Assembly: GCA_035575515.1 (NCBI GenBank)
Contig: DATLXU010000079.1
Location: 1 to 64,000, forward strand
Reading direction: 5' to 3'
Length of the DNA stretch: 64,000 bases
Source of the DNA: Blastocatellia bacterium
GTDB lineage: Bacteria > Acidobacteriota > Blastocatellia > UBA7656
Part shown: positions 1 through 64,000 of the stretch, one piece after another
Layout of the letters: each line of letters begins with the position of its first letter
Numbering within the stretch: the stretch's first letter is position 1
The notes under the pieces: model-generated
Database searches by the model: none
Told to the model about the DNA's origin: nothing
Seen by the model: only the letters and a program-made list of their open reading frames with translations
Program-made: the position numbers and the translations under genes

Positions 1-137
1 GGCGCGGCCATCTTGCGCCCCGGCGCTGATTGGCTGCGACTGATCGCCCGGCTTGAGGACTGGTATAGGCGCAGTGTTGGGCTGTGCCATTCATCACCAC
101 TGGCTGTGGCGTGGGCTAAAGAAAAATGATTTTTTAG

Positions 138-167
138 TTGACAAAAAATTGGGGGGGGGGGTAATAT
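138..167 (+). promoter_or_regulatory. sigma70-like promoter TTGACA(138-143)-18 nt spacer-TAATAT(162-167), with an 11-G homopolymer (151-161) filling the spacer
   Basis: Read directly: perfect -35 hexamer, AT-rich -10, and a G11 tract in the spacer. Points toward the + strand gene at 453. Confidence 0.4.
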
Positions 168-375
168 ATATCGCGTTTCAGATTGGGGGCAGAGCAGGCA
201 AAGGCGGGAACTCGTTCGGAGTTCTTCAGATGGATCGCCGGTTTTTTGGCTTGCGCGTTGAGAAGTAGGGTTTGAGCCATTGTTCAGCGAAGAAGGTTTT
301 GCGTTCCTCACGTTAATCAAAGACGAAATGAAACTAGCGGGCAATTAATGCGTTCATAATTGTCCGAAGGTAATA

Positions 376-446
376 ACAGGCAAGCCGGGCCCGTACTTGG
401 CAGGTCGAAGTCTGTCTTGTCTTCAACACAACAGCTACGAAAGGAG
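376..446 (+). promoter_or_regulatory. Structured 5' leader motif, copy A: stem 378-384/416-422, conserved loop cttggcaggtcgaagt, then caacacaaca..aaggag RBS
   Basis: 24/24 nt identity with 2932-2955 and a similar flanking stem. It ends in the SD aaggag 7 nt before the ATG at 453. Confidence 0.4.
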
Positions 447-452
447 CTTGAA

Positions 453-1229
453 ATGAAAAGCAGAAAGGTTCGATTTGCGTCTCTATTTACAGGTATGGCG
501 TTTCTTCTGACAGCATTTGCTCCATTCGGAACGCAGCACGCGATGCTGCCGCCCGACCCTGAAGGTGAGTCCACAGTCGCATACACGATGATAAACACTA
601 GCGGCGATCCGTCAGGAGTAGTTTCTGCCGCCTATGTTCTGGATGATACATCCGTGGTTTTCAATGTAGAACTCACCTTTACTACGGATCAGACAGCAAC
701 GTACAGAATAGACGGCAACCTTGACACTAATACCTATACGATCACTACACTCAGTTCCAGCACAATAACTCCTACAGACCTTCCGCCAATCTACGGAGCA
801 TCAATAGCAGTTTACACTGTAAAGAACGAGAGTGGAAAAATACAAAACGGCACTATAGATGTCCTGAGATGGCGAAGAACTGGGAGTGCAGTTGGCTGGG
901 TTTGTTACAGGGATGGTTTCGAGACGTACCCAACCTCTGTCACAGGAGGGCTGACTTGGCAGATACTAAGAGGGGCGGAAGATCCGCCGTACACAACCAA
1001 CCCGTACAACACTGACGTTTACAATGACGCATGGGGCAAGTACAAGAACTATGACTTCGGGGACCCAAATCTGTCTACGGTTGCTGTTCACTACATCAAG
1101 TTAGGACATAAAAATAGCGACCCTGACAACGTTCCTACAGGCGCAATCTCCGTAAAGTTAAAGAATGAAGGGAAGCGCGACTTCCACTTTGAGTACGAAA
1201 CAAACAAGCATCTTTGCGCTGTTCCGTAA
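453..1229 (+). CDS. secreted hypothetical protein (Ser/Thr/Asn-rich)
   Basis: ATG at 453 preceded by aaggag. N-terminal signal peptide MKSRKVRFASLFTGMAFLLTAFAPFG. The track ORF 360..1229 trimmed to the RBS-supported start. Confidence 0.6.
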   Translation: MKSRKVRFASLFTGMAFLLTAFAPFGTQHAMLPPDPEGESTVAYTMINTSGDPSGVVSAAYVLDDTSVVFNVELTFTTDQTATYRIDGNLDTNTYTITTLSSSTITPTDLPPIYGASIAVYTVKNESGKIQNGTIDVLRWRRTGSAVGWVCYRDGFETYPTSVTGGLTWQILRGAEDPPYTTNPYNTDVYNDAWGKYKNYDFGDPNLSTVAVHYIKLGHKNSDPDNVPTGAISVKLKNEGKRDFHFEYETNKHLCAVP

Positions 1230-1237
1230 GCCATAAC

Positions 1238-1281
1238 AGCCGTCGCGCCAAAGCTAAAGGTCTTGGCGCGACGGTTTTCAC
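1238..1281 (+). terminator. rho-independent terminator
   Basis: GC stem cagccgtcgcgccaa / ttggcgcgacgg followed by TTTTCA, immediately after the stop of 453..1229. Confidence 0.65.
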
Positions 1282-1309
1282 TCGACTCGGTTTGTTTGGA
1301 GGTTAGATT

Positions 1310-2875
1310 ATGTCTTTCTACAAAAGTGTAATAATCAATGCTCTTTGGTCGGCAGCCGTGTTGTTGTCAGCAATGGCAACCGTACTAGCAGGCCAACGCG
1401 AAATCCGCTTCCCCATAACCGATGGCGCTATCATCGCATCTCCCGATGAAATCGGGTTCCTTTATGATAGAGAAATCGGATTTGCTTATGGCTTCGAGCT
1501 TTCGCCCAATCAATTGCCTAATAGGTTATATTCGTTCTCTGTAGCTGAGAGTAAAGTGCTTGAGGAGTTCAATCTATCTGCCGAGTTTGGGTCGGGAATA
1601 GCGCATTTGAAATTCAACGCCCATGCTGATACGGGACTCATAGCAATTGCTTCTTTTGTTGCAGGCCGCCAGAAACTGCTTGTACTGAAGTTAGATGGAT
1701 CAGGGCATTTCTCTAAGTTATGGGCCATCGCCTTTCCTACTTCTGCTGGCGGATTCCCTTCGGCAATTTTCAACGAAGACGGAACGAAGATTTACGCATT
1801 CTACAAAGATGCGAAGCCAAGACTCGCCATGATTAATGCCGAAGATGGAACCATACTTGCCGCAACCGATTTGCCAACCGATTTTCCTGACACGACTGTC
1901 GAAGCGTTGCTGCTGTTTGACAGAACAGCTAAACGACCTATTGTGATGACCGACGACGACGTGCACATATTTGCGCCTGAGTCCGAGGGATTCCGAATCG
2001 AATGGAGCAGCCCCACCCCTGTGGGAACTCTTGCGGGAAACGGTATTACCATTAGCGAAGATGGGCGATTCCTGTTTGGATACACCGGCTCTGCGGTACA
2101 TATCGATCCACCCTTAAGCACGAATAACTTTCTGGCTCTTGACCTCAAGACCAAAGAGTTTCATCAGATCCTTCTTAAGAGCAAGCTGGCGCCATCTAGC
2201 AGCGCGGTGGCTTTCCATCTGCCTTCGGGCAGTATATTCGTGCCTTATTCAGGTAAAATCAAAATCAAAAAAAGCGGATTTGAGTTTGTTGGCAAAGGGA
2301 GCAACAAGCTCGACATCCTGCAGCTAGGCGCGGATGGTCAGATCACGCAGGTGACTCAATTAATCTTCCCTGCAGGCGGTGCTGATAGCAATCTCGCTAA
2401 CTTCATAAGCCCCCATAACAACATCGCGCTTTCCGAAACAGGCGCGATTGGCTTCATATCCTCGCTCACTCTCAAGCGCATTTTTGCCTTTGACACGATG
2501 ACCGGCGAGGTCGTTAACGAAATACCTGTGCCGGATGCTCCAACATTTATCTACCGACCGGAAGGGCACGACTTGATTGTTTACGCCAACGGGACAAATA
2601 AGCTTGTGGTTCTTGATATAGACCCCAAGCCTGTCATCAGCGAAATCAAAGTGAGCAAAAAGCGCACAATGATTCGTGGCGCGAATTTCCTCTCAGGCGC
2701 TCGCGTCGAGGTCAACGGCGAAGACTTAGGCATTGCAGACCGCAACCACGATAATCCCGGTCACGAAATCACGATCAATCGAGGCAAGAAAGATTTCCCT
2801 GCGGGGCAGGATGTTACTATCGTCATCACGAACCGCGACGGGCTTAGCTCAAAGCCGTTCACGTTCAGGCGATGA
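1310..2875 (+). CDS. secreted hypothetical protein, beta-propeller-like body with a C-terminal IPT/TIG-like domain
   Basis: ggagg RBS at 1296-1300. Signal peptide MSFYKSVIINALWSAAVLLSAMATVLAG. C-terminus has a bacterial Ig-like pattern (EVNGEDLG...VTIVITNRDG). Confidence 0.6.
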   Translation: MSFYKSVIINALWSAAVLLSAMATVLAGQREIRFPITDGAIIASPDEIGFLYDREIGFAYGFELSPNQLPNRLYSFSVAESKVLEEFNLSAEFGSGIAHLKFNAHADTGLIAIASFVAGRQKLLVLKLDGSGHFSKLWAIAFPTSAGGFPSAIFNEDGTKIYAFYKDAKPRLAMINAEDGTILAATDLPTDFPDTTVEALLLFDRTAKRPIVMTDDDVHIFAPESEGFRIEWSSPTPVGTLAGNGITISEDGRFLFGYTGSAVHIDPPLSTNNFLALDLKTKEFHQILLKSKLAPSSSAVAFHLPSGSIFVPYSGKIKIKKSGFEFVGKGSNKLDILQLGADGQITQVTQLIFPAGGADSNLANFISPHNNIALSETGAIGFISSLTLKRIFAFDTMTGEVVNEIPVPDAPTFIYRPEGHDLIVYANGTNKLVVLDIDPKPVISEIKVSKKRTMIRGANFLSGARVEVNGEDLGIADRNHDNPGHEITINRGKKDFPAGQDVTIVITNRDGLSSKPFTFRR

Positions 2876-2913
2876 GGTTTAACCGATGCGGCATTCGCTC
2901 GCATAAAACAAGA

Positions 2914-2981
2914 GGCAAGACAGATCCGCAACTTGGCAGGTCGAAGTCTGTCTTGCCTCAACACAACAACTCCGAAAGGAG
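2914..2981 (+). repeat. Structured leader motif, copy B (stem ggcaagacag/ctgtcttgcc, loop cttggcaggtcgaagt, caacacaacaac, aaaggag) with no ORF following
   Basis: Near-identical to 396-446 with compensatory stem changes. It sits between the stop of 1310..2875 and the 3' end of the minus-strand gene 3025..4122. Confidence 0.4.
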
Positions 2982-3024
2982 TGTGTCGCTACAATCTTAC
3001 GACAATCTGCGAACGCAACGCAAC

Positions 3025-4122
3025 TTATTGCTCGTTTTCTTTCTTCTGTGTCCCGCGCCGGATTTCCCGCTCGATCTTGAAGCGCATGTCGCGCGGCATC
3101 ACTTCATCAATCTTGTAATCCGACGGCACTTCAAAAAGCGTGCGCGCAGGCTCGCTCCGATTTATATTCGTCAACCTGAATGTCGTTTCGCCAAATCGCG
3201 GGTCGCTGTGGCGGCTCATTACGACCGTTTGCAATTCGGGCGAGTACCACGACTCGCTCACGATATTGATCGGCTGCTCGTTGCCTATCTCGCCCGCAGG
3301 TATCGTAATAGTCGAGCGCGTGCCTTCGGCCTCTACGCCTTCAATCACCTGCTTGCCTAAAGACTCAGTCTTCGGCTCATGTCGCGGCATTTGATGATCG
3401 AACGTCCTGACCATAATGCCCTCGCCCGGCGCGGGAGGCATCGGCGGCACGGGCGGAACAGGCGCGACTGCAGCGACGGCAGGCGCTGGCGGCGGAGGCG
3501 GCGCTGGCTCATCAAACTCGCCTTGTTGCGCTCTCGCAGATCGCGGCGCTCTCACGGCTCGCGGCGCGCCGGGCGGCGCGGACGGAGCTTCCGGGTGAAG
3601 GTACATGAAATGTATGTCCATCTTACGCGCGGTCTTGTCGCGCTCATTGAGAATGTAGTTCGCGCCTGCTACAGGATCGTTGATGAAAATCATCCGTTCC
3701 GATTCGCCCGTCACAGGAAATGGGCCGACTGCGCTTATGGTCTGCTCGCGCCGCGTGCGACCTTCGCTGTCGCGATAGACCGCAGCCGTGTTCTTGCGAA
3801 CTATGCGATTGCCGTCGGCAAGCGTCTGCACGGTTTCAGTTGTAGCCTGCGCCGAATAAGGCGCGCCCTTGACAACTTTTCCATTGAAGCTCATCTCGAT
3901 TGATGAGAAGACGAAGGCGTCGCCTCCGCTTCTGGGAGCAATCATTACTTCCGCTGGCGGCGCAGGACCGTCTTGATCAGTGACGGTGACGACGACTTGC
4001 CGCTCGACATTGTCACTCTTCGCTTTCTTCTCTTTCTGCGCGGATTGACTGACGGCGCTCGCGCCACTGGCAAGCAGCGCCAGCGCGCAGACTGTGGTTA
4101 ATAGAATCTTTTGTGTTCTCAT
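3025..4122 (-). CDS. secreted proline-rich hypothetical protein
   Basis: ATG at 4122 with gagagga upstream. Signal peptide MRTQKILLTTVCALALLASGASA. PAPPPPPAPAVAAVAPVPPVPPMPPAP linker. Confidence 0.6.
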   Translation of the reverse strand: MRTQKILLTTVCALALLASGASAVSQSAQKEKKAKSDNVERQVVVTVTDQDGPAPPAEVMIAPRSGGDAFVFSSIEMSFNGKVVKGAPYSAQATTETVQTLADGNRIVRKNTAAVYRDSEGRTRREQTISAVGPFPVTGESERMIFINDPVAGANYILNERDKTARKMDIHFMYLHPEAPSAPPGAPRAVRAPRSARAQQGEFDEPAPPPPPAPAVAAVAPVPPVPPMPPAPGEGIMVRTFDHQMPRHEPKTESLGKQVIEGVEAEGTRSTITIPAGEIGNEQPINIVSESWYSPELQTVVMSRHSDPRFGETTFRLTNINRSEPARTLFEVPSDYKIDEVMPRDMRFKIEREIRRGTQKKENEQ

Positions 4123-4235
4123 AATTTCCTCTCTGATCAAAGTTGTCAGTTCCCGGTTATCAGAATGCAGATGGCTTGTAACCGGCTCCAGGAGCCGTTT
4201 TCAAGGCGGCTGCTTTCTGACAACCGACAACTGCT

Positions 4236-5066
4236 TTAACGCACGAAGCGAATTGCGCGGGCCAGCCCGTCGTTGCCAACGACGACATCGGCTTTGATGC
4301 GCTCGCCTGCGCGCTCCAGATTTATCGGCAGCCCGAACTGTGCGAGCGCCGAGCGCGGCATCTCGACGCGCACGACCTGCCCGCCTTCCATGCGCGTCAG
4401 GTTGCCGCTTTGAATCAACGGAATGAAATCGGTCGCTATCTCGGCGGTGACCGGCATTGCGTCTTTGTCTTTGCTCAGAGCGTCGTCCTTGTTTTGAGGA
4501 TTGAGTTGAGCCGTCGCCTTGGCGGTTTCGTTCTTGCGCCGGTTGACGCGCTGCGTTTGCTTCAGCGCTGCCTGATTGCCAGTTGCGTTTGCAGTCATTT
4601 GCTTATCGCCCGACAAGGAATTCTCAGGCGTAGGCTCAGTTGATTGATTGCCTATCTGCGGTTGAGATTGCGGCGCGACTCCTTCTTTCGCCCGCGCGGG
4701 CGGCGATTGCTTCTCGACGCGAAGCATGACAAGCGCGACCACGACAATAATCAATGCGATTGATGCCGCAACCGCCCATCGCAGCCAGCCGCCTGCTCGC
4801 GTCGTCACTGCTGCTTCTGCCTGTCGCCGCCTGAATGCTGCGACGAGCGCAGCCTCGACGCTCGGCGCAGCCTGCTCAGATTCCATCTTTGCAGCCAATC
4901 TCTTCAGCCCTGCGGTGAGCATCATCTCATCCGCGAGCCGCGCGCTGCAACGCTCGCACTCTTTTGCGTGAGCGTGCGCGCTCGCCTTTGCCTCCGCGTC
5001 CATAATCTGATCGCGCGCAAGGTCGTTGATTATTGATTCAAAACTATGACAGTTCATGCGAAACAC
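4236..5066 (-). CDS. anti-sigma factor, zinc-finger (HxxxCxxC) type with one TM helix
   Basis: N-terminus HAHAKECERCSARL, TM segment WAVAASIALIIVVVALVML. Overlaps the stop of the upstream ECF sigma gene. Confidence 0.6.
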   Translation of the reverse strand: MFRMNCHSFESIINDLARDQIMDAEAKASAHAHAKECERCSARLADEMMLTAGLKRLAAKMESEQAAPSVEAALVAAFRRRQAEAAVTTRAGGWLRWAVAASIALIIVVVALVMLRVEKQSPPARAKEGVAPQSQPQIGNQSTEPTPENSLSGDKQMTANATGNQAALKQTQRVNRRKNETAKATAQLNPQNKDDALSKDKDAMPVTAEIATDFIPLIQSGNLTRMEGGQVVRVEMPRSALAQFGLPINLERAGERIKADVVVGNDGLARAIRFVR

Positions 5067-5743
5067 CTCGCAGGGCTTATTGCCTGTGAAGCCCTGTCTT
5101 CATTTGTCGCGCGCAATTTTTCCACGAGCAGCGCGCGCGCACGGTGCAGCCGCGACCGGACAGTTCCAACCGCGCAGCCAATCGCCGCAGCCGCATCCGC
5201 ATAGCTCAATTCATTCAGCTCGCACAGCACAATCACCTCGCGGTAATGCGCGGGCAGCGCAAGCACCGCGTTGCGAACCGTCTCGACCATCTCGCCGCGC
5301 GTCAGATCGCCGAGCGGGTCGCCCGGCGCGATAAGATTCGTCGCGAGCGCATCCGCTTCTTCCGTCGCTTCGGTCATAGGAACATAGACGCGCTCGCGCT
5401 CGAATCGTCGCAGCACAAGGTTGCGCGCAATCCCGTAAAGGTACGCGGCGACGCTCCCGCGCGCGGGGTCGAACCTGCCAGCATCGCGCATTAGGATCAT
5501 AAAGACCTCTTGCGTGATGTCTTCGGCTATGGCGCGCGAGCCGCTCATCTGAAGAGCAAAGCGATAGACGCCAGACTGTCGCCTGCGATAAAGCTCTGTG
5601 AATGCGGCCTCGTCGCCATTTCCGATGAGCCGCAGCAGGTCGCCGTCACTGGGGGTTGCGGGCAAAATCTTTCCTCCAGTCTCGAAACGCTCAGCTTTTG
5701 CGCTGTCACAAATGATTCGCGCGAGCCGACAGAAAAGTTCCAA
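5054..5743 (-). CDS. RNA polymerase ECF-type sigma factor (sigma-24 family)
   Basis: Region 2 (DITQEVFMILMR) and region 4 (LPAHYREVIVLCELNELSYADAAAAIGCAVGTVRSRLHRAR). The track start is a TTG; the true start is uncertain. Confidence 0.75.
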   Translation of the reverse strand: MELFCRLARIICDSAKAERFETGGKILPATPSDGDLLRLIGNGDEAAFTELYRRRQSGVYRFALQMSGSRAIAEDITQEVFMILMRDAGRFDPARGSVAAYLYGIARNLVLRRFERERVYVPMTEATEEADALATNLIAPGDPLGDLTRGEMVETVRNAVLALPAHYREVIVLCELNELSYADAAAAIGCAVGTVRSRLHRARALLVEKLRATNEDRASQAISPARCFA

Positions 5744-5790
5744 AACTTATGAGCCTCTTACAACCGACGCCTTCTCGATTGAACGCGATT

Positions 5791-7062
5791 TCAGCGGCGA
5801 CACACCGCTCGCCCGCGTTTGATTACGATCTCCGCATGGTTGATCCCGAACAGGTAAGGTATCTGGCGATAGTCAGCGCAATCGAAGATGACAACATCAG
5901 CCTGCTTGCCCGCTTCAAGCGACCCAACGAGCGCCCCTCGACCAATGCTGTAAGCAGGATTAATGGTCGCAGCAGTTACGGCTTCAGCCGGAGTCAAACG
6001 CATCTGCGTGCAGGCTATCGAAAGAATCATCTGCATAGAAGGCGTGGGCGAGCTGCCGGGATTGAAGTCCGTCGCAATCGCAATAGCTAGTCCTGCCTCA
6101 ATCATTCGGCGCGCCGGAGCGTAACGCGTAAGACCGAGATTAAAGACCGCGCCCGGCAGCAAGACCGCCATCACGTTTGCTTTGATTAAAGATTCAATTC
6201 CTTCGTCGTCAATCCATTCGAGGTGATCGGCGGTCGCGGCATGAAGCTCTGCGGCAAGGCGCGCGCCGCCGCAAAGCGTCAACTGCTCGGCGTGCAGCCT
6301 CAAGCCTAAGCCAAGCTCTTTCGCGCGCGCGAGCACGTGGCGCGATTCTTCAACAGTAAAGACATGCGACTCGCAGAAAACATCGGCATACTCGGCCAAT
6401 CCTTCAGCCGCGACTCGCGGAAGCATCTCTTCGATGACAAGTCGAATATAGTCTTCGCGCGTTTTTGTTTGGCCCGTCGCGCCGCGATACTCGTCGGGGA
6501 TTTCGTGCGCGCCCAGAAAAGTCGGCACAAGCTCAAGCGGCATCTCCTCGTTTAGTCTTTTAATCACGCGGAGTATCTTCAATTCGTCTTCGAGCGAAAG
6601 CCCGTAGCCGCTCTTCGCTTCAACGGTCGTCGTGCCGTGTTCGAGCAGCCATCTCGCGCGCGGCACTGCCATCTCGAACAATTCTTCTTCCGAAGCGGCG
6701 CGAGTCTTTCTAACAGTCGAGCGGATGCCGCCGCCGCGCGCGGCAATTTCATGATAGGTCAAGCCTGCTGCGCGCATCTCGTATTCATCTTCGCGAGTGC
6801 CGGCAAAAACCGGATGCGTGTGCGCGTCAACGAATCCTGGCATGACAACTTTGCCGCGCGCGTCAATGCGCTCGGCGGCGCCTGTCGCCATAGCCTCAAC
6901 CTCAGAACCGGCTCCCAGAGCCGTTATCATGCCATCGCGGGCCAGAAGCGAGCCACCTTCGATGATTGAAAGCTCGCGCATTTCATCGCGCACGCGGGGC
7001 CGCGCCGGCCCGCTCAAGGTGACAAGCTGCGATGCGTTCGTAATCAGAAGTTCATCAGGCAT
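5791..7062 (-). CDS. hutI: imidazolonepropionase
   Basis: GFVDAHTHP, amidohydrolase fold, strong full-length similarity to HutI ([14 protein letters not shown]...KSGYGL). Confidence 0.85.
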
Positions 7063-7072
7063 CGAATATCCG

Positions 7073-7182
7073 TAGGGGCAGGGCTTGTCCCTGCCCGAAT
7101 GGCCGACAGGCCATGACAGCGCAATTTGAAATCATTCATCGCGCTGGCGCGCGATTCTGGCAGGGACAAGCCCTGCCCCTAC
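7073..7182. repeat. Pair of REP-like palindromes, GGGGCAGGGCTTGTCCCTGCCC (7075-7096) and its copy (7159-7182), plus hairpin atggccgacaggccat (7099-7114)
   Basis: Perfect self-complementary 21-mers read directly. The same unit recurs at 18839, 19791 and 19914. Confidence 0.6.
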
Positions 7183-7268
7183 ATGGGAAATCCGCGTTGT
7201 GTTATAGTGACCGCCGTGACGACCCCGTCAGGTCGCGTTCAAATCATAAAGTGATAAAGGCAAAGCTA

Positions 7269-8957
7269 ATGTCCGACACACTGGTAGGAACAGTCAAGGG
7301 ACCGGGCGAGAAACCGCACGAGTTCATCTTCATAACGACAGACAACGAGCGCACGCGCATCGGCGAATTCATCTATTACGTCGCGCGTGCGGCCGTAGCC
7401 GAGCGGCAAATAATCGGGACCATCACCGAGCGCAGCCTGGTTCGCTCATTGCCCGACAGTTTTCTTGCAGACCCCGAAACGCCACCTGCGATGGTCGCCG
7501 CGATGATAGGACTTGAAGACGAGGGCGCAGAGCTTTTCGAGATAACCGTCGCCGTCATCGGCTACTTCGACGACGAGCTATCGGACTTCGTCAACCCGCG
7601 CATACCGCCAATGCCCGGCCAGCAGATTTACCTCGCGCCTTCTGAGCTGCTCGCGCGCGTGCTGTCGCCTCGACGAAAAGGCGAGCGCGGCGCAGCTCAC
7701 ATCGGCAGCCTCCTCACGCGCGAGGCGGGCGAAGTGCCCGTCGTGCTCTCGGTCAAAGACATTGTCTCGACTCACCTAGCTGTATTGGCTTCGACGGGCG
7801 CGGGCAAGAGCTACACCGCAGCCGTGCTGATCGAAGAGCTGATGAAATCAGAGAACCGCTCCGCCGTTTTGATTATTGACCCGCACGGCGAGTATGACAC
7901 CCTGCAAGACATCAAGCGCGCCGAGTTCAAAGGTTATTTCTCATCGGACGGCTACGAGCCTGAGGTGAGAATACTCAGGCCCGAAAAAGTCAAAGTCCGA
8001 TTCGACAGCCTTGAGTTTGCAGACATCTGTTACCTGCTGCCTGAGATGACCGACAAGATGCGTCACTTTTTAGGGAACGCCTTTCGCACGATGCGCGAGC
8101 GCGCGGGCAAGTACGGCCACTATACGATTCGGGATTTGATGGACGCTGTGGCAGAACAGCGATTCGGCGACGATGAAGGAAACCGCGCGGGCAACATCAG
8201 CACGATTGACGGACTGGAGTGGCGATTGAATGATCGCTTTCGCGGCTACACCAGGCATCAGATCTTTTCAGACAGCGAGCATAACGCGCTCGTCGAGCTT
8301 TTCATGCCCGGCCAGTGCACGGTGCTTCAGCTCGCGGACATTGACGAGAAAGAGCAGCAGGTGATTGTTGGGACTCTGCTGCGCCGCGCGATACTCGCGC
8401 GCATGGCGACGCATAAATCGGAAGTGACTGACCCGACGAGCGAGCGTTACTTGCCTTATCCTGTTTTCGTGCTGCTCGAAGAAGCGCACCGATTCGCGCC
8501 CGCAGGTCAAACCGTAGTTTCGACGAACGTGCTGAAGCAGATACTTTCCGAGGGGCGCAAGTTCGGCGTCGGCGTCGGACTTATCACGCAGCGACCGGGC
8601 AAGCTCGATGCGGATGTTTTGTCGCAGTGCATGACTCAATTCATCATGCGAATTGTGAATCCGATTGATCAGGACACGATCGCAAAGACCGTCGAAGGCG
8701 CGGGCCGACGAATGCTCGATGAATTGCCCGCGCTCACGAAGGGTCAGTTGATCGTTTCGGGCGTTGCTATAAATACGCCTGTGATGTGCCAGGTGCGAAA
8801 GCGATTGACGCGGCACGGCGGCGAGACGATTGACGCGCCTTCGGAGTGGGCGAAGTATCATTCAAATTCAAGCCGCGAGCGCCGCGACCGTGAGCGCGCC
8901 GTGCTTGTGAAGCCTCAGCCGAAATCGGGCGGGCGCATCGGCGGCATCGAGATTTGA
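7269..8957 (+). CDS. HerA-like FtsK/HerA-superfamily ATPase (HAS-barrel + DUF87-type P-loop)
   Basis: Walker A LASTGAGKSYTAAV. Other motifs: VLIIDPHGEY, VFVLLEEAHRFAP, GLITQRPGKLD. N-terminal barrel GTVKGPGEKPHEFIFI. ATG at 7269; the track ORF from 7113 runs through the REP and is rejected. Confidence 0.7.
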   Translation: MSDTLVGTVKGPGEKPHEFIFITTDNERTRIGEFIYYVARAAVAERQIIGTITERSLVRSLPDSFLADPETPPAMVAAMIGLEDEGAELFEITVAVIGYFDDELSDFVNPRIPPMPGQQIYLAPSELLARVLSPRRKGERGAAHIGSLLTREAGEVPVVLSVKDIVSTHLAVLASTGAGKSYTAAVLIEELMKSENRSAVLIIDPHGEYDTLQDIKRAEFKGYFSSDGYEPEVRILRPEKVKVRFDSLEFADICYLLPEMTDKMRHFLGNAFRTMRERAGKYGHYTIRDLMDAVAEQRFGDDEGNRAGNISTIDGLEWRLNDRFRGYTRHQIFSDSEHNALVELFMPGQCTVLQLADIDEKEQQVIVGTLLRRAILARMATHKSEVTDPTSERYLPYPVFVLLEEAHRFAPAGQTVVSTNVLKQILSEGRKFGVGVGLITQRPGKLDADVLSQCMTQFIMRIVNPIDQDTIAKTVEGAGRRMLDELPALTKGQLIVSGVAINTPVMCQVRKRLTRHGGETIDAPSEWAKYHSNSSRERRDRERAVLVKPQPKSGGRIGGIEI

Positions 8958-8991
8958 TCCGCGAAGCGACGCGAATAATTACGAATGAGAG

Positions 8992-9019
8992 AAGGCCGCG
9001 AGTTTTATACTCACGGCCT
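8992..9019. terminator. convergent-gene hairpin aaggccgcgag-ttttatac-ctcacggcct
   Basis: Imperfect GC stem between the convergent HerA (+) and S8 protease (-) genes. Confidence 0.3.
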
Positions 9020-9048
9020 ATGGTTTGTCTGACTCCAAGCGAACGACT

Positions 9049-10719
9049 TCAATACCTCGCCCATTTGAACTGCGCTGAACGCTCGCCAGTCGTCGGATTG
9101 TAAATAGTGAAAGTCTCCTGCTCGCCTTTCGGAAACATCCTCCTGATCGTTTTCTTGCCGAGATAAACGCTCAAGCGCGTCAGCGTCCCGTTTGCGAGTG
9201 CGTACGAATCATCATAGCTGATGCTGGAAAGCGGCACGCCGTTGACCTCGATGATCGCCGAGCCGTTGATGAATCCCAGCCCGTCAATCGTCACGTCCTT
9301 CTTGGTGATGCTCACGCTCGCTATTTCCGGTCTGTGCGGCTGAGGCGCCGCATTCGTCAAAGCGTTGTAAGCGTTCACGCGGCCAGAGCTTAAAATCCTC
9401 GACGCGAGCGCGATGGTCGGCTCGGCGGTCGAAACTATTCGCTGCTTCACCTCAGCCGGAGTGAGTTGCGGCTCGCGGGACCACAGGAGCGCGGCCACGC
9501 CAGAAACGAATGGCGTTGCCATTGACGTGCCGCTGAAATTGCCATAGCTGTTGCCCGGCAGCGTGCTTATGATTGACTGGCCTGGCGCGGCGACGCTCAC
9601 CGTGCCGTGACCGTAATTCGAGAATGAAGCGATAGCGTCGTTCGCATCTATTGCGGCGACCGATATGGTGTTTGAAAGCTCTTTGCTGTAAGCCGCAGGG
9701 TAGTCGGGAGTCTGGTCAACGTCTTCGCCGTCGTTGCCAGCCGCGCAGACAAACAGAATCCCAGCCTGACCTGCTGCCGCTATCGCGTCGCGCAACGATT
9801 GCGAGTAGCCGCCTCCGCCCCAGCTCGCGTTAATCACGCGGACGTTCACGCCGCGCTTGCGCTGTTCGATTGCGTAATTGATTCCCGCGACCGCATCAGC
9901 AGTCGAGCCGCTGCCTTTCGAGCCGCCTAAAAATTTCAGCGACATCAATCGAACGTGCCACGCGACGCCGGTCACGCCAATGCCGTTATTGCCTTCGGCT
10001 CCGATTATTCCGGCCACATGCGTGCCGTGCGAGTCGTCGCTCGCTTTCTTGAAAACGCCTTTGTCGTCATCGTAGAAGTTCCAACCGTTCACGTCATCAA
10101 TAAACCCATCGCCGTCGTCATCCAGGCCGTTGCCCGCAATCTCGTTCGGATTGGTCCAGATATTCGCGGCGAGGTCTTCGTGCGCAACGTCAACGCCGGT
10201 GTCGAGCACCGCGACAACAACATCGCTGCTGCCTGTCGTGATGTCCCACGCGCGGGTCGCGTTGATGTTTGGATTGGTCTGGTTATTCTGGCATAGCAGG
10301 CAGCCGACGCTCGACAGCCCCCACATATCTTTGAAGTACGGATCATTCGGCTGAGTATCGTTCGCGTAGAGCAGGTAATCAGGCTCGGCGTACTCGACTC
10401 GCGGATCGGCCTTTGCGCGCTGAACCGCTTCTTCAACTGTCATCTGGCCGTTGAGCTTGAATCGTATCAGTCCCGGCAAGATTTGCTGGCGTTTTGTTAT
10501 TGGTTCAACTTGCGCGCCGCGTGCGGGCAATATCTCTTCGGCAATCTGTTCGGGAAGCTCGAACTGCGCCGCGTCGTCTTTGACTTTGATTAATATCTCG
10601 TCTTCGACGTAGAGCGGGCGAGGCTGCTCGCGCGGCCTCGAATAAACATTTCCGTGCGGGGTGAAAGCGAAAGAGCTTATGACGAGGCATAAGCAAACGA
10701 CCAGAAACTTCTTCATCAA
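9049..10719 (-). CDS. secreted subtilisin-like serine protease (peptidase S8) with a C-terminal extension
   Basis: Catalytic triad motifs VAVLDTGVD, HGTHVAGIIGA, GTSMATPFVSGVAALL. N-terminal signal peptide. Confidence 0.8.
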   Translation of the reverse strand: MMKKFLVVCLCLVISSFAFTPHGNVYSRPREQPRPLYVEDEILIKVKDDAAQFELPEQIAEEILPARGAQVEPITKRQQILPGLIRFKLNGQMTVEEAVQRAKADPRVEYAEPDYLLYANDTQPNDPYFKDMWGLSSVGCLLCQNNQTNPNINATRAWDITTGSSDVVVAVLDTGVDVAHEDLAANIWTNPNEIAGNGLDDDGDGFIDDVNGWNFYDDDKGVFKKASDDSHGTHVAGIIGAEGNNGIGVTGVAWHVRLMSLKFLGGSKGSGSTADAVAGINYAIEQRKRGVNVRVINASWGGGGYSQSLRDAIAAAGQAGILFVCAAGNDGEDVDQTPDYPAAYSKELSNTISVAAIDANDAIASFSNYGHGTVSVAAPGQSIISTLPGNSYGNFSGTSMATPFVSGVAALLWSREPQLTPAEVKQRIVSTAEPTIALASRILSSGRVNAYNALTNAAPQPHRPEIASVSITKKDVTIDGLGFINGSAIIEVNGVPLSSISYDDSYALANGTLTRLSVYLGKKTIRRMFPKGEQETFTIYNPTTGERSAQFKWARY

Positions 10720-10907
10720 TACTACCTCAATCGCGCAACGGCCTGACGTTGCCGCGCTGATGATTTACGCACATGAATGCCGGAGCCATCGCAACTTATT
10801 AGGTTGAGCGGGGTTCGAGGACAACCGAGACACAACATAATTATAGATGGTTTGCGCGCGTGCGGGCAATAATCACAACAGAATTGCAGCAAGTTGTCGG
10901 CGTCGTT

Positions 10908-11225
10908 CTACAGCTTTTCCAGATCATCCTTCGCGCACAGCACGCGAGGTCGTTTCGGGTCTGACAAATCCATCTGGTCCCAGCGGACTTTGTAGCGGCG
11001 GGTTTTGCCTATGCCGAACCATCGGAACAAACGAAAGCCACCTGCGAGCGCCGACAATCGTTCAAGCAATGCGTAAGGGCCGAGCAGGTATTCTTCGATG
11101 ACGTTTTCATCACCCTCTTGTTTTGTATGAAACTCTTCTATTCGCCCGACCGTCTCGCCGTTTAAATCCGTCACGCGCCGCGACAGCAGCAACTCGATGT
11201 GGATTTCACTATCAGCCATGCTCAC
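10908..11225 (-). CDS. small PRC-barrel-like protein
   Basis: Weak: DLNGETVGRIEEF pattern; translationally coupled to 11222..11581. Confidence 0.35.
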   Translation of the reverse strand: MSMADSEIHIELLLSRRVTDLNGETVGRIEEFHTKQEGDENVIEEYLLGPYALLERLSALAGGFRLFRWFGIGKTRRYKVRWDQMDLSDPKRPRVLCAKDDLEKL

Positions 11226-11581
11226 GCTCCCGGTATGCGCCCGATTATTTTTTCATTCACCCACTTCTCCCACGAGATGAGCGGCGTCTTCTCCCATTCC
11301 AGATCAACTTCGACATCAATGCCAACCTCACGCACCTTTGACCAAGGGATTCTGTAAGGCTCGCCCTCGCTTACCTTGAGCCTTCGCTCAAGAGCTGCCG
11401 CCCACTTTGCAAGCCTGGGGTTCAAACGGCGCGCGAGCGCGACTGTTCCGACTTCGATGTAAGCCACTCGCGGCGGCTTGCCTTCGCGCAGCGCGACTAT
11501 GATGCCGTCAACTTTCCCTATGCTATTTTGATTGCGATCAACCAGTTGCTTGTCTAACACGTCGCGGATCAGATCTCCCAT
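11222..11581 (-). CDS. PRC-barrel domain protein
   Basis: VDRNQNSIGKVDGIIV.. pattern typical of PRC barrels. Confidence 0.45.
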   Translation of the reverse strand: MGDLIRDVLDKQLVDRNQNSIGKVDGIIVALREGKPPRVAYIEVGTVALARRLNPRLAKWAAALERRLKVSEGEPYRIPWSKVREVGIDVEVDLEWEKTPLISWEKWVNEKIIGRIPGA

Positions 11582-11582
11582 G

Positions 11583-12797
11583 TCAGCCTCCGAAGATTTG
11601 AAGCGGGATAGTCACAACCGCCAGCACGCACGCAAGGATGATAATCAACGTCACAACAACGTTGCTGATGATTCCGTTGCGGTGCTCGCCGACGTAGCGT
11701 TTATCATTCATCAAAATCAAAAAAGGCATGATCGAAAGCGGCAAAGTCGCCGCCGTCAGCGCCATCGAAAAAATGGTCAGCTTCAAGGGATCAATCCCCA
11801 CCAACACCAGAAGCGCGCCCGCGAAAATAGTCACGGTGTAAACGAGGCTGAATCGCGCCGCGTCTCTAGGCTTCTGGTCTTCGCCCCAGTTCCACCCGAA
11901 CGCCTGCGCTATGAAGTAGGCAATCTCTAAACTTATCTCCTGCGCCGCGCCGAAGCACGCGATGCCGAGCGATGCGGCAAATAAAATGAACCCCCAGTAG
12001 CCAAACGCTGGTGTCAGTATCAGCGCGACTTGATCGTAATGATCAACCTGAATGCCGCGCGGCATGAACACAATGGCTGAAACCACGAGCACTGCCATCG
12101 AGATGGCGCTGCCGAAGCTCATCCCCAAACCAGCGACGGCGCGGTTTGTGCCTAAGTAGCTTTCATCCCACTTATCTTCGATAGCGCCCGATGAGTAGAA
12201 GAACATCAGGTAAGGCGTGATTGACGCGCCGAGAATGCTCACGGCGATGAACCAGTAGCGGGCTTCGTCTTTGGCGGGCAGACTCGGCACCAATCCTGTG
12301 GCGACATCATTCCAAGGCGGGTAAAGCCAGTAAGCGCCGACGACGAAACATAGAGTGACGAGTCCGAGCAGCGAGGCTCCTTTTTCAATGACGCTGAACG
12401 TGCCTTTCCAGATGAGCAACCAGATGAGAAAGGCGACGGGCAAGGCCCACCACTGAAAAGCGATGCCTGTGACAAGCTCAAGCGCGATGCACACGCCGCC
12501 GATTTCAGCCGCGAGCACGAGCAGAGTCACGAGTATGAATCCGATCATCGGGGCTACGAAGAAGTTAAAGCCGAACCGCTCGCGTATCGCGGCGGGTATC
12601 GTGTGATGGCTGACGGCGGCGAAGCGGCCCGACATCTCAACGAGAAAGATTATGCACAGCCCGCCGAGCGCGATTGCCCATATCAACTGGAATCCGAACA
12701 GCGCGCCCGCCTGCGCCGCAGTTGTCAGTGAGCCGATTTCAAGGAAACCGCCGATGCTCGTTACGATGCCGAGCGCGACTTCAAATATTTTCTTCAT
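11583..12797 (-). CDS. Nramp-related divalent-cation transporter (divergent metal site)
   Basis: About 11 TM segments. TAAQAGALFGFQLIWAIAL aligns to Nramp TM1 (..DLQAGAQYGYRLLWVVLL). GASITPYLMFFYSSG aligns to the TM6 A-x-x-M-P-H region. The DPGN and MPH metal-binding residues are replaced (EIGS, TPY). Confidence 0.55.
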   Translation of the reverse strand: MKKIFEVALGIVTSIGGFLEIGSLTTAAQAGALFGFQLIWAIALGGLCIIFLVEMSGRFAAVSHHTIPAAIRERFGFNFFVAPMIGFILVTLLVLAAEIGGVCIALELVTGIAFQWWALPVAFLIWLLIWKGTFSVIEKGASLLGLVTLCFVVGAYWLYPPWNDVATGLVPSLPAKDEARYWFIAVSILGASITPYLMFFYSSGAIEDKWDESYLGTNRAVAGLGMSFGSAISMAVLVVSAIVFMPRGIQVDHYDQVALILTPAFGYWGFILFAASLGIACFGAAQEISLEIAYFIAQAFGWNWGEDQKPRDAARFSLVYTVTIFAGALLVLVGIDPLKLTIFSMALTAATLPLSIMPFLILMNDKRYVGEHRNGIISNVVVTLIIILACVLAVVTIPLQIFGG

Positions 12798-13219
12798 CGA
12801 GTCGTGTCGCCGTAGCCTTTCAGTATTTGAGCGAGAGCATCTTCCACAGAAGACAACTGTCCCATCTGTTGCTGCACGCGAGCGCGGTCGCTCGCGTCAA
12901 TTGCGGCTTTCGTCTCTTCGACTTGACGGCGGAGACTTTCGGTCTGCGCCGCGATATGCGCGCGCGGCTCGTCAGGTATTGATGATTGAATCGCGCTCAT
13001 CTCTTTCTCTAGCGCCTGCGCCGTTGCAGCCATCGTGTCGCTCGCATAAGGCTTCGGCGCAGCGCCCGCCACATAAGCTTCGGCTGTCATTCGTGCCGCC
13101 GCTGCCCACGATTGAATAGTCTTTATCTCTTTCGTTGCTTTATCGCGCGGAGAGCCACATCCCTCCAAAAAAAGCAGCAACAGGATTGTGAGTGTTAACG
13201 CTCGCTTAATCGCCATCAA
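12794..13219 (-). CDS. small lipoprotein (LEGC lipobox)
   Basis: MMAIKRALTLTILLLLFLEGCGSP signal/lipobox. Overlaps the Nramp start by 4 nt. Confidence 0.45.
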   Translation of the reverse strand: MMAIKRALTLTILLLLFLEGCGSPRDKATKEIKTIQSWAAAARMTAEAYVAGAAPKPYASDTMAATAQALEKEMSAIQSSIPDEPRAHIAAQTESLRRQVEETKAAIDASDRARVQQQMGQLSSVEDALAQILKGYGDTTR

Positions 13220-13247
13220 TTATCAGTTGCCTTTGACTGCCTAATGC

Positions 13248-14068
13248 TTACTGCCTGCTCCCTTCTGCCTTCACAAGCACTCTCCGCTCGGACTCTCTGA
13301 GCCAACCGACGAAGAACATCAGCCCCGCAAAAATGTAAACGAGCCCGGCGGGAATCCACATTATCAGCCCGCCGAGTTGCTGGTCTTCAATCGGTGTGAG
13401 CCCCCACGATTGAGTTGTGTTGGAGTAGGCCGGATACACAAGGGCTGAAGCAAAAGTAATCAATGCTCCAAGCACGCCGCTGTGGACCGATGTCGTGAAC
13501 ATATAGAGCACCGCTGCGCCATAGTTCATCAATCCTCGACGGCTGTGAATGACCGCCCACCAGAACAGCAGCGCCGAGCCGAGAAAGCTCAGGTGTTGCA
13601 GTGTGTGAACCCATTCGTTATCAATCGTCGCCTGAAACAACGCGGGCGCATGCCACACCCAAAGCGCCGCCGCGTGAATCGCCCACGCCGCGAGCGGGTT
13701 CGTTATCGCGCGCCACGCGGATTGAAAGGCTCTTGCTTTGCTCAATTCTCCCGCTTTGCGTCGCCATCCGATGGGGAGCGCCCACAGGAAAGCAATCAAC
13801 GGCCTTGCCAAAATCAGCAGCGGCGCGGCGACAAGCATCAGCACTTCGTGTTGAGTCATGTGCGCCGAAAACAAAACGCGGCCCATCGGATGAAGCGGTG
13901 ACACAAGCGCAATGAACAGCGCGAACCAGCCGCCCGCATAACAGGCAGCTTCCCACTTGCGAATGCCGCGACCCGCCGAAGACTCTCGCCACAATCGCCT
14001 TACGCCTCGAATGTACAACCACGCCGAAAGCGCGAGGCACACAATGACAACAGGCTCAAAGCCCCACA
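13248..14068 (-). CDS. ctaG: caa3-type cytochrome c oxidase assembly factor CtaG-like (Caa3_CtaG family) membrane protein
   Basis: Polytopic membrane protein with conserved His residues (HPMGRVLFSAHMTQHE, WHAPALF, HTLQHL). ATG at 14068 (MWGFEP). The upstream 87 codons of the track ORF lie in repeat DNA and are rejected. Confidence 0.55.
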
Positions 14069-14100
14069 TCGTTAAAAGGTCGCGCGGCGTGTGAGGCTTA

Positions 14101-14330
14101 CCTTCATGGGCAAGGCAAAAGGAAAAGGGAAAAAGGCAAAGAGCAAATGTCAAAAGGGACTTTGATATGGCGACTCGGAAAGTGAACGACGCCGCGAAAC
14201 CGATTGTATGACTTGTGTTTTCGAGCTTGGATGAAAGCGATGCCGCCGTGTCTTCACATCTCCATCTCTCCGCGTCGTACTTTATTTTTGCCTTTTGCCT
14301 TTTGCCTTTTACCTTCATTTTTGACACGGT
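14101..14330. repeat. Long interrupted inverted repeat built from GGCAAAA/GGAAAAG tandem units (14105-14160) and their complement TTTTGCC x3 (14285-14320)
   Basis: Read directly. It lies between the small TM gene and the ctaG-like start, i.e. intercistronic. Confidence 0.45.
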
Positions 14331-14695
14331 CCCAAAATGAAATTAGGAATCGCCTGAGCAAGAATGGCGAGAAAAAACAATGTGCTGACCAGTAACGCGA
14401 GGACGGCCATGAATCGGCTGCGCCCGATTGTATTGCTCGATTCATCAGGCCACTGTTTTCCCGCGCGCAGCCACTCGCGCCATGCGACAAGTAAGCCGCT
14501 TGCCGCTAACAACAACGCGCCGAGCGGAATGATATACAGCGCAAGAGCGTGACCCGTCGCGCAGGCCACCGGCACGAGGATGTAACTCACTTGCAGATTC
14601 AGCAGCCACGCGACTGGTCCTGCGAAAAACGCGAACCACAGAGCCAGCAATCCGCCGCCGCTTGATAAATCTTTTGCCGTCTTTTCCATCAACAA
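14315..14695 (-). CDS. small 3-4 TM membrane protein in the oxidase operon (subunit IV-like?)
   Basis: Hydrophobic profile; position between ctaE and ctaG-like. Confidence 0.4.
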   Translation of the reverse strand: MLMEKTAKDLSSGGGLLALWFAFFAGPVAWLLNLQVSYILVPVACATGHALALYIIPLGALLLAASGLLVAWREWLRAGKQWPDESSNTIGRSRFMAVLALLVSTLFFLAILAQAIPNFILGPCQK

Positions 14696-14696
14696 C

Positions 14697-15305
14697 TCAC
14701 CAAGCGCGAGGGCTGAGGTAAATTATCGGATAGAGCACCGCCCACGCGACGACGACGAAGTACCAGTAGATCGCCGTCACGCTCAAATCCAACCTGTGCT
14801 TTTCGTCGAGCCGATGCGTGAAGACCCACGCGGTTAAAACGAACGTTTCGCCCGTCGCCGCAATCAGATGACCTAAATGCAAACTGAGCGCCGCCCACGC
14901 AATCGAGCCGTAAGCGTTGGCGTCCCACTTCACTTTCAGCGCGTTGAATTCAAAAAAGCGCAAAGTCACCGCCGCGATTAGAAACATGCTTGATACGACA
15001 AGCCCGATCTGGATACTTCGCTGGCTGCCTCCGCGCACCGCCAGCAAGTGCACAGCGATTTCCGGCGCGAGGCTCACTATCATCACAATGAGATTAATCG
15101 TCGGCAAAAGCAGGTCGGGGTCCGGGATTGGTCGAGGCGGCCACGCCGAGAAACTTTTGCTGATGTAAAAATAGCTGCCTATAACGATGGCGAACATCGT
15201 CGCTTCGGTCACAATCATTAGCAGGTTTCCCCACCACAGAGGCGCACGGCTGCTGTAACCGTGAAGCGGCAACTGCGATACGTCTAAGCCTGGTCGCTCT
15301 TTCAT
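14697..15305 (-). CDS. ctaE: cytochrome c oxidase subunit III
   Basis: WWGNLLMIVTEATMFAIVIGSYFY..HL motifs of the COX3 family. 2-nt gap to the small TM gene. Confidence 0.8.
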   Translation of the reverse strand: MKERPGLDVSQLPLHGYSSRAPLWWGNLLMIVTEATMFAIVIGSYFYISKSFSAWPPRPIPDPDLLLPTINLIVMIVSLAPEIAVHLLAVRGGSQRSIQIGLVVSSMFLIAAVTLRFFEFNALKVKWDANAYGSIAWAALSLHLGHLIAATGETFVLTAWVFTHRLDEKHRLDLSVTAIYWYFVVVAWAVLYPIIYLSPRAW

Positions 15306-17251
15306 AACTCGTCCTCAAGCGGCTCGCGCGTTTGACCTGGCAGGTTCGGCTCAGGCCGGTTGCCCGACCAGAACCACCCAATGAGCGCAATGGCGCAAAG
15401 CGTCCCGCCTATGGGAATGCCCCACGGTGTGAAGATGACGACGATGAACGTGACGCCCACGCCAAGCGCAAGCATCAAAGGCCAGATAGATGGGCCGGGC
15501 ATCTCGTAGCGTCGGTCTGGTTCCGCGTCGAGCGGATTCGTGAGCAGCACCTCGCGGCACTCGCTGCGAAGCCCTGTGACGACTGGCGTGTCTGCGGTTC
15601 GCGTCCACATCGGCGTGCGACTGTTCACCGTCGGCGGAAAGACGAAGTTGTAAGGCGGCGGAGGCGACTGCGTGTCCCATTCGAGCGTGTCCGACTCCCA
15701 CGGATTGTTGCCCGCCGCAAGCCCGTTGCGGCAGCTCCATAAAACGTTGGCGATAAATATCACAACGCTTGTGGCGATGATGACCGCGCCGATGGAAGCG
15801 AGCGCGTTCAGATTGGCCCAGCCCGTGCCTTCCTGATATGTGTAAACGCGGCGCGGCATTCCCTGAAGTCCTAGCTGGTGCATCGGAAAGAACGTCAGGT
15901 TGAAGCCTATAAAGAGCAGCCAGAAATTCCACTTGCCCACGCGCTCGCTCAGCATTCGACCTGTCCATTTCGGGAACCAGTAATAAAAAGCGCCAAAGAG
16001 AGGAAAGACCGCGCCGCCTATCAGCACGTAATGAAAATGCGCGACGACGAAGAATGTGTCGTGCACCTGAAGGTCGAGCGGCACAGCCGCAAGCATCACG
16101 CCCGTCAGCCCGCCCAAGACGAACAGGGCTATGAAGCCGAGGATGAAAAGCATCGGCGTGGCAAATCGTACTTTGCCGCTCCACAGGCTTGCGAGCCAGC
16201 AGAAGATTTGAATGCCGCTCGGAATCGCAATCATCATGCTCGCTGCGGTGAAAAAACTCTGGCCGAGCTGCGGCACATCGGTGGCAAACATGTGGTGCAC
16301 CCACAGGCCGAAGCCTATGAAGCCAGTCGCGACGAGCGAGAGCACCAATGCAAGATAGCCGAAGGTCGGACGGCGTGTGAACGAAGGCAGCATCGTCGAG
16401 ACAAGGCCAGTCGCGGGGATGAAGATTATGTAAACTTCCGGGTGGCCGAAGAACCAGAACAGGTGCTGCCACAGCATCGGGTCGCCGCCTTCAGCCGGAT
16501 TGAAAAAGTGCGTGCTGATGAGCCGGTCGGTTGCCAGCATCGAACTCGACAACATGACGGCAGGCATAGCGAACAAGACCATGAACGATGTAATAATCAT
16601 CGCCCACACGTATATAGGTATGCGGTTGAGCGACATCCCCGGCACTCGCTGCTTGAATGCGGTGACGATGATTTCGATGCCGCCGACTATTGCGGCAATC
16701 TCGGTGAAGGTTATCATCTGCGCCCAGAAGTCAACGCGCTTGCCGGGCGAGTACTGCGGCCCGGAAAGCGGCACGTAGCTGAACCATCCCGTGTCAACGC
16801 CGATGTTCAGAATGAAAGCGACGTATATCATCACGCCGCCGATAAGATAGACGTAATAGCCGAAGGCGTTCAGTCGCGGCAGCGCCACATTGCGCGTGCC
16901 TATCATCAGCGGCACGAAGTAAAGCCCTAAAGCTTCCATAATCGGCACGGCGAACAAAAACATCATCGTCGTGCCGTGCATCGAGAAGAATTGATCGTAG
17001 AGGTCGGGCCCAAGTATTCGATTTTCGGGCCGCGACAACTGCAGCCGTATAACAGCAGCCTCGATGCCGCCGAGCAGGAAAAAAATGAAAGCCGTGATTA
17101 TGTAACGCCGCGCGATGGATTTGTGATTCGTCGTCGTGAGCCAGCCCCAGAGTCCCGGCGGAGATGCCCACGTTCTTTCGAGAATCGCGCGCTCGCGCTC
17201 CTCGCGGGCGCGCACGTCGTCTGTTGTAACTGTCGCGGACTCGACGTTCAT
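15302..17251 (-). CDS. ctaD: cytochrome c oxidase subunit I with ~100-aa C-terminal 2-TM extension
   Basis: HKSIARRYI, WFFGHPEVYI, HFHYVLIGGAVF, GMPRR heme-copper oxidase signatures. 4-nt overlaps on both sides. Confidence 0.9.
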   Translation of the reverse strand: MNVESATVTTDDVRAREERERAILERTWASPPGLWGWLTTTNHKSIARRYIITAFIFFLLGGIEAAVIRLQLSRPENRILGPDLYDQFFSMHGTTMMFLFAVPIMEALGLYFVPLMIGTRNVALPRLNAFGYYVYLIGGVMIYVAFILNIGVDTGWFSYVPLSGPQYSPGKRVDFWAQMITFTEIAAIVGGIEIIVTAFKQRVPGMSLNRIPIYVWAMIITSFMVLFAMPAVMLSSSMLATDRLISTHFFNPAEGGDPMLWQHLFWFFGHPEVYIIFIPATGLVSTMLPSFTRRPTFGYLALVLSLVATGFIGFGLWVHHMFATDVPQLGQSFFTAASMMIAIPSGIQIFCWLASLWSGKVRFATPMLFILGFIALFVLGGLTGVMLAAVPLDLQVHDTFFVVAHFHYVLIGGAVFPLFGAFYYWFPKWTGRMLSERVGKWNFWLLFIGFNLTFFPMHQLGLQGMPRRVYTYQEGTGWANLNALASIGAVIIATSVVIFIANVLWSCRNGLAAGNNPWESDTLEWDTQSPPPPYNFVFPPTVNSRTPMWTRTADTPVVTGLRSECREVLLTNPLDAEPDRRYEMPGPSIWPLMLALGVGVTFIVVIFTPWGIPIGGTLCAIALIGWFWSGNRPEPNLPGQTREPLEDEL

Positions 17252-18282
17252 TTGAGGCTCTCCAAGTAAGCGAGCAACGCTTGCAGTTCTTCCGGGCTGA
17301 GCATGTTCTGCGGCATGCGATTGCCGGGCTTCACCGATTGCGAATCAACGACCCAACGCGCGAGACTATCGTGAGCGAAAGGTATTGTCCCGGCCGCGAT
17401 TGTCTGACGGCTCGCGACGTGAGTGAGGTTTGGCCCGACGTGAGCGCCTGCGGGCGTGCCTTGAATCGTGTGGCAGAGCACGCATGACTTCGTGAGAAAT
17501 ACCTGCTGGCCGCGCGCCTGCAATTGGTCTGCAGGTTGAACGGAAGGCTTGCGCTGGTTTTCGAGCCACGCCTGAAACTGATCGGGCGGCTCAGCGATGA
17601 TAAAGAAAGCCATGTGAGCATGTTGATGGCCGCAGAACTCTGCGCACTGGCCGCGAAACGTGCCGGGCGCGTCTGCCTGAATCGTCGTGATGATTTCGTG
17701 ATCGGGTATGAGGTCTTTCTTGCCGTGAAGACTGGGAACCCAGAAGCTGTGAATCACGTCGTGCGAAGTCAGCTTGAGCATCACGGTCTGGCCTGTCGGA
17801 ATATGAATCTCGTTTGCAGTCGTCACGCGTTGGCTCGCAACCGGGTCTTCGTACTCAACCTCCCACCACCACTGATGGCCTGTGATTTTGATCGTCAAAA
17901 AATCTCCCGAAGGCGGCGGCGAAATTGCTCTTCCAGTCAAGACGCTTGCGACGAGAAGGCCGAATAAAGTTACTACTGTCACGGCGACAGCAATCGAAAC
18001 CGCTCGCGCCATTCGTCGCTCGGCATTCTCATCTGTAGCTGCGTTGTTTCTGCGGCGCGAGCGATAGGCTCCATAAAGCATGAACGCTACGACAAGCACG
18101 AAGACAATCACGCTGACCGTAAACAGCAGCCACCAGAGATTGCCGATGCGTTCGGATTGCGGGCCTGCGGGGTTGAGCGCCGAGTGATTCCCCCCGCAGC
18201 TTGCAAGCGACAGGCAAGCCGCCGCAATCAGAATGCGCAGCGCGGCTACATTCAAACGCGGCTTGATTGGGTGGCTCATCAT
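17248..18282 (-). CDS. ctaC: cytochrome c oxidase subunit II, caa3-type (CuA domain + C-terminal c-type haem CVLCH)
   Basis: CuA ligands HSFWVPSLHGKKD...CAEFCGHQHAHM. C-terminal CVLCHTIQG haem-binding motif. Confidence 0.85.
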   Translation of the reverse strand: MMSHPIKPRLNVAALRILIAAACLSLASCGGNHSALNPAGPQSERIGNLWWLLFTVSVIVFVLVVAFMLYGAYRSRRRNNAATDENAERRMARAVSIAVAVTVVTLFGLLVASVLTGRAISPPPSGDFLTIKITGHQWWWEVEYEDPVASQRVTTANEIHIPTGQTVMLKLTSHDVIHSFWVPSLHGKKDLIPDHEIITTIQADAPGTFRGQCAEFCGHQHAHMAFFIIAEPPDQFQAWLENQRKPSVQPADQLQARGQQVFLTKSCVLCHTIQGTPAGAHVGPNLTHVASRQTIAAGTIPFAHDSLARWVVDSQSVKPGNRMPQNMLSPEELQALLAYLESLK

Positions 18283-18824
18283 TTATGCTCGGCTTTCTTT
18301 TCTGTCAGCGGCTGCTGAGGCATTTCCTGCTCCGAAGGCTTCATGTTCATGTGATCGCTGCGCGAAGGCGAAGCGTCTTTCGGAGTCTGGCCCGCGAGCG
18401 AGCGGACATAAGCGACCAGCTTCCAGATTTGATCGCTTGAGAGCTTATCGCCGAAAGCGGGCATTCCGTTTGGGCGGCCTTCGGCAATCGTGTCGTAGAG
18501 GTTCTGCGGGCTTGCGCCGTAAATCCACTTCTCGTCCATCAATGCAGGCCCGATTGCCCCACCGCCATGGGCGTGACAGCCGACGCAGTTGAACCATTCG
18601 AAGAGCGTCTTGCCTTCAGACATCGCGTAGGCGTTTCCTTCATACGGATTGACGACCTGCGGCTGCGCGACATGCGGGCCGGGCTGTAGCTCTGTCTGTC
18701 GCACTGGAGTGTTCGGAGGAGATGAGGGCGGCGTCGTTTTGAACTGCCGCTTCTCTCTCTCACACGAGACAAAAGCCAGCGCAGTAATGATTGATATTAA
18801 CAAGATGCTTTTTACTAATCGCAT
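18279..18824 (-). CDS. mono-haem class I cytochrome c (probable electron donor)
   Basis: Signal peptide, CVGCHAHGG (CxxCH), distal Met region GMPAF. Confidence 0.75.
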   Translation of the reverse strand: MRLVKSILLISIITALAFVSCEREKRQFKTTPPSSPPNTPVRQTELQPGPHVAQPQVVNPYEGNAYAMSEGKTLFEWFNCVGCHAHGGGAIGPALMDEKWIYGASPQNLYDTIAEGRPNGMPAFGDKLSSDQIWKLVAYVRSLAGQTPKDASPSRSDHMNMKPSEQEMPQQPLTEKKAEHK

Positions 18825-18836
18825 TCAATGCCTGTG

Positions 18837-18877
18837 TAGGGGCAGGGCTTGTCCCTGTCCGGATTGCCGAAGGCAAT
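18837..18877. repeat. REP-like element: taGGGGCAGGGCTTGTCCCTGtCC + hairpin ggATTGCCgaagGGCAATg
   Basis: Same palindrome family as at 7075; read directly. Confidence 0.55.
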
Positions 18878-18955
18878 GATAAAGATTCGCCATCGGACAA
18901 TTTAATCAATGCTCAAAGTCATCGCGCTTTCGCGCGATTCGGGTCGAGACCTGCC

Positions 18956-19765
18956 CTACGGTCTTGGCACGCCGTACTCGTCCAAAATTTTTTCGATGTC
19001 GGCGCGCTTTCGCTCGATGATGTTTTCAAGCTCATCCCTAAAGGCACTATCGCCGCGACGCACGCCCATTGAGATGTCGTAGAAAAATGGCAACGACGGC
19101 TTATCCACTTGCGGCGAGACCGGGACGATTTCAAGCGGCACCGTTTGCCGCTTTGCAAAAAAACCGGCGAGCGGTCCCCACACGATTGCAACATCAATAT
19201 CGCCCGCAGCCACCGCGTTGATGATTTGCGCCGACGCGTTCGGCTGCGAGTAGTCGCCATAGATCATGTAGCCTCGGACGTTTTCGGCTATGTGACGCTC
19301 CGCGAGCGCGTAAGCTGGCGGCGTGTAGGCGTTGTCATCGCTGATCATCTGGATTCCTATTCGCAGATGGCGAAGCGCGGGATCATCGAATGAATGAATT
19401 CTGAGGTGGCTGTCTTTTCGATAAACGAAGACGTAGCTTGAGCGGTAATAAGGCGCGGTCGTGAGCGCAAGCTCAGAGCTTGCGGGCACACCGATTACGC
19501 AATCGCACTGGCCCGTCTTCAGTTCGTTTCGTATGAAGCCGCGCCGCCGCGCCCACCAGATGTAGCTGACCGAAGCGTTCATCTCTCGCGCTACGAGTTC
19601 GGCGATTTTGTTCTCGAACCCTTCGAGACGCTCGTTTGAAAAAGGCAGGTTGTTCGGGTCGGCGCACACGCGAAGCACTCGCGTTGGTTTTGATTCACCT
19701 GCTTTGTTGGATTCGTCGGCTTTGCTTACTTCGCTTCGTTTCGCGCACGAAGCAAGCAGCAGCAT
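18956..19765 (-). CDS. xoxJ: quinoprotein-dehydrogenase-associated periplasmic binding protein (MoxJ/XoxJ family)
   Basis: LRVCADPNNLPFSN...GFENKIAELVAREM...CDCVIGV...PYYRSSYVFVYRKD matches the MxaJ/XoxJ family. ATG at 19765 (MLLLASC); the track ORF to 20110 reads through two REP palindromes. Confidence 0.6.
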   Translation of the reverse strand: MLLLASCAKRSEVSKADESNKAGESKPTRVLRVCADPNNLPFSNERLEGFENKIAELVAREMNASVSYIWWARRRGFIRNELKTGQCDCVIGVPASSELALTTAPYYRSSYVFVYRKDSHLRIHSFDDPALRHLRIGIQMISDDNAYTPPAYALAERHIAENVRGYMIYGDYSQPNASAQIINAVAAGDIDVAIVWGPLAGFFAKRQTVPLEIVPVSPQVDKPSLPFFYDISMGVRRGDSAFRDELENIIERKRADIEKILDEYGVPRP

Positions 19766-19790
19766 CAGGCATAATGCGAGCGCGGTTAGT

Positions 19791-19848
19791 GGGGGCAGGG
19801 CTTGTCCCTGCCCGGATTGGCCTTCGGCCAGTGAAAAGAATTCACCCG
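19791..19848. repeat. REP-like element: GGGGGCAGGGCTTGTCCCTGCCC + hairpin ggATTGGCCttcGGCCAgt + gtgaa..ttcac
   Basis: Read directly; same family. Confidence 0.55.
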
Positions 19849-19911
19849 CGACCAGTTTGATTAATGCGCGATTCTTTTCATCGCGCGTTGCGTGGAACCC
19901 GATTACGGGTT

Positions 19912-19938
19912 GCGGGCAGGGATCGTCCCTGCCCCTAC
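19912..19938. repeat. REP-like variant GCGGGCAGGGATCGTCCCTGCCCCTAC
   Basis: Read directly; the centre differs (ATCG for CTTG). Confidence 0.5.
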
Positions 19939-19991
19939 TGCGTACAAAATCGAAAACTGCTCTGCCATCCTGCTTCATAACCACCTTCGAC

Positions 19992-21842
19992 TCATGGGAG
20001 CGAGAAGACATAGAGCATCCCGCCTTTGGTCGTGTGCTGCGGCAGGTCGCCCATCGCGCCGACGAATCCAGCGGCTCCGCTCGCGTCGCGCGGGTCGAGG
20101 TCAGCCGCAACTATCGCGCCTGCCCAGCCGCCCACGCCCGACAGCACCGCGACGTACTGCTTGCCGTCAGGCCCGCGATATGTGACAGGCTGCCCGACAA
20201 TTCCTGAGCCGACTTTGAACTTCCACAACTCTTCGCCCGTGCGCGCGTTGATGGCTTTGAACCATCCGTCCATCGTGCCGTAAAAAGCGACATCGCCCGC
20301 CGTTACCGAGACTCCGCTCCACAAGGGAAAGTTTTCCGGAATGCTCCAGACCTTTCGCTGATTGACAGGGTCCCACGCGATGAACTCGCCGCGATTGCCG
20401 CCCGGCCCTGCGTACATCTTCACGTTCATCCCGACGTAAGGCGTGCCCGCAATGTAGTTGGCCTCTACGCCCTCGGCATCTTCACAGCAGTTATTGGCAG
20501 GGATGTAGAGCATCCCTGTGCGCGGCGAAAATGCCGACGGCTCCCAGTCTTTACCGCCTGCTGAAAAAGGACAAATCTCTCGAACCACTTTGCCAACGCC
20601 CGTCTCTTTCTCGTCGTTGTAGATTAACCTCCCCGTTTTCAAATCAACGCCCTTCGATGTCGTGATGTAAACGTAAGGCGTCGCCGAAAGCACTTCGCCG
20701 CTTGCGCGATCAATCACGTAAACGTAGCCGTTGCGCTCCGGCCTGACGATCACCTTCCGCGTCTGCCCGTTGATAGGCAAATCAACAAGAATGTTTTCGT
20801 TGACACCATCGTAATCGTGCAGGTCGTGCGGCGTGAACTGGTAAAACCAGACGGCCTCGCCCGTGTCAGGGTTGCGGGCGAAGATTCCGCAGGTCCATTT
20901 GTTATCGCCGGGCCGCTGTTCAGGATTCCACGGACCGGGGTTGGCTGTGCCGTAGTAGATCAGATTTAACTCAGGGTCATAAGAGATCCAGCCCCACACG
21001 CCGCCGCCTCCGATCTTCCAGGCATCGGGCGGCCAGCTCGCAACTCCTAAATCCGCGCCGCGATCCATCTCATAAAACGGCTTGAAGTTCGGGCCTATCA
21101 AACAATCAGCATCGGGACCTGTGCTGTAGGCCCTCCATGCAATCGCGCCCGTGTTTGCATCGAGCGCCGTCAGCCATCCACGAACGCCGAATTCGCCGCC
21201 GCTGTTGCCTACGAGCACTTTGCCTTTGACGACTATGGGAGCCATCGTGATTGACTCGCCGATATTTACGTCGCCGACTTTAGTCTTCCAGATTTCTTGT
21301 CCAGTCTCGGCGTCAACCGCGACCGTCTGCGCGTCGAGCGTGTTGTAAATGATCTTGCCTTCCCAGTAGGCGCAGCCTCGATTCACAACGTCGCAGCAGG
21401 CGACGCCTTGCGCGGCGGGCGAAGGCTGCGGGTCGTACTTCCACTTCATCGGCGCGCCTTCTTTCGTGAGGTCGAGCGCATAGAGATAATTCGGAAACGG
21501 GGTGACGATGTACATCGTGTTGTTGACGACGAGCGGCGCGGCTTCGTGGCCGTTCGTCAGTCCCGTAGAGAAAGTCCATGCGAGTTTGAGGTTAGCGACG
21601 TTTGCGGTGTTGATCTCATCGAGACCGCTGAAGCGGGTGTTGGCGTAGTCTTTTGCGGCCATCACCCACTGGCCGTCTTCCGAGCCGGGCGCGTAAGGGA
21701 TTGGCACGGGCGGGAGATTATTCTGACCGCGCTGCGCCGATTGTTTCTGCGAGCAGGCAATCGGCAGAAGAAATAAACAGAGCAGGCTTGCAAGCGCGAA
21801 CCAGTTTGCGATTGATGGCGAGTTAATTGATTGCCGCCTCAT
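19992..21842 (-). CDS. xoxF: PQQ-dependent methanol/ethanol-family dehydrogenase, XoxF-like (candidate lanthanide-dependent)
   Basis: Signal peptide, vicinal Cys pair (AAQGVACCDVV), 8-bladed propeller W-motifs, DNKWTCGIFARNPDTGEAVWFYQFTPHDLHDYDG (D-Y-D rather than D-x-A), C-terminal GGMLYVFSLP. Confidence 0.8.
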   Translation of the reverse strand: MRRQSINSPSIANWFALASLLCLFLLPIACSQKQSAQRGQNNLPPVPIPYAPGSEDGQWVMAAKDYANTRFSGLDEINTANVANLKLAWTFSTGLTNGHEAAPLVVNNTMYIVTPFPNYLYALDLTKEGAPMKWKYDPQPSPAAQGVACCDVVNRGCAYWEGKIIYNTLDAQTVAVDAETGQEIWKTKVGDVNIGESITMAPIVVKGKVLVGNSGGEFGVRGWLTALDANTGAIAWRAYSTGPDADCLIGPNFKPFYEMDRGADLGVASWPPDAWKIGGGGVWGWISYDPELNLIYYGTANPGPWNPEQRPGDNKWTCGIFARNPDTGEAVWFYQFTPHDLHDYDGVNENILVDLPINGQTRKVIVRPERNGYVYVIDRASGEVLSATPYVYITTSKGVDLKTGRLIYNDEKETGVGKVVREICPFSAGGKDWEPSAFSPRTGMLYIPANNCCEDAEGVEANYIAGTPYVGMNVKMYAGPGGNRGEFIAWDPVNQRKVWSIPENFPLWSGVSVTAGDVAFYGTMDGWFKAINARTGEELWKFKVGSGIVGQPVTYRGPDGKQYVAVLSGVGGWAGAIVAADLDPRDASGAAGFVGAMGDLPQHTTKGGMLYVFSLP

Positions 21843-22075
21843 AGCGAGGTTCTTATCAATTCAATGCGTGTTGCTAACGTGAATAAATCACACCGGAGAA
21901 GTAAAGCTAGTTTGGCTGTGTCTCAACTAAGTCCACAAAAAGACCGGTAAGGCGCTCATCAAAGTTGCAACGCTTATGCCGGAGATTATTAAAGGTTTCT
22001 GGATTGATTTATGCTGGATATGCGATGGCGAGCCGCAATAATGCCTGCAGCGTGAGACATGATTGCCAGATGCAA

Positions 22076-22588
22076 TCAGGAAGTGCGGAGATGGATATCG
22101 CACATCGCAGTCGGAGATTTATCCGAACGCTTTATGACGCTGAAGCTGCTGTTGGCTTCAAGCACGACGGCTTCGACTTCTTCCAGCGACGCGATGCCCT
22201 GACTGCGAACAGCCGCGCGAATCTCGACTTCGTGAACGCGCTCCTGCTTCATCGCGTCATAAAGAAACTCGCCGCGATAAAACAACAACTGAGGGTCGGG
22301 CTTGATTAGATGCCTCATAAATTTCGTGTTGAGGTTCAAAAGCGTGACGGCGAATTGAAGGGCAATTAGAATGGCGAAGGCTGAAAGCCCTTCGGCGAGG
22401 GAAACGCCCGGCGAAAGGATTGTCTGCGCGAGCGTCGAGCCGAGCGCCGTCGTGATGACGAAATCGAAAGGGTCCATCATCGAAAGCGTTCGCTTGCCCG
22501 AAACGCGCAGGAACGCAACGAGCGCGATGTAAGCAATCAAGCCGAACAGCGCCGTTCGACCGACTGCCGACCACCCATTAAAAAACAT
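22076..22588 (-). CDS. DUF421 (YetF-like) membrane protein
   Basis: N-terminal TM helices plus a C-terminal soluble domain pattern. Confidence 0.45.
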   Translation of the reverse strand: MFFNGWSAVGRTALFGLIAYIALVAFLRVSGKRTLSMMDPFDFVITTALGSTLAQTILSPGVSLAEGLSAFAILIALQFAVTLLNLNTKFMRHLIKPDPQLLFYRGEFLYDAMKQERVHEVEIRAAVRSQGIASLEEVEAVVLEANSSFSVIKRSDKSPTAMCDIHLRTS

Positions 22589-22620
22589 TAAACCTCCCGC
22601 GCCATTCGCATAGCTACAAG

Positions 22621-23226
22621 CTACGCGGCCATCTTGAATAAATACGCCTCTCTCGTCGGCGGAAACTGCATGACTTTGATTAGAGCGAACCCGCTTTCGG
22701 TGAACGCTTTCACCTTTCTGTCTGACGAGTACAATTCGAGCTTATAAAGATTGCTGACGAGCTTGCCGAACAGATTATCTTTGACCGAGACATTCAGGAA
22801 GTAACCTCCGCGCACGAGTTGCGCCGCGAGATTGCGGACGGCTTTTTCCAGATCAACGTACTCCAGCACGCCAGCGGTGATTACGAGATCGAATTTTTCA
22901 CCCGGCTCCGCAATCGGTTTGTTTATGTCAGTTGTTAAGATTCTCACTCTGCGGCTCGCGTCTTTATTCTTTGCGAGCTTCTCTCTGAAGGCGCTCACCA
23001 TCTCTTCGTTCAAATCGAAAGCCGTCACGGTCGCGTTCGGAAATCTTCTCAGCATTTCGAGCGAATATATCCCCGTGCCGCAACCTGCATCGAGAACTTT
23101 TATCGCGCGGCTGCGATCCAGAGGCAACCGTCGGACGAAATACTTCACGGCGAGGTTGTAGCCGCTCAGTCCCAAGATTGTGTCGTATGACTTGGCGATG
23201 GAAGAATAGAGCGCGTTGGAGTTCAT
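22621..23226 (-). CDS. class I SAM-dependent methyltransferase (small-molecule type)
   Basis: Motif I VLDAGCGTGIYS; post-I acidic FDLNEEM. Confidence 0.7.
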   Translation of the reverse strand: MNSNALYSSIAKSYDTILGLSGYNLAVKYFVRRLPLDRSRAIKVLDAGCGTGIYSLEMLRRFPNATVTAFDLNEEMVSAFREKLAKNKDASRRVRILTTDINKPIAEPGEKFDLVITAGVLEYVDLEKAVRNLAAQLVRGGYFLNVSVKDNLFGKLVSNLYKLELYSSDRKVKAFTESGFALIKVMQFPPTREAYLFKMAA

Positions 23227-23391
23227 AGGCTGTGGGTCGCGCTAAAAAGCTGCCCGCCTTTCTCGTGGTCAAGTTAAGGGAACTCACCGCGCCCTGAAGC
23301 TGATTACCTTATCGCATCAAAGAGAGTTTACTGGCAAACCGGATGCCAGCCTTTGCGCGAAGCTGGCCGTCTTGCATCCACATCGCGCTGG

Positions 23392-26300
23392 TTATGAACC
23401 GGGACCTTTCCCTATTCGGCTGGCGAGGCTCGCTATGACGGCGACAAGCTCGGCTGGCTCTACAGGTTTCGGAATATGTATGTCGAAGCCAGCCGACAGC
23501 GCGCGCATGCGATCCACTATGCCAGCGTGAGCCGTAAGCGCGGCAGCCGGTATCCTGCCGTTTTGCGCGTGGCTCTCGTTCCTCACTTTGCGAATCAATG
23601 AATAGCCATCCTCGCCGGGCATCTCGATGTCGCTCACAAGCACGTCGGGCTTCAATCGCTTAATTGCATCAAGCGCCTCGCCAGCCGAAGCGACCGACGT
23701 GACTTCAACCTTGCACTGCTCCAGTATCGTCTTCAGCAACTGGCGCGCATCCGGCTCATCATCAACAACGAGCACGCGCAAGCCGACGAGCGCAGGCGGG
23801 CACTCGAAAGGTACGTCGGGCCACGCGGTCGGGTGTTTTCGCTCTGACGCGCTCGCCAGCAAACGCTTGGCGTCGCGCACGATCATCTGCGGAAGCTTTA
23901 TCGTAAAAGTAGCGCCGCGACCAACGCCTTCGCTTTCAGCCTGAATGTTGCCGCCGTGCAATTCCACGAGGTGGCGCACTATTGCAAGCCCAAGACCCAA
24001 GCCGCTTTGCGATCTCGTCAGCGTGCTGTCGGCTTGGCGAAAGCGATCAAAAACATGGGGCAGAAACTCCGGGCTGATGCCTATGCCCGTGTCGCTCACG
24101 GTGATTTCTATGTGCGAGTTGACGCGCTCAAGCAGCACCTGCACGCGCCCTTTTTTCGGAGTGAACTTGATGGCGTTCGACAACAGGTTCCAGACGATCT
24201 GCTGCAAGCGCGTAGGGTCGCCCGAAACGGGACCGGCTCGCGGATCGAGCGCCACGCTGAGTCGGATTGATTTCGCGTCTGCCGCCGGGCGCACAGAATC
24301 AATGGCCGCTTGGATGACGGGCGCGAGGTCGACTGGCTGAACGTCGAGGCGCATCTTTCCGCTGATGATGCGCGATACGTCGAGCAGGTCCTCTATCAAC
24401 TGCGCCTGCGATTTCGCGTTCCGCTCTATGGTTTCAAGCGCGCGCGTGTTGGTCTCTTCATCGAGCTTTCCGGTGCGCAGCATGCGCGTCCATCCGAGCA
24501 TTGCGTTTAGCGGCGTGCGAAGCTCGTGCGAAACCGTAGCCAGAAATTCATCCTTGAGCCGGTTGGCTTCTTCAGCCTGCTCGCGCGCCGCTTTTGTCTG
24601 CTCGTAGAGTTGCGTGTTGATGAGCGCGATCTGCGCGGCATCGGCCAATGCTTCAAGCAGCGCAACTTCGCGATCATCAGCTTTGCGCTGCTTTGTCCAA
24701 TAGACGCCGATTGCGCCGAGCGGATCGTGAGCGCGAATAGGCACCATGACAAGGCTTTTGACGAATGTGGATTGATATGCCTCGATGGGCAGCCGATGAT
24801 CGGAATAAATATCTTCGACGACGGCGGGTTTATGCTGAAGTATTGCCCAGCCTGAAATGCATGCGGCGATGGGGAAGCGACGGCCCTTCCACAGCGGCTC
24901 GCAGGCATCCTCTTCCGCGTAGAATATATAATCGCCTTCGCGCCTAACGAAGGTTGCGCCGTCGGCTTCGGCGATCTCGCGCGCCACGCGGCAGATGGTC
25001 GGAAGCAACTCCTGCAATTGAAGCGAAGCTGAAAACTGCCGGGTGGCTGAGGCGAGCAACTGGCTTTCGCGCCATCGCCTTTCAGCTTCGGCGCGCGCAG
25101 CCTGCTCGCGCGCAAGCAGTTGCTCGCGCTCCTGCTCCATCCGTATGCGCTCGGTAATATCGCGGGCGATTTTCGACGCCGCAATGATCCTCCCGCTTTT
25201 GTCCTTTATTGGAGAGATGGTCAAAGAGATGTTGACCCTGCGCCCGTCTTTCGTCATGCGCACAGTCTCGTAATGGTCAATGCGCTCGCCTCGCCTGAGC
25301 TTCGCAAGAATCTGCGGCTCCTCATAGTGCCTTTCGGGCGGGATAATGATGTAGATTGTTTTTCCGATGACTTCTTCAGCCGTGTAGCCGAATATGCGCT
25401 CGGCCCCTTTGTTCCAGCTCAGAATAACGCCTTCAAGCGTTTTGCTTACGATAGCGTCATCTGATGATTCGACAATCGCGGCCAGGTGCAGGCTCATCTG
25501 TTCAGCGCGCTTGCGCTCGATGAACTGCCCTATCTGGTTGCCCGTCGTCGCCATCATCTGGAGCAGGTCGTGATCGGGTTGACGAATCTCGTGGCTGAAG
25601 AACTCTATCACGCCGACGACCTCGCCTCCTCCAATTATGGGAAAGCCCAACGCCGCGCGCAGTCCCTCGCGCACGGCAATCGGCGCGCGAGGGAAGTTAT
25701 CGTCGCTGGTGACGTCAGGAATCCACACAGGCTCGGCGCGCGACCATACGCGGCCCGGAAGCCCGACGCCAGCAGAGAACGTCCGCTGGCGGCTCACTGC
25801 TTCAAACTCGCTGATGTTTGCGCCGGGCTTGTGCCAGACGTTGACGCAGCGCAGAACTCCGGCTGTTGCATCCAAGCTCCAGAGCAGGCCAACCTGCCAG
25901 TCGAGGCTACTGCAAACGGTTTCAAGAATGCGGGGCACCGCGTCAACGAGCGCCGCCGATTCATTCAGGACGCGGGCTATTTCGTACTGGACGCTCAGGC
26001 GTTGTTCGGCAAGCTTGCGCTGAGTAGCAAGATGCGCCGCTTCGAGCGCGATGGCCGACTGGTTGACGGCGACTCTCAGCAGGAGATTTTCGGTCTCGGT
26101 CGGAAAATCCTGCCTTCGTGAGGCGGCTGCTATCAGACCGTTTCCTTTATTAAGACCTAATGGAAAGCACGCGATGCGCACTTCTCCCTCGCCGACAGGA
26201 TTCGGCGCGGTGAAACGCGAAGCGGGGGCGTCGACAGTCAGCCAGCTTTCGAGCGCGCGACCAACCTCTTTCGCTTGAGCCTCCGGATAGTTTTGACCGG

Positions 26301-26526
26301 CGACTAGCAGAGATTCAAATGAAATGCCGCCAGTCGCTTCGTCGAGTCGCGCATAGACGAAATCCAGGCGCAGCATTCCGATGAGCGCTTCGTGAAGGGT
26401 CTTTACTATCTCGTGCGGCTCTTGTCCTGCCCACAGCGCGGGCAGCGCCATGAGGCTGACCAGATCGTTGACGCAACCACGAAGGCGCCGCACTTCTTCG
26501 GACTGGTCTTTTACTATTGGCTCCAC
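23392..26526 (-). CDS. hybrid sensor histidine kinase / response regulator (GAF-GAF-PAS-GAF-HisKA-HATPase-REC)
   Basis: H-box ATVSHELRTPLNAM; N, G1, G2 boxes (DTGIGI, GLGLGL). C-terminal receiver VLVVDDEPDARQLL...DIEMP...K. Confidence 0.8.
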   Translation of the reverse strand: MEPIVKDQSEEVRRLRGCVNDLVSLMALPALWAGQEPHEIVKTLHEALIGMLRLDFVYARLDEATGGISFESLLVAGQNYPEAQAKEVGRALESWLTVDAPASRFTAPNPVGEGEVRIACFPLGLNKGNGLIAAASRRQDFPTETENLLLRVAVNQSAIALEAAHLATQRKLAEQRLSVQYEIARVLNESAALVDAVPRILETVCSSLDWQVGLLWSLDATAGVLRCVNVWHKPGANISEFEAVSRQRTFSAGVGLPGRVWSRAEPVWIPDVTSDDNFPRAPIAVREGLRAALGFPIIGGGEVVGVIEFFSHEIRQPDHDLLQMMATTGNQIGQFIERKRAEQMSLHLAAIVESSDDAIVSKTLEGVILSWNKGAERIFGYTAEEVIGKTIYIIIPPERHYEEPQILAKLRRGERIDHYETVRMTKDGRRVNISLTISPIKDKSGRIIAASKIARDITERIRMEQEREQLLAREQAARAEAERRWRESQLLASATRQFSASLQLQELLPTICRVAREIAEADGATFVRREGDYIFYAEEDACEPLWKGRRFPIAACISGWAILQHKPAVVEDIYSDHRLPIEAYQSTFVKSLVMVPIRAHDPLGAIGVYWTKQRKADDREVALLEALADAAQIALINTQLYEQTKAAREQAEEANRLKDEFLATVSHELRTPLNAMLGWTRMLRTGKLDEETNTRALETIERNAKSQAQLIEDLLDVSRIISGKMRLDVQPVDLAPVIQAAIDSVRPAADAKSIRLSVALDPRAGPVSGDPTRLQQIVWNLLSNAIKFTPKKGRVQVLLERVNSHIEITVSDTGIGISPEFLPHVFDRFRQADSTLTRSQSGLGLGLAIVRHLVELHGGNIQAESEGVGRGATFTIKLPQMIVRDAKRLLASASERKHPTAWPDVPFECPPALVGLRVLVVDDEPDARQLLKTILEQCKVEVTSVASAGEALDAIKRLKPDVLVSDIEMPGEDGYSLIRKVRNESHAQNGRIPAAALTAHAGIVDRMRALSAGFDIHIPKPVEPAELVAVIASLASRIGKGPGS

Positions 26527-27025
26527 TGCTTCACCTCAGAGCCGTGCGCATTACCGGCCCCCTTTTCGCGCGTCCGCAGCTCCCGCAGCATCTCATCGGG
26601 CGGGACGAAGAGGGAATTCTCCTGTAGTACGCCGCCAATAATTATCACCGGGTGCATTCACATTATATCAATGACCATCTCTCCGCCAAACCCGGCCATA
26701 TCCTATCCTCAATAACGGCAACTTTATAGCGCGGAAGAATATAGCTCAGGCGCGTTTCGCGCTCGACACGCGAGTATACTGTTTCTTTTCCTGTCTATCG
26801 GATTTTCGCGTTCAGCGCAGGTCAAGCCCGAAGCGATAGTTATTGCCATCAAGCTGCTGTGAAGTCGGTATGCTTTTGCATTTCAAGGTCATGGAACGCC
26901 AGAACTTATCTTGTTCGGGGGACGCCTTCACGAGATCGGCAGCGGTGCTGTCTTCCGTCCAACCGAACTCCAAGGAAACGTCAGCGGCCCGCCCGTTTGA
27001 GCAGGCCGCCGTGTTGAATCAACCA

Positions 27026-29224
27026 CTATCTCTTCGGCAAAAGCGGCGAGCTATCGCCCGCTGCCGCCCCCAAGCCCATTCGCTCGCGGAACAGGTTCAG
27101 CAACAACAGTGTCCCGATGTTGCCCGCGCTGTCGCCATCTCCGCCCGATGCCAGAACGTCAGGCGTGATGCGAACGCCCTTTTCGCCGATCACCTTCAAC
27201 GCCTCAACAATGGCTACGCCATGCGGGCCGATGGCGTTCACCTGCTCAGCATAAGCCACGCCCTGCGCCTCGCCCATCAGCCGCACCTTCTCGGCTTCAG
27301 CGCGGCCAGTCGCCGAAATGTAGTGCGCTTCGCCTTCGGCTTCGGCCTTGCGCTGCTCGGCTCGCTTGCCCGCTATCTCTACGCCTACGGTTGCAGCCAT
27401 CAGGTCGCGCTGGTTGTCGGCATGGGCTTTCGTCTTTTCGAGCTGAATACGCTTCTCTTCAGCCTCGCGCTGCGCGTCGAACATGTTCTGCCGCTGCTCG
27501 GCCAATATCTTTTCCGTCTGCGTCTTCATCAGCTCTTCCGGCAGATGAATGTGGCAGATCAAGACGTTCACAACGTCAACGTGATACTTCAATAGATGAG
27601 CGCGCACGCGCGCTTCGGCTCGCTCCTGCTCTTCGTGACGATTCTGCAAGTAAGCCATCGCCGATGACTCCGACGCTTGATTGCGGAAGATCGAATCAAT
27701 CAGCGGATGCATCACGTTTTGAATCAAGCGATCTACAGAGCCAATCTTTGCGACCATGAAGGGCGCGTCTTCGGGCTTCACTCGAAAGACCACGCGAACT
27801 TCAAGCTGCATCGTGAAGCCGTCTTTCGAGATCACCTCGAACGGATTGAAGGTGTTTGCCACTTCGCCCGCAGTCCATTCAACGGTCTGGTTCGTCGTCG
27901 GTATGACTATCGGCGTCACGGCAAGCGTGTTGACGTAATACCGGCCCGGCCCGACGACTGTCTCCTGGATGCCGCGAAAGCCTGCGGGCACGACGTAAGC
28001 CTCGTGCGCGCCTTCGTCCAGACGGCGGTCAGCCGGGTCGCTGAGCGCCAGGTCTTCTTTAATCTCAGTGACGGTGCGCTCGCCTTTATCAATCGCGTCG
28101 AGCCGCGCGGCGGCGTGCTCGACCTGCTCTTTCTCTTCGCGCTCCAATCGCTCGCGCACCTTCGCGGCCATCGCGCGGCGCACCTCTTCCGAAGGGTCGC
28201 GGCCCACGTTCGAGACGATGACGGCGACTTCGCCCGGCTGCACCTCTTTCGCGCTTTCGGGAATCACTTTGAACAGCAGCGGGTTGATGTAGTATGTGCC
28301 CGGCAGCAGTATGTCTTTTTGCGGGCCGCGCTGTCCGCCGCGCGCGATGAACTCGTGCCCGTCCTGAAAATTGTCGTGTCCTTCTACGGGAGCAGCGACG
28401 TAATCGCGCGGGTCGAGCGGCGCGCCATCCAACGCTTCAACCAACCCGACGCTGTTTTCGCTGATGACCGTCGCGTCGTAGAGCCGCACCGAAAACAGCC
28501 CCGGCCTTTTGTCCGAGCCGCCTTCTATGGGAAACGAATCGGTCAGTATGCGATAAGTGCCCGGCGTGAGGATTTCAACCTGCGGGCCTTTCTGACCGCC
28601 AGATGCTATGAACTGTTCGGCGTCCTGAAAGTTGCGGTGGCCCGGAATCGCTTTACCGAGCAGGCGACCCGCGTCGAGCGGCGCGCCATCGGCTGTCGTG
28701 ACTACGCCGACTTTGCCCTGCGGGATGACCGTAGCTTTGGCAATCGAGACGCGAAACAGGTAAGGGTGAATCGGCCACAAGCCCGGCGGCAGCGTGCGCA
28801 GTTGAATGCCTTTCACGCCGCCCTGCTTGATGAAAGCAATCGGGTCCTGAAAGTTGTTGTGCGCGTTCTGCGCGCGGTCGGGCGCAAAGATTCTTCCGGC
28901 AGGCATAGGCTCGCCGTCAATGGCTTCGATTATGCCCATCTCGTCCGGGCCGATTTCAATCAACGGGAACTTGCGAATGACTTTTTCGAACGGCCACTTG
29001 ATGAAGTGAAGGCCGGGCTTGAGGACATCTGCCTGAATGCCGACCTCGCCTTCGGTTGCAACGACGCGACCGGGCGGCATCTTGCGGCCAATGTAGCGGC
29101 GTTCTTTGATTGCAATCTCGCGCGCGCCGACGTTGATGAAGATGCGCCTGAGCAGAATGAACAGCAGAACGAGCGCAATACCTGCGATGACGATGTAGGG
29201 CATGAAAGCCTGAATGTTGTTCAT
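27026..29224 (-). CDS. flotillin/SPFH-family membrane protein with 3-4 internal tandem ~90-aa modules
   Basis: N-terminal TM helix. Repeated module G.VG...DGAPL...NFQD..FI..GG.KG.Q..L.PGTY.INP.LF.V. C-terminal flotillin-like coiled-coil (EAEEKRIQLEKTKAHADNQRDLMAATVGVEIAGKRAEQRKAEAEGEA). ATG at 29224 with gagagg RBS. Confidence 0.6.
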   Translation of the reverse strand: MNNIQAFMPYIVIAGIALVLLFILLRRIFINVGAREIAIKERRYIGRKMPPGRVVATEGEVGIQADVLKPGLHFIKWPFEKVIRKFPLIEIGPDEMGIIEAIDGEPMPAGRIFAPDRAQNAHNNFQDPIAFIKQGGVKGIQLRTLPPGLWPIHPYLFRVSIAKATVIPQGKVGVVTTADGAPLDAGRLLGKAIPGHRNFQDAEQFIASGGQKGPQVEILTPGTYRILTDSFPIEGGSDKRPGLFSVRLYDATVISENSVGLVEALDGAPLDPRDYVAAPVEGHDNFQDGHEFIARGGQRGPQKDILLPGTYYINPLLFKVIPESAKEVQPGEVAVIVSNVGRDPSEEVRRAMAAKVRERLEREEKEQVEHAAARLDAIDKGERTVTEIKEDLALSDPADRRLDEGAHEAYVVPAGFRGIQETVVGPGRYYVNTLAVTPIVIPTTNQTVEWTAGEVANTFNPFEVISKDGFTMQLEVRVVFRVKPEDAPFMVAKIGSVDRLIQNVMHPLIDSIFRNQASESSAMAYLQNRHEEQERAEARVRAHLLKYHVDVVNVLICHIHLPEELMKTQTEKILAEQRQNMFDAQREAEEKRIQLEKTKAHADNQRDLMAATVGVEIAGKRAEQRKAEAEGEAHYISATGRAEAEKVRLMGEAQGVAYAEQVNAIGPHGVAIVEALKVIGEKGVRITPDVLASGGDGDSAGNIGTLLLLNLFRERMGLGAAAGDSSPLLPKR

Positions 29225-29327
29225 GATCGAACCTCTCTTGCTGGCTGGAGTTGGGACCATAGAAATAACGACGAACACTGAATGCGGAACAATTCATCGT
29301 TCATCATTCGACGTCCATCGTTGTTTT

Positions 29328-30011
29328 TCAACTCGCCGCTGTCGTCGTCGCCAGCTCGCGGCGAATTTCGGCGAGTCTCTCTTTCAATGCGAAGCCTGCG
29401 CCCGATGCGCGAGCATCAATCGCGAGCGCCCAGTACTGGCTTTCAATCAGCTCGCGCAACTCATCGGGCGCGAACCGCGAAAGCCCTCCGCTTTGCCATA
29501 TCTTGATGACCATATTGACCGCGTCGAGATACGTCGCGGCATCGTCCGATAGCGCAGCTATGTGCAGCATCTCTATAGTCGACCGTCGCGTCGGCGCGGC
29601 TTTCCATTCGTCAATAACACGCCCGGCCAACCGAGTATTTCCTCGCAACTGATTGCTTCGAGCGATGTGCGTGACGAGCGCGCGAAAATCTTCCTGACGC
29701 ACGCTCGCATGCTCTATTAGCGCATTCAGAACTTCCGAGTATAAATCCCTGTCGCCCGCAGTATCATCGAGCGCATTCAAATCGCCTAGTCTTGCGCGCT
29801 TGATGAGTTCATTGCGCTTCGCTGCTGCATCGTCAGCTTCGGAGGGCATCGCCTGCTCAAGCTCCTGATTATCGAACAGACCTGCGATATTGCGATTGCG
29901 CGGCGGAACGAAACGGTCTGCGCCCTGATCGAACGATGCGCGCCGATTGCGATAGATTGCAAGCGCGATTGCCACAAGCGCGATTGCTGCCATGATTAAA
30001 ATGAAGATCAT
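29328..30011 (-). CDS. single-pass membrane protein of unknown function (operon partner of the flotillin-like gene)
   Basis: MIFILIMAAIALVAIALAIY anchor plus a helical cytoplasmic domain. The longer track start at 30299 would run into the divergent TonB promoter region. Confidence 0.4.
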   Translation of the reverse strand: MIFILIMAAIALVAIALAIYRNRRASFDQGADRFVPPRNRNIAGLFDNQELEQAMPSEADDAAAKRNELIKRARLGDLNALDDTAGDRDLYSEVLNALIEHASVRQEDFRALVTHIARSNQLRGNTRLAGRVIDEWKAAPTRRSTIEMLHIAALSDDAATYLDAVNMVIKIWQSGGLSRFAPDELRELIESQYWALAIDARASGAGFALKERLAEIRRELATTTAAS

Positions 30012-30323
30012 TGCCCTGCTGCTTTCTGCTCGATGATGGAGTGAAACCGTTAACCTGTCTGATTGTGCCAACGTCAGCCTAAGCGCATTAGACGAATAGG
30101 TCAAGATTAAGCTGACGAAGACAATGGTGATGACGTAGCGATGCAAAGTGCTCTGCAAAGCGAAGACTGATTTCTCATTGACTTTACTTACGCGTTGTTT
30201 TATAGAATGCGCCGACAGCAGTCTGGCGTTTTCAATCAGGGTTACGGCACTCGCAAAGTTTTCGCAGTTAAAAGTTTGCGCGTTTAATTGAGGACTCACC
30301 CCCTTGGGATTGGAGAGAAAATC

Positions 30324-33300
30324 ATGAGAAAAATGTTTTGTTTGTTCGCGCTCTCAGCGGCGCCTTTGCTTGCGATTGCGGCAGCATCGTTTGCGCAGAC
30401 GCAAATCACTACCGGCGTGATTCAGGGAACAGTATTCGACCCGCAGGGCGCGGTCGTGCCTGACGCCGGTGTTGAAGTGAAGAATATCGAGACTAATTTC
30501 GTAAGAAATTTAAGCACGGATTCAGATGGCCGGTTCGTCGCGCTTCAACTGCCGCCGGGCCGCTACACTGTGACAATAACCAAACAGGGATTCGCCACGC
30601 TCGTTCAGGAGAACCTCGAGCTAACGGTCGGCCAAACGATTCCGCTGACCCTGAACATGAAAGTTTCGCAGGTATCGGAGCGCATAACGATTACCGCCGC
30701 TCCCACGATTGACACCGTTAAGACTGAATCAAGCTCGACGCTGAATGAAATCTCAGTGAGCCGAACGCCCGTGCTCGGCAGGAAATTTGAAGACCTGCTG
30801 ACGCTCACGCCCGGCGTGAGCATTGTGCAGGGACCGGACGGCGACGAGATAAACTTCGCCGGGCAGCGTGGCATATTCAATAACATCAGTCTCGACGGCG
30901 GCGATTACAACAATGGATTTTTCGGCGAGCAGGCCGGTGGGCAGCGCGCCGCGATTGACATCACGATGGAAGCCGTTAAAGAGTTTCAGGTCGTAGCAAC
31001 AGGCGCGAGCGCCGAGTTCGGGCGAACCGCGGGCGGCATAGTCAACGTCATCACCAAATCGGGCACGAACGAAGTTCACGGCAGCCTCTTTCACTTTCAG
31101 CGGCTCGAAGCCCTCACAGCAGACACAAGTGACGGAAAGCCGTTGAAGGATTTTCACCGCGAGCAATTCGGCGGCACCATCGGCGGCCCGATCAAGCGCG
31201 ATAAGATGTTCTATTTTCTTGCCATCGAAAACATCAACGAAAACCTGACGCGGCCAAACTTGAGCGAGCCGATTGGCACGCCCTGCTCGGTCGCGGCCCC
31301 GACGATTCGCAACAACGAAGCGTTGATTAACAGCAGCGCCGATTGCCAGCGGCTCGCGCTCTTGAATTTCTTCAAGACGACTTTGAATCAGGAAGAAGGG
31401 TTGCCCGTCAAGCACCCTGTTCGCAACACGGCGATTCTGGGCAAGTACGACCTCGTCGTTTCGCCCGCCAACAAGCTCGGCCTCTCTTACAACTTCGACC
31501 GCTCGCGCAACGAGAACCAGACCTTTGACGTTGCCACCTACGGCAACTCGGCCAACGGCATCGAAGGCCCATCGCACATTCACGTCTTGAACGCGAATTT
31601 CTTCAGCACCGTCTCGGCGACGAAGCTGAACGAGTTTCACTTCACTTATTCGCGCGAGGCGCGGCCTCGCTCGGCGGTTGATTCGAATGTTCCGGCAGAC
31701 ACGGCGATGGGATTTGCGACGACGTTCCGCTTCGGCAACCCGTTCTTTCTTCAGCCGAAGATTGACGAGTTGATCTGGCGCACACAGCTCAGGGACAACT
31801 TCTCTATCATCGCAGGCCGCCACACGGTTAAGGCGGGCGGCGAGTGGCTGCACACCCTCAACGATCAGGTATTCCGAGGCTTCTTCACAGGTCGTTACAT
31901 CTTTGATTCGGTCGCGGGCTTTCTGCGTTACGCCTCGCCTGCGGCTCCGGGCGGGTTCGGCCCGAAGACGGTGGCCTGTTCAAATGGAACTTACGTCACG
32001 CTTCCGGCGAGTTGCCCGGCGGGCAGCTCTCCTACAGGCGGGCCGCTGCTCTTTTACTTGCAGGACGGGATTCCGAGCGGGCTGACGAATGTTCCGCCGC
32101 CGGGCGCGTCCAACATCAAGAACGAGGACTTTGCGGCGTTCATTCAGGACAAGTGGCAAATTACACCGAGCTTCACCCTTAACTATGGTCTCAGATGGGA
32201 AGCGCAGTACTTCCCCAACCCGGTTGTGCCGCCTGAGCAGACTGCGTATGGGAAGTTCCTGAACGATCCGCGTTTCCCATCCGATGGCACACTGCACGAT
32301 CAGCGAAAAGAGTTCCAGCCGCGCGTCGGATTCGCATGGGATGTTGGCGGCAACGGAAAGTCTGTGCTGCGCGCGAGCTGGGGAATCTACAACGCGCGAC
32401 AGAACATGCTGACGCAGGTCGGCTCAATCACGACAAACGGCGCGCAACAGCGAACCAACTTCGTCAACACCGATCTGATTCGACTGTTCGGCGTGCCCGC
32501 ACCGACGTGGCCGGGACTTGCGCCCGCGCCGCCTCAGGCTCCGGGAACGTTCCCGCTCTTTACGGGCGTTCGCGTATTCTCGAAGGACTACAAAAACCCG
32601 CGCATCTACACGACGAACGTGGCCTTCGAGCAGGAGATTGCGCCGAACTGGGCTGTCTATTTCGACTTCACTCACTCGAAGGGCGTGCACCTGACGAGGT
32701 TTATCAACCTTGCGCTTGTGACAACAGCCTTCTCGCCCGATCTCGGCGATATATTCGTCACTTCAAGTTCAGCCAAATCGCTTTATCGCGGATTCACGGC
32801 AGGCGTTAGGAAACGATTCAGCGATCATTTTCAGATGGAAGCCAATTACGTGCTGTCGAAAGACCTCGACGACGACTCGAACGAGCGCGACCCGTTCACG
32901 GATCGCATCTTCGACCACAACGACTTCAAGAAAGACTACTCGCTTTCGGACCGCGACATTCGTCACAAGTTCAACTTCTTCACCTACTCGGAACTTCCGG
33001 CGGCGTTTCAGTTGAGCACGCGCATACAGGCGCGTTCGGCTCAACCGATCACGCCAAGCCCGCGCGTGCAGGGCGGAGTTGATCTTGGGCGCAACAGCAT
33101 CCGCAAAGACAACGAGTTCTTCACGTTTGATTGGCGGTTGTCGCGCGCCTTTAGATTCAATGAGCGCATGTCGCTCGTGCCGACAATCGAGATGTTCAAC
33201 ACCTTCAACAACGACAACAACATCAACCCGCTTGTGACTCCGGGATTATTCAACTTCGATGGCTTCCTCAGAGTCGGCGTAGGAGACCCGCGACAGGTTC

Positions 33301-33326
33301 AGCTTGCGGTGAAGTTCATCTTCTAA
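30324..33326 (+). CDS. TonB-dependent outer-membrane receptor with N-terminal carboxypeptidase-regulatory-like domain
   Basis: ggagag RBS; signal peptide; CarbopepD_reg (DSDGRFVALQLPPGRYTVTITKQGF); plug; C-terminal aromatic terminus ...VKFIF. Confidence 0.8.
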   Translation: MRKMFCLFALSAAPLLAIAAASFAQTQITTGVIQGTVFDPQGAVVPDAGVEVKNIETNFVRNLSTDSDGRFVALQLPPGRYTVTITKQGFATLVQENLELTVGQTIPLTLNMKVSQVSERITITAAPTIDTVKTESSSTLNEISVSRTPVLGRKFEDLLTLTPGVSIVQGPDGDEINFAGQRGIFNNISLDGGDYNNGFFGEQAGGQRAAIDITMEAVKEFQVVATGASAEFGRTAGGIVNVITKSGTNEVHGSLFHFQRLEALTADTSDGKPLKDFHREQFGGTIGGPIKRDKMFYFLAIENINENLTRPNLSEPIGTPCSVAAPTIRNNEALINSSADCQRLALLNFFKTTLNQEEGLPVKHPVRNTAILGKYDLVVSPANKLGLSYNFDRSRNENQTFDVATYGNSANGIEGPSHIHVLNANFFSTVSATKLNEFHFTYSREARPRSAVDSNVPADTAMGFATTFRFGNPFFLQPKIDELIWRTQLRDNFSIIAGRHTVKAGGEWLHTLNDQVFRGFFTGRYIFDSVAGFLRYASPAAPGGFGPKTVACSNGTYVTLPASCPAGSSPTGGPLLFYLQDGIPSGLTNVPPPGASNIKNEDFAAFIQDKWQITPSFTLNYGLRWEAQYFPNPVVPPEQTAYGKFLNDPRFPSDGTLHDQRKEFQPRVGFAWDVGGNGKSVLRASWGIYNARQNMLTQVGSITTNGAQQRTNFVNTDLIRLFGVPAPTWPGLAPAPPQAPGTFPLFTGVRVFSKDYKNPRIYTTNVAFEQEIAPNWAVYFDFTHSKGVHLTRFINLALVTTAFSPDLGDIFVTSSSAKSLYRGFTAGVRKRFSDHFQMEANYVLSKDLDDDSNERDPFTDRIFDHNDFKKDYSLSDRDIRHKFNFFTYSELPAAFQLSTRIQARSAQPITPSPRVQGGVDLGRNSIRKDNEFFTFDWRLSRAFRFNERMSLVPTIEMFNTFNNDNNINPLVTPGLFNFDGFLRVGVGDPRQVQLAVKFIF

Positions 33327-33350
33327 CCGGACGTGAAAGCAAAAACGAAT

Positions 33351-33388
33351 CGCGGCTCGCAGGGATTGATTGCGGGCCGCGTTTTTTC
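33351..33388. terminator. bidirectional rho-independent terminator
   Basis: cgcggctcgcaggg-attgatt-gcgggccgcg followed by TTTTTT (+ strand), with aaaaa on the other side. Sits between the convergent TonB gene and alaS. Confidence 0.6.
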
Positions 33389-33393
33389 GTTAA

Positions 33394-36105
33394 CTATTTC
33401 GCGTTGAGCATTCGCTCAATGCAAAGGTAACTGGCTTCCAGAGCCTGTTCCAGCTTCTCAGGCTCCGAGCCGCCGCCCGTAGCCATATCCGCGCGGCCCC
33501 CGCCTTTGCCTCCGATCATTGCCGCCACCTCGCGCACGATCTGGCCCGCGTTCAACCGTTCGGTCAAATCATCCGTCACGCGAACGACAAGCGATGCCTT
33601 GCCATCATCGGCCTGTCCGAGAATAACCACGCCCGGTTTGATCTGCTGCGCAATGTTATCGGCAAGCTCGCGCATGCCTTTCGCATCGAGGTCCGTTACG
33701 CGCTCGGCGCGCACGTTGACATCGGCCACCTTGCGATAAGCCGCGCCTTCCACTTGTCCTTTTGACGCAGCGAGCATGCTTGCCTGCGCGAGCTTCACCT
33801 TCGCGTCTTTCAATTCGCGCTCGTAGCGGCGCACCTGCTCCATCAATCTATCTACCTGCGCGGGAATCTCTTCGGGCTTTGTCCTCAATCGCTCGTTCAA
33901 CTGGCGAATCACCTGCTCATCGCTTTGAAAGCGCGCGATTGCCGCGTCAGCCGTCAGGGCTTCAATACGGCGAACGCCTGCGGCGATTGATTGATCGCTT
34001 ATGATCTTGAACGGCCCGATGTCGCCCGTAGCCTGAACGTGAGTGCCGCCGCACAGCTCGGTCGAAAAACCGGGCACGCTCACGACGCGAACGTCCGAAG
34101 CGTACTTTTCGCCAAACAACGCCATCGCGCCCGACTTCAACGCTTCTTCTAAGGGCCTGATCTCTGTCACGACCGCGCGGTTATGAAGTATCTCGTAATT
34201 GACGAGCCGCTCGATTTCAGCAATCTCCTCATCCGTGAGCGGCGCGTAGTGCGTGAAGTCGAATCGCAAACGGTCAGGCGCGACGAGCGATCCCGCCTGC
34301 TTGACGTGCGGCCCCAGCACTTCGCGCAACGCGGCGTGCAAAAGGTGCGTGCCCGTGTGATTGGCTTTGATTCGCCGCCGCCGCTCCGCATCAACGCGAG
34401 CCGTGACTGTATCGCCCACGCGAAGCTCGCCGCGCTCGACTTTCGTCTTGTGAAGGTGATAACCCGTGACAACCGAGTAAGTATCTTCGACAGTCGCGAG
34501 CGCGTTTTCGTTTTCAAAGACGCCTGTGTCGCCAATCTGTCCGCCAGCTTCGGAATAAAACGGAGTGCGGTCAAGGATAACTTCGCCCGTCTCGCCAGCA
34601 GCGAGGCTTTCGCGCTCGTCGTCGCCGACTATGATTGAAAGCACGCGAGCGCCAGCGGTTTCGGTCTCTTGATAACCAGTGAATTCCGTGCGCGGCAGAC
34701 GGTCAGCAACGCGAGCGTAAATCTCGCGCGCGCGTCGCGCGTGCGCAGCGTCGGCCATTGAAGGCCCGCTTGACGCTTGAAGCTCGCTGAGCGCCGCATC
34801 GAACTGCTCGTTGAATTCGTCTTCGCCAAGCTCAACGCCATGCTCGCCAAGCTCGACGCGAATCAAATCGCGCGGCACGCCGTAAGTGTCGTATGTGCGC
34901 GCAAGCTCGATCATTGGCGGCACAGCCGGAGCATAAGTCTTGAACAAATCCGCGAGGCGCGGCTCACCAACGTTGAGGATGCGACTGAAGCGCTGCTCTT
35001 CGCCGCGCACCGTTTCGCGAATAAGCTCGCGCGACGAGATCAACTCAGGGAAAGGCCCGCCCATCAGGTCAACGACGAAATCCGTGACCTTGTGAAAGAA
35101 AGGATGCTTCAGCCCAAGCCCTCGCGCGCCGTGATAGATGGCGCGGCGCATAATTTTGCGCAGCACATAATTTCTGCCGACGTTGCCCGGCGCAATCCCA
35201 TCAGCAATAGAAAATGCTGTCGCGCGAGCATGGTCCGCAAGCACGCGCATCGCAAATCCTTCGTGCGAATCAGCGATGTACTTCTGGCCCGACAATTCCG
35301 ATATGAAATCAATAATGGGCTTAATAAGGTCCGTGTCGTAATTCGACGGGACACCCTGAATCACAGCCGTCACACGCTCAAGCCCCGCGCCCGTGTCAAC
35401 CGACGGCGCGGGCAACGGCTCAAGCTTGTATTCGTTGTCGCCGACTTTCGAGCGGTTGAACTGCATGAAGACCAGGTTCCAAATCTCCATCGTCGTGTCG
35501 CCCGGCCCGTTCACCAACTCCGCGCGATTGAACTCGGGGTCTTCGGGGTTCGGCCCTTGATAGTAATGAATCTCAGAGCAAGGTCCGCACGGGCCTGTGT
35601 CGCCCATCTGCCAGAAATTATCCTTGCGGCCAAAGCGAAGTATCCGTTCAGGCGGCGCGCCGACCTGTTCCCAATATCTTATCGCTTCTTCGTCGGCTCC
35701 AACTTCCTCGTCGCCTTCAAAGACTGTGAACCACATTCGCGCAGGGTCGAGCTTCAATTCATTCACGAGCAAATCCCACGCGAAGTAGATAGCCTCTTTC
35801 TTGAAGTAATCGCCGAATGAGAAATTGCCCAACATCTCAAAGAATGTGTGATGCCGAGCCGTGCGGCCCACTTCGTCGAGGTCGTTGTGCTTTCCGCCCG
35901 CGCGCACGCACTTCTGAGAAGACGCGGCGCGCTTGTAATCTCGCTGCTCAAGCCCGAGAAAAACGTCTTTGAATTGATTCATTCCTGCGTTGGTAAATAA
36001 CAGCGTCGGATCATTTACAGGAAGCAAGGGCGAAGAGCGAACAATCTTATGCCCGCGCGCCGCAAAGTAGTCTAAGAATTTCTGTCTGATCTCGTGTCCA
36101 GTCAT
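33394..36105 (-). CDS. alaS: alanine--tRNA ligase
   Basis: MTGHEIRQKFLDYFAARGHKIVRSSPLLPVNDPTLLFTNAGMNQFKD..., WFTVFEGDEE, editing HxxxH and C-terminal DHHA1 domains. Confidence 0.95.
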   Translation of the reverse strand: MTGHEIRQKFLDYFAARGHKIVRSSPLLPVNDPTLLFTNAGMNQFKDVFLGLEQRDYKRAASSQKCVRAGGKHNDLDEVGRTARHHTFFEMLGNFSFGDYFKKEAIYFAWDLLVNELKLDPARMWFTVFEGDEEVGADEEAIRYWEQVGAPPERILRFGRKDNFWQMGDTGPCGPCSEIHYYQGPNPEDPEFNRAELVNGPGDTTMEIWNLVFMQFNRSKVGDNEYKLEPLPAPSVDTGAGLERVTAVIQGVPSNYDTDLIKPIIDFISELSGQKYIADSHEGFAMRVLADHARATAFSIADGIAPGNVGRNYVLRKIMRRAIYHGARGLGLKHPFFHKVTDFVVDLMGGPFPELISSRELIRETVRGEEQRFSRILNVGEPRLADLFKTYAPAVPPMIELARTYDTYGVPRDLIRVELGEHGVELGEDEFNEQFDAALSELQASSGPSMADAAHARRAREIYARVADRLPRTEFTGYQETETAGARVLSIIVGDDERESLAAGETGEVILDRTPFYSEAGGQIGDTGVFENENALATVEDTYSVVTGYHLHKTKVERGELRVGDTVTARVDAERRRRIKANHTGTHLLHAALREVLGPHVKQAGSLVAPDRLRFDFTHYAPLTDEEIAEIERLVNYEILHNRAVVTEIRPLEEALKSGAMALFGEKYASDVRVVSVPGFSTELCGGTHVQATGDIGPFKIISDQSIAAGVRRIEALTADAAIARFQSDEQVIRQLNERLRTKPEEIPAQVDRLMEQVRRYERELKDAKVKLAQASMLAASKGQVEGAAYRKVADVNVRAERVTDLDAKGMRELADNIAQQIKPGVVILGQADDGKASLVVRVTDDLTERLNAGQIVREVAAMIGGKGGGRADMATGGGSEPEKLEQALEASYLCIERMLNAK

Positions 36106-36193
36106 AACGGTCTTCTTTTTTGTTGGAATTTGAAAATTGAATTATAGCAAACGGGACTACAGATGAACACGGATGAAAAACGTCACAGTGACT

Positions 36194-36979
36194 TCACAGG
36201 AGGGCTGCTTCTTCGTCTTTGATGCGCAGCAGGTCGAGCATCAGGCTCAGATTGGATGTGGTCTGGATAGTCGGCTTGAGTTCGACCTCCGAGCGGTTGA
36301 ATTGAAATACACCTTCGGTAGTATCCAGGAATTTGACCAGCGCGTCCTGGCCGACGGTCTGACCAGACCTTGCGCCGACAATCAAGCCTTCCTTGAAATA
36401 TACGCTTCCGGTTGCGGAAGGTGACGTGACGGCGAGGGCGCCTGTCAGCCTGTTGTTTTCGATTATCTGAATGATGTCGAAAAAACTGACTACGGCAAAG
36501 TTGCCTTGCAGCATGTTCTGACTCGACATTGAGACAGCCTGGTGCGGCAGAGCCTCATCTGGCGGAATGGAGGGCATTATCCCGGTCGGCTCCGGTTTTG
36601 GCAGAACCAGCGGCTTGCCTTCAATCAAGTGTTCTAGCGCGCTCAGGTGCTCGGTCTTGAGATTGAGAAACCGCACTCCCATGCCCATCTGCGGCATGCT
36701 GTAGCGCACTTCGGCATCAGCATCTATCAGAATATCTTTTATTTTGAATTTCAGCTTAATTATCGTGCCGGGCGCGAAGGTTGTCATCGAGTCAATGAAT
36801 GCGCCTGTTGTGCTCAGGTCTATTATTCGAGTAGAGAGGTGATTGATGCCAGAGGCTTCGCATTCCACCTCGCAGATGTAGCTTATGCGCTTTGCCTCTC
36901 GTCTGTCTCTACCCCGAATCATTGCAATCCCACTTGGCAAAGGATGAGAGATGAAGGATGAAGAAGATAAACAAGCCAT
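36194..36979 (-). CDS. PilZ-domain protein with C-terminal DUF4388-like domain (c-di-GMP effector candidate)
   Basis: RGRDRREAKR ... DLSTTGAFI PilZ signatures. Start ambiguous (ATG at 36979 or at 36922). Confidence 0.55.
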   Translation of the reverse strand: MACLSSSSFISHPLPSGIAMIRGRDRREAKRISYICEVECEASGINHLSTRIIDLSTTGAFIDSMTTFAPGTIIKLKFKIKDILIDADAEVRYSMPQMGMGVRFLNLKTEHLSALEHLIEGKPLVLPKPEPTGIMPSIPPDEALPHQAVSMSSQNMLQGNFAVVSFFDIIQIIENNRLTGALAVTSPSATGSVYFKEGLIVGARSGQTVGQDALVKFLDTTEGVFQFNRSEVELKPTIQTTSNLSLMLDLLRIKDEEAALL

Positions 36980-37014
36980 CTCAGTATGCTAATTCTTACT
37001 TCATCCTTAATCCT

Positions 37015-37620
37015 TCACCCTTCCTCTTCTATTTCCGCTCTGAGGGCGCGGAGCTTCCTTATTATCAAATCATATCCGAAGCCGAGCCTCGCAAGATGAT
37101 CGAACAGGCGTTTCGCGCTCGCTCGGTCGGTGGGCTGACCATGCGTGCGGATGCGCTTCGCTATCGCCCTTTCGATCAGCGCCTCTTCGCTGACTTCTTC
37201 AAACACTTCGTCGAGCGCATTGCTTATAGTCTCGCGCGCGACCTTTTTAGTCTTAAGCTCGCGCGCGACTCTCGACCTTCCAACGGCTCGCAGGCTCAGG
37301 CGCGAAGCCGCGTAGCTGCGCGCGAACTGCTCGTCGTTGATGTAGCCAAGCTCTTTCAGTCGCGCCAGGCATTCGTCAACGAGCGCGGGCGTGGTCCATG
37401 CTTTCTGAAGCAGCCGCTCGCGCAGTTGCTGCTCGCTGCAAGCGCGCGCCGCAAGCATCTTCAAAGCCGTGGCCATTACGCGTTCGCGCGCTTTTTCCGG
37501 TTTCAATGATCGCTTCGGCTCTTCGTCGCGCGCTTCAGCGGCGCGACAATTCGCATCGTTTGAGCGCATGCGTCGCGCGCCGCTCATCTTGTTACTTGTT
37601 CTGTGCCTTCTAAAAGCCAA
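37015..37620 (-). CDS. recX: recombination regulator RecX
   Basis: Three-helix repeats; LKELGYINDEQFARSYAASR pattern typical of RecX. Start ambiguous; overlaps the pilT 3' end. Confidence 0.65.
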   Translation of the reverse strand: MAFRRHRTSNKMSGARRMRSNDANCRAAEARDEEPKRSLKPEKARERVMATALKMLAARACSEQQLRERLLQKAWTTPALVDECLARLKELGYINDEQFARSYAASRLSLRAVGRSRVARELKTKKVARETISNALDEVFEEVSEEALIERAIAKRIRTHGQPTDRASAKRLFDHLARLGFGYDLIIRKLRALRAEIEEEG

Positions 37621-38831
37621 TTTACAAACTGCTTCGTTTCCGGTTTCGCAGCGTCGAGCGAGCCTGTGCGCCGTCTTGATCGCTCCATGTCTTCGCGCGC
37701 CTGATCGGAGGCTGAGCGAATGCCTGATACTCTCAGCCTGAATTCGTCTGCGTTCGTCGCCCCGTTCAACGCTTCTTCGTATGTTATCAACCCGCGAGAA
37801 TACAAATCAAACAGCGACTGGTCGAAGGTCTGCATCCCGTACTGCGACGTGCCCTGCGCAATTGCCTCGCGTATCATCGAAGTCTTCTCCGGGTGAACGA
37901 TGCAATCGCGAATGTATGGCGTGACGATCATGACTTCAACCGCAGGCACGCGTCCTTGAATGGGTTCAGCCGCGCGCACGAGCCGCATGGAGATAACCGA
38001 TTTGAGCACGCTCGCGAGCTGCAAGCGAATGGCTCGCTGCTGGTGCGGCGGAAAGACAGACACTATTCGGTTGACGGTTTCAGTCGCATCGAGCGTGTGC
38101 AGAGTTGATAAAACAAGGTGTCCCGTCTCGGCTGCTGTTAGCGCCGTCTCAATCGTTTCATAGTCGCGCATCTCGCCCACGAGTATCACGTCCGGGTCTT
38201 GCCGGAGAGCGCCGCGCAGGGCTTCTGAAAAACTCCTCGTGTCGACATCAACCTCGCGCTGATTGACGTAGGATTTTTTATCGCGATGAAGGAACTCAAT
38301 CGGGTCTTCGATTGTCACGATGTGGCCCGTGCGCGTGCGGTTCATGTAATCAATCATCGCCGCAAGCGTAGTTGATTTGCCCGACCCCGTAGAGCCTGTC
38401 ACGAGCACAAGCCCGCGCGGCTCATCGGCTATCTTTTCAATGACTGGCGGAAGGCGGAGTTCTTCTATCGTGCGAACGGTGGTGGGGATGACGCGAAGCA
38501 CCATGCCGACAGTCCCGCGCTGCTGAAAGATGTTGCAACGGAAGCGGCCCAATCCTGAAACGCCGTAAGCAATATCAATTTCCGAGTTCTCGTTGAATCG
38601 CTGCTTCTGCCGATTGTTCATTATCGAAAAGGCCATGTTGAGAGTATCTTCGGCAGAGAGTCGCTGCGCTTCGACCATAGGCATAAGCTCGCCGTTCACG
38701 CGTATGAATGGGAAGCTGCCGGCTTTGATATGCAGGTCGGATGCGCCCTTGCTGCACGCGATGGTCAGCAATTGATCAATGCTTGGTGACATTAACGTTT
38801 GCCTCTTAGAGCTTCGTTCAGCGTCAGACAA
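37584..38831 (-). CDS. pilT: type IV pilus retraction ATPase PilT (with ~60-aa C-terminal tail)
   Basis: N-terminal GASDLHIKAGSFPFIRVNGEL, Walker A LVTGSTGSGKSTT, Asp/His boxes, GEMRD. Confidence 0.85.
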   Translation of the reverse strand: MSDAERSSKRQTLMSPSIDQLLTIACSKGASDLHIKAGSFPFIRVNGELMPMVEAQRLSAEDTLNMAFSIMNNRQKQRFNENSEIDIAYGVSGLGRFRCNIFQQRGTVGMVLRVIPTTVRTIEELRLPPVIEKIADEPRGLVLVTGSTGSGKSTTLAAMIDYMNRTRTGHIVTIEDPIEFLHRDKKSYVNQREVDVDTRSFSEALRGALRQDPDVILVGEMRDYETIETALTAAETGHLVLSTLHTLDATETVNRIVSVFPPHQQRAIRLQLASVLKSVISMRLVRAAEPIQGRVPAVEVMIVTPYIRDCIVHPEKTSMIREAIAQGTSQYGMQTFDQSLFDLYSRGLITYEEALNGATNADEFRLRVSGIRSASDQAREDMERSRRRTGSLDAAKPETKQFVNWLLEGTEQVTR

Positions 38832-39032
38832 ATTGCGGGGACCCGATAACTGCGCCGGTTTGGGCGATTAGCGTTAATCAGGATTCGCAGTGAGCAAGAA
38901 GGGGCAGCCACTTGTCGGCGGGATTCAATGCCGTATCAGCGAGGCAGACATTTTCCGCCAGCGAGATGATTATAAGCGCAAGCGCAAAACGCGACAATAG
39001 TAATCGCTGGATTGGGGCAACGCCCGCAAGTC

Positions 39033-39038
39033 GGTATA
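39033..39038 (+). promoter_or_regulatory. TATAAT -10 box 9 nt upstream of the ATG at 39048 (leaderless-type start)
   Basis: Perfect consensus hexamer read directly; no SD before 39048. Confidence 0.3.
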
Positions 39039-39047
39039 ATACCTCCC

Positions 39048-42000
39048 ATGCGCTTGTTTCACCGCTCGCTAATTTTCGCAATCGTCTTATCGTCGTGCGC
39101 TCTTGTTCCCGTCCTGTCTGCGCTCACCGCAGGCCAGAGCGAAGACGCGAAGCTCGCCGCGCGCGAAGAGGCTTATCGTGCAAACAATATCGGCGTGGCG
39201 CTGCTTGAACAATTCAAGCACAAAGAGGCCGCAGACGAGTTTCGCCGCGCGCTCAAGATTGACCCTGCGCTGAAAGTCGCGCGCATCAATCTTGCGATAG
39301 CTCTCTACAACGTGCCCGACGTTGATGGCGCGATGCGCGAAGCGAAGGCTGCCGCTGATGCCATGCCTGATGCGCCGCAGCCGCACTACATCTTGGGACT
39401 TATCGCCAAAAAACAGAATCGCACGGATGATGCAGTTGCGGCGTTTCAGCGAGTGCTGAAGATTGACCCGCGCGACACGGGGGCGAATATAAATCTTGGA
39501 CAGCTTCTCGTGCAGCAGCGCAAGTACGCGGAAGCGATTGCCGCGTTCCGCACGGCGATCGCGAGTGAGCCTTACAGCGTGACGGCTACTTATAATCTTG
39601 CGATTGCGTTGATTCGCGCGGGCCAGCGCGAAGAAGGCCAGCAGATGATGCAGCAGTTTCAAAGGCTGCGCGAGAGCAATTACGGCACGACGCTCGGCGA
39701 AAACTATCTTGAGCAGGGCCGCTACGCCGAAGCTATCAGCTCGACGGGCGCGGAATCAGAGCTTGTTGATGCGACGATGCCCGAAGTCACTTTTATGGAT
39801 GCGACCTCAAGTGTGATGCCAGTGGCTAAGTCTCAGGAGAAATCAGCGGTGGCTCAATTCTTTGGCCGATCAATCAACGCTGCTTCTTTCAATGATGCTG
39901 CGAAGCGCGATCTAGTCTCTTCGCTCGGAGGCGGCGTTGTGTTGTTCGATTATGACGGCGACGGCGACCTTGATTTGTTGGAAGTCGCACCCTCCGCCGA
40001 ACGGCTCTATCGAAACGATGGCGGGAAGTTTGTTGATGTAACACAAGCGTCAGGTTTGAAGCGTGCAGACACCCAATCAATCGGCATTGCGGCGGTCGCG
40101 GGCGATTACGATAACGATGGCCGTGCCGATCTGTTTGTGCTGCGTTATGGCGCGAGCGCGCTTTATCATAATGACGGCAGCGGGAAGTTTTCGGACGTGA
40201 CTGCTGCGGCTGGCATCCCGGCTTATCCTTATCTGTCAATGTCAGTCGCTTTCGTTGACGTGGATCACGATGGCGATCTCGATATTTTCATCGCAGGCTT
40301 TGCGGACATGTCTAAACCGCCAAAGCCCGCGAATCAGCAAATCACTTTCCCGGATGATTTCGCCGGAGCGCCGAACCTCTTGCTTCGCAACAACGGCAAC
40401 GGCAAATTCACAGACATCACCGCAATCGCGAAAGTCGCAGGCGCAAACGCTCACGCCGTCGCCGTCGTGCCTACGGATTACGACAACCATCGCGACATTG
40501 ATTTGCTCGTCGTCAATTACGACGCCGCGCCTGTATTGTTTAGCAATCAGCGCGACGGCACGTTCCGCGACGTAGCCACAGAAGCAGGATTGACGGAAAA
40601 AGCTCGCTTCACGTGCGCGGCTGCAGGAGATGTGAACAAAGACGGCTTTACGGATTTCTTTTTCGGCAAAGACGACGGTGCTGGCCTTTTTGCTATGAGT
40701 GATGGCAAAGGGCGTTTTCTTTCTTCTCCGTCACCGCTCATTGAGACAATAAGCACCGCACAGTTTCTCGATTACGACAACGATGGCTTGCTTGACCTTG
40801 TGGCGTTTACAAACAGCGGCCTGCGGGTGCTTCGCAACGTCGGCGGCAGATGGGGAAACGTGAGCGAGCGCGCAGCCTCGGCGGACTTGTTTGGCAATCC
40901 TGCGATTGTTACGCCGCTGGTTCACCGAATAGCTTCGGGCGACATTGACGGCGACGGCGATGAAGATTTGATCGCGCGCCTCACTTCGGGCGAAATCAAA
41001 GTCGCGCGAAACGACGGCGGGAACCGCAACCGCTCGCTTCGCATCAACCTCGCGGCGAAAGTCAGCAATCGGAGCAGCGTCGGAACAAAGATCGAGATGC
41101 GCGCGGGCAGCCTCCATCAAAAGCTCGAAACCGTTTCGGCAAGCCCCGCGCCCGCCCCTTCGGATGTCATCTTCGGACTGGGCAAGCGCGAGCGAGCCGA
41201 CGCCGTGCGAGTGCTGTGGCCCGTCGGAATCCTTCAAGCTGAAACCGAAATCCCCGCGACGAAACCTGCGATGATGACTGCGACGCTCACAATCACGGAG
41301 CTTGACCGCAAGCCGTCGTCGTGCCCTTATCTCTTTACCTGGAACGGCGAGCAGTTCGAGTTCGTCACAGATTTTATGGGCGGCGGCGAGATGGGTTACT
41401 GGGAAGCGCCCGGCAAGCGAAACACGCCCGACCCCGACGAGTACGTCCGCATCCGCGACGATCAACTTCGCGAGCGCGATGGACGATTCGAGATTCGCGT
41501 GACAAACGAGCTTGAAGAAGTGCTCTACGTTGATCGCCTGCAATTAATCGCCGTAGCTCACCGGGCTGATACGGAAGTTTACCCGAACGAAGGGATGACC
41601 GACCCGCCGCGCGAGTTTAAGTTATTCGCGACGCGAGGCGCGCGCCCGCCCGCGACGGCCATTGACGATCACGGCCACGACGTGACTTCGCGCATCGCGC
41701 GACTTGATCGCAAGTTCGTTGATGATTTCGATCTTCTCCCAATTCGCGGCTACGCGAAAGAGCACACGCTCACTTTGAATCTGGGTGAGCCGAGCACCGG
41801 GCGCACTTTGCTTCTGCTTACAGGCTGGACCGATTACGCTTTTTCGAGCGATAACGTCGCGGCTCATCAAAGTGGACTTGAGATGCGTCCGCCCGCGCTC
41901 CAGGTGAAAGATGCAAAGGGACAATGGCGAACCGTCATCGAAGAAATAGGTATTCCCGTGGGTCGCCCGCAGACGATGGCGCTCGACCTGACGGGCAAGT

Positions 42001-42596
42001 TCTTAACATCAAATCGCGAGGTTCGCATCGTGACCAATATGCGAATCTACTGGGATCAGATTCTCGTCGACACCTCAAACGCTGTTGCGCCAACAGAGTT
42101 GATTCGCCTCGACCCGATAACTGCCGATCTTCACTGGCGAGGCTTTTCGGCTGAAGTCACGCCCGACGGGCGCGAGCCGTTCAGCTACGACTACTCGCGC
42201 GCGTCGGCAATCTCACCCTGGAAAGTAATGTCGGGCCGCTACACGCGCGAAGGCGACGTGAGAGAGTTGCTGCTGCGCTCGGATGATATGTTCGTCATCT
42301 CGCGCCCGGGCGACGAGATTGCTCTATCGTTCGACGCGACGCGACTGCCGCCGCTTCGCGCAGGGTGGAAACGGACGTTTTTGCTCTACGCCGACGGGTT
42401 CAGCAAAGAGATGGACATCAATTCAGCGAGTCCGGACGCCGTGCTGCCTCTGCCTTTTCACGGAATGAAACATTATCCGCGCGGCGCACGTTATCCGATG
42501 ACTGAAGCGCGGCGTAAATATATCGAGCGATACAACACGCGCGTAGTTGCTTCACCTTTGCCGCGCATCGAAGCAACGATAATGCGGGATAAATAA
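39048..42596 (+). CDS. secreted TPR + FG-GAP/VCBS repeat + ASPIC/UnbV (CRTAC1-like) giant protein
   Basis: Signal peptide MRLFHRSLIFAIVLSSCALVPVLSA. TPR block (YNLAIAL.., HYILGLIAKKQNRTDDAVAAFQRVL). Repeated DxDxDGDxD FG-GAP motifs (DYDGDGDLDLL, DVDHDGDLDIF). C-terminal UnbV_ASPIC-like domain. Confidence 0.75.
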   Translation: MRLFHRSLIFAIVLSSCALVPVLSALTAGQSEDAKLAAREEAYRANNIGVALLEQFKHKEAADEFRRALKIDPALKVARINLAIALYNVPDVDGAMREAKAAADAMPDAPQPHYILGLIAKKQNRTDDAVAAFQRVLKIDPRDTGANINLGQLLVQQRKYAEAIAAFRTAIASEPYSVTATYNLAIALIRAGQREEGQQMMQQFQRLRESNYGTTLGENYLEQGRYAEAISSTGAESELVDATMPEVTFMDATSSVMPVAKSQEKSAVAQFFGRSINAASFNDAAKRDLVSSLGGGVVLFDYDGDGDLDLLEVAPSAERLYRNDGGKFVDVTQASGLKRADTQSIGIAAVAGDYDNDGRADLFVLRYGASALYHNDGSGKFSDVTAAAGIPAYPYLSMSVAFVDVDHDGDLDIFIAGFADMSKPPKPANQQITFPDDFAGAPNLLLRNNGNGKFTDITAIAKVAGANAHAVAVVPTDYDNHRDIDLLVVNYDAAPVLFSNQRDGTFRDVATEAGLTEKARFTCAAAGDVNKDGFTDFFFGKDDGAGLFAMSDGKGRFLSSPSPLIETISTAQFLDYDNDGLLDLVAFTNSGLRVLRNVGGRWGNVSERAASADLFGNPAIVTPLVHRIASGDIDGDGDEDLIARLTSGEIKVARNDGGNRNRSLRINLAAKVSNRSSVGTKIEMRAGSLHQKLETVSASPAPAPSDVIFGLGKRERADAVRVLWPVGILQAETEIPATKPAMMTATLTITELDRKPSSCPYLFTWNGEQFEFVTDFMGGGEMGYWEAPGKRNTPDPDEYVRIRDDQLRERDGRFEIRVTNELEEVLYVDRLQLIAVAHRADTEVYPNEGMTDPPREFKLFATRGARPPATAIDDHGHDVTSRIARLDRKFVDDFDLLPIRGYAKEHTLTLNLGEPSTGRTLLLLTGWTDYAFSSDNVAAHQSGLEMRPPALQVKDAKGQWRTVIEEIGIPVGRPQTMALDLTGKFLTSNREVRIVTNMRIYWDQILVDTSNAVAPTELIRLDPITADLHWRGFSAEVTPDGREPFSYDYSRASAISPWKVMSGRYTREGDVRELLLRSDDMFVISRPGDEIALSFDATRLPPLRAGWKRTFLLYADGFSKEMDINSASPDAVLPLPFHGMKHYPRGARYPMTEARRKYIERYNTRVVASPLPRIEATIMRDK

Positions 42597-42641
42597 GGCT
42601 CGACCGCATTCAGCAAACAACATTGTCAAGGGAGAACACGA

Positions 42642-43664
42642 ATGGCAACTCAACAATCAGCAGCATCACCTTCACCGATGCTTTTCTTCGAAACGGTTAA
42701 TTCTTACCAGCGCAGCGCCGCGATCAAAGCGGCAATCGAGCTGGGCCTGTTCACAGCGATAGCCGATGGAGCAGAAACCGCGCAGGAGATAGCTGAAAAG
42801 TGCGGCGCGTCAGAGCGCGGCACGCGCATTCTCTGCGACTATCTGACCATCAAAGGCTTTCTCAACAAGCACGGGCAGAGCTATAGCCTCACGCCCGACT
42901 CATCTTTATTCCTAAATCAGAAATCGCCCGCGTATGTGGGCGGGGCAATCGAGTTTCTGCTCTCGCCGATGCTCGTTGAAGGATTCAACAACCTGACGGC
43001 AGCCGTTCGCAAAGGCGGCACGGCTATCTCTGAAGAAGGAAGTGTCTCGCCGGAAAATCCCGTGTGGGTTAAATTCGCGCAGGCTATGGCTCCGCTTGCG
43101 GCGTTCAACGCTCAAATGATGGCGCAGTTGATTGATAGGCAGATCGGCAAAGTCAATAAAGTTTTAGATATCGCCGCAGGTCATGGATTGTTCGGCATAG
43201 AGGTCGCGCGGCTCAATCCCGATGCTCAGATTGTCGCGCTCGATTGGCCGGACGTTTTGGAAGTCGCAAAGGAGAACGCGCAGAAAGCGGGTGTCGCAGA
43301 CCGCTACGACACAATCGCGGGCAGCGCGTTCGAATCCGATTTCGGCAGCGGCTACGATATAGTGCTGCTCACGAATTTCCTGCATCACTTCGACCCGCCG
43401 ACAAACGAAGCGCTGCTCAGGAAAGTTCACGCGGTGCTCGCCGACGGCGGCAGAGCCATCACGCTTGAATTTGTTCCAAACGAAGACCGCACCACGCCGC
43501 CCGTCGCCGCTGCGTTCAGCCTCATAATGCTCAGTTCAACGCCGAGCGGAGATGCTTACACCTTTGCAGAGTTTGAAAAGATGTTCAGCAATGCGGGCTT
43601 CAGCCGCACCGAGCTTCATGAACTGCCCGTTCCATTTCAACAGGTGTTGATTTCCGAGAAGTAA
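42642..43664 (+). CDS. class I SAM-dependent O-methyltransferase (plant/bacterial OMT fold with N-terminal dimerisation wH)
   Basis: VLDIAAGHGLFGIEVAR motif I, DWPDV, LLTNFLHHF. Confidence 0.75.
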   Translation: MATQQSAASPSPMLFFETVNSYQRSAAIKAAIELGLFTAIADGAETAQEIAEKCGASERGTRILCDYLTIKGFLNKHGQSYSLTPDSSLFLNQKSPAYVGGAIEFLLSPMLVEGFNNLTAAVRKGGTAISEEGSVSPENPVWVKFAQAMAPLAAFNAQMMAQLIDRQIGKVNKVLDIAAGHGLFGIEVARLNPDAQIVALDWPDVLEVAKENAQKAGVADRYDTIAGSAFESDFGSGYDIVLLTNFLHHFDPPTNEALLRKVHAVLADGGRAITLEFVPNEDRTTPPVAAAFSLIMLSSTPSGDAYTFAEFEKMFSNAGFSRTELHELPVPFQQVLISEK

Positions 43665-43668
43665 CGAC

Positions 43669-43701
43669 GCGGAGGCCGGTGAATCACCGCCCGGCCTCCG
43701 C
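43669..43701 (+). terminator. GC hairpin gcggaggccgg-tgaatcaccgc-ccggcctccgc
   Basis: Perfect 11-bp stem 5 nt after the OMT stop; no U-tract. Confidence 0.45.
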
Positions 43702-43897
43702 GCTTTCCGCATCGCACAATTCAAGTGATAGCATGCATCACAGTATTCGCCGCTTGTTCGTTTGCGTTTTCAAAAGCGGCATGATAAAAATCGCTCCTGA
43801 TGTTGTCATAGTCCTTCAGAATTCATTTGGTCATTTTTTAGTTTTTATCAATAGCGTAGAGTGATAATCATAGAAGCACAGCCGTAGGCGCTTTGCA

Positions 43898-45955
43898 ATG
43901 AGCTTCCTCACACGACCTCAGGTTATTATTATCATCTTATTGACGGCGCCTCTTCGCATAATCTCTTCCACAGTGCACGCGTCTCAGCCAGACCGCGACG
44001 CTAATGGCGCAACATCAAAATACCTTTACCACTCATGGACGGTTGAGAATGGTCTGCCGCAAAACTCCGTCAATGACATCGTGCAGACTCGCGACGGCTA
44101 CATCTGGCTGGCCACTTATGGCGGCCTCGTCCGATTTGATGGCGTCAAGTTCACGGTCTTTGATACGGGCAACAGCCGCGGGCTGATGAGCAACAGGGTT
44201 GTCGCGCTGCTTGAGGACCGGGCTGGCAATCTATGGATTGGCACCGAACAAGGCGGCCTGAGCCGCTACGCGCATGGCGCATTCACCACCTTCACGGTGA
44301 AGGATGGACTGCCGGATGATCGCCTTCGCTCTGTGGGCGAGGATGATTCAGGCGCAATATGGGTCAGCACGCCCGCCGGACTGGCGCGTTATAAAGACGG
44401 GCGATTTACTACTTATACAAAGCAGGATGGAATTGCAGGCCTGCCCGGTCAGATAAGGCGTGGTCGCGACGGCAGCCTGTGGGTATTTACTGATCGAGGG
44501 ATAGTCAGGTTTCAGGGCGAGACATTTACCGTTTACGAAACGATGGGCGGGTTGCCCGTGAGCTGGATTCGCGATATGTACTGCGCTAGTGACGGCAGCC
44601 TGTGGGTCTCTGCGGCTAAAGGGCTGATAAGATTCCAATCCGATACGGCTTCTACGCTCATAACCTATGAACTGAGGGAGGGCACATCACCGCCGTCCAA
44701 CATGGTCATGTCTATTTTTGAAGACCTGCAAGGTCGAGCCTGCTTCCTTAGCCCTCAGGGGCTGCTGCGATATGAAGGCGGCGAGATAAAGCTATTCGCA
44801 AATATTACAAAGCCGTTTCAGGCCGAAGAAGTCGTGGCGCGGGTTGAGAATCAGTTGAATATCTCGCGCCTGCAAAAGGAGCTTGCCGAGCAGAACCGGG
44901 AACTCAAGAGGGAGAACGACGAGCTTGTTCAGGCGCAGAAGCGGACCGACCTTGTATTTTCAGCATTGGCCGAGTTGTTGCCAGGCACGGTGCTCGATGA
45001 GAAGTATCGCCTTGAAGAAAAGATCGGTTCAGGCGGGTTCGGCGCTGTGTATCGCGGCACGCACATAAGCTTGAACCGCCCGATTGCGGTCAAGGTATTT
45101 CGACCTATGGCGGGAAACGACAGACCGGAGGCGCTCGAACGATTCCGGCTCGAAGGCGTATCGGCAAGTCGAATAAACCATCCGAATGCTGTTGCCGTGC
45201 TCGATTCAGGCATCACCTCGGCAGGCATCGCATATCTAGTGATGGAGCTTTTAGAAGGGCACACGCTCACAGAAGAATTGAGGGCTAAGGGGAGACTATC
45301 GCTGCGGCGCGCTCTTGAGATACTTGCCCCCGTTTGCGAAGCGCTCGCCGAAGCGCACGCAGTCGGCATCATCCACCGTGACATCAAGCCCGACAATATT
45401 TTTCTCCACCGCGCGAAAGACGGCGAAGTCGTAAAGGTGGTAGATTTCGGCCTTGCGAAGATACTTGGCACAGGTCCAAGCGTGGGGCTTGAGGCGATGA
45501 CAATTGCAGGCGCAGTCATCGGCACACCGACTTATATGGCTCCCGAGCGCCTGGCGAATCAGCCTTACGACGGTCGGGCTGACATATACAGCCTCGGAGT
45601 GATTCTGTACAGGATGCTGACCGGGCGGCTGCCATTTGAGCCTCAAGAAGGCGATGCTTACGCTGTGATGGTGATGCATTTGACTGAGGAGCCGCCTCCG
45701 CCTCGCCAGATCAATCCGAACATTCCTGAAGTCGTCGAGTCAATTATCAAACTCACCTTGAAGAAGCAGCCCGGCGAACGCCCAACTGCGAAAGAGATGT
45801 CAGCCATGATCGGCTCTCTATGCGCGTCTCTTGATGAGATTGAACCAACATCAGAAAACGGCTTGACCGGAAAGCTCACAAACAAAGCCCCTCGGTTAGA
45901 GAGCGACCCTTCGATAGAAGACGTAATGACTCGTCAGTTGCCCGCGCCCGAATAA
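43898..45955 (+). CDS. Hanks-type Ser/Thr protein kinase with N-terminal two-component-regulator propeller repeats and a receiver-like remnant
   Basis: Propeller repeats (WLATYGGLVRFDG, LWIGTEQGGLSRY, IWVSTPAGLARY...). Remnant KPFQAEEVVARVENQL. Kinase motifs GSGGFGAVYRG, VAVK, HRDIKPDNIFL, DFGLAK, GTPTYMAPE. Confidence 0.8.
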   Translation: MSFLTRPQVIIIILLTAPLRIISSTVHASQPDRDANGATSKYLYHSWTVENGLPQNSVNDIVQTRDGYIWLATYGGLVRFDGVKFTVFDTGNSRGLMSNRVVALLEDRAGNLWIGTEQGGLSRYAHGAFTTFTVKDGLPDDRLRSVGEDDSGAIWVSTPAGLARYKDGRFTTYTKQDGIAGLPGQIRRGRDGSLWVFTDRGIVRFQGETFTVYETMGGLPVSWIRDMYCASDGSLWVSAAKGLIRFQSDTASTLITYELREGTSPPSNMVMSIFEDLQGRACFLSPQGLLRYEGGEIKLFANITKPFQAEEVVARVENQLNISRLQKELAEQNRELKRENDELVQAQKRTDLVFSALAELLPGTVLDEKYRLEEKIGSGGFGAVYRGTHISLNRPIAVKVFRPMAGNDRPEALERFRLEGVSASRINHPNAVAVLDSGITSAGIAYLVMELLEGHTLTEELRAKGRLSLRRALEILAPVCEALAEAHAVGIIHRDIKPDNIFLHRAKDGEVVKVVDFGLAKILGTGPSVGLEAMTIAGAVIGTPTYMAPERLANQPYDGRADIYSLGVILYRMLTGRLPFEPQEGDAYAVMVMHLTEEPPPPRQINPNIPEVVESIIKLTLKKQPGERPTAKEMSAMIGSLCASLDEIEPTSENGLTGKLTNKAPRLESDPSIEDVMTRQLPAPE

Positions 45956-46216
45956 TTAGTCGCATATCGCGCTTCCAGGAAAGAGCAATGACATCAACTT
46001 TCTTTGCAGAATATAAATGCTGACTACCTCTGTAATCCCGTGCGCCTCTATGGCTCTTCGATAATGCAACTGCATACGCTAACGAAATTCAGCGAAAAAG
46101 TGTTAATATAGCTGCTCGCAAGGAGTATATAGCACGAGCCAAAAGTTGAATCCTCTAATCTGAACAATGGCTTTTCGCAAGTTGGTTGAGCGCAGCTAAA
46201 GATGAAGTGAGGTCTT

Positions 46217-46657
46217 ATGTTTGCGAAAGAAATACTCGATCAGCAGTCTAACGACAAGGACGATTTGTATTTTCAGTCGGCGCTTAATCCATTGAATGAC
46301 GAACGAAAACTTGAAGCGGCGCTCGAAAAAATAGGTCGTGTTCCCAAGGGCTTCGACGGTAAACTGTTTTTGCCTCTTCTGAGCCGTTCTTCTCCAGCCG
46401 TTCGCTTATTGGCAGTGAAGAATATCGGCAAGCTCAAGGATGAATCGTTTCTGGATAAAGTTAGTTGCCTGGCGAAAACTGAAAGCAATACCCTTGTCCG
46501 TCGAGAGGCAGTTTCGGCTATCGGGCGCATGAGAAGCAGATATGCCGTTCCAGTATTAATCAGCTTCCTTCATGACAATGATGCCAAAGTGGTCCTGCAG
46601 GCTATTCAGGGCGCTTCTCGTTTTCAAAACTCTGCCGAAGGTGCAGGAATCGCTTAA
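46217..46657 (+). CDS. HEAT (PBS-lyase-type) repeat protein fragment; continues in another frame into the MTase
   Basis: Repeats AVRLLAVKNIGKL, LVRREAVSAIGRM, AKVVLQAIQGASRF. Low-GC DNA. Confidence 0.45.
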   Translation: MFAKEILDQQSNDKDDLYFQSALNPLNDERKLEAALEKIGRVPKGFDGKLFLPLLSRSSPAVRLLAVKNIGKLKDESFLDKVSCLAKTESNTLVRREAVSAIGRMRSRYAVPVLISFLHDNDAKVVLQAIQGASRFQNSAEGAGIA

Positions 46658-47602
46658 AGCTCTCACCGATCACCCTAGTGAACTGGTACGAGAAGCCATT
46701 GAGAAAGAGTTTGGTCCGAAGACCAGCGGGAGAGCTAAAAACCCCTCTCACACATCAAGCCCAAATTTTTTGAAGAACGTCCTCGTTCACGGCGATGTGC
46801 GCGAAGTCCTAAGCATGTGCCTGACGAATCAGTTCATTTAACATTCACATCGCCTCCCTACTACAACGCGCGGGATTATACGATATACAAGAGCTATGAG
46901 CATTATCTGGAATTCCTGGTTTCGATTTTCAAAGAGGTTCATCGCATTACGAAAGAAGGGCGATTCTTTGTTTTGAATACGTCCCCAGTGCTTATTCCGC
47001 GCATGGGCCGAAGCCACGCCAGCAAACGGTACCTGATTCCTTTCGATATACATCCTTTGCTGACTCGGATAGGATGGGAGTTCATTGAAGATATTATCTG
47101 GGTGAAGCCTGACCCGAGCGCAAAGAATCGCAATGGCGGCTTCTTTCAACATAGAAAGCCACTTGGCTATAAGGCCAATTCAGTTTCTGAGTACGTCATC
47201 GTTTATCGCAAAAAGACAGACAGGCTGATTGATTGGAATATGCGGCAGTATCCCGAAGAGATAATTAATGAGAGCAAAGTCGCCGGTGATTATGAGAAGA
47301 CAAATGTCTGGAAGATAGCCCCAACGACTGACAGGATTCATTCCGCTCCATTCCCAAAAGAGCTGGCCGCGCGAGTTGTTCAGTTTTACTCATTCAAAGG
47401 CGACCTAGTGTTTGATCCTTTTGCCGGGATAGGCACCGTTGGGCAGGCCGCTTTAATGTTAGGCAGGCATTTCTTTATGACTGAGCAGGAGAAGCAATAC
47501 GTCAATAGAGCAACCGCAGCTTTGCACGAACAGCGAACGTTTTTTTCGGATGCAGTCAGAACCTGCTCTTTGGATGAGTTCAAGCAGGAAACAATTAGAT
47601 AA
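46572..47602 (+). pseudogene. beta-class DNA methyltransferase (SPPY type, likely N4-cytosine or N6-adenine), frameshifted; the N-terminal part is in a different frame and follows a HEAT-like segment
   Basis: Frame A (46572-46841): ..LPKVQESLKALTDHPSELVREAIEKEF..NFLKNVLVHGDVREVLSMCL. Frame B (46817-47602): PDESVHLTFTSPPYYNARDY ... VFDPFAGIGTVGQAAL (motif IV before motif I). The junction at ~46818-46822 is a -1 shift in a C-run. Confidence 0.55.
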
Positions 47603-47789
47603 ATTAAAAGTTCAGTGGGTCGAATTGCGGAGCGAGAAAGGGTATAAAAAGTTCGAGAAGATTCTGCGCGCCCTCTCAATTCCTTATAAATCATTCAAAG
47701 GCGACCTGAGCAAAGCTTTGAATGACATTTTGTCTGAGATTTCTGATGAAGAAGTCCAGGAGATGGCCACAGAAAATGCGGGGGTATAG
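47574..47789 (+). CDS. small hypothetical ORF downstream of and overlapping the MTase 3' end
   Basis: ORF only; no recognisable motif. Confidence 0.2.
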   Translation: MSSSRKQLDKLKVQWVELRSEKGYKKFEKILRALSIPYKSFKGDLSKALNDILSEISDEEVQEMATENAGV

Positions 47790-47797
47790 CAATCTTA

Positions 47798-48664
47798 TCA
47801 CTGCAACCCCGTGCGCGCCTCTGCGGCTTCGCGCTTGCGCCGCTCAAGTTCCGCAACGCGCCGCGCGATGTTCTCCCGCTCGCTCGCGTCCTTAATCTCT
47901 CTGAGTGTCTTTATCGCTTCATCGAACTGGTACAATCCCGCGTAGCAGTCGGCTATGCCGTACATCGCGCGGCGGCGCGCTTCTTCATCGTTGCTTTCAG
48001 CAGCGAGCTTTTGATAGACCGCAAGCGATGATTGATATTGCCCGCGCGCGTTGTAGACAGCCGCTTCGCGCATCAACGCCTGCTCGGTCAGATCGTCATA
48101 AGCCGCGCCCGTGATTACTTTCTCATATTCGGTTAGCGCCTGGCTGTAGTTGTTTTGATCGTAATAAAGATCGGCAATGCGCAATCGTATGCGGCGGCGC
48201 TCGGTCGCGTCCTGCGGATTCAGATTCTCGTACTCGGCTATCGCTTCGTAGGTGCGGCCAAGCTCGCCAAGTAACTCGGCCACGCGCTCGCGCGCAAGGT
48301 TGGCATTCGCGCCCGCAGGATCTTGCCTCAATAGCTCCCTGTAGTGCGCGATGGCTTGATCGTATTGTTTAAGATTGAAGTTGTATATATTGGCGAGTTG
48401 AAACCGCGCCAATAGTGACTCTGCGCCTGTCGGGAATCGTTCAAGATATTTCTCGTACTCTTCGGCGGCGACGCTGTACTCTTTCGCGTCCCACGCCTCA
48501 GCCGCGCGCTTCAAAGACGGCTCCGAGTTATTCCGACAGCCCGCCAGCGGCACTAGCGACAGGATTAGCAGCAAATAAAACAACGCAGAGATGCGGCGAA
48601 GGGGCGACGCGGCGATATAATCACCTGAATGCAACGATGACCCAAGCCCGATCAAATCCTTCAC
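47798..48664 (-). CDS. TPR-repeat lipoprotein (BamD/YfiO-like architecture)
   Basis: LAGC lipobox after a hydrophobic leader; about six TPR units (AIAHYRELL, ALTEYEKVI, AIKTLREI). Confidence 0.55.
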   Translation of the reverse strand: MKDLIGLGSSLHSGDYIAASPLRRISALFYLLLILSLVPLAGCRNNSEPSLKRAAEAWDAKEYSVAAEEYEKYLERFPTGAESLLARFQLANIYNFNLKQYDQAIAHYRELLRQDPAGANANLARERVAELLGELGRTYEAIAEYENLNPQDATERRRIRLRIADLYYDQNNYSQALTEYEKVITGAAYDDLTEQALMREAAVYNARGQYQSSLAVYQKLAAESNDEEARRRAMYGIADCYAGLYQFDEAIKTLREIKDASERENIARRVAELERRKREAAEARTGLQ

Positions 48665-48693
48665 CGCGTCTCCGTGTCCCCGCGTCCCCGCTA

Positions 48694-51147
<2,454 letters not shown>

Positions 51148-51497
51148 TCTTAAACTCTCTCTCTGCTATCTGCTGTTACGGGGTTTCATATCGCCGACGG
51201 CGATAGCGATGAACCGCAACGATCAATGCTGAACGTTTAATGATGAATTAAGACCGCAAGCATATAGTCGAGCTGCCTATTCATCATTGATCGTTCATCA
51301 TCCAGCATTGCCTTTCGTCTCCTGCGACCGGGCGTAATTCAAGCGAGGGCAGTTGCAAAAGCCCTGCAATTCGGCTGGCCTTTTCGGGGTCTTCCCGGAG
51401 ACTTTCGATTAGACTTTTTGCCTTCTTGAGCAAGTCTAATTTTACCAGACTTCGCGCCTGTTTTGAAAGCCGAAAAAGGCGAAAATCCCGCGAAAAA

Positions 51498-52082
51498 TCA
51501 GCGATTTACGGCCTTCACGTGCCTGCGCGCTTCATCGAGCCAGCGGCGGAGCTGCTCGTGCAGGTAGGCGTTTGTGCGAGCGGCCATTGGGATGTAGAAG
51601 ATTTCTGTCGTGCGGATGTAGCGAATAATCTTTTCGACCTTAGGCGACTGCGTCAGGAACCTTAAATTGTCGAGCCTGTCGCAGAGCTTAACTATCGGCG
51701 CGCCCGTGTGCGCCGCAGCCTCTATTGCAGCGAGATAATTTGGCAATGTGACACTTTCGAGCTTGGTCAGTAGCCAGACTATCTCGGCTATCTCTTCATC
51801 AAACATTGCGGCAATCTCTTCGCGCGTCGTCGGGCTGTCTTCAATCACGTCGTGCATGAGAGCCGAGCAGATCAATTTCGGCGAGTAAACATCAAGCTCA
51901 TCAACGAGCGAGACGGCAACGCGAATCGGATGCAGAATGTATGGAGTGCCTTCGTCGCGCACCTGCCCGGCGTGAGCAGCCTCGGCTACTTCATAAGCGC
52001 GCGCGACCTGCTCAAGCTCTGTCGCGTTGAGGCGCTGTATTAATCGTTCAGCGAGATATTCGTAGTTCCGCTCGTAGACCAT
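51498..52082 (-). CDS. HD-domain phosphohydrolase (small (p)ppGpp-hydrolase/Mesh1-like)
   Basis: H..HD motif: ILHPIRVAVSL...ALMHDVIED. Confidence 0.6.
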   Translation of the reverse strand: MVYERNYEYLAERLIQRLNATELEQVARAYEVAEAAHAGQVRDEGTPYILHPIRVAVSLVDELDVYSPKLICSALMHDVIEDSPTTREEIAAMFDEEIAEIVWLLTKLESVTLPNYLAAIEAAAHTGAPIVKLCDRLDNLRFLTQSPKVEKIIRYIRTTEIFYIPMAARTNAYLHEQLRRWLDEARRHVKAVNR

Positions 52083-52231
52083 GATCTTGATTTCAATTTA
52101 GCAAAGCGGGTCGGTCGCTTCAAGAAAGACGGCTGATGCGCCTGCTCGCGCTGCCTTGCGCTTACAGTGATCAGCATAGTTAAATTGCTCGACTCGTTTT
52201 CAGATAAACGCCTGATGGATAATATGAAGCT

Positions 52232-52909
52232 ATGCGATTCGTCATCGCCGCGCTGAGACCGTTCGTATGGTGGATATGCCGCCTGTGGTTCAAAGCCGAA
52301 TTTCACGGCGTGGAGAATATTCCACCGGTAGGCGCGTGCATTATCACTCCGAATCACGTCAGCTACGGCGACCCTATCTGGATTACGATTCCGATTCGCA
52401 GGCGCATATATTACATGGCGTGGGACAAGCCGTTTGAGATACCCGTGCTTGGCTGGCTGATGCGCGCGTTCGGCGCATTTCCAGTGAGCCTCGATGCGAC
52501 CGCCGACGCGTCGGCTCAACGCAACGCGCTTGAAGTTTTAAGCAAAGGGCGCGCGCTCGTGATATTTCCCGAAGGGGGCCGAACGCGCACGGGCAAGCTC
52601 ATGCCGTTTAAGATGGGAGCCTTCAGGTTTGCTTTGACCTACGGAATTCCGATTGTGCCCGTCTCAATCAACGGCGCTGAAAAAATCTGGCCCGTCGGAA
52701 AGATTTTTCCCCGACGAGGAAAACTTATCATCACCTATCATCCGCCGATTCCGGTCGAGCGCGCGCCGGAAGAGACTAGCCGCGCGGAACTCAAAGAGCG
52801 CGCCCGCGCGCTTGCGCGCAAGACTCACGACACGGTAGCAAGCGCGCTCGATCCCGCGATGATCCCTGAAGAAACCGATGCGGCGGTTTCGGTTGAAACG
52901 AAATCGTAA
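52232..52909 (+). CDS. plsC: 1-acyl-sn-glycerol-3-phosphate acyltransferase family protein
   Basis: NHVSYGDP (HxxxxD) and VIFPEGGRTRTGK acyltransferase motifs. Confidence 0.7.
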   Translation: MRFVIAALRPFVWWICRLWFKAEFHGVENIPPVGACIITPNHVSYGDPIWITIPIRRRIYYMAWDKPFEIPVLGWLMRAFGAFPVSLDATADASAQRNALEVLSKGRALVIFPEGGRTRTGKLMPFKMGAFRFALTYGIPIVPVSINGAEKIWPVGKIFPRRGKLIITYHPPIPVERAPEETSRAELKERARALARKTHDTVASALDPAMIPEETDAAVSVETKS

Positions 52910-52928
52910 TTCGACTTCTTCACCCTTA

Positions 52929-53106
52929 GCTCGACTTTGTCCATTTTGAAAACGCGCAACGCAAATAAAGGACTTACGCCGCTGTAAGGTAGATTGAATT
53001 TATGAACGTCGCACTGAAAGACTGACGTTCATAAATTCTAGGCATTGGAAACAAAGAATTTATAAAACAATGCTCATTCGCCTCTGAAAAATGGATAAAG
53101 TCGAGC
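52929..53106. repeat. MITE-like or structured-RNA element: 20-bp terminal inverted repeats (agctcgactttgtccatttt / aaaatggaTaaagtcgagct) enclosing a perfect 15-bp hairpin (52996-53038)
   Basis: Read directly. Sits in an AT-rich intergenic region between plsC-like (+) and the SYLF gene (-). Confidence 0.45.
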
Positions 53107-53394
53107 TTAGAGCGTGTTTTGAAAATAATAAGGGTTGCGATTACAGTCCGTGCGAGCAGGCGATGGAATAAAGCCCGTGTGCGAGCGCGGGGCTAGAAGC
53201 GCGGGGGCAAGGCTGATGCACCTCATAAGCCTGTAAAACAGGCGGCGGAGCTTCATTGATTGAAATGTCCTTCGCCCGTTTGACGGGCTTGATCTCTTCG
53301 TGCATCAGCCAACCGCGCGCTTGCGCACGTGGCTTTATTCTTTCACCTGCTTCGCAGGTTCAAAACAGCCTCTTAATATGCAATGCGGCTCAAG

Positions 53395-54090
53395 TTATTT
53401 TTTCTTCGGCGATCTCCACGAAAGCGACGATGCGAGCGGGCGCGCTTCCTGCGGCATCGGCACGTCGCCGAACAGAATATCTCGCGCGTTCATCTCTTTG
53501 CCGTAAAAATCGCGGTTGTCGTCTTTGTCCTGCTTGACGACCGCCCCGTTCAAAGCCACGCCCGCGAACAATCCCTTGGTGCGCGAGTAGCTCAATATCT
53601 CAGCGTCCATTCTCGCGTTGGTTTCGGCTGACGTGTGGCGGCCAACAGGGCCTGCCGCGACCGACGCGTCTGCGCCGAGCGTGAATTTGTCTCCGATAAG
53701 GCGGTCCATGCCTTTGCGGTTCATTATCAGCATGACAACATCAACCTGCTGAAAGCCTATCTGAAGGCCGAAGCTGCCGCCTTCGATTGTAAGAAAAGAC
53801 GGCGCGCTCCACTGGCCGCCAGCCTTACGACACATCACAACGCCTTTGCCGTAGCGCCCGCCTATGCCGAGACCGCCTTTTTTGAGCCCGGGAACAATGG
53901 CAATGCACTCGGCTTTGTCGAGCAGCTCTTCAGGAATGCCCTTGTCAGGCGTGCGCATAATTTCGGTGAAGACTTCTGTCGCGCGATTGAGTCGTTTTAC
54001 TTCGTCGCTGCGCTCGCTCGGATCGCTTGCGGCAAGCGCGGCTGATGATATGAGCAGGATTGAAAGTGAGGAAATAAAAAAGAGCTTCAT
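53395..54090 (-). CDS. secreted SYLF (Ysc84/DUF500) lipid-binding domain protein
   Basis: Signal peptide. LSYSRTKGLFAGVALNGAVV and GGLGIGGRYGKGV patterns of the Ysc84 actin-binding-like family. Confidence 0.55.
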   Translation of the reverse strand: MKLFFISSLSILLISSAALAASDPSERSDEVKRLNRATEVFTEIMRTPDKGIPEELLDKAECIAIVPGLKKGGLGIGGRYGKGVVMCRKAGGQWSAPSFLTIEGGSFGLQIGFQQVDVVMLIMNRKGMDRLIGDKFTLGADASVAAGPVGRHTSAETNARMDAEILSYSRTKGLFAGVALNGAVVKQDKDDNRDFYGKEMNARDILFGDVPMPQEARPLASSLSWRSPKKK

Positions 54091-54343
54091 CGGTTGGACC
54101 TCCGCTTGTTAGATTCGCTGGTACAGGAAAAGTTTACAGGCTCGGTTGCCAATTGTCAGCAGCCGATTGCCAATAGTTGAGTTTGCGTCTTGATCTTGCG
54201 CGGTTTTCTGCTACGATCCGCGTTCCGAAAATGGGTGCTTCTATCTCACAAGACATCTTTATGCCGACTGTTACCGCGCCACATTCATCAACCGGAAGCG
54301 ATTCGGACAATCGGCCAGCATCGAGCCGCGCCGCCAGGTTGCC

Positions 54344-56098
54344 GTGTTTGTTGATGAGCAGCGCGGTGTCAGGCTCTATCAAGGCGATGCCCTTGAGATG
54401 CTGCGCGAGGCTAAGAGCGAAATCTTTGATGTGATATTTGCCGACCCTCCTTGTTTTCTATCCAATGACGGCATCACCTGCCAGGCGGGCAAGATGGTCA
54501 GCGTCAATAAAGGAGTATGGGACAAGGCGCAGACGTTTGAAGAGATTCACGCTTTCAACCTCGCGGGCTTCAGCGAGTGCCGCCGGTTGCTGAAGCCAAA
54601 CGGCACTATCTGAGTGACTGGAACATCGCACAACATCTACAGCGTGGGCTTTGCGCTGCAAACGCTCGGATACAAGATTCTGAACGACATCGCGTGGCAC
54701 AAGGCCAATCCGCCGCCTAACTTGTCGTGCCGATACTTCACGCACGCGACGGAGACAATCCCTTGGGCGAAGCGCGAGACGAAGGCGCGGCACCTGTTTC
54801 ATTATGAAGAGATGAAGCGCGAGAATCGCGGCAAGCAGATGCAGTCGCTGTGGCACATCACGCCACCCGGCCCGTCCGAAAAGCGTTACGGCAAGCATAC
54901 TACGCAAAAGCCCGAAGCGTTGCTTGATCGAATCCTTCGCGCTTCTTCAAATCCTGGAGATATAGTGCTTGACCCCTTCTGCGGCAGCGGGACAGCGGGC
55001 GTCGTGTGTGTTCGGCTTGAACGTCGTTTTGTCGGAATTGACTTGATGGAATCTTTTCTTGAACTCGCTATTGCCCGGCTCCGAGATGAGATTCGTGTGA
55101 TGCGCTTTGTATTCATACTCGATTCCAGTTTTGCAATGGCTTTATGGCAGCAGCAGGCAATAACGCAAGATACCAAAGCGACGTGGGCTGAGATCGTTTC
55201 TTCTGCGCTCAGGTTGCTTGGCGGCGAAGCGCGCTTGAAAGAGATAAACGAAATTGTAGGACATAACCCACGCACGCGAACAAATCGAACTTGGGCTTGT
55301 ACGGTGCGCCACGTCGTGCGACAATCGCCGCGCTACCGAAAACAGCGACAGGAGTTGAACTCAATGAGGCAGTATGAGGCTGTTATTCAGGCGATGAAAG
55401 AAAACGGCGGGTACGCAACGCTTGGCCATTTGTATCAGGCGGCGCTGAAGATACCTGATGTTCGGTGGGGCACGAAGACACCCTTTGCCAGCATCCGTAG
55501 AATAGTCCAGCAACATCCAGAGTTCTTTAGAATCAGGCCGGGATTGTGGGCGCTTACATCTGAACGAGAGCGCATCCTTGAAAAGTTCAAGGTCCGAGAT
55601 GATGCGCCACGCAAGGAAGTCGAGGAATTTAATCACAGTTACTATCAAGGGCTGATTGTGGAGATAGGCAATTTCAAACGCTACGACACATACGTTCCGA
55701 ATCAGGATAAGAACAAACAATTTCTATCGCAGCGACTTGCTGATATTTCTTCGCTGAAGCAGTTTCCCCCATTCACCTACGAGCATCTTCTGAAGCGGGC
55801 GCGAACTGTAGATGTGACATGGTTCAACGCCAGAGGTTTCCCAGACGCTTTCTTTGAAATCGAGCACTCGACAGACATTCACAACTCTCTGCTAAAGTTT
55901 GTCGAGTTTCAGGATTTTCGCATTCAGTTTTATATAGTCGCCGATGCTGTGCGGGAGAGAGAGTTTGAGCAGAAGAAAGGTTACAGCGCATTCAATCCAA
56001 TTCGCGCTGACCTGAAATTTCTAGATTACGAATCGCTGTCAACATGGCACTCGAAGCTATCGGAGAGCATAGCAATAGAAAAAGCGATGGGGCTATAG
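54344..56098 (+). pseudogene. beta-class N6A/N4C DNA methyltransferase interrupted by one in-frame TGA (54611-54613), with a ~330-aa C-terminal winged-helix + nuclease-like extension
   Basis: Motif IV ADPPCF. ...LKPNGTI-TGA-VTGTSHNIYSVGFALQ, where the family consensus has Trp at the stop. WHKANPPPN, HTTQKPEALLDRIL, motif I LDPFCGSGTAGV. Same frame on both sides of the stop. Low-GC DNA. Confidence 0.65.
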
Positions 56099-56118
56099 AA
56101 GTTAAAAGCTGCCTATTA

Positions 56119-57018
56119 TCAACTTGCCTGAATTTGTTGCACTTCGTTCTCGAAAATGTAACTGAGCGATTTATAGACTAACTTCGCCGTTAAAAAATCT
56201 GGCGCGGGGTTGCCCTCGACGGGAGCAAGCTCGGTCACGTCCATCCCGACGATGTTGCGCGAACGGGCAAGCGCCCGAATTATTCCGAGCGCGTCGTACC
56301 ATCCCAATCCTCCCGGCTCAGGCGTGCCCGTCGTTGGAACCAAACTCGGATCAAGCCCGTCAATGTCAATCGTGAGATAAACATTTTCAGTCAAATGAGA
56401 GAGGGCATCTTCGTGCCAGTCGGTCCGGCCAACAACATCTTTCGCCCAATAAATCTTCGTAGGCGTGTTGGGCAACCGCTTCGCTTCGGCTTCCGATATT
56501 GACCTGATCCCGACTTGAACAACGGGACAGACCTCGACGGCGCGGGCCATAATCGAAGCGTGCGAATGAATCGTCCCGTCATAGCTTTCGCGCAAGTCTG
56601 CGTGCGCGTCAATTTGAAGAACTGACAGATTCTTCACCCTGCGACCGAGCACGCGAATAACCGGTCCCGTTATCGAATGCTCGCCGCCGAGCATCACAAG
56701 AAACTTGCCCGTGTCTAATAACTCTTCCGCGCGAGCTTCTATCTGATTCATCATCGCTTCGGGCGGATCAATCGCGGGAAGCTCCTCAAGCGTGTGAATC
56801 CCCAGACGATAGACCGACCCCCCGATTTCTTCGTCGTACAATTCCATGTTGCGCGAGGCTTCGATGATGGCGCGCGGGCCGCGAGCCGCGCCGTGCCCGT
56901 AGCTCACCGTTCCTTCATACGGCACGGGCCACACGAGTATGCGCGACGATTCAAAGTTGGAGTATTCAGGCTCGGCTATCCCGCCGAAGTTGAATGGGAG
57001 ATGTTGTGATTCAGACAT
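56119..57018 (-). CDS. speB: agmatinase (ureohydrolase family)
   Basis: GGEHSIT, DAHADL, SIDIDGLDP, Mn-binding motifs of arginase/agmatinase. ATG at 57018 (MSESQHL). Confidence 0.75.
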   Translation of the reverse strand: MSESQHLPFNFGGIAEPEYSNFESSRILVWPVPYEGTVSYGHGAARGPRAIIEASRNMELYDEEIGGSVYRLGIHTLEELPAIDPPEAMMNQIEARAEELLDTGKFLVMLGGEHSITGPVIRVLGRRVKNLSVLQIDAHADLRESYDGTIHSHASIMARAVEVCPVVQVGIRSISEAEAKRLPNTPTKIYWAKDVVGRTDWHEDALSHLTENVYLTIDIDGLDPSLVPTTGTPEPGGLGWYDALGIIRALARSRNIVGMDVTELAPVEGNPAPDFLTAKLVYKSLSYIFENEVQQIQAS

Positions 57019-57122
57019 GTTCAGTAGGCAGTAGGCAGTAAGTGGCAATTGCGAAAATTCTTTTATTAGACTGAGTTACTCAAAGTAACTGCCTACTGCT
57101 TGCCGCCTACTGCCTACTGCGT
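57019..57122. repeat. Intercistronic long hairpin with tandem GTAGGCA units (left arm) and CCTACTGC units (right arm)
   Basis: Read directly. Fills the whole gap between the DHS-like stop and the speB start codon. Confidence 0.5.
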
Positions 57123-57124
57123 CA

Positions 57125-58174
57125 TCATCCAAAAGTGACCGAGAGTTCGCGTCCGAAATTGAATTGAGGTCGGCGGCGCGACTTGAGCGCCTTCGTGCCC
57201 GTTTGCGAAAGAGCCGTCACAAGAATCGGCATCGCAATAGTCGGATCGCACAAAACAGAAACAGTCTTCGCGTCTTTTGCGACGCGGCCCCACGTCTGCG
57301 CCTCTTCGAAGCTGCGCCCGCTAGTTGCGCTCGATTCGGGCAGGTCAAGTCCTATCTGCAATGCGTACTTGTGGCCGCGCAGGCTTTGCTTGATTATCGA
57401 AGCCGTAACTTCCGTCTGATGCAGGAAGCTCTTTGGCGGGCCGCCGCCGAAAAGCACAACTGCGGTGTTGACGCTCTTGGCCATCGCTTGCGCCGCTTCG
57501 ACCACATCTTGAATGATGTCGAATTGAAATGGGTTCTTGCGATTGATGCGCGAAGTGGCGATGCCAACTGCAATCGCGGAATCGGCAACGCCCGGACAGA
57601 AGATTGGAACCTTCGCTTTATAAGCCGATGTGAGTATGCCGTCTTCCGTGGCAATCTCTGCAAGCTCGCGCCCTAACAGGTGCAAAAACTCGCGCGTCGA
57701 ATAGGGCCGCGAATGATCGAGCGTGTTTGCGAAATTGCCGACCCACTCGTCGGCCTCGCGGTATTCATGCTCGCTTGCGAGCGTGTCGTAGAAGCGGCCA
57801 ACCTGCGCGTCCTGCAATTCCTCGTCGGTCCACGCAGGCGAAGTCTGATAGTGATAGCGGCCAAGAGTTTCGTGCAGGTCGTGAAAAAGGTTCGCGCCCG
57901 TCGAGACGACCACATCAACGTAGTGGTTCTTTATCAAATAAGAGATGAGCCGCCGCATGCCAGCCGCGACCAGCGCGCCCGACAATCCCATAAAGACCGT
58001 CGCGTTGTCCGACAGCATATCGAGCCACAGGTTGTGCGAATCGGCAAGCGCGCGAGCCTGAAAGCCTGCGCCTTCCATCTTCGTCAGTAACCCTGCGACC
58101 GAGCGATCACGGTCTATTTGAACGGGTCGGGTCGGATTGGTCAAATACTTCGAGCTTTTCTGTTTTCTCATCAT
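57125..58174 (-). CDS. deoxyhypusine synthase-like protein (putative homospermidine synthase)
   Basis: DHS family N-terminal LTNPTRPVQI...; NAD-binding VVSTGANLFHDL, GGGPPKSF. Confidence 0.7.
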   Translation of the reverse strand: MMRKQKSSKYLTNPTRPVQIDRDRSVAGLLTKMEGAGFQARALADSHNLWLDMLSDNATVFMGLSGALVAAGMRRLISYLIKNHYVDVVVSTGANLFHDLHETLGRYHYQTSPAWTDEELQDAQVGRFYDTLASEHEYREADEWVGNFANTLDHSRPYSTREFLHLLGRELAEIATEDGILTSAYKAKVPIFCPGVADSAIAVGIATSRINRKNPFQFDIIQDVVEAAQAMAKSVNTAVVLFGGGPPKSFLHQTEVTASIIKQSLRGHKYALQIGLDLPESSATSGRSFEEAQTWGRVAKDAKTVSVLCDPTIAMPILVTALSQTGTKALKSRRRPQFNFGRELSVTFG

Positions 58175-58183
58175 TGCTGTTTC

Positions 58184-58280
58184 GTCCTTAGTCCTTTGTC
58201 ATTTGTCCTTTGTCGTTTCCCGTGAGTGTGTCGCTTCGTCTCCTCACAATGCAAAGGACAAAGGGCGAAGGACAAATGAC
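58184..58280. repeat. Intercistronic long hairpin with tandem TGTCCTTTG units and complement CAAAGGACA units, nested inner hairpin gtgag..ctcac
   Basis: Read directly. Fills the gap between the speA stop and the DHS-like start. Confidence 0.5.
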
Positions 58281-58282
58281 CA

Positions 58283-60181
58283 CTATTCAAGATATGTGTA
58301 TCGGTTGATGTCGCTCTCATATTGCTTGATGAGCGCGTCGGCTTCTTCCTGCGTCATCAGCCCTGCGGCGACGCGCGCTTTTGTCATCCGCGCGAAGTTA
58401 TCCCATGCCTGATTCTTGTCGTAGCGGGCGAACGCAATCATATCGCCGACGCGGCTGCCCGGAACGATCTTCTTGATGTGATAGCGCCCTTCCGTGTCAA
58501 TTATGACGTGAGCTTCGTTTGGCCGACCAAACAGGTTGTGATAGCTCCCCATCACTTCCTGGTACGCGCCCACTAAAAATATCGCTATGTAATATGGCTC
58601 GCCCGTGAACGGATGAAGCTCCAGCACCTCTTTCACGTCTTTCAAATCAACGAACTTGTCAATGTGACCGTCCGAGTCGCACGTTATGTCGACGAATGTC
58701 GCGTAATCCGTAGGCTGCTCGTTCAACCGGTGAATCGGCATTATCGGGAACAACTGATCAATGGCCCAATGATCCGGCGCGGAGCGAAACACTGAAAAGT
58801 TGCAGAGGTACTTTGACGCTAAGATTTTCTTCAGTTCGTCAAACTCTTCTTCCTGCACTTTGGCGTTTTGCGCAAACTTCGACGCGCGCGCGCAGACTTC
58901 CCAGAACAACACTTCGCCTTTCGCACGGTCTTCGAGGCTTATGAGTCCGAGATTGAATTGCGTGTGAAGCTCGTCCTTGTGATCGAGCGCATCGTGATAG
59001 TACTCGCGATAGTTCTTCGAGTTTATGTCGTCGTAGAGAGCCTTGAGTTCGGCTATCACCTGCGGGTCGTCTTCATCAACGGTGACTTCGGGCTGGTCGT
59101 CTGCGAAGGTTTCTATCTCGTCGCGGATCGAAGTGATGAAGACCGCGTGATAAGCCGACAGCGCGCGCCCGCTTTCGGTCACAAGGTTCGGCTCCGGCAC
59201 ATTCTCATCTTCGCAGACAGACTTGATTGTATAGACGACGTCGTTTGCGAACTCCTGCGCCGTGTAGTTTACGGATGATTCAAAAGTAGTCTTTGAGCCG
59301 TCGTAGTCGACGCCCATGCCGCCGCCAATGTCGAGATATTCGATGTCGACGTGCATCTGGCGAATCTTCGAATAGACGCGAGCGGCTTCCTTCATCGCCG
59401 CTTTCACGCGCTTGATGTCGGTTATCTGCGAGCCTATGTGAAAATGCAATAGCTTGAGCGCGTCTATCATCTCGAATTCGCGCAGGAGCCGTATGCATTC
59501 GAGCATCTCCGATGGCGTCAGCCCGAACTTGGCCGACTCGCCGCCCGACGAAGCCCACTTGCCTGAACCCTTAGAGTAGAGCTTCGCGCGCAGCCCTATC
59601 ATCGGGTGCACACCTGTCTCCTGCGCGCGGCGAATAATCACCTTTAGCTCATTTAATTTTTCGACGACTATAATGACGCGCTTGCCGATCTGAATCCCCA
59701 TCAGCGCGAGGTTGATGAACGGCTCGTCTTTGAACCCATTGCAGATGAGCAAAGAGTCGGGCGTTTGATCTAAGGAGAGCGCGGCGTAAAGCTCGGCCTT
59801 CGAGCCGCACTCGACGCCGAAGTTGTACTTCGAGCCTTCGCGCAGGAATTCTTCGACAACTTCGCGGCGCGGATTGACCTTCATCGGGAAGACGCCGAAG
59901 TGGCCGCCCGCATAATTGAACTCGCGCGAGGCGTCCTGAAAGGCGCGGTGGAGCTTCTTCAACTGGTTCGTGAGAATTTGCGGGAAACGAAGCAGGATGG
60001 GAAGCTGCAATCGGCGCTGCTCTACCAGATCGTCTATCAACTCTTTGACGTCGACAGATCGAGCATCGCCTTCAGCGGGGCGCACGGCAAGATGTCCTTT
60101 TCGGTTTACCTCAAAGTATCCCGCTCCCCAGTTCTCCACACCATAGGTCTGAATGACCTCTTCAAGTGTGACGTTTTTCAT
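58283..60181 (-). CDS. speA: biosynthetic arginine decarboxylase
   Basis: N-terminal YGVENWGAGYFEVN, PLP-fold (FPMKVN..), full-length SpeA-like. Confidence 0.9.
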   Translation of the reverse strand: MKNVTLEEVIQTYGVENWGAGYFEVNRKGHLAVRPAEGDARSVDVKELIDDLVEQRRLQLPILLRFPQILTNQLKKLHRAFQDASREFNYAGGHFGVFPMKVNPRREVVEEFLREGSKYNFGVECGSKAELYAALSLDQTPDSLLICNGFKDEPFINLALMGIQIGKRVIIVVEKLNELKVIIRRAQETGVHPMIGLRAKLYSKGSGKWASSGGESAKFGLTPSEMLECIRLLREFEMIDALKLLHFHIGSQITDIKRVKAAMKEAARVYSKIRQMHVDIEYLDIGGGMGVDYDGSKTTFESSVNYTAQEFANDVVYTIKSVCEDENVPEPNLVTESGRALSAYHAVFITSIRDEIETFADDQPEVTVDEDDPQVIAELKALYDDINSKNYREYYHDALDHKDELHTQFNLGLISLEDRAKGEVLFWEVCARASKFAQNAKVQEEEFDELKKILASKYLCNFSVFRSAPDHWAIDQLFPIMPIHRLNEQPTDYATFVDITCDSDGHIDKFVDLKDVKEVLELHPFTGEPYYIAIFLVGAYQEVMGSYHNLFGRPNEAHVIIDTEGRYHIKKIVPGSRVGDMIAFARYDKNQAWDNFARMTKARVAAGLMTQEEADALIKQYESDINRYTYLE

Positions 60182-60485
60182 CTATAGCCTTCCCCGCCGG
60201 ACGTACATGCCGTGAAAATGGACGGACTTACAAGTGATTGAATTTATCAGATTGAGACAGCGAGTGTAAAGAACTTTTTTTCTTGAGCCTTGCGCGCATC
60301 TTGCATGTAATCGCTGATTATTCAAGGGGCTACGGGCGCATCGGGGCTTTAGAATTTGGGTGAAAACTGACTTTCAACTCTTATCGGTATCAACACTTCG
60401 CATTTCGGGCGCTGCTCGATTGCTTGACACCCCGCCGCGCATCACTTACAAAGTTAGTTTCACCTTGAAGCAAAGGAGTCGCTCC

Positions 60486-61487
60486 ATGTTCGTCTTACGA
60501 CCTTCCTCGCCGCTCAGAACTTTTCAGCCGGAACGCGCGCCGCAGCCCGTAGAACCCATAGAGATAACGCTGCTTGCGGACATCGAAGCTCCCGCTGAAC
60601 CTTACATTGATCCCGGTCTGCCCGTGCCCGAAGACTACGACGTCGACATCATTCGCGCTTTGCTTCAAGACCCGTTTCGCATATTTATTTACTGGGAGGT
60701 GAGAGAAGAAAGCCTTGCTGCGCTCACCAGATATTTCTCCGCCGAAGACGCGACCCGGTTTCGCACAGTGCTGAAGCTCAGAGATGTTGAGGGAGGACAA
60801 GAACCGCTGTTTGAAGTCGGACGACGAGGCCGCTACTGGATGATGGTCTTCCCCGACCGCGAATATGAATTTGAGATAGGGGTTCATTCGCCCGCGCACG
60901 GTTACATCATGCTCGTTCGCTCGAATCGCGTGCGCACGCCGCGCGGGACCGTCTCGCCTGTGCCTCCGCAGGAAGATCGGTATCGAATGAGTCCTCCTGA
61001 ATTCGTTCAGGTTATGGAAGCCTCGGGCTTCGGCGCGCAGCAGGCCCTGGGCATAACCGTAGCAGCCATGCCCGGCGCGCACGCGGAGGCCGAACCGCTC
61101 ACTGCGGCGCTCACTAAACTTCCTGACGCTGTGCGGACGGCTGTGCTTGTTGCGGGCGCGGGCGGCGAGCTTACCTATCAGATGATTGAGGAGTTGCCCG
61201 AACCGCTCAGAAGCGAGTTATTAAAATTATGGTTTGCAAGCGGCGGGCAGATAACGGCTGCGGGATTGATGCATTACCTGCCTGAGCTGTTGCGCGAAGC
61301 GATTGAAGACGAGCGCGAGTTGATAGGCGATCACGTTCACCCGCTGCACGTCGCGCCGCGCTTTTTCGTCGGCGCATCCGAAAACGCCGCGTGGCCCGGA
61401 CAGGAATTCCAACTGCCCGCGCTGCCACAAGGAAGAGTTCCTGGTTCATTGTCTCCGGTTTCTAGTTGGACGCTCAAAGGTATGTAA
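60486..61487 (+). CDS. DUF4912-domain protein
   Basis: aaaggag RBS before the ATG at 60486. FRIFIYWEV motif. Typical neighbour of GH57 enzymes. Confidence 0.5.
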   Translation: MFVLRPSSPLRTFQPERAPQPVEPIEITLLADIEAPAEPYIDPGLPVPEDYDVDIIRALLQDPFRIFIYWEVREESLAALTRYFSAEDATRFRTVLKLRDVEGGQEPLFEVGRRGRYWMMVFPDREYEFEIGVHSPAHGYIMLVRSNRVRTPRGTVSPVPPQEDRYRMSPPEFVQVMEASGFGAQQALGITVAAMPGAHAEAEPLTAALTKLPDAVRTAVLVAGAGGELTYQMIEELPEPLRSELLKLWFASGGQITAAGLMHYLPELLREAIEDERELIGDHVHPLHVAPRFFVGASENAAWPGQEFQLPALPQGRVPGSLSPVSSWTLKGM

Positions 61488-61539
61488 GAACTGGAACAGG
61501 CCAGACCAGAAATTATAAACGAGAAACCAGAAACCAAGA

Positions 61540-63123
61540 ATGGAACAAGGACTTCTTGCTATAGTGCTTCATGCGCACCTGCCTTTTGTGCGCCACCCTG
61601 AATATCCTGAGTTTTTGGAAGAAGACTGGCTCTTTGAAGCCATCAGCGAAACCTACATCCCGCTGCTGAGCACCTTTGAAGGCTGCGCGCTCGATGGCGT
61701 CCCCGTGCGCGTGACGATGGGACTCACGCCGCCGCTTTGCGAGATGCTCGCAGACCCGCTGCTTCAGGACCGCTACCTCCGCCACGTTAACAAACTCGTC
61801 GAGTTGTGTGAGCGTGAGATTGAGCGCACGCGCGACCAGTGGCCGCTTAACGAAACCGCGAAGATGTATCACCGCCACTTCTCGCGAGCGCGCGACCTGT
61901 TTGAGAATCGCTACCACCGCAACCTGCTCAACGGCTTTCGCGCGCTTCAGGAAGCGGGCGCGATTGACATAATAACCTGCGGCGCAACTCACGGATTTCT
62001 GCCGCTGATTCACCGCCGCGAGGCCCGCCGCGCGCAGATCGAAGTTGGCCGCCGAAATTACATCAAACACTTTGGCCGCCAGCCGCAAGGGATGTGGCTG
62101 CCCGAATGCGCTTACGATTATGGCCTCGACGAGCTTGTGCGCGACGCGGGGATTCGATTCTTCTTCGTCGACGCGCACGCCATTATGTTCGGCACGCCGC
62201 AGCCGCGTCGCGGCATCTACGCGCCTGTCATTTTGCCATCGGGCGTCGCCGCGTTTGCGCGCGATGTCGAGACGAGCGAGCAGGTGTGGAGTTCGGACAT
62301 AGGCTATCCGGGCGATCCCGATTATCGAGAGTTCTACCGCGATCTTGGATTCGACGCCGATTACGAATATATAAAGCCCTACCTGCACAGCGACGGCGTC
62401 AGGCGCAATCTCGGAATTAAATATTACCGCGTGACGGGCAAAGTTGATCTGGGGCAGAAACAGCATTACGTGCCGGAATGGGCTGTGGGCAAAGCCGCGC
62501 AGCACGCGGGCCACTTCATGTTCAACCGGCAGGCGCAGGCTCGCTATCTCCGTTCAGTGCTTGGCCGCAAGCCGATGATAGTTTCGCCGTATGACGCGGA
62601 GCTGTTCGGCCACTGGTGGTTCGAAGGACCGCAGTTCCTAAATTACCTGATTCGCAAGATTCATTTCGATCAGAACGAGATTCGACTTGCGACGCCGCTC
62701 GACTACTTGAACGAATACGACGACAACCAGCATCAGCAGATAAGCACATCGTCGTGGGGCGCGGAAGGCTATTATCGCGTATGGATCAACGGCGAGAACG
62801 AATGGATGTACCTGCACCAGCACGTCGCCGAAGATCGTATGATCGAGCTTGCGCGCGAGCACCCAAACGCTGATGGACTCTTGCGCCGCGCATTGAATCA
62901 AGCCGCGCGCGAATTGCTGCTGGCTGAAAGCTCTGATTGGGCATTCATCATAACGACGGCGACCAGCGTTCAATACGCGAAGAAACGATTCCGCGACCAC
63001 ATCCACCGCTTCAACAGGCTCTACGAGATGATCAAGCGAAATGAGATTGACGAGCGGTGGTTAATCGAGGTCGAATCCCGCGACACGATCTTTCAGGAGA
63101 TTGATTACCGCGTTTATCAATAG
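61540..63123 (+). CDS. glycoside hydrolase family 57 (1,4-alpha-glucan branching enzyme-like)
   Basis: N-terminal LAIVLHAHLPFVRHPEYP, ITCGATHGFLPL, WLPECAY GH57 signatures. Confidence 0.8.
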   Translation: MEQGLLAIVLHAHLPFVRHPEYPEFLEEDWLFEAISETYIPLLSTFEGCALDGVPVRVTMGLTPPLCEMLADPLLQDRYLRHVNKLVELCEREIERTRDQWPLNETAKMYHRHFSRARDLFENRYHRNLLNGFRALQEAGAIDIITCGATHGFLPLIHRREARRAQIEVGRRNYIKHFGRQPQGMWLPECAYDYGLDELVRDAGIRFFFVDAHAIMFGTPQPRRGIYAPVILPSGVAAFARDVETSEQVWSSDIGYPGDPDYREFYRDLGFDADYEYIKPYLHSDGVRRNLGIKYYRVTGKVDLGQKQHYVPEWAVGKAAQHAGHFMFNRQAQARYLRSVLGRKPMIVSPYDAELFGHWWFEGPQFLNYLIRKIHFDQNEIRLATPLDYLNEYDDNQHQQISTSSWGAEGYYRVWINGENEWMYLHQHVAEDRMIELAREHPNADGLLRRALNQAARELLLAESSDWAFIITTATSVQYAKKRFRDHIHRFNRLYEMIKRNEIDERWLIEVESRDTIFQEIDYRVYQ

Positions 63124-63184
63124 GGCGAGTGGAACAGTCAATCTAACCTTAGTCACTTTATGAGCGGCTTTCATTATCATTCAT

Positions 63185-63204
63185 GGCTTGAAGCGGCTCA
63201 AGCC
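63185..63204. terminator. convergent hairpin ggcttga-agcggc-tcaagcc
   Basis: 7-bp stem between convergent genes. Confidence 0.3.
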
Positions 63205-63224
63205 GCAGGCGTGAATCCACCACG

Positions 63225-63932
63225 TCATTTCACCCGCGGGCGGTAAATCGCAGTGTGGCGCACCTGCTGGACTATGCGATTTGAGTTTGCGACCAACAGC
63301 AAATCCACGACGACAAACTCATGGCCCTTGCGCTCATAGCAATCGCGTATGCGGCCACGGGCGGAAATGGTTTCGCCGCTGCGCGCAAAGCTCCAGTTAA
63401 TCACATCGCTTGCCGCGTGAATCCATGGGCCGAGCTTGAAGTTGCGCATCAATATCTGATTCGCGAGGTTAAGATAGACAATCGGATGCGCGACTGCGCT
63501 CGGCCCGAAGTAAATCGGCAGCCGCTCGCCTATAATTTCAAGCAAAGACGTATCGGCGAGGTCGAGCCTTTCCGTCACTGCGCCAAGCACCATGCCTTTG
63601 ACAAGCGTTTCGCGCGAAGCGACGCAGCGCGAGGCTGAGGGAGGCAGCGGCTTTTCAGGAAAAAATTCAAGGCGCGGCTCGCCAAGCCACATGAAATCTT
63701 CGTCAATCGTTGCAAGCCCGCTTGCGCACACAGCGCCGTCGTCGCGCGAGGCCGTGACTGTAACTTTGATCGGCTCCGCGCTCGCGTCAACTTCGCCGCG
63801 CACTATAACTTCATCATCTTCATAAAACGGATGATGAAACTTCACCTGCATCGAACCGCGCTCAAGCCATGCCCGCTCGAATCTTTCGACGAGCGGGACT
63901 GTCATATAAGCGTAAACGACAACGCCCGGCAC
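63225..63932 (-). CDS. hot-dog-fold (MaoC-like dehydratase?) protein; 5' end may extend past the track start
   Basis: Weak fold-level pattern only. Confidence 0.35.
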   Translation of the reverse strand: MPGVVVYAYMTVPLVERFERAWLERGSMQVKFHHPFYEDDEVIVRGEVDASAEPIKVTVTASRDDGAVCASGLATIDEDFMWLGEPRLEFFPEKPLPPSASRCVASRETLVKGMVLGAVTERLDLADTSLLEIIGERLPIYFGPSAVAHPIVYLNLANQILMRNFKLGPWIHAASDVINWSFARSGETISARGRIRDCYERKGHEFVVVDLLLVANSNRIVQQVRHTAIYRPRVK

Positions 63933-64000
63933 AAGCCCGCCGCGAAATCCGTATTGAGATGCAACCGCATCGTCGTGAATCTTATTTTCGGATTCGACGG

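Follow-up and report, generated by a model that had tools for sequence, protein, structure and literature searches.

Known leaders and untranslated-region elements related to the locus

Leaders that sequester the Shine-Dalgarno (SD) sequence and are bound by proteins are known from ribosomal-protein genes and from the targets of CsrA/RsmA, and the Rsm regulon consists largely of secreted products. A hairpin can also recur along one transcript, as do the PyrR binding loops of pyr and the RAT sites of bgl/sac, each of which precedes a gene and overlaps an intrinsic terminator. The c-di-GMP riboswitches, in turn, often precede genes of secreted or adhesion proteins. Acidobacteria are abundant in soil and, to our knowledge, their gene regulation is almost unstudied, with very few RNA motifs described. 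Elements in untranslated regions (UTRs) that control RNase access have been reported for icaR of Staphylococcus aureus and hbs of Bacillus subtilis (PMC3868564, PMC5737220), and the 3′ UTR of icaR is complementary to its 5′ UTR (PMC3868564).

Here we analyzed a 64-kb stretch of a Blastocatellia genome (64,000 nt; hereafter, the window), in which an RNA module is present both before the first gene of an operon (copy 1) and after the last one (copy 2). The module consists of a hairpin, P1, the linker CUCAACAC and a small hairpin, P2, covering the SD, in this order. It shares with the ribosomal-protein leaders and CsrA/RsmA targets an SD hairpin accompanied by a neighboring conserved hairpin, but matches no Rfam leader, has a gene-less twin in the 3′ UTR and is associated with genes for exported proteins, which cannot autoregulate. 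As in the case of the PyrR and RAT sites, a candidate protein-binding hairpin is repeated along one transcript; unlike in those systems, P1 lacks a + strand U-tract and the second copy precedes nothing. The multi-hairpin leader, the GNRA tetraloops and the association with secreted, adhesion and protease genes are reminiscent of the c-di-GMP-I and c-di-GMP-II riboswitches, but the corresponding Rfam models do not match at E ≤ 10 and the stem sequence is conserved. The likeness to icaR and hbs lies in a 3′ UTR element that would be related in function to the translation-initiation region of the same mRNA: copy 2 includes an anti-SD sequence (CUCC) and has arms that might pair with those of copy 1. 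Unlike in icaR, however, the 2 elements are not complements but direct repeats, each folding alone. Short palindromic direct copies flanking genes are also characteristic of REP/BIME, MITE and IS200/IS605-type hairpins, from which the module differs in having only 2 copies in 64 kb, a fixed position relative to start or stop codons (20/20 copies from the window and its relatives), a fixed orientation and no transposase. The RNA module matches no described family: the motif is new, although of a kind already known, and its 3′ twin is unusual.

The element flanks an operon for exported proteins

The exact 24-mer CTTGGCAGGTCGAAGTCTGTCTTG occurs twice in the window, at positions 396–419 and 2932–2955, both on the + strand, in agreement with the preliminary description of the locus; 100 dinucleotide shuffles of the window produced no match to it, even with up to 3 mismatches tolerated. 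Pairwise alignment showed that the similarity is wider than this core, covering approximately positions 378–447 and 2913–2982, with the blocks GGCAAG, the core, CAACACAACA and CGAAAGGAG being conserved in both copies. A filter-free search with a covariance model (R2) retrieved only the 2 copies from the 64-kb window, and occurrences of the P1 arm sequence GGCAAGACAG elsewhere in the window, which might have indicated further trans arms, are not above chance.

ORF1 (453–1229, + strand), the first gene after the leader, encodes a protein of 258 aa, and ORF2 (1310–2875, + strand), the last gene of the operon, a protein of 521 aa. Both proteins carry signal peptides; no Pfam family was found for either of them, ORF2 yielding weak beta-propeller-like matches, and PDB sequence searches with ORF1 and ORF2 returned nothing informative. 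A terminator-like intercistronic hairpin (CCGUCGCGCCAA..UUGGCGCGACGG, then UUUU; 1240–1278, + strand; −30 kcal/mol, z = −4.1) has equivalents in 3 related loci, L026, L029 and L031. A convergent gene (3025–4140) lies downstream of copy 2, and a pair of ECF sigma and anti-sigma factors is encoded near the element; neither this pair nor ORF3 was seen in the gene tables of the loci from other species.

In copy 1, hairpin P1 (379–421, + strand; 75 bits with covariance model R1 and 77 bits with R2) comprises a 10-bp lower helix, P1a (379–388 with 412–421), an internal loop (389–395), an upper helix, P1b (396–400 with 405–410), and the apical loop CAGG (401–404). It is followed by the linker UUCAACACAACA and the P2 region (422–452, + strand), which contains the SD AAGGAG (441–446), with the ATG of ORF1 (453) located six bases past the SD. 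Copy 2 repeats this layout on the + strand: hairpin P1 (2912–2959; R2 82.8 bits) includes a 13-bp P1a (2912–2924 with 2947–2959), an internal loop (2925–2931), P1b (2932–2936 with 2941–2946) and the apical loop CAGG (2937–2940), and is followed by the linker AACACAACA and hairpin P2 (2960–2992; ACUCC-GAAA-GGAGU with ACAC/GUGU flanks). No ORF follows the SD-like AAGGAG of copy 2 (2976–2981), and TAC (2990–2992) occupies the position of the copy 1 ATG.

The pairing of an upstream arm with the 3′ end of the core, as originally proposed, was recovered in both copies, with different quality. The copy 2 arms GAGGCAAGACAGA and UCUGUCUUGCCUC form 13 perfect pairs, and the region folds with −33.7 kcal/mol (z = −6.4). 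The copy 1 arms, GGCAAGcCGG and CUGuCUUGUC, contain one C·U mismatch and two G·U pairs; here, the region folds no better than its shuffles (z about 0) and the minimum-free-energy fold favors an alternative pairing in the P1 region. The differences between the 2 window copies had been taken for compensatory changes, which they are not: the 3′ arm lies within the identical core, the changes in the 5′ arm of copy 1 give wobbles and a mismatch, and genuine compensatory changes are found in other genomes only. Similarly, the 16-nt loop CUUGGCAGGUCGAAGU is mostly paired rather than exposed: its CUUGG forms a helix with UCGA(A)G, and just 4 nt remain as the apical loop.

Related copies support a conserved structured RNA

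Altogether, we collected 20 distinct copies of the element from 16 loci in Blastocatellia/Acidobacteria metagenome-assembled genomes (MAGs) and metagenomes (R2 59–97 bits), all on the same strand as the adjacent genes. The element is present on the contigs encoding homologs of ORF1 (five, 42–61% identity) and ORF2 (eight, 32–57%), and its core is nearly identical even though these proteins are only 32–61% identical to those of the window. A metagenome scan with a P1-arm pattern identified eleven more true copies (R1 45–62 bits), its four other matches being due to chance, and a metagenome scan with a loop-sequence pattern gave no matches. The genome-wide search for further copies, suggested in the preliminary description, was thus successful in relatives, which harbor 18 copies in addition to those in the window, but not in the GTDB representatives, among which the source species is not included: there, the 18-mer GGCAGGTCGAAGTCTGTC had 17 matches, equal to the chance expectation, scattered across taxa and without flank similarity. 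The exact pattern tried on viral contigs had no match, and a phage origin was rejected. Rfam 15 models did not match the 64-kb window or 9 related loci at the gathering threshold, and positions 1–3200 yielded just 2 chance matches to lncRNA models, away from the element, at E ≤ 10. The acidobacterial motifs Acido-1 and Acido-Lenti-1 were rejected, as they are not cis-regulatory and do not match; no tRNA or tmRNA was found, and a limited literature search returned nothing on the motif.

Across the family, P1 consists of the 10-bp P1a, an internal loop of 6–9 nt on the 5′ side, the G·U-rich 5-bp P1b and a 4-nt apical loop. In the MAFFT alignment of 20 sequences, P1a, with the arms GGCAAGACAG and CUGUCUUGCC, is 96% paired and nearly invariant, with weak covariation. 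P1a of the 13 copies that were retrieved by protein homology displays nine compensatory double changes at five positions, contributed by L027, L030 and copy 2 of L033 (three changes in the latter), along with five wobble changes and 8 unpaired cells out of 130, and the distance between the arms is constant (22–25 nt). The linkers GAUAACA, upstream of P1, and CUCAACAC are near-invariant as well, and P1a and the linkers are more invariant in sequence than is usual for an RNA helix, although this invariance is partly due to ascertainment, as those bases were prescribed by the P1-arm pattern of the second metagenome scan. P1b, in which CUUGG pairs with UCGA(A)G, is paired in 90.6% of cells in the 20 copies; U·G/G·U pairs dominate, and there are 2 compensatory changes, C-G to G-C in L026 and C-G to U-A in L031. 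The apical loop is CAGG, UAGG, CUCG or GCGG, and the inner part of P1 varies between clades and even between L034 and L052, which belong to one genome. This variation is a poor fit with one common sequence-specific partner.

P2 is formed by an outer ACAC/GUGU helix and an inner helix in which CUCC or CCUU is paired to GGAG or AAGG, with the SD inside. Minimum-free-energy folding predicts P2 for the majority of the 20 copies, including the gene-less ones, with −4 to −9 kcal/mol; it is weak in copy 1 (−3.9 kcal/mol). The outer CAC/GUG pairs are kept in 16–19 of 20 copies, with one compensatory change, and in copy 2 of L055 both inner arms have changed with the pairing kept (CUUCC/GGAAG versus CUCC/GGAG). 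When P1a, P1b and the outer P2 are considered together, 91% of cells are paired, compared with at most 47% with slid partners, and 5 pairs have changed on both sides, which is reached in 3 of 500 shuffles; G·U/U·G cells outnumber A·C/C·A cells by 31 to 13. The helix evidence and the constant orientation indicate that the element functions as a + strand RNA rather than a DNA palindrome. The idea of a structured RNA element not arising by chance is thus upheld by the 18 further distinct copies and their covarying helices; covariation is detectable in P1a, P1b and in an additional leader hairpin, P0, described below. We regard it as highly probable that the element is a leader RNA of conserved structure that occludes the SD, the SD being paired, in the structural model, by the conserved helix P2.

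Several other functional classes are excluded outright, namely known Rfam families, + strand intrinsic terminators, attC sites and promoters. An intrinsic terminator would have a U-tract directly after its hairpin; on the + strand, CUCAACAC comes after P1, and no U-run comes after P2. As for an integron attC site, AAC closes both flanks (GAUAAC and CUCAAC), but GTTRRRY is missing and integrase genes are absent from the neighborhood. A sigma54 promoter (TGGCAC-N5-TTGC) does not fit, as TGGCAG and TTGC are 13 nt apart and the relatives have TGGTAG or TGAGCG; an ECF promoter would require an AAC/CGT pair spaced by 16–17 nt, which is absent, and no copy is found upstream of the neighboring ECF sigma gene; and for a sigma70 promoter within the element both the spacing and the key bases misfit. 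A CsrA/RsmA site was rejected too, since GGA is conserved nowhere except in the SD, on the 3′ side of P2, and thus not in the P1 apical loop. Finally, a TTG-initiated frame through the core (MAGRSLSC...) meets an immediate stop in L028, and pairing of the P1 loop with the early coding region or the upstream block, for which copy 1 of the window offers a 10-bp match to codons 6–9 (z = −3.5), has no family-wide signal.

Copy 1 belongs to a long leader of secreted-protein genes

Leader-type copies, similar to copy 1, account for 15 of the 20: each is located before a gene and on the strand of that gene, with an SD-to-ATG spacer of 6–9 nt. The 15 copies thus share the 5′ UTR location, gene strand and fixed spacing of SD-sequestering leaders in general, unlike the 5 gene-less copies. 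The preliminary description asked which gene classes the element precedes: the genes belong to unrelated families, but all encode signal-peptide proteins with long arginine-rich n-regions. They include the ORF1 family, a family of approximately 190-aa proteins ending in DDGxDN without detectable kinship to ORF1, subtilisin-like S8 proteases with an I9 propeptide and LamG (for example, in L047) and a 314-aa protein. At least 2 leader-bearing operons are present in one MAG (locus tags VJH03_11120 and VJH03_17165). Copy 1 is a genuine 5′ leader of a secreted-protein operon.

The leader extends beyond positions 376–446, the span originally assigned to the element, reaching upstream at least to hairpin P0 (339–365, + strand) and a conserved block at 303–311, so that the whole leader covers approximately positions 303–452. 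P0 (GGGCAAUUA/UAAUUGUCC) is specific to leader-type copies. In 12 leaders, 89% of its cells are paired, compared with at most 57% in slid controls, compensatory changes affect 4 pairs (9 cells) and none of 500 shuffles attained its covariation score, 0.439; P0 is also part of the centroid fold of the window leader. The sequence GGCGGTAG, which resembles an ops/JUMPstart element, proved to be the 5′ arm of P0, and the ops/JUMPstart reading was rejected. P0 and P1 are connected by the linker J0/1 (GAAGGUAAUAACA; 366–378, + strand), with the family consensus GAAA..GAUAACA. The upstream block GUUCCUCAC (303–311, + strand) is recognizable as CCUCA(C) in 7 of 14 leader-type copies. RNAalifold pairs its GUUCC with GGAGC of the SD region, in an analysis of 5 sequences with scant covariation; the block may pair with the SD, through a helix that covariation does not support.

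A consensus scan pointed to a candidate sigma70-like promoter, TTGACA-18 nt-TAATAT (138–167, + strand), approximately 205 nt upstream of P1 in copy 1, and L028 has TTGACA-16-TATAAT at the position aligned to it. Judged by sequence, this promoter is the likely start of a leader transcript of approximately 280 nt. A G11 run (151–161) is located within the spacer of the candidate promoter. G11/G12 polymorphism and contig breaks were observed within this run.

Gene-less copies are located in the 3′ UTR

The other 5 copies (window, L028, L031, L033 and L055) start 35–48 nt past the stop codon of an ORF2-family gene, at 36 nt after the ORF2 stop (2875) in the case of the window. None is followed by a start codon or by a small conserved ORF and, where the contig continues, a convergent gene is encountered, which differs from locus to locus. 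Being positioned after a stop codon, without a start codon and facing a convergent gene, copy 2 is a leader of nothing, and the notion that both copies of the window are 5′ leaders applies to copy 1 only. Approximately 25 nt past copy 2 of L055 lies a perfect intrinsic terminator, with a stem of 12 bp and then AGAUUUUUUU, which places this copy inside the 3′ UTR; the window has no intrinsic terminator after ORF2 on the + strand. The convergent gene 3025–4140 may incidentally be terminated by the copy 2 stem, which, when read on the − strand, has UUGUUUUAU directly behind it. Three ORF2-family operons (L032, L034 and L052) lack copy 2. The position is retained in L033 and L055, the ORF2 proteins of which are down to 33% identical to that of the window.

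The history of these copies appears to be composite. In both L028 and L055, the 2 copies of the operon are mutual nearest relatives. Copy 2 of the window agrees with its L031 ortholog over the 5′ half, AGGCAAGACAGAUCCGCA, and with copy 1 over the 3′ half (24-mer core through SD). By sequence comparison, this copy is thus a mosaic, with a putative gene-conversion tract superimposed on vertical conservation, and its 24/24 identity to copy 1 would be due to both selection and conversion. Gene conversion could largely maintain copy 2. We consider it somewhat more likely than not that copy 2 has a function of its own.

Alternative explanations

That copy 2 is functionless, i.e., a relic of the leader and first codons of a lost third gene, or a duplicated 5′ end, with gene conversion between the two direct repeats, at a distance of 2.5 kb, maintaining its likeness to copy 1, is improbable. 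It would account for the mosaic structure of copy 2 in the window, the nearest-neighbor relationships within the L028 and L055 operons, the inter-copy similarity in L055, which passes the start-codon position (AAA A.T CA.) and then decays, and the sequence GUGUGUCGC that copy 2 of the window shares with the L034 leader, up to the place of the L034 ATG. Yet the copy occupies the same position in five operons with ORF2 identity down to 33%, its P2 pairing has been kept through changes in both arms in L055 (CUUCC/GGAAG), P1a of copy 2 in L033 has acquired three compensatory changes, and the match of the 5′ half to the L031 ortholog indicates vertical conservation and not homogenization alone. Unlikely, too, is that P1 at both ends of the transcript serves mRNA processing or stability without a dedicated regulator, as an entry or blocking site for RNases, the hairpins defining and protecting a stable mature mRNA of abundant exoproteins. 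P1 is placed close to where the coding part begins and again, in L055, within the 3′ UTR just ahead of a terminator; the copy 2 stem of the window is highly stable (z = −6.4), the 5′ UTR is long (approximately 280 nt) and UTR elements controlling RNase access are known for icaR (PMC3868564) and hbs (PMC5737220). Protective hairpins, however, need no sequence conservation, whereas the P1a arms, P1b and linkers are deeply conserved; furthermore, three ORF2-family operons have no 3′ copy, and copy 1 lies approximately 205 nt from the presumed transcription start and is thus not 5′-terminal unless transcript processing occurs. A Rho-dependent attenuator or terminator is highly improbable: P1 and the C/A-rich, G-poor linker would load Rho, with ribosome loading at the SD preventing termination at copy 1 and copy 2 always terminating the operon. 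This would explain the start-less SD at the operon end and fits the C/A-rich linker CUCAACACAAC and the lack of a + strand intrinsic terminator after ORF2 in the window, but C does not consistently exceed G in the 80 nt that follow P1, the C-rich stretch is just approximately 12–15 nt long and L055 has its own intrinsic terminator directly after copy 2.

The remaining alternatives concern what the element binds. A riboswitch-like aptamer, in which P0, P1 and the linkers would form a ligand pocket and either P2 or the GUUCC block an expression platform, responding, for example, to a second messenger or to an envelope or nutrient signal governing exoprotein production, is unlikely. The multi-helix fold with near-invariant junctions (GAUAACA and CUCAACAC) and a covarying peripheral P0, the occluded SD and the GUUCC:GGAGC helix predicted by RNAalifold, which closes P0 and P1 into a three-way-junction-like fold, are all in line with it, as is the frequent occurrence of c-di-GMP riboswitches before genes for secreted and adhesion proteins. 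On the other hand, the riboswitch models of Rfam give no match even at E ≤ 10, a mostly sequence-invariant 10-bp helix is atypical of aptamers, the controlled genes have no metabolite in common, the closing helix is almost without covariation, and copy 2 is conserved despite having no P0, no upstream block and no gene. In favor of a DNA operator are the largely invariant arm sequences, and the inverted repeat GGCAAGACAG-N22-25-CTGTCTTGCC could be seen as 2 half-sites for a transcription factor acting by roadblock or by looping between the copies, with the arm spacing of 22–25 nt corresponding to approximately three helical turns center to center, two sites per operon and the ECF sigma/anti-sigma pair nearby in the window. 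Such an operator is very unlikely, considering the nine complementary double arm changes in divergent members, the strand-specific wobbles (31 G·U versus 13 A·C cells), the G·U-rich helix between the arms, the RNA-like adjoining helices P0 and P2, an orientation to the genes that is never flipped, the lack of promoter-like hexamers beside the element and the fact that the sigma/anti-sigma neighbors are not seen in the gene tables of other species' loci.

A candidate cis-regulatory RNA with sites at both mRNA ends

For the reading that we prefer, namely, that the element is a new cis-regulatory RNA in which a trans factor docks on P1 and sets translation and finds a further dock in the 3′ UTR, the chances appear evenly balanced. 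Regulation, its direction and the trans factor are what we infer from the conserved features of the element; docking of a protein, specifically, is a tentative proposal. Under this model, P1 and the linkers GAUAACA and CUCAACAC would constitute the dock for the trans factor, most likely an RNA-binding protein, the binding of which would set the degree to which P2 blocks ribosome entry and perhaps the lifetime of the mRNA. Copy 2, comprising P1 and P2 without P0 and without a start codon, would be included in the operon transcript as its 3′ UTR and provide a second site on the same mRNA, allowing cooperative binding, titration or protection of the 3′ end, and its likeness to copy 1 would be kept by selection with occasional gene conversion. 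The exoprotein genes, including ORF1/ORF2-type operons and those for S8 proteases and other signal-peptide proteins, would thereby be placed under one post-transcriptional control. A more far-reaching and rather doubtful version is that P1-P2 is an address tag of an acidobacterial post-transcriptional regulon dedicated to exported proteins, with an RNA-binding protein or an RNA recognizing P1 in the leader and once more in the 3′ UTR, bridging the mRNA ends and thereby gating translation or coupling it to export; if true, this would represent a bacterial 5′/3′ closed loop built from twin hairpins and not from complementary UTRs.

For bacteria, it is unusual that a 3′ UTR carries a conserved copy with no gene behind it, and this copy offers a simple test of matched elements at both ends of an mRNA. 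Should copy 2 instead be a converted relic, it would show gene conversion preserving a non-coding repeat over long times. A leader common to mRNAs of proteases and further exported proteins would define a regulon in these bacteria, and an RNA of approximately 75 nt with defined helices would be a handle for finding its regulator.

Candidate expression elements of the secreted-protein operon

The spacer that separates TTGACA from TAATAT in the sigma70-like promoter candidate upstream of module copy 1 (positions 138-167) is filled by a run of 11 G residues (151-161). In L004, another assembly from the same population as the window, the run consists of 12 G residues, and 3 Logan contigs from the same species (L006-L008) each begin inside it. 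Slipped-strand phase variation may be at work here, changing the length of the promoter spacer (18 versus 19 nt), or these observations may be a mere product of homopolymer sequencing or assembly error.

Downstream, GCAGGUCGAA in the copy 1 hairpin (401-410) is complementary to UUCGAUUUGC at 468-477, within codons 6-9 of ORF1, over 10 bp, including 2 G.U pairs. In the window, the duplex between the loop and the downstream sequence is stronger than those with shuffled targets (z = -3.5), and 8-10 of the loop-to-codon pairs are retained, as judged by eye, in the related loci L026, L027, and L028; tested across the whole module family, the pairing yielded no significant signal.

A further, strong hairpin is located between ORF1 and ORF2 (1240-1278), with a predicted fold of -30 kcal/mol (z = -4.1) in which a 12-bp stem, CCGUCGCGCCAA/UUGGCGCGACGG, is followed by UUUU. 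Counterparts were found in L026, L029, and L031, the U-run not being present in all of them. This hairpin possibly serves as a partial terminator or stabiliser setting the ORF1:ORF2 ratio. In L031 (1134-2277), the ORF1 homolog upstream of ORF2 is reduced to its 3' part, the 5' leader copy of the module is missing and the 3' copy is intact, a layout that may stem from either a rearrangement or chimeric assembly.

Gene-less copies and their neighbourhood

At the position where the 5'-leader (C1) copies have ATG, the gene-less (C2) copies have TAC in the window (2990-2992) and in L055 (about 2741-2743), TAG in L031, and TAA in L028. The sequence GUGUC(G/A)C(C)UACAA is common to the C2 copies of the window and L055 despite their distant relationship. 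On the minus strand, the copy 2 stem (2912-2959) is followed by UUGUUUUAU and could thus double as an intrinsic terminator of the convergent gene at 3025-4140. A long A-run lies upstream of copy 2 on the plus strand in L033, too. Upstream of the convergent gene, the minus strand carries a pair of genes (4236-5743), one for an ECF sigma factor (Sigma70_r2/r4), the other probably for an anti-sigma protein; this neighbourhood is retained only in the same-species assemblies L001-L008 and was not seen at the other loci carrying the RNA module.

Signal peptides encoded behind the leader copies

The genes behind C1 copies in L034, L047, L039, L051, and L055 encode unrelated mature proteins preceded by signal peptides with a similar long n-region, displaying the patterns MxxLxxxxxxSRNR, SNRRR, and QRRN and possibly Tat-like. 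Because the n-regions are alike in otherwise unrelated proteins, the sequences suggest that the leader and the start of the signal peptide move jointly, as a single module.

Follow-up and report, generated by a model that had tools for sequence, protein, structure and literature searches.

A probable XoxF3-type alcohol dehydrogenase operon with a putative respiratory chain of its own in a soil acidobacterium

The window analysed here, a 64-kb stretch of DNA from a soil acidobacterium, carries a gene cluster that is real and intact. We judge, at roughly two chances in three, that it is an XoxF3-type lanthanide- and PQQ-dependent alcohol (probably methanol) dehydrogenase operon equipped with its own short respiratory chain. 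Its core is the contiguous block 13248-21842, in which all eight genes lie on the minus strand where a preliminary description had placed them, in the order xoxF, xoxJ-like gene, cytochrome c gene, coxII, coxI, coxIII, a three-transmembrane (3-TM) ORF and ctaG (Table 1). That description had proposed a self-contained periplasmic alcohol-to-O2 module, a view which gene content, translational coupling, near-invariant co-occurrence and published accounts of XoxF3 systems support. The locus adds one more example and is not itself a discovery, because the same layout has already been described from genomes: XoxF3 systems combine Cox, CtaG, XoxG, XoxJ, a small protein and NRAMP (Voutsinos et al. 2024, BMC Biol 22:41, PMC10875860, citing Keltjens et al. 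2014), and are found in Acidobacteria, Gemmatimonadetes and Verrucomicrobia (PMC10875860).

Table 1. Features of the cluster and the evidence on which each was assigned
Feature	Position	Strand	Evidence
xoxF, lanthanide-type PQQ alcohol/methanol dehydrogenase, 616 aa	19992-21842	-	TIGR03075, 664 bits (cutoff 480)
xoxJ-like periplasmic binding protein, 351 aa as called	18956-20011	-	TIGR03871 MoxJ_2, 307 bits (cutoff 212)
Inverted pair of REP-like palindromes (MITE-like), in xoxJ 5' end	19788-19940		Inverted repeat I5; pattern matches
REP-like palindrome in xoxJ-cytochrome spacer	18836-18866		Inverted repeat; pattern match
Mono-haem class I cytochrome c, 181 aa	18279-18824	-	PF13442/PF00034; single CVGCH
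coxII with C-terminal cytochrome c domain (caa3-type subunit II), 344 aa	17248-18282	-	TIGR02866, 176 (cutoff 147.7)
coxI, A1-type haem-copper oxidase subunit I, 649 aa	15302-17251	-	TIGR02891, 718.8 (cutoff 670.75)
coxIII, short 5-helix form, 202 aa	14697-15305	-	PF00510, 47.6 bits (cutoff 23.8)
Conserved 3-TM protein, 124-126 aa, subunit-IV (CtaF) position	14315-14695	-	Recurs between coxIII and ctaG in many loci
ctaG, caa3-type oxidase assembly factor, 356-359 aa	13248-14327	-	PF09678, 213 bits (cutoff 27.7)
Small lipoprotein-like ORF, 140-141 aa, upstream of NRAMP	12794-13219	-	N-terminus LLLLFLEGC
NRAMP-family metal transporter	11583-12797	-	PF01566, 209 bits
Two small cytoplasmic ORFs after NRAMP, 119 aa and 103-105 aa	10908-11581	-	

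Overlapping stops and starts had also been proposed, and coordinates and sequence bear this out for most junctions. Four-nucleotide ATGA-type overlaps join the cytochrome gene to coxII, coxII to coxI, coxI to coxIII, and the 3-TM ORF (orf126) to ctaG; coxIII and orf126 are separated by 7 nt or less, and the ATG of xoxJ at 20011 overlaps the xoxF stop. The sole long spacer, of 131 nt, lies between xoxJ and the cytochrome gene. The block proves longer than first described: a tightly packed minus-strand array runs on through the lipoprotein-like ORF, the NRAMP gene and the ORFs at 11222-11581 and 10908-11225, and so reaches 10908. No genes for PQQ synthesis or C1 assimilation were found in the 64-kb window, a point against the operon reading given above.

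Among solved structures the dehydrogenase is closest to the Methylacidiphilum fumariolicum SolV XoxF (4mae; E=1.5e-206, 56% identity). In the present enzyme the lanthanide ligand set is found, including DYD at 343-345, as are a vicinal Cys pair at 149-150, the Glu of GGEFG and the Asn of ANPG, and a possible lipobox (LPIAC) closes the signal peptide. The protein is 60-75% identical to XoxF from loci with the same cluster and appears to be XoxF3-like. As in the canonical xoxFGJ clusters of Methylorubrum extorquens and the XoxF5 methylotrophs, a DYD lanthanide-type PQQ dehydrogenase, a dedicated mono-haem cytochrome and XoxJ are encoded together. In those organisms XoxG is soluble and of the cL kind, and a further cytochrome c carries the electrons on to an oxidase that is encoded separately; the present cytochrome, in contrast, scores below the cL cutoff, is predicted to be tethered as a lipoprotein and is operonic with its own caa3 oxidase, and the present XoxF scores 586 bits to 6oc5 versus 691 bits to 4mae. 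All metal and PQQ motifs are shared with the SolV enzyme, an XoxF2. The acceptor in SolV is an XoxG-XoxJ fusion (cytochrome cGJ), and its operon lacks an oxidase, whereas in the present locus XoxJ and the cytochrome have a gene each, with the cox genes downstream.

The linkage of these functions extends far beyond this locus. Among XoxF-anchored genome loci, coxI lies no more than 6 kb downstream in 49 of 56, with the oxidase immediately upstream in four more, and the cytochrome occurs within 2.5 kb in 62 of 65. Metagenome loci anchored on the cytochrome have xoxF/J upstream wherever an upstream flank is available (72/72) and coxII downstream (62/62). The arrangement recurs in more than 150 independent loci, far beyond chance, and XoxF, cytochrome and oxidase are found near-invariantly together across at least four phyla, the carriers being Acidobacteriota, Gemmatimonadota, Alpha-, Beta- and Gammaproteobacteria, and Binatia. 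Divergences of XoxF and CoxI co-vary (Mantel r=0.86, 0/2000 permutations) and nearest neighbours are mostly the same, a correlation also expected from shared vertical descent.

The oxidase genes carry the residues of a caa3-type enzyme. In CoxII the CuA ligands are present (H177...C213-x-E-x-C217-x3-H221-x2-M224), PF00034 spans residues 256-344 with CVLCH at 267, and a lipobox-like LASC occurs. CoxI keeps the Glu in GHPEVY and has two extra C-terminal helices (hydrophobic segments 586-624). The present cox-ctaG genes follow the order of the Bacillus subtilis ctaCDEFG operon (caa3-605), in which subunit II with its fused cytochrome c precedes a long subunit I, and a short subunit III is followed by a 3-TM protein of small size and Caa3_CtaG. 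They differ from it in three respects: no similarity was detected between the present 3-TM protein and known families of subunit IV, CtaG (start ATG 14318 or GTG 14327) falls below the Bacillus equivalog cutoff (TIGR02737, 76 versus 279), and a dehydrogenase module lies upstream. The 3-TM protein has no match in Pfam, NCBIfam or the PDB; its residues C43 and C122 do not vary among 14 sequences, its position between coxIII and ctaG is kept in many loci, and the literature on XoxF3 systems describes it as a conserved hypothetical protein (PMC10875860). Relative to these published systems the present locus is without the extra 'CytC' that follows ctaG in some clusters, for which a c-domain-like match is seen in, for example, L025, L029, L063 and L115.

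The mono-haem cytochrome contains one CVGCH, at residue 80, and Met121 within an invariant GRPNGMP; no other CxxCH-bearing ORF was found within 64 kb. It is a predicted lipoprotein (…AFVSC/EREKR) with a Pro/Ser-rich linker of about 40 aa, and x-R-E follows the lipobox Cys in 133 of 149 homologues. Its sequence is not that of a cL-type XoxG: the TIGR03872 score is below cutoff (50.9 bits against 147.8) and the haem domain is CcoP-like. Compared with the PDB, the family profile finds its best match in CcoP haem domains (3mk7_C, 2e-32), with the cy-CcoP fusion 6xkx at 1.2e-22 and cL at 5e-11 or weaker. Like Rhodobacter cytochrome cy and the CcoP subunit of cbb3, the protein joins a class I haem domain to a membrane anchor through a flexible linker; unlike them, it has a predicted lipid-modified Cys as anchor in place of a transmembrane helix, a single haem, and as partners a PQQ dehydrogenase and an A-type oxidase.

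Because it fails the cL/MoxG cutoff and resembles CcoP domains, this cytochrome may belong functionally to the oxidase and not to XoxF. Gene order points the other way: where the oxidase lies upstream (L042, L046, L052, L060 and L073) the cytochrome keeps the order xoxF-cytochrome-xoxJ, and it does so too in L064, which has no oxidase within 10 kb. Gene order thus supports the cytochrome as an XoxG-equivalent and a proposed shuttle from XoxF to the oxidase. The preliminary description had suggested that an oxidase-linked cytochrome doubles as the XoxF acceptor; the acceptor function gains support, but no unusual doubling is involved, this being the protein that the literature names XoxG in XoxF3 systems. 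Direct reduction of the CoxII cytochrome c domain by XoxF, leaving the separate lipoprotein as a redox branch point or structural oxidase subunit, is unlikely: CoxII already carries an exposed c-type haem and, judged by the curated cutoff, the separate cytochrome falls outside the cL type, but its place in the xoxF-cytochrome-xoxJ order outlasts relocation of the oxidase and, in L064, the lack of one nearby, and to our knowledge every XoxF and MxaF enzyme characterised so far has a small cytochrome dedicated to it. Such a cytochrome is likewise given as background for the characterised enzymes in PMC10875860.

We regard as distinctly improbable the proposal that cytochrome and oxidase are a terminal branch of general use that bc1 or alternative complex III supplies, with xoxF and xoxJ merely upstream and their adjacency without dedicated function. 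Housekeeping caa3 oxidases are ordinary in many bacteria, the haem domain most resembles CcoP, itself an oxidase subunit, and in a view spanning 64 kb of the genome another oxidase cannot be shown to exist. The linkage is nevertheless kept across the phyla and classes named above, also after moves of the oxidase to the upstream side; xoxF/J accompany every cytochrome-anchored metagenome locus with an upstream flank, and the genes are translationally coupled.

For the dedicated dehydrogenase-oxidase operon we infer a single transcript and the following electron path. Alcohol would be oxidised in the periplasm by XoxF, presumably a lanthanide user, with help from XoxJ, and the reduced PQQ would give single electrons to the adjacent cytochrome, held at the cytoplasmic membrane by its putative lipid-modified Cys and flexible linker of some 40 residues. 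The cytochrome would reduce the c domain fused to CoxII, from which electrons would pass via CuA and haem a to haem a3/CuB and O2, all within an A1-type caa3 oxidase that pumps protons. Roles in oxidase assembly or as a fourth subunit would fall to CtaG and probably also to the two-Cys 3-TM protein, and the downstream NRAMP set may provide metal. No XoxF3 system with such an oxidase has been studied experimentally (PMC10875860). XoxF3 of Methylocella silvestris is barely expressed (PMC9291206), and the locus there may be of a type without linked cox genes.

The block had been said to be interrupted only by REP elements, and this holds with one correction. A 21-nt palindrome, GGGCAGGG-N3-GTCCCTGYCC, does occur at 18840, 19793 and 19914, with further copies at 7076 and 7158, where chance predicts none; the copies at 19793 and 19914, however, are not extragenic but inside the xoxJ frame, which starts at the ATG overlapping the xoxF stop. 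These two lie in an inverted repeat with 27-nt arms (81% complementary) whose RNA fold reaches -99.5 kcal/mol (z=-5.8). The xoxJ-cytochrome spacer folds at -53.4 kcal/mol (z=-3.5), and no U-run follows its palindrome. The palindrome was not found in 160 loci of other organisms; the REP elements are specific to the lineage of the present locus, which differs from published XoxF3 systems in these REP/MITE insertions, one of them inside xoxJ.

The conserved part of xoxJ begins near 19790, preceded by an in-frame, REP-derived insertion of about 68 aa in the signal-peptide n-region. The start MSSRS... agrees with homologues in L006 and L029, nine homologues lack the insertion, and gene callers call the 351-aa form in four assemblies. 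Lying ahead of the signal-peptide core, the insertion could impair export. That the module is decaying in this genome, with XoxJ export and hence XoxF maturation blocked, is nonetheless improbable: the insertion is charged, separates the start codon from the hydrophobic core and lipobox, is absent from all compared homologues and is bypassed by no in-frame start with a usable signal peptide, yet it contains no stop codons, the other 11 genes are all intact and keep their conserved motifs, four assemblies contain the identical locus, and there are several lineages in which xoxJ does not adjoin xoxF.

Downstream of ctaG, the lipoprotein-like ORF is called as a gene in other assemblies and had no homologues detected among the loci compared. 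The NRAMP gene is translationally coupled to it and adjoins the cluster in 13 related loci, and an association of NRAMP with XoxF3 has been reported (PMC10875860). The 119-aa ORF matches a PRC-barrel weakly; it and the 103-105-aa ORF always come after NRAMP, and seven loci share the trio NRAMP-orf119-orf105.

All eight genes that the preliminary description had placed on the minus strand were found there by ORF listing and family scans (see the table). The most likely mechanism, with a probability of about 0.7, is a dedicated chain leading from an alcohol through XoxF and a tethered cytochrome to a caa3 oxidase and O2. XoxF, carrying PQQ and a lanthanide, would oxidise the alcohol and deliver electrons to the tethered cytochrome, from which they would pass to the c-type domain of CoxII and thence to CuA; they would reach O2 by way of haem a and the a3/CuB centre, and the A1 oxidase would pump protons. 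The earlier reading of the block as a self-contained alcohol-to-O2 module was essentially right, and this architecture has been published before. The analysis shows the identities of the genes and their linkage; the electron path, the substrate, the metal dependence and lipidation are inferred.

Features of the minus-strand array, with family matches given as bit scores against model cutoffs where available
Feature	Position	Strand	Match or remark
xoxF	19992-21842	minus	616 aa; TIGR03075, 664 bits vs 480
XoxJ-like binding protein	conserved part ~18956-19790	minus	TIGR03871, 307 bits vs 212
mono-haem cytochrome c	18279-18824	minus	PF13442/PF00034
coxII with C-terminal cytochrome c domain	17248-18282	minus	TIGR02866, 176 bits vs 147.7; PF00034 at residues 256-344
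coxI	15302-17251	minus	TIGR02891, 718.8 bits vs 670.75
coxIII	14697-15305	minus	PF00510
orf126	14315-14695	minus	124-126 aa; no family match
ctaG	13248-14327	minus	PF09678, 213 bits vs 27.7
lipoprotein-like ORF	12794-13219	minus	downstream of ctaG
NRAMP transporter	11583-12797	minus	PF01566
two small cytoplasmic ORFs (orf119, orf105)	11222-11581 and 10908-11225	minus	one with a weak PRC-barrel match

Reading of the sequence gave ATGA overlaps at four junctions (cytochrome/coxII, coxII/coxI, coxI/coxIII and orf126/ctaG), and the xoxJ frame begins at an ATG at 20011 that overlaps the xoxF stop; the sole long spacer of the block is the 131-nt gap between xoxJ and the cytochrome gene. The block is putatively a single transcript. 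Its proposed extent, 13248-21842, was confirmed but proved too short, as a mostly coupled minus-strand array runs on past ctaG. No homologue of the lipoprotein-like ORF was detected in the related loci fetched for comparison (denoted by L numbers below), while the NRAMP-orf119-orf105 trio occurs together in 7 of them. The same locus is present in assemblies GCA_037024535.1, GCA_037024515.1, GCA_037024575.1 and GCA_037024475.1, and a Blastocatellia (Acidobacteriota) MAG encodes a protein with 100% identity to the window cytochrome. A consensus scan for promoters and terminators, uninformative for Acidobacteriota, placed no promoter on the minus strand ahead of xoxF, and its promoter matches did not exceed shuffle expectation; neither Rfam nor tRNA searches gave a hit in the window. 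An apparent 29-nt inverted repeat (14112-14140 / 14287-14315) was rejected as a structural element, being a coding artefact in which a Lys-rich stretch is set against a Phe-rich one at the ctaG N-terminus.

The window XoxF belongs to the methanol/ethanol family of eight-bladed PQQ dehydrogenases and matches the XoxF2 structure of Methylacidiphilum fumariolicum SolV (4mae) with E=1.5e-206. In XoxF enzymes, an extra Asp two residues past the catalytic Asp (D-x-D) coordinates the lanthanide; the window protein carries this pair in H-D343-Y-D345-GVNE, which aligns with WDYDGVNE of the SolV enzyme and suggests lanthanide dependence. Also present are the vicinal Cys pair 149-150 (within ACCD, 148-151), the conserved Glu in GGEFG and the Asn in ANPG, and neither the ORF listing nor the family scan revealed a small-subunit MxaI-like ORF in the block. 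Like the xoxF3 operons described by Voutsinos et al. 2024 (PMC10875860), this one contains ctaG and cox genes. This hallmark organisation, 71% identity to the orthologue of Variovorax soli (from the same type of cluster) and only 56% identity to SolV XoxF2 point indirectly to a XoxF3 label; Variovorax paradoxus S110 has been cited as a XoxF3 carrier (PMC7065363).

CoxI belongs to the haem-copper oxidase A family, and its WFFGHPEVY motif supplies the D-channel Glu of the A1 type. The CuA ligands of CoxII are complete (H177, C213, E215, C217, H221 and M224), which identifies a cytochrome c oxidase rather than a quinol oxidase, and the fused C-terminal haem domain has its CVLCH at 267. CtaG scored 76 against a cutoff of 279 for the Bacillus equivalog TIGR02737. 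Between coxIII and ctaG lies orf126, conserved there across phyla; its product has three predicted helices, and its two invariant cysteines, C43 and C122, are predicted to face the same side. It has the position of subunit IV, but profile searches against Pfam and PDB returned nothing meaningful for it. That position is the one held by CtaF in the Bacillus ctaCDEFG order, and our best guess by this analogy is a subunit IV or a protein with an assembly or copper-handling role. A 'vesicle-transport' similarity has been published for a protein of the orf126 type.

The mono-haem class I cytochrome has a single CVGCH and a Met within an invariant GRPNGMP motif, and is the only CxxCH-bearing ORF in the 64-kb window apart from that of CoxII, among ORFs of at least 70 aa. 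The preliminary description had suggested, from the lack of a separate canonical xoxG, that it is the acceptor of XoxF, and gene position argues the same. In five loci whose oxidase lies upstream (L042, L046, L052, L060 and L073) the order is xoxF-cytochrome-xoxJ, as it is in L064, where the oxidase is absent within 10 kb; the cytochrome therefore follows xoxF even when the oxidase is upstream or not found within 10 kb. As a stand-in for cytochrome cL, the protein fits in being mono-haem and beside xoxF/xoxJ but not in type: against TIGR03872, the cL (XoxG/MxaG) model, it scored 50.9 bits for a cutoff of 147.8, and a profile of 20 family members matched CcoP haem domains at 2e-32, whereas its matches to structures of cL reached no better than 5e-11 to 5e-8. 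By these comparisons it is not a cL-type XoxG. Structural modelling did not separate cL from oxidase-type cytochromes, since an AlphaFold2 model built on an alignment of 40 sequences (mean pLDDT 69, with a disordered haem loop, as haem is missing from the model) drew only generic class I matches from PDB in Foldseek (c6, cL and c552; E>=4e-3, rmsd 5-6 A).

A lipobox Cys followed by x-R-E (CERE, CKRE, CQRE, CDRE and others) was found in 133 of 149 cytochrome homologues; after it comes a linker rich in Pro and Ser, some 40 residues long. From this conserved pair we infer a membrane-tethered shuttle, predicted to be lipidated and analogous in design to cytochrome cy. A minority of the cytochromes have ordinary signal peptides (for example those of L052, L064 and L070), and these stand in the xoxF-cytochrome-xoxJ order. 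Lipobox-like signals also occur on the window XoxF, XoxJ and CoxII, but in only 25-42% of their homologues, so a chain tethered throughout is not conserved in general.

In a bolder proposal, the C-x-R-E lipoprotein cytochrome would join XoxF3 to the caa3 oxidase in a physically associated, membrane-tethered alcohol:O2 oxidoreductase supercomplex that works without a soluble carrier; the conserved two-Cys, three-TM protein would then serve this module as a subunit of its own or as an adaptor for copper delivery, the NRAMP set would supply lanthanide or other metal, and the module would have been inherited as one unit across phyla. We hold such an assembly to be rather unlikely. Direct passage of electrons from XoxF to CoxII, for which the haem domain fused to CoxII might offer an entry point, seems improbable, as the cytochrome stays beside xoxF where the oxidase is upstream or absent.

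The dedicated chain through the tethered cytochrome is supported by linkage across lineages. A XoxF-anchored scan, taking one genome per species, yielded 80 loci at 60-75% identity; their hosts are Acidobacteriota of several classes, Gemmatimonadota, Binatia, and Alpha-, Beta- and Gammaproteobacteria. By tblastn with the window proteins, the cytochrome gene lies within 2.5 kb downstream of xoxF in 62 of the 65 loci with enough flank, and coxI within 6 kb downstream in 49/56; among the rest, the oxidase is immediately upstream in 4 and none is nearby in 3. An independent, cytochrome-anchored scan of metagenome contigs (80 loci) found xoxF or xoxJ upstream wherever upstream flank was available (72/72) and coxII as the next gene wherever downstream flank was (62/62). 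That a housekeeping oxidase stands next to xoxF and xoxJ by accident is, given this linkage, hardly likely. Pairwise divergences of XoxF and CoxI are correlated (Mantel r = 0.86, 0/2000 permutations), a result that fits inheritance of the module as a unit and that vertical descent would equally produce. Nearest neighbours of the two proteins mostly coincide and mostly belong to the same taxon, and we therefore make no claim of recent horizontal transfer.

Tandem duplicates of xoxF precede the cluster in L034, L040, L045 and L063 (Longimicrobium, Thermoanaerobaculia and Acidobacteria gp7). Two Phenylobacterium MAG loci, L011 (11700-12660) and L022, were considered as a contrast with a canonical xoxG and dropped: their XoxF is 72% identical, and the gap between xoxF and xoxJ is filled by a YncE-like beta-propeller and not by a cytochrome. 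Neither cytochrome nor oxidase was found near xoxF in these loci, which combine a close XoxF relative with a different accessory set.

The preliminary description had allowed only REP elements to interrupt the block. The elements are real and repeated: a 21-nt palindrome, GGGCAGGG-N3-GTCCCTGYCC, occurs at 7076, 7158, 18840, 19793 and 19914 (five sites in 64 kb, none expected by chance) and, being short, imperfect and present at several mostly intergenic sites in one genome, is REP/MITE-like. They are not strictly extragenic, however, for the 19793/19914 pair forms a MITE-like inverted repeat inside the xoxJ frame. As the palindrome is absent from 160 related loci of other organisms, its copies are secondary insertions, specific to this lineage, in an operon that is compact elsewhere. 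The spacers with palindromes fold strongly as RNA (z = -5.8 and -3.5), and as no U-run follows, intrinsic terminators are unlikely. The copies at 7076-7096 and 7158-7178 flank the 5791-7062 / 7113-8957 intergenic region, around which lie genes for an amidohydrolase and for a HerA-like DUF87 ATPase.

Within xoxJ, the N-terminus MSSRS is exactly that of the L006 and L029 homologues; it is followed by an insertion of about 68 aa, in frame and stop-free, in the signal-peptide n-region ahead of the hydrophobic core and lipobox (window 19788-20011). The insertion is absent from all nine homologues compared. It interrupts the predicted N-terminal export signal, and XoxJ export may be affected by this palindrome-derived sequence. 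With the frame open and gene callers reporting a 351-aa product in four independent assemblies, we see little likelihood of local decay of the module through the xoxJ insertion.

The XoxF3 systems of Voutsinos et al. (PMC10875860) match the window locus precisely. The same paper credits Keltjens et al. 2014 with first noting cox/ctaG in xoxF3 operons, describes the systems as without experimental study and, together with bioRxiv 10.64898/2026.07.10.737718, ranks XoxF3 among the most abundant PQQ dehydrogenase types of soil and weathered-rock bacteria. Expression data are limited to methanotrophs, with very low expression in Methylocella silvestris (PMC9291206) and induction by cerium in Methylosinus trichosporium OB3b. 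The window locus is a clean, intact Blastocatellia example and brings nothing fundamentally new to the XoxF3 picture. Relative to the consulted passages of PMC10875860, the additions are the predicted cytochrome tethering, the two-Cys membrane protein, the order-swap evidence that the cytochrome goes with xoxF, and further lineages; the residual novelty lies in these, in a CcoP-like 'XoxG', in the REP/MITE insertion inside xoxJ, in the cluster's occurrence in Binatia and in Beta- and Gammaproteobacteria, and in the possible supercomplex. If the dehydrogenase is hard-wired to its own proton-pumping oxidase, this would explain how soil phyla that are not methylotrophs could harvest energy from trace methanol or other alcohols, would tie lanthanide availability directly to respiration and would offer a compact module that can be transplanted for study.

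Three genes upstream of xoxF, at 23392-26526 on the minus strand, is a hybrid histidine kinase, possibly with a regulatory link, that combines a PAS domain, a pair of GAF domains and a receiver domain; between it and xoxF are genes for a methyltransferase and a membrane protein of the YetF family, a homologue of which follows ctaG in L105. At 46001-48000, GC falls to 0.475 from about 0.56; this patch includes an N6/N4 DNA methylase (46817-47602) and may be foreign DNA or the remnant of a restriction-modification system.

What the first reader, a model, noticed from the sequence alone, without database searches (positions are those of the whole stretch)
45956..47797. Low-GC island: HEAT-repeat domain joined to an SPPY DNA methyltransferase through two compensating frameshifts
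The AT-rich ~1.8-kb + strand segment lies between core genes. A HEAT/PBS-lyase repeat ORF continues in the +1 frame (LPKVQESLKALTDHPSELVREAIEKEF), then straight into an MTase N-terminus (NFLKNVLVHGDVREVL). It then drops back by -1 at a C-run into the MTase body (PDESVHLTFTSPPYY ... FDPFAGIGTVG). No restriction endonuclease gene follows, only a 71-aa ORF. It is either a decayed RM remnant, a slippage-controlled (phase-variable) MTase, or a genuine HEAT-MTase fusion mis-sequenced at two homopolymers.
Basis: seen in the sequence. Interest (0 to 1): 0.65.

Follow-up and report, generated by a model that had tools for sequence, protein, structure and literature searches.

The report
Decayed CfrBI-like restriction-modification gene cassette
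This low-GC island is the wreck of a two-gene restriction-modification system: most of the restriction enzyme gene is deleted and the methyltransferase gene carries two real single-base frameshifts, an ordinary case of a bacterial defence system decaying.

Summary
A HEAT-repeat reading frame shifts +1 at about 46605, runs into a methyltransferase N-terminus, and shifts back -1 at 46817 into the methyltransferase body. Removing one T and restoring one G gives a 461-aa protein. It aligns without gaps, at 60-70% identity, to more than 100 intact HEAT + N6_N4_Mtase proteins of about 465 aa, so the fusion is a genuine, widespread architecture.

In intact relatives a 330-aa CfrBI-family restriction endonuclease follows directly (3 of 3 loci examined first; 55 of 65 metagenome loci). 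In the window only its C-terminal ~67 residues remain, inside the "71-aa ORF". About 0.73 kb, including the predicted PD-ExK catalytic core, is deleted.

Fourteen other contigs of the same Blastocatellia population carry the island at the same site. The -1 lesion is in all 13 contigs that cover it. The extra T is in 7 of 15. Two contigs carry a further 301-bp repeat-mediated deletion that removes the AdoMet-binding motif. The lesions are therefore real mutations, not sequencing errors. Neither sits in a repeat tract, so this is not phase variation.

Verdict: a stepwise-decaying type II R-M cassette of a known kind. Low interest. The HEAT-bearing branch of M.CfrBI relatives appears unstudied.

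The parts
45956..46216 (.). AT-rich non-coding leader of the island, between the kinase stop codon and the HEAT-MTase start. It contains a possible relic copy (46025-46060) of the 3' end of the neighbouring TPR gene.
   Evidence: No ORF with homology and no sigma-70-like promoter match. The 36-nt repeat is 72% identical to 47796-47831. For that pair of regions p is about 0.006, but equal scores occur elsewhere in the window, so the evidence is weak.
46217..46604 (+). HEAT-repeat N-terminal domain of the methyltransferase pseudogene (frame 2), up to lesion 1.
   Evidence: Pfam HEAT_2 E 1.8e-22. Gap-free alignment to intact relatives.
46605..46606 (+). Lesion 1: one extra T (TT where sister contigs have T), giving a +1 frameshift. 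It is polymorphic in the population.
   Evidence: Present in 7 of 15 contigs (window, L010-L015) and absent in 8 (L004-L009, L016, L017). Where it is absent the ORF is 207 aa and reads AIRALL like the family consensus.
46607..46816 (+). Middle segment, readable only in frame 3: the last HEAT repeat, the linker, and the first strand and helix of the methyltransferase core (NFLKNVLVHGDVREVLSM).
   Evidence: Frame 2 has five stop codons here, while frame 3 is open and homologous. In the AlphaFold model of intact homolog P0001, strand 188-191 and helix 194-198 belong to the core. This stretch also aligns to the plasmid M.CfrBI-type enzyme, which has no HEAT domain.
46815..46819 (+). Lesion 2: ATGTG where the family alignment calls for one more base. 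The simplest repair is ATGGTG (S-M-V-P-D-E). It gives a -1 frameshift and is fixed in the population.
   Evidence: Identical in all 13 contigs that cover it.
46817..47602 (+). Methyltransferase body (frame 2, 261-aa ORF from GTG). It holds motif IV SPPY at 46850-46861 and motif I FDPFAGIGT at 47411-47437. Its last codons (about 47582-47602) are read from endonuclease-derived DNA.
   Evidence: Pfam PF01555. PADLOC MTase_II PDLC03246, E 2.9e-88. The intact homolog P0001 is 54% identical to the plasmid CfrBI-type methyltransferase.
47570..47585 (+). Junction of the ~0.73-kb deletion that joined the 3' end of the methyltransferase gene to codon ~243 of the restriction endonuclease gene.
   Evidence: Methyltransferase homology ends near SLDEF (47567-47581). 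Endonuclease homology starts at 47580 in frame 3. The junction is the same in the window, L008, L012 and L016.
47580..47789 (+). C-terminal remnant (residues ~243-318 of 330) of a CfrBI-family type II restriction endonuclease, inside ORF 47550-47789.
   Evidence: tblastn E 4e-17, 2e-16 and 2e-15 against the endonucleases of L003, L001 and L002. Those enzymes hit Pfam PF09516 over residues 8-248, all of which is missing here.
47390..47406 (+). First copy of the 17-nt direct repeat TCATTCAAAGGCGACCT, in the methyltransferase gene just upstream of motif I.
   Evidence: repeat family D2. The 301-bp deletion in L004 and L010 runs between the two copies.
47691..47707 (+). Second copy of the 17-nt direct repeat, in the endonuclease remnant.
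   Evidence: The deletion allele encodes the 223-aa product P0128.

Best explanation
The island is a dead, horizontally acquired type II restriction-modification cassette of the CfrBI family. When intact it was a two-gene operon. The first gene encoded a ~465-aa methyltransferase: an N-terminal HEAT-repeat domain fused to a beta-class SPPY core, predicted to make N4-methylcytosine. The second, immediately downstream or overlapping, encoded a 330-aa CfrBI-family endonuclease. The methyltransferase protected host DNA and the endonuclease cut unmethylated incoming DNA.

In this Blastocatellia lineage the decay went in steps. A ~0.73-kb deletion removed the first ~242 codons of the endonuclease, including its predicted PD-ExK core. 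That removed the need for protection, and the methyltransferase gene then lost one base at 46817. More recently, and only in part of the population, it gained a T at 46605 or lost 301 bp between two 17-nt direct repeats.

What is shown: the lesions, their distribution across contigs, the homology and the gene linkage. What is inferred: that the endonuclease was lost before the methyltransferase (from the established lethality of losing M while R is active), the target sequence (CCWWGG-like), the modified base, and the absence of any residual activity.
For: 1. The repaired protein aligns gap-free with intact 455-487-aa HEAT_2 + N6_N4_Mtase proteins at 60-70% identity, E down to 3.7e-217.
2. A PF09516 endonuclease follows the gene in L001, L002 and L003. 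It also follows in 55 of the 65 metagenome loci that have at least 1 kb downstream.
3. Window 47580-47780 encodes only residues ~243-318 of that endonuclease.
4. The window comes from a Blastocatellia metagenome-assembled genome. Fourteen other contigs, from several samples and at least three sources (NCBI, Logan, ENA), carry the island at the same site at 98.4-99.9% nucleotide identity.
5. Lesion 2 is in 13 of 13 contigs that cover it. Lesion 1 is in 7 of 15. A 301-bp deletion that removes motif I is in L004 and L010.
6. There is no tandem repeat in the island.
7. The core of the intact homolog P0001 (residues 185-429) is 54% identical (E 3e-93) to the 376-aa methyltransferase that sits next to an annotated 'CfrBI family restriction endonuclease' on small enterobacterial plasmids.
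8. CfrBI recognises CCWWGG and M.CfrBI makes N4-methylcytosine (PMC6556831).
9. The repaired protein departs from the family at 8 of 178 columns that are at least 95% conserved, against a mean of 1.7 for 119 relatives.
10. Other family members show similar endonuclease decay with the methyltransferase intact: L073 (frameshift), L081 (C-terminal remnant) and L129 (N-terminal remnant).
Against: 1. No methylation or expression data exist, so residual activity of the 261-aa core ORF, or of a two-piece enzyme, is not formally excluded.
2. The protein sequence is still well preserved and the population SNPs split 5 synonymous to 5 non-synonymous. That fits recent inactivation but cannot prove neutrality.
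3. Lesion 1 and the 301-bp deletion each occur on both haplotype backgrounds. This needs recombination, recurrence or chimeric metagenome contigs to explain.
4. No precise empty site was recovered in relatives.
5. No close (>70% identity) intact donor is known.
6. CCWWGG specificity is inferred from family membership only. The endonucleases share a Pfam domain but no BLASTP-level similarity with the plasmid CfrBI-type enzyme.
Confidence: 0.93

Rival explanations
1. The gene is an intact HEAT-MTase fusion and the two frameshifts are sequencing or assembly errors.
For: The two shifts compensate and the repaired protein is well preserved. The source is a metagenome-assembled genome.
Against: Lesion 2 is identical in 13 of 13 contigs. 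Lesion 1 recurs in 7 contigs from NCBI, Logan and ENA assemblies of different samples. Neither site is a homopolymer. The partner endonuclease is truncated, and sister contigs carry a further 301-bp deletion.
Confidence: 0.02
2. It is a phase-variable methyltransferase that switches on and off by slippage at the frameshift sites.
For: Lesion 1 is polymorphic in the population and appears on two haplotype backgrounds.
Against: No simple-sequence repeat is present. The sites are TT and a former GG. Lesion 2 is fixed, so neither state of lesion 1 gives a full-length frame.
Confidence: 0.01
3. Programmed +1 and -1 ribosomal frameshifting makes the full-length protein from the shifted gene.
For: The middle segment stays open and homologous in the shifted frame.
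Against: My reading of the sequence finds no X XXY YYZ slippery heptamer and no known +1 shift site at either position. None of 80 metagenome relatives, and none of the top protein hits, needs a shift. Lesion 1 is absent in half the population. A 210-nt open stretch in a young pseudogene is unremarkable.
Confidence: 0.01
4. The remnant still works as an orphan methyltransferase. Either the 261-aa core is translated from GTG 46817, or a two-piece enzyme forms from the 207-aa HEAT-plus-first-strand fragment and the 261-aa core in alleles without lesion 1.
For: The core ORF keeps motif IV (SPPY) and motif I (FxGxG) and every invariant family residue. Orphan methyltransferases often arise from endonuclease loss: L081 and L129 keep an intact methyltransferase beside an endonuclease remnant.
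Against: The core ORF lacks the invariant N-terminal strand and helix (LKNVLVHGDVREVL). These are part of the fold and are conserved even in relatives without HEAT. I see no Shine-Dalgarno-like sequence before GTG 46817. Alleles that delete motif I coexist in the population, which argues against selection for activity.
Confidence: 0.04

Closest known systems
CfrBI / StyI-type type II restriction-modification systems (Citrobacter freundii pZE8; pO26_3-like enterobacterial plasmids)
   Same: The methyltransferase core and target-recognition region of the intact homolog P0001 is 54% identical (E 3e-93) to the plasmid 376-aa enzyme, and both carry the SPPYYNA motif. The partner endonucleases of the intact relatives hit Pfam PF09516 RE_CfrBI. 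It is a two-gene type II system.
   Different: The enzyme here has a ~170-aa N-terminal HEAT-repeat domain in place of the unrelated ~110-aa N-terminus of the plasmid enzyme. The genes are co-directional and abut or overlap, rather than being divergent with a shared promoter (and the abstract of bioRxiv 10.64898/2025.12.04.692298 listed). The endonucleases share only profile-level similarity. The window copy is non-functional.
Degraded R-M systems and orphan methyltransferases formed by endonuclease loss (from my own knowledge: widely described, for example in Helicobacter pylori comparative genomics)
   Same: The endonuclease is disabled first and the methyltransferase then accumulates frameshifts and deletions. 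The cassette is a low-GC island in a chromosomal site.
   Different: Nothing essential differs. The extra detail here is a population snapshot with one fixed and two segregating lesions.
Phase-variable DNA methyltransferases (phasevarions)
   Same: A frameshift polymorphism sits inside a methyltransferase gene within one population.
   Different: There is no repeat tract, and a second fixed frameshift plus the endonuclease deletion make the switch meaningless.
Beta-class N4/N6 DNA methyltransferases with solved structures (TTHA0409 2ZIE, M.PvuII 1BOO, CcrM 6PBD, rotifer N4CMT 8S9O)
   Same: The same fold and motif order: motif IV at the N-terminus and motif I at the C-terminus. Sequence and Foldseek matches run from residue ~183-189 onwards.
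   Different: None of these solved chains carries a HEAT domain. The HEAT part matches only designed alphaRep repeat proteins.

Membership tests
Type II R-M system, CfrBI family | A DNA methyltransferase of the N6_N4 (PF01555) beta class that is homologous to M.CfrBI-type enzymes | tested here: met
   PF01555 E 2.3e-39. PADLOC MTase_II E 2.9e-88. The intact homolog P0001 is 54% identical to the methyltransferase paired with an annotated CfrBI-family endonuclease on pO26_3. The reading frame is broken twice.
Type II R-M system, CfrBI family | An adjacent restriction endonuclease with the PF09516 RE_CfrBI domain | tested here: not met
   It is present in intact relatives. In the window only residues ~243-318 survive, which lie outside the Pfam domain (residues 8-248). 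The window therefore holds a remnant of such a system, not a working member.
Type II R-M system, CfrBI family | Recognition of CCWWGG with N4-methylcytosine modification | not testable with these tools
   The SPPY motif IV and the homology to M.CfrBI-type enzymes are consistent with N4-methylcytosine. CCWWGG is depleted in the window (10 observed against 34 expected), but control motifs such as GGWWCC and CGWWCG are depleted too, so this says nothing specific.
Pseudogene / decayed gene cassette | The reading frame is disrupted relative to intact homologs, and the disruptions are real rather than artefacts | tested here: met
   Two frameshifts are located by gap-free alignment. They recur in independent assemblies. 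A further 301-bp deletion allele exists, and the partner gene is truncated.
Phase-variable methyltransferase (phasevarion) | A simple-sequence repeat tract in the ORF whose length changes switch the frame on and off | tested here: not met
   Tandem Repeats Finder finds nothing in 45900-47900. The sites are TT and ATGTG. No observed allele is in frame.
Programmed ribosomal frameshift gene | A conserved slippery site, with the shift conserved in homologs | tested here: not met
   All 80 metagenome relatives are covered by a single-frame tblastn match, and the top 120 protein hits are mostly 455-500 aa and carry both domains in one protein. I read no slippery heptamer at either site.
Mobile R-M unit inserted with target duplication | Direct repeats of target sequence flanking the cassette | tested here: inconclusive
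   A 36-nt repeat at 72% identity sits at both island edges, with the right copy lying on the TPR gene stop codon. For that pair p is about 0.006, but equally good matches occur elsewhere in the window. No empty site was found in relatives.

The most novel reading that the evidence does not exclude
The remnant may not be fully dead. In alleles without the extra T, the 207-aa HEAT-plus-first-strand fragment and the 261-aa core could reassemble into an active orphan N4-cytosine methyltransferase. The segregating T insertion and the 301-bp deletion would then create epigenetic heterogeneity in the population. Separately, the intact relatives define an unstudied HEAT-bearing branch of M.CfrBI-like enzymes whose HEAT domain may have a role of its own, for example DNA or endonuclease docking, or control of expression timing.
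Probability: 0.05. Interest if true: 0.4.

Novelty: already known. Interest (0 to 1): 0.18.

Why it matters
For the genome it matters little. It is a defunct defence cassette and should be annotated as a methyltransferase pseudogene plus an endonuclease fragment, not as three separate genes, which is how the public record names them (HEAT repeat protein, site-specific DNA-methyltransferase).

It has two modest points of value. First, fifteen contigs capture R-M decay in progress within one natural soil population: the endonuclease deletion (in every contig that covers the junction) and one frameshift are fixed, while one frameshift and one repeat-mediated deletion are still segregating. Second, it draws attention to a large, highly conserved group of HEAT-domain methyltransferases paired with CfrBI-family endonucleases (well over 100 full-length members among the database hits; the 12 aligned share 73% mean column identity). 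I found no literature on them in two full-text searches. No solved structure combines the two domains.

Tried and rejected
1. Sequencing error: rejected, because the lesions recur in independent assemblies.
2. Phase variation: rejected.
3. The downstream small ORF as an independent gene. Pfam gave only a sub-threshold OLD-like TOPRIM hit (E 0.007), while tblastn shows it is the endonuclease tail. The 301-bp deletion allele removes half of it, which argues against a retained function.
4. CCWWGG avoidance as evidence of specificity. It is depleted, but not more than control motifs, and many 6-bp palindromes are near zero. Uninformative.
5. Search for an empty site. Seven Blastocatellia relatives keep gyrA-TPR but have neither the kinase nor the island next to it. 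No precise empty site was found.
6. Flanking 36-nt repeat as a target duplication: only weakly supported.
7. tblastn of the endonuclease against plasmids found nothing. The link to classical CfrBI came through the methyltransferase instead.
8. Two calls to paper reading failed on term length.
9. NCBIfam gave no match above its curated cut-offs for the methyltransferase and no hit at all for the endonuclease.
10. Relaxed-selection tests are suggestive but underpowered.
Full report
**What is in the sequence**

On the + strand three ORFs tile the island: 46217-46657 (frame 2), 46572-46841 (frame 3) and 46817-47602 (frame 2). Frame 2 has five stop codons between 46655 and 46745, while frame 3 is open there. 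Island GC is 0.459 against 0.556 for the window, below every 1842-bp window sampled at 100-base steps. Pfam finds HEAT_2 (E 1.8e-22) and N6_N4_Mtase (E 2.3e-39) in the repaired protein. The observation therefore stands.

**Locating the lesions**

A 461-aa protein made by dropping one base near 46605 and adding one near 46817 finds intact proteins of mostly 455-500 aa. All carry HEAT_2 + PF01555, at 58-72% identity, with E down to 3.7e-217. It aligns with eleven of them without any gap through both junctions: AIQ/RALLVFKTLP against the consensus AIRALLxFKxLP, and EVLSM-PDESVHL against EVLKxVPDESIHL. The HEAT-methyltransferase fusion is thus a genuine and common architecture, and this copy is broken twice.

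Comparison with sister contigs shows that lesion 1 is an extra T (GCTATCAGG to GCTATTCAGG, 46605/46606). Lesion 2 is a missing base, most simply one G of ATGGTG (now ATGTG, 46815-46819). Neither is a homopolymer or a C-run, and Tandem Repeats Finder reports nothing in the island.

**The missing partner**

In three relatives examined with their context (L001, L002, L003), the methyltransferase gene is followed at once, abutting or overlapping, by a 330-aa protein. That protein hits Pfam PF09516 RE_CfrBI (E 7e-16 to 8e-25, residues 8-248) and PADLOC REase_II (E 1.8e-79).

I also fetched 80 metagenome loci, each with the methyltransferase covered by a single-frame match. Sixty-five of them have at least 1 kb downstream:

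| Downstream of the methyltransferase | Loci |
|---|---|
| Full endonuclease | 55 |
| Frameshifted endonuclease (L073) | 1 |
| Endonuclease remnant only (L081, L129) | 2 |
| None | 7 |

In the window, tblastn with those endonucleases hits only 47580-47780, at 49-52% identity and E 4e-17 to 2e-15, and covers only their residues ~243-318. About 0.73 kb is gone, including the D...EVK stretch that I read as the PD-ExK core (L001 residues ~198-214). The junction at ~47570-47585 fuses the last codons of the methyltransferase gene to endonuclease DNA.

**Are the lesions real?**

Exact look-up shows that the window's proteins belong to a metagenome-assembled genome labelled Blastocatellia bacterium (HXG92908-HXG92911, contig of 102,685 bp). 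The same clusters also hold 207-aa and 223-aa variants.

Fourteen further contigs carry the island between the same kinase and TPR/gyrA genes, at 98.4-99.9% nucleotide identity. They come from NCBI assemblies GCA_0370244xx/5xx, from Logan assemblies of SRR246776xx and SRR7882662, and from ENA ERZ23501286. Their states are:

| Feature | Contigs |
|---|---|
| Lesion 2 | 13 of the 13 that cover it |
| Lesion 1 (extra T) | 7 of 15. The other 8 read AIRALL and have a 207-aa ORF that ends at lesion 2 |
| Endonuclease deletion junction | Identical in the 4 that cover it |
| Extra 301-bp deletion | L004 and L010 |

The 301-bp deletion runs exactly between two 17-nt direct repeats (TCATTCAAAGGCGACCT at 47390-47406 and 47691-47707). 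It removes motif I (FDPFAGIGT). L005 has an N-filled scaffold gap, not a deletion.

These facts exclude sequencing error. They also exclude phase variation, because no observed allele is in frame. They show stepwise decay: the endonuclease deletion and lesion 2 are old and fixed, while lesion 1 and the 301-bp deletion are young and still segregating. Both young lesions occur on both haplotype backgrounds. I attribute that to recombination, recurrence (plausible for a repeat-mediated deletion) or chimeric metagenome consensus, and I cannot tell which.

**Degree of decay**

The repaired protein keeps every column that is invariant among the twelve aligned sequences. It departs from the family at 8 of 178 columns that are at least 95% conserved, against a mean of 1.7 (median 1) for 119 relatives; only 4 relatives are as deviant. 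Ten population SNPs in the coding parts split 5 synonymous to 5 non-synonymous. Both results fit recent relaxation of constraint, but both are underpowered.

**Could the pieces still work?**

An AlphaFold model of the intact relative P0001 (pLDDT 82) places the HEAT helices at residues 29-169 and a low-confidence linker after them. The methyltransferase core begins with strand 188-191 and helix 194-198. Solved beta-class enzymes align from residues ~183-189 onwards. The plasmid M.CfrBI-type enzyme, which has no HEAT domain, aligns from residue 185. The 261-aa ORF that starts at GTG 46817 (about residue 201) therefore lacks a conserved core strand and helix. Together with the coexisting motif-I deletion alleles, this makes residual activity unlikely, at about 4-5%. 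It has not been tested.

**Comparison with known systems**

Small mobilizable enterobacterial plasmids such as E. coli O26:H11 pO26_3 carry an annotated "CfrBI family restriction endonuclease" (355 aa). It is transcribed divergently from a 376-aa methyltransferase. This matches the published CfrBI system: CCWWGG recognition, N4-methylcytosine, M about 42 kDa, R about 40 kDa, plasmid pZE8 (PMC6556831).

That methyltransferase is 54% identical (E 3e-93) to P0001 over residues 185-429, the whole catalytic and target-recognition core, and it carries the same SPPYYNA motif. Its first 110 residues have no Pfam domain and no similarity to the HEAT region. The two endonucleases share PF09516 but no BLASTP-level similarity.

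So the window's cassette belongs to the CfrBI family in a branch that differs in two ways: it has a HEAT N-terminal domain, and its genes are arranged co-directionally as M then R. Two full-text searches found no paper on HEAT-bearing DNA methyltransferases. No solved structure combines the two domains.

**Origin of the island**

Seven more distant Blastocatellia genomes keep gyrA-TPR but have neither the kinase nor the island beside it, so no precise empty site was recovered. A 36-nt imperfect repeat (72% identity) sits at both island edges, with the right copy lying on the TPR gene stop codon. This would fit insertion with target duplication. It is only weakly significant, however: p is about 0.006 for that pair of regions, and equal scores occur elsewhere in the window.

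CCWWGG is depleted in the window (10 observed against 34 expected). GGWWCC, CGWWCG and CAWWTG are similarly depleted, and several 6-bp palindromes are nearly absent, so this says nothing specific about the cassette's target.

**Verdict**

This is a decayed CfrBI-like type II restriction-modification cassette, a known kind of object, well supported (confidence 0.93) and of low interest. The third is right about the fusion and wrong about mis-sequencing.

Noticed in passing
window 47390-47406 and 47691-47707; L004, L010: A 17-nt exact direct repeat (TCATTCAAAGGCGACCT) encodes SFKGDL in both the methyltransferase and the endonuclease tail. It is the substrate of a 301-bp deletion seen in two sister contigs. 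Many metagenome contigs of this population break at 47377, probably because of this variant and the G/A SNP at 47378.
   Followed up: yes
window 46025-46060 and 47796-47831: An imperfect 36-nt direct repeat (72% identity) lies at the two edges of the island. The right copy is the 3' end and stop codon of the TPR gene. It may be a relic of a target duplication, but the statistics are weak.
   Followed up: partly
whole window: Many 6-bp palindromes are strongly avoided. Observed against expected under a first-order Markov model: CAGCTG 0 vs 20, GAGCTC 0 vs 28, CTCGAG 1 vs 28, ATCGAT 1 vs 29, CGGCCG 2 vs 39, GGATCC 0 vs 14. This suggests a long history of exposure to many R-M systems.
   Followed up: partly
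L081:5356-5487; L129:5374-5469; L073:3570-4537: Independent relatives keep an intact HEAT-methyltransferase next to a decayed endonuclease: a C-terminal remnant (residues 255-298) in L081, a 32-aa N-terminal remnant in L129, and a frameshifted endonuclease in L073. Loss of the endonuclease first therefore recurs in this family.
   Followed up: partly
L002:5219-6007: In one complete 6.66-Mb genome contig, a TIR-domain gene (PF10137 CAP12-PCTIR_TIR) overlaps the start of the HEAT-methyltransferase gene. This suggests a defence-island context.
   Followed up: no
window 360-2875: A second low-GC stretch (GC about 0.475-0.49 in 1.8-kb windows) holds two ORFs of 289 and 521 aa. From their N-termini they look like secreted proteins of unknown function.
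   Followed up: no
window 46217-47602 (public annotation HXG92909.1, HXG92910.1): The public record annotates the pseudogene pieces as two separate proteins ('HEAT repeat domain-containing protein', 146 aa, and 'site-specific DNA-methyltransferase', 261 aa). They should be flagged as one frameshifted pseudogene.
   Followed up: yes
window 48415-49614 and 49615-50862 (+ strand): Two long ORFs (399 and 415 aa) lie antisense to gyrA (48694-51147, - strand). They are probably artefacts of GC-rich antisense sequence, not genes.
   Followed up: no

What the first reader, a model, noticed from the sequence alone, without database searches (positions are those of the whole stretch)
54344..56098. Horizontally acquired MTase with a C-terminal wH/nuclease-like domain, silenced by a single TGA at a conserved Trp codon
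A low-GC + strand gene is wedged between minus-strand core genes. The beta-class MTase core (DPPCF ... HTTQKPEALLDRIL ... LDPFCGSGTAGV) is intact except that LKPNGTI-W-VTG has TGA where Trp (TGG) is expected, a one-base change. TGA is a normal stop elsewhere in the window, so this is not recoding. The ~330-aa C-terminal extension has an Mrr_N-like winged helix (GGYATLGHLYQAALKIPDVRWG...FFRIRPGLWALT) and a possible PD-(D/E)xK-like core (VDVTWFNARGFPDAFFEIEHS). That makes it a candidate single-chain MTase-nuclease (type IIG/IIL-like, or an MTase-Mrr chimera) that was inactivated, possibly because of self-toxicity.
Basis: partly seen in the sequence, partly recalled or inferred. Interest (0 to 1): 0.7.

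Follow-up and report, generated by a model that had tools for sequence, protein, structure and literature searches.

The report
Dead methylase beside intact orphan nuclease
This is not one fused methylase-nuclease gene but two genes: a decaying DNA adenine methylase and, running on from it in the same frame by accident, an intact, widespread and uncharacterised nuclease gene that often outlives its restriction-modification partners.

Summary
The TGA at the conserved Trp codon (54611-54613) is real. Six independent assemblies of this lineage carry it.

The "~330-aa C-terminal extension" has two parts. One is the methylase's own small winged-helix (wH) tail, damaged by a deletion that also removed its stop codon. 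The other is a separate 244-aa gene (55364-56098) with its own AGGAG and ATG.

The methylase is a multi-lesion pseudogene: DPPY to DPPC, the TGA, and six further changes at invariant positions. Most sister assemblies add an 8-bp frameshift.

A close relative has speB and Ysc84 about 56 nt apart, so the ~2-kb cassette is an insertion. In other genomes the nuclease sits beside GATC-type modules, beside methylase remnants, or most often alone.

One puzzle remains. An unrelated cassette (L019), with an otherwise pristine methylase and an intact DpnII gene, has TGA at the same Trp codon.

Verdict: an ordinary decaying restriction-modification cassette, wrongly read as a fusion. The retained nuclease family is moderately interesting.

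The parts
54091..54343 (+). Upstream leader of the inserted cassette. It lies between the Ysc84-like gene start and the methylase reading frame.
   Evidence: It lies inside the 2.05-kb stretch that is absent from the related contig L097. The consensus scan found no significant promoter.
54344..55099 (+). Core of a beta-class N6-adenine DNA methylase, now a pseudogene. It is probably GATC-specific, by association only.
   Evidence: Pfam N6_N4_Mtase E 4e-52. It is 79% identical to the intact 305-aa methylase that precedes a DpnII gene in L007. Eight deviations at 126 columns invariant in 10 homologues, against 0-4 in close relatives.
54452..54454 (+). Codon TGT (Cys) in place of the Tyr of catalytic motif IV (DPPY becomes DPPC).
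   Evidence: All 10 intact homologues have Y at this position.
54611..54613 (+). In-frame TGA at the conserved Trp codon of LKPNGxxWVTG.
   Evidence: It is present in L001-L006. The same change is seen in the independent cassette L019.
54862..54869 (+). Eight bases (GCCACCCG) present in the window and in L005 but deleted in five sister assemblies, where the loss causes a frameshift.
55100..55363 (+). Remnant of the methylase's own C-terminal winged-helix domain. The wing strand, the stop codon and the spacer were lost through about 60 nt of deletions.
   Evidence: Alignment to the intact 395-aa methylase of L014 and to L095 and L096.
55351..55355 (+). AGGAG, a Shine-Dalgarno-like sequence 8 nt upstream of the ATG of the nuclease gene.
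   Evidence: Read directly from the sequence. L014 has AGGAGA in the corresponding place.
55364..56098 (+). Separate, intact 244-aa gene: an N-terminal winged helix (residues 1-65, HARE-HTH-like) and a C-terminal PD-(D/E)xK nuclease domain of the NmeDI_C family (PF27126). Candidate catalytic residues are D150, E165 and E167; H91 is also invariant.

Best explanation
What is there. The region holds a horizontally inserted, decaying restriction-modification-type cassette made of two genes.
- Gene 1 encoded a beta-class N6-adenine methylase with a small C-terminal winged helix. It is probably GATC-specific. It is now a pseudogene. The lesions are Tyr-to-Cys in DPPY, TGA at Trp, further changes at invariant positions, a deletion in its wH, and a lost stop codon. 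Most sister strains add an 8-bp frameshift.
- Gene 2 is an independent, intact 244-aa endonuclease with a wH reader and a PD-(D/E)xK cleavage domain of the R.NmeDI type. It is translated from its own AGGAG/ATG.
- The continuous reading frame is an accident of the deletion that removed the methylase stop codon.

How the nuclease most likely works (inferred, not shown). It acts on its own. The wH docks on DNA and the NmeDI-type domain cuts nearby. Its activity does not depend on protection by the neighbouring methylase. That would explain why it stays intact after the methylase, and in other genomes the DpnII-type nuclease, are lost.

My preferred reading of its target is a modification-dependent (type IV-like) enzyme that is indifferent to the host's own GATC methylation state. 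I put about 0.4 on that.

Shown: the gene structure, the lesions, the insertion, the fold and the neighbourhoods. Inferred: GATC specificity, nuclease activity and target.
For: Two genes, not one:
- 244-aa family, and a separate gene call in this lineage.
- L014 has a stop codon and a 24-nt spacer between the two genes.
- the 8-bp frameshift in sister strains leaves gene 2 unchanged.
- deletion map and AGGAG.

Pseudogene:
-.

Insertion:
- L097 has speB and Ysc84 about 56 nt apart, against 2.05 kb here.

Fold:
-. PADLOC REase_II gives a weak hit.

GATC link:
- Neighbours are a beta-methylase with DpnII (10 loci), Dam D12 (4 loci), and a methylase fused to a MutH/Sau3AI-like domain.
- GATC observed/expected is 0.51 here and 0.40 in DpnII-bearing loci, against 0.83 for GANTC.

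Independence from the methylase:
- About 44 of 80 species-level loci have no DNA methylase within 1.3 kb.
- About 15 loci have only 5' methylase stumps directly upstream.
- In other cassettes the place after the same methylase-wH gene is taken by DpnI (L096, L177) or by a GmrSD_N/HNH protein (L179). These belong to families known as modification-dependent.
- wH-nuclease fusions studied experimentally were mostly stand-alone, methylation-sensing type IV enzymes (PMC11037411).
Against: - At least 15 loci have an intact GATC-type methylase right next to an intact copy of this nuclease: L010, L013, L016-18, L022, L024, L014, L030, L066, L012, L015, L021 and L067. So it cannot be a DpnI-like Gm6ATC-dependent enzyme.
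- In L014 and L030 it is the only nuclease candidate beside the methylase. That looks like an ordinary type II pair.
- R.NmeDI, which shares the catalytic domain, is a conventional type II enzyme (PMC2095814).
- In a second subfamily (L093, L095) the nuclease's wH is clearly related to the methylase's wH (39-42% identity, E about 1e-11). That fits a cognate pair.
- No activity, target or expression data exist.
Confidence: 0.8

Rival explanations
1. One reading: one 584-aa methylase-nuclease fusion (type IIG/IIL-like, or a methylase-Mrr chimera), switched off by a single TGA.
For: There is no stop codon between the methylase frame and the nuclease frame in this window. Methylase fusions to other nucleases do exist, for example the methylase-MutH-like fusion in L066.
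Against: - The nuclease part is a 244-aa stand-alone family.
- No listed homologue carries a methylase domain. The longest listed is 281 aa and all carry only PF27126. The search lists proteins only up to about 1.75 times the query length.
- L014 has a stop codon and spacer between the genes.
- The frame continuity comes from about 60 nt of deletions and is broken again in sister assemblies.
- There are several lesions, not one.
Confidence: 0.03
2. The nuclease is the cognate, or a second, type II restriction enzyme for unmethylated GATC-type sites. It survives here because another methylase in the genome still protects the chromosome, which would also make the cassette's own methylase dispensable.
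For: - Same-strand, closely spaced or overlapping genes with GATC methylases of two classes.
- Two-gene methylase-plus-nuclease modules in L014 and L030.
- Related wH domains on the methylase and the nuclease.
- R.NmeDI is a type II enzyme.
- GATC is depleted to 0.51.
- A second intact beta-class methylase of unknown specificity lies 7 kb away at 46817-47602.
Against: - Most family members have no methylase nearby.
- The gene spreads across phyla with only a methylase stump.
- Many solo loci show no GATC avoidance, with observed/expected of about 1.
- 203 GATC sites remain in this window.
Confidence: 0.3
3. The TGA does not kill the methylase. UGA is occasionally read by tRNA-Trp and yields the native protein at a low level, so the codon acts as an attenuator or a reversible switch rather than a lesion.
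For: The unrelated cassette L019 has the same TGG-to-TGA change. Its methylase is 77% identical to this one and is not its sister. That gene is otherwise pristine, with one conservative change at 126 invariant columns, and it sits upstream of an intact DpnII gene, which should need a working methylase. Only 101 single-base nonsense changes are possible in the gene, 24 of them transitions, so a chance coincidence has p of about 0.01-0.04.
Against: - In this window the gene also has DPPC, Leu-to-Pro, Pro-to-Thr in HPTQKP, and a truncated wH.
- Sister strains add a frameshift.
- The next base is G, which from my own knowledge is not a notably leaky context.
- Only two of roughly 14 lineages show the TGA, and it was noticed after the fact.
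Confidence: 0.08

Closest known systems
R.NmeDI of Neisseria meningitidis (type II enzyme that cuts on both sides of RCCGGY; Kwiatek and Piekarowicz 2007, PMC2095814). Its C-terminal domain names Pfam PF27126.
   Same: The C-terminal roughly 160 residues carry the same Pfam domain (precomputed annotation). They also give a weak hit to a 351-position PADLOC REase_II model. The fold is PD-(D/E)xK.
   Different: R.NmeDI is 351 aa, has a different N-terminal recognition part, and is paired with a C5 methylase. The protein here is 244 aa with a wH in front. It is linked to N6-adenine (GATC-type) modules or stands alone.
HARE-HTH/wH fusions to restriction nucleases and to N6-adenine methylases (Aravind and Iyer 2012, as summarised in PMC4738411).
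   Same: A wH on the nuclease (Pfam HARE-HTH E 0.016 here; 3.4e-16 in homologue P0154) and a wH on the adjacent N6-adenine methylase. This is exactly the pairing described there.
   Different: The match of this protein to the HARE-HTH model is below Pfam's threshold. The original paper could not be read here.
DpnI and other wH-nuclease fusions that cut Gm6ATC (type IIM/IV; Helbrecht et al. 2024, PMC11037411).
   Same: Similar size, with one wH and one PD-(D/E)xK domain. It is often stand-alone. In sister cassettes a DpnI gene occupies the same position after the same methylase-wH gene (L096, L177).
   Different: The domain order is reversed. There is no sequence similarity to the Pfam DpnI models. 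It coexists with intact GATC methylases and DpnII in at least 15 loci, which a Gm6ATC-dependent enzyme could not do.
DpnII-type GATC restriction-modification cassettes (dpnM/dpnA/dpnB), and the alternative DpnI/DpnII cassettes of Streptococcus pneumoniae (from my own knowledge).
   Same: Relatives carry a beta-methylase, a DpnII-family nuclease and this gene in one operon (L010 and others). One chromosomal hot spot holds alternative cassettes, including DpnI.
   Different: The window's copy has lost the DpnII-type gene, if it ever had one. It sits at a different chromosomal site. The classical pneumococcal cassette has no such third gene.

Membership tests
Beta-class N6/N4 DNA methylase (Pfam PF01555) | Significant match to the family model, with the beta-class motif order (IV before I) | tested here: met
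   E 3.8e-52, 177.9 bits against a cut-off of 26.7. DPPx lies N-terminal to FCGSGT.
Beta-class N6/N4 DNA methylase (Pfam PF01555) | Intact catalytic motif IV, (D/S/N)PP(Y/F/W), and an uninterrupted ORF, as needed for an active enzyme | tested here: not met
   DPPC instead of DPPY, plus an in-frame TGA. Sister strains add an 8-bp frameshift.
CcrM (NCBIfam NF050803, GANTC methylase) | Score above the equivalog cut-off | tested here: not met
   227.9 bits against a cut-off of 830. GANTC is not depleted (0.83) while GATC is (0.51).
GATC-specific methylase of a DpnII-type system | Methylates GATC | not testable with these tools
   Inferred only. It is 79% identical to methylases that precede DpnII-family genes, and GATC is depleted.
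Type IIG/IIL or other single-chain methylase-nuclease | Methylase and nuclease domains in one polypeptide in intact family members | tested here: not met
   Homologues of the nuclease part are 240-250 aa without a methylase domain. L014 has a stop codon between the two genes.
NmeDI_C family (Pfam PF27126) | Match to the family model | tested here: inconclusive
   The local Pfam copy lacks this model. The identical protein P0001 and all listed homologues carry the precomputed PF27126 label. PADLOC REase_II gives a weak hit, E 0.018.
PD-(D/E)xK nuclease superfamily | Alpha-beta-beta-beta-alpha-beta core, with acidic residues at the start of strand 2 and on strand 3 | tested here: met
PD-(D/E)xK nuclease superfamily | Canonical Lys of the (D/E)xK triad | tested here: not met
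   The motif reads E165-I-E167, an ExE variant as in BamHI (the BamHI comparison is from my own knowledge). The alignment suggests K178 on the following helix as a possible substitute (not tested).
   No Mrr family among the Pfam hits at E up to 1.
HARE-HTH domain (PF05066) | Score above the gathering threshold | tested here: inconclusive
DpnI-like Gm6ATC-dependent enzymes | Never coexists with an active GATC methylase | tested here: not met
   At least 15 loci have an intact adjacent GATC-type methylase, 10 of them with DpnII as well.

The most novel reading that the evidence does not exclude
The 244-aa wH-nuclease gene may be a selfish, gene-targeting element that invades GATC-methylase genes near the segment encoding LKPNGxxW. 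That would explain four things:
- Stumps of two unrelated methylase classes lie directly upstream of it.
- Methylase 3' pieces lie downstream of it.
- In L185-L189 it sits in the middle of what in L066 is one methylase-MutH-like fusion gene.
- Lesions cluster at that Trp codon. The same TGA occurs in two independent cassettes, a truncation junction lies at the same codon in L053, and a +1 frameshift lies three codons later in L180-L184.
Probability: 0.08. Interest if true: 0.8.

Novelty: new member of a known kind. Interest (0 to 1): 0.4.

Why it matters
For annotation: a stop-free reading frame made a pseudogene plus a neighbouring gene look like a new fusion enzyme. The check shows how to tell the two apart, using the length distribution of homologues, an intact relative, and strain-level indels.

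For biology: the retained gene belongs to a large family. This search found 3,784 homologues, and the species-genome scan found relatives in 548 places. It is strongly conserved (at least 53% identity across phyla, including an archaeal plasmid) and uncharacterised.

The family is tied to GATC restriction-modification cassettes, yet it routinely outlives them. Working out what its winged helix reads would add either a new restriction specificity or a new kind of modification-sensing nuclease.

If the recurrent TGA at one Trp codon is not chance, it would be a simple natural way to throttle a methylase.

Tried and rejected
- PDB sequence search with the 334-aa tail found no hit.
- Foldseek against the PDB gave nothing significant. 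The afdb50 library was unavailable.
- I asked whether the 266-bp linker is a DpnII remnant. It shows no similarity to DpnII. It is the methylase's own wH.
- I looked for methylase 3' halves downstream of the nuclease in the candidate-phyla-radiation (CPR) loci with a profile HMM. None was found. The conserved downstream ORF there has no Pfam hit.
- I first took the short lengths to mean that all methylase-wH genes are broken. I rejected this because the search appears to list only proteins up to about 1.75 times the query length. L093, L095 and L096 were therefore found with a bias towards fragments.
- A search among 120 short N-terminal methylase fragments for more TGA-at-Trp cases found only this lineage and L019.
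- No GATC or other palindrome is conserved at the Trp codon.
- The promoter and terminator scan showed no enrichment.
- The phage collection gave no match.
- The Aravind and Iyer 2012 paper is not held.
- NCBIfam has no model for the nuclease.

Full report
**1. The observation**

On the + strand, ORF 54344..54613 (89 aa) ends in TGA. ORF 54614..56098 follows in the same frame, so the read-through reads ...LKPNGTI*VTGTSHNIYSVGF....

- With Trp restored, residues 29-242 match Pfam N6_N4_Mtase (E 4e-52). The best NCBIfam hit is CcrM-like, far below its cut-off.
- Every intact homologue examined has TGG at this codon.
- TGA ends 23 of 44 long ORFs in the window.
- The locus was recovered from six further assemblies or read sets (L001-L006). 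All carry the TGA. Five of them also lack 8 bp at 54862-54869, which shifts the frame.

So the stop is real. It is not a sequencing error, and it is not the only lesion.

**2. The methylase is a multi-lesion pseudogene**

I compared it with ten intact homologues.

- It differs at 8 of 126 invariant columns. Close relatives differ at 0-4.
- One difference is Tyr to Cys in catalytic motif IV (DPPY to DPPC, 54452-54454).
- Others are the Trp-to-stop change, Leu to Pro in ETILWA, and Pro to Thr in HPTQKP.
It is not.

**3. The 'C-terminal extension' is two different things**

*(a) Residues after about 250 of the methylase (55100-55363).* This is the enzyme's own small winged helix.
- In the intact relative L014 the methylase is 395 aa. 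It ends ...RRVVRQSAFFETVGRGRYRLRQSLDGPISH*, 24 nt before the next gene.
- The window copy lacks about 27 nt encoding the wing, and about 37 nt containing the stop codon and spacer.
- That deletion is why the frame runs on.

*(b) From ATG 55364, preceded by AGGAG 8 nt upstream, a separate 244-aa gene.*
- A search with these 244 residues found 3,784 homologues, nearly all 240-250 aa. All listed ones carry only Pfam PF27126 (NmeDI_C).
- P0001 is 100% identical and is called as its own gene in GCA_037024555.1 and its relatives.
- The 8-bp frameshift in sister assemblies breaks the common frame but leaves this gene identical.
- Only this gene is low in GC (0.476, against 0.549 for the methylase core and 0.556 for the window).

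**4. Structure of the 244-aa protein**

A 43-sequence alignment gave an AlphaFold model with pLDDT 97.1 and pTM 0.92.

- D150 is invariant and lies at the start of strand 2. E165 and E167 are at least 90% conserved and lie on strand 3. This is a D...ExE variant of the PD-(D/E)xK motif. H91 is also invariant.
- Foldseek found nothing significant, so the fold call is moderate rather than strong.
The gene assignment was wrong.

**5. The cassette is an insertion**

The closest related contig is L097, with amino-acid identities of 91% for deoxyhypusine synthase (DHS), 87% for agmatinase (speB) and 82% for Ysc84.

- In L097 speB and Ysc84 are about 56 nt apart. The window has 2.05 kb there (54090-56141).
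- In 57 more distant relatives, nothing related to the cassette lies downstream of speB.

**6. What the nuclease keeps company with**

I examined 80 species-level genome loci.

- Ten loci have a beta-methylase, a DpnII-family nuclease and this gene.
- L014 and L030 have a methylase and this gene only.
- L066 has a methylase fused to a MutH/Sau3AI-like domain.
- Four loci have a divergent Dam (D12) methylase with a controller-like HTH gene. Three of these also carry a DUF6996/6997/7226 protein. The fourth, L015, carries a PDDEXK_11 protein.
- About 15 loci have only a 5' stump of a methylase directly upstream. The stump is beta-class in ten candidate-phyla-radiation (CPR) loci. It is Dam-class in L084, L025, L027, L035 and L009.
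- L072 has a full-length N6_N4 methylase ORF downstream of the nuclease gene. In L056 and L089 the downstream ORF matches only the C-terminal part of that domain.
- About 44 loci have no DNA methylase within 1.3 kb.

All the partners are GATC-type by family. GATC observed/expected is 0.51 in the window and 0.40 in the DpnII-bearing loci. GANTC is 0.83.

In Pyrinomonadaceae one hot spot, next to a Pyr_redox gene, holds alternative cassettes. After the same methylase-wH gene, the downstream place can instead be taken by DpnI (L096, L177) or by a GmrSD_N/HNH protein (L179).

In L093, L095 and L096 the methylase-wH gene is broken in three other ways: a frameshift, an internal deletion and a 5' truncation. 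These three loci were found through short fragments, so their frequency is biased upwards.

**7. How it probably works**

Established:
- There are two genes. The methylase is dead. The nuclease is intact and keeps every conserved residue.

Inferred:
- The nuclease works alone, with the wH as the DNA reader and the NmeDI-type domain as the cutter. R.NmeDI cuts 12/7 away from its site on both sides (PMC2095814).
- It does not need its neighbour for protection.

What the neighbourhoods say about its target:
- It tolerates both methylating neighbours (at least 15 loci) and their loss (this window and the stump loci).
- It is therefore not DpnI-like.
- It is either a conventional GATC enzyme covered by some other methylase, which I rate at about 0.3, or an enzyme whose target is not the host's GATC state. 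For the second, a type IV-like reader of other modifications is my preference, at about 0.4.
- Published work on wH-nuclease fusions (PMC11037411) and on HARE-HTH fusions in N6-adenine systems (PMC4738411) fits both readings.
- In L093 and L095 the nuclease's wH is 39-42% identical to the methylase's wH. That favours a cognate pair, at least in that subfamily.

**8. An unexplained coincidence**

L019 is an independent Pyrinomonadaceae cassette with a methylase, DpnII and this nuclease.

- It has TGA at the same Trp codon (LKPNGSL*VTG).
- Its methylase is 77% identical to the window's and is not its sister. The flanking codons differ.
- The rest of that gene is pristine, and the DpnII gene downstream is intact.
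- With 101 possible single-base nonsense changes, 24 of them transitions, a chance coincidence has p of about 0.01-0.04.
- Among 120 short N-terminal fragments, no further case was found.
- Nearby lesions do exist elsewhere. There is a +1 frameshift three codons later in a DpnA-like gene seen on at least 23 contigs (L180-L184). There is also a truncation junction at the same codon in L053.
- Possible explanations are leaky UGA decoding by tRNA-Trp, a switch, a hot spot, or chance.
- In this window the extra lesions make a still-functional methylase unlikely.

**9. Verdict**

The finding is a decaying, horizontally acquired restriction-modification-type cassette, misread as a fusion protein. 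In kind it is known: a beta-class methylase with a wH, next to a wH-PD-(D/E)xK nuclease of a Pfam-listed family. It is a new member rather than a new type.

Interest is moderate. It rests on the uncharacterised nuclease family that persists after its partners decay, and on the repeated TGA.

Noticed in passing
window 46217-47602 (+): A second, intact beta-class DNA methylase (46817..47602, 261 aa, SPPY motif IV, Pfam N6_N4_Mtase 4.9e-40). A 146-aa HEAT-repeat ORF precedes it. No nuclease gene is adjacent and its specificity is unknown. It could matter for whether the chromosome is still methylated.
   Followed up: partly
L019 (CAXSFM010000013.1), about 1,560 nt upstream of its nuclease gene: The same TGG-to-TGA change at the same Trp codon, in an independent and otherwise pristine methylase that precedes an intact DpnII gene. 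An independent Logan assembly also has it (P0391).
   Followed up: partly
L010, L012, L014, L015, L095, L096, L178 (Pyrinomonadaceae and other Acidobacteriota): A chromosomal hot spot next to a Pyr_redox gene, with a malic-enzyme gene on the far side in several of these loci. It carries alternative GATC-related cassettes, including one with DpnI in place of the NmeDI_C-family gene. This recalls the alternative dpn cassettes of pneumococcus.
   Followed up: partly
L185-L189 (3001-4888): A 161-aa N-terminal methylase fragment, then the 244-aa nuclease gene (4-nt overlap), then a 66-aa ORF and a 128-aa MutH-like fragment. The nuclease gene sits inside what is one methylase-MutH-like fusion gene in L066.
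   Followed up: no
L180-L184 (2099-4642): A classic Dam-class methylase, DpnA-like methylase and DpnII cassette. The DpnA-like gene has a +1 frameshift three codons after the same Trp (LKDNGTIWISRNIA*). The fragment was found on at least 23 contigs, and the five loci examined come from different samples and share the cassette.
   Followed up: no
L042, L058, L063, L070 (about +830 to +1280 after the nuclease gene): CPR (candidate phyla radiation) loci carry a conserved ORF of about 90-150 aa (...KRRPITRAFYART...) downstream of the nuclease gene. It has no Pfam match and travels with the methylase stump and the nuclease gene.
   Followed up: partly
L090 (Halobacterium hubeiense plasmid pSTJ001, 5001-5729): A full-length homologue (48% identity) of the nuclease on an archaeal plasmid. 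It is annotated as hypothetical and has no methylase nearby. Distant homologues of the catalytic domain on bacterial plasmids (L091, L092) are annotated as 'type II restriction endonuclease' and are also solitary.
   Followed up: partly
tool behaviour: the search for homologous proteins appears to list only proteins up to about 1.75 times the query length. The maximum was 291 aa for a 166-aa query and 168 aa for a 97-aa query. Short queries therefore return only fragments, so the absence of full-length hits is not evidence.
   Followed up: yes
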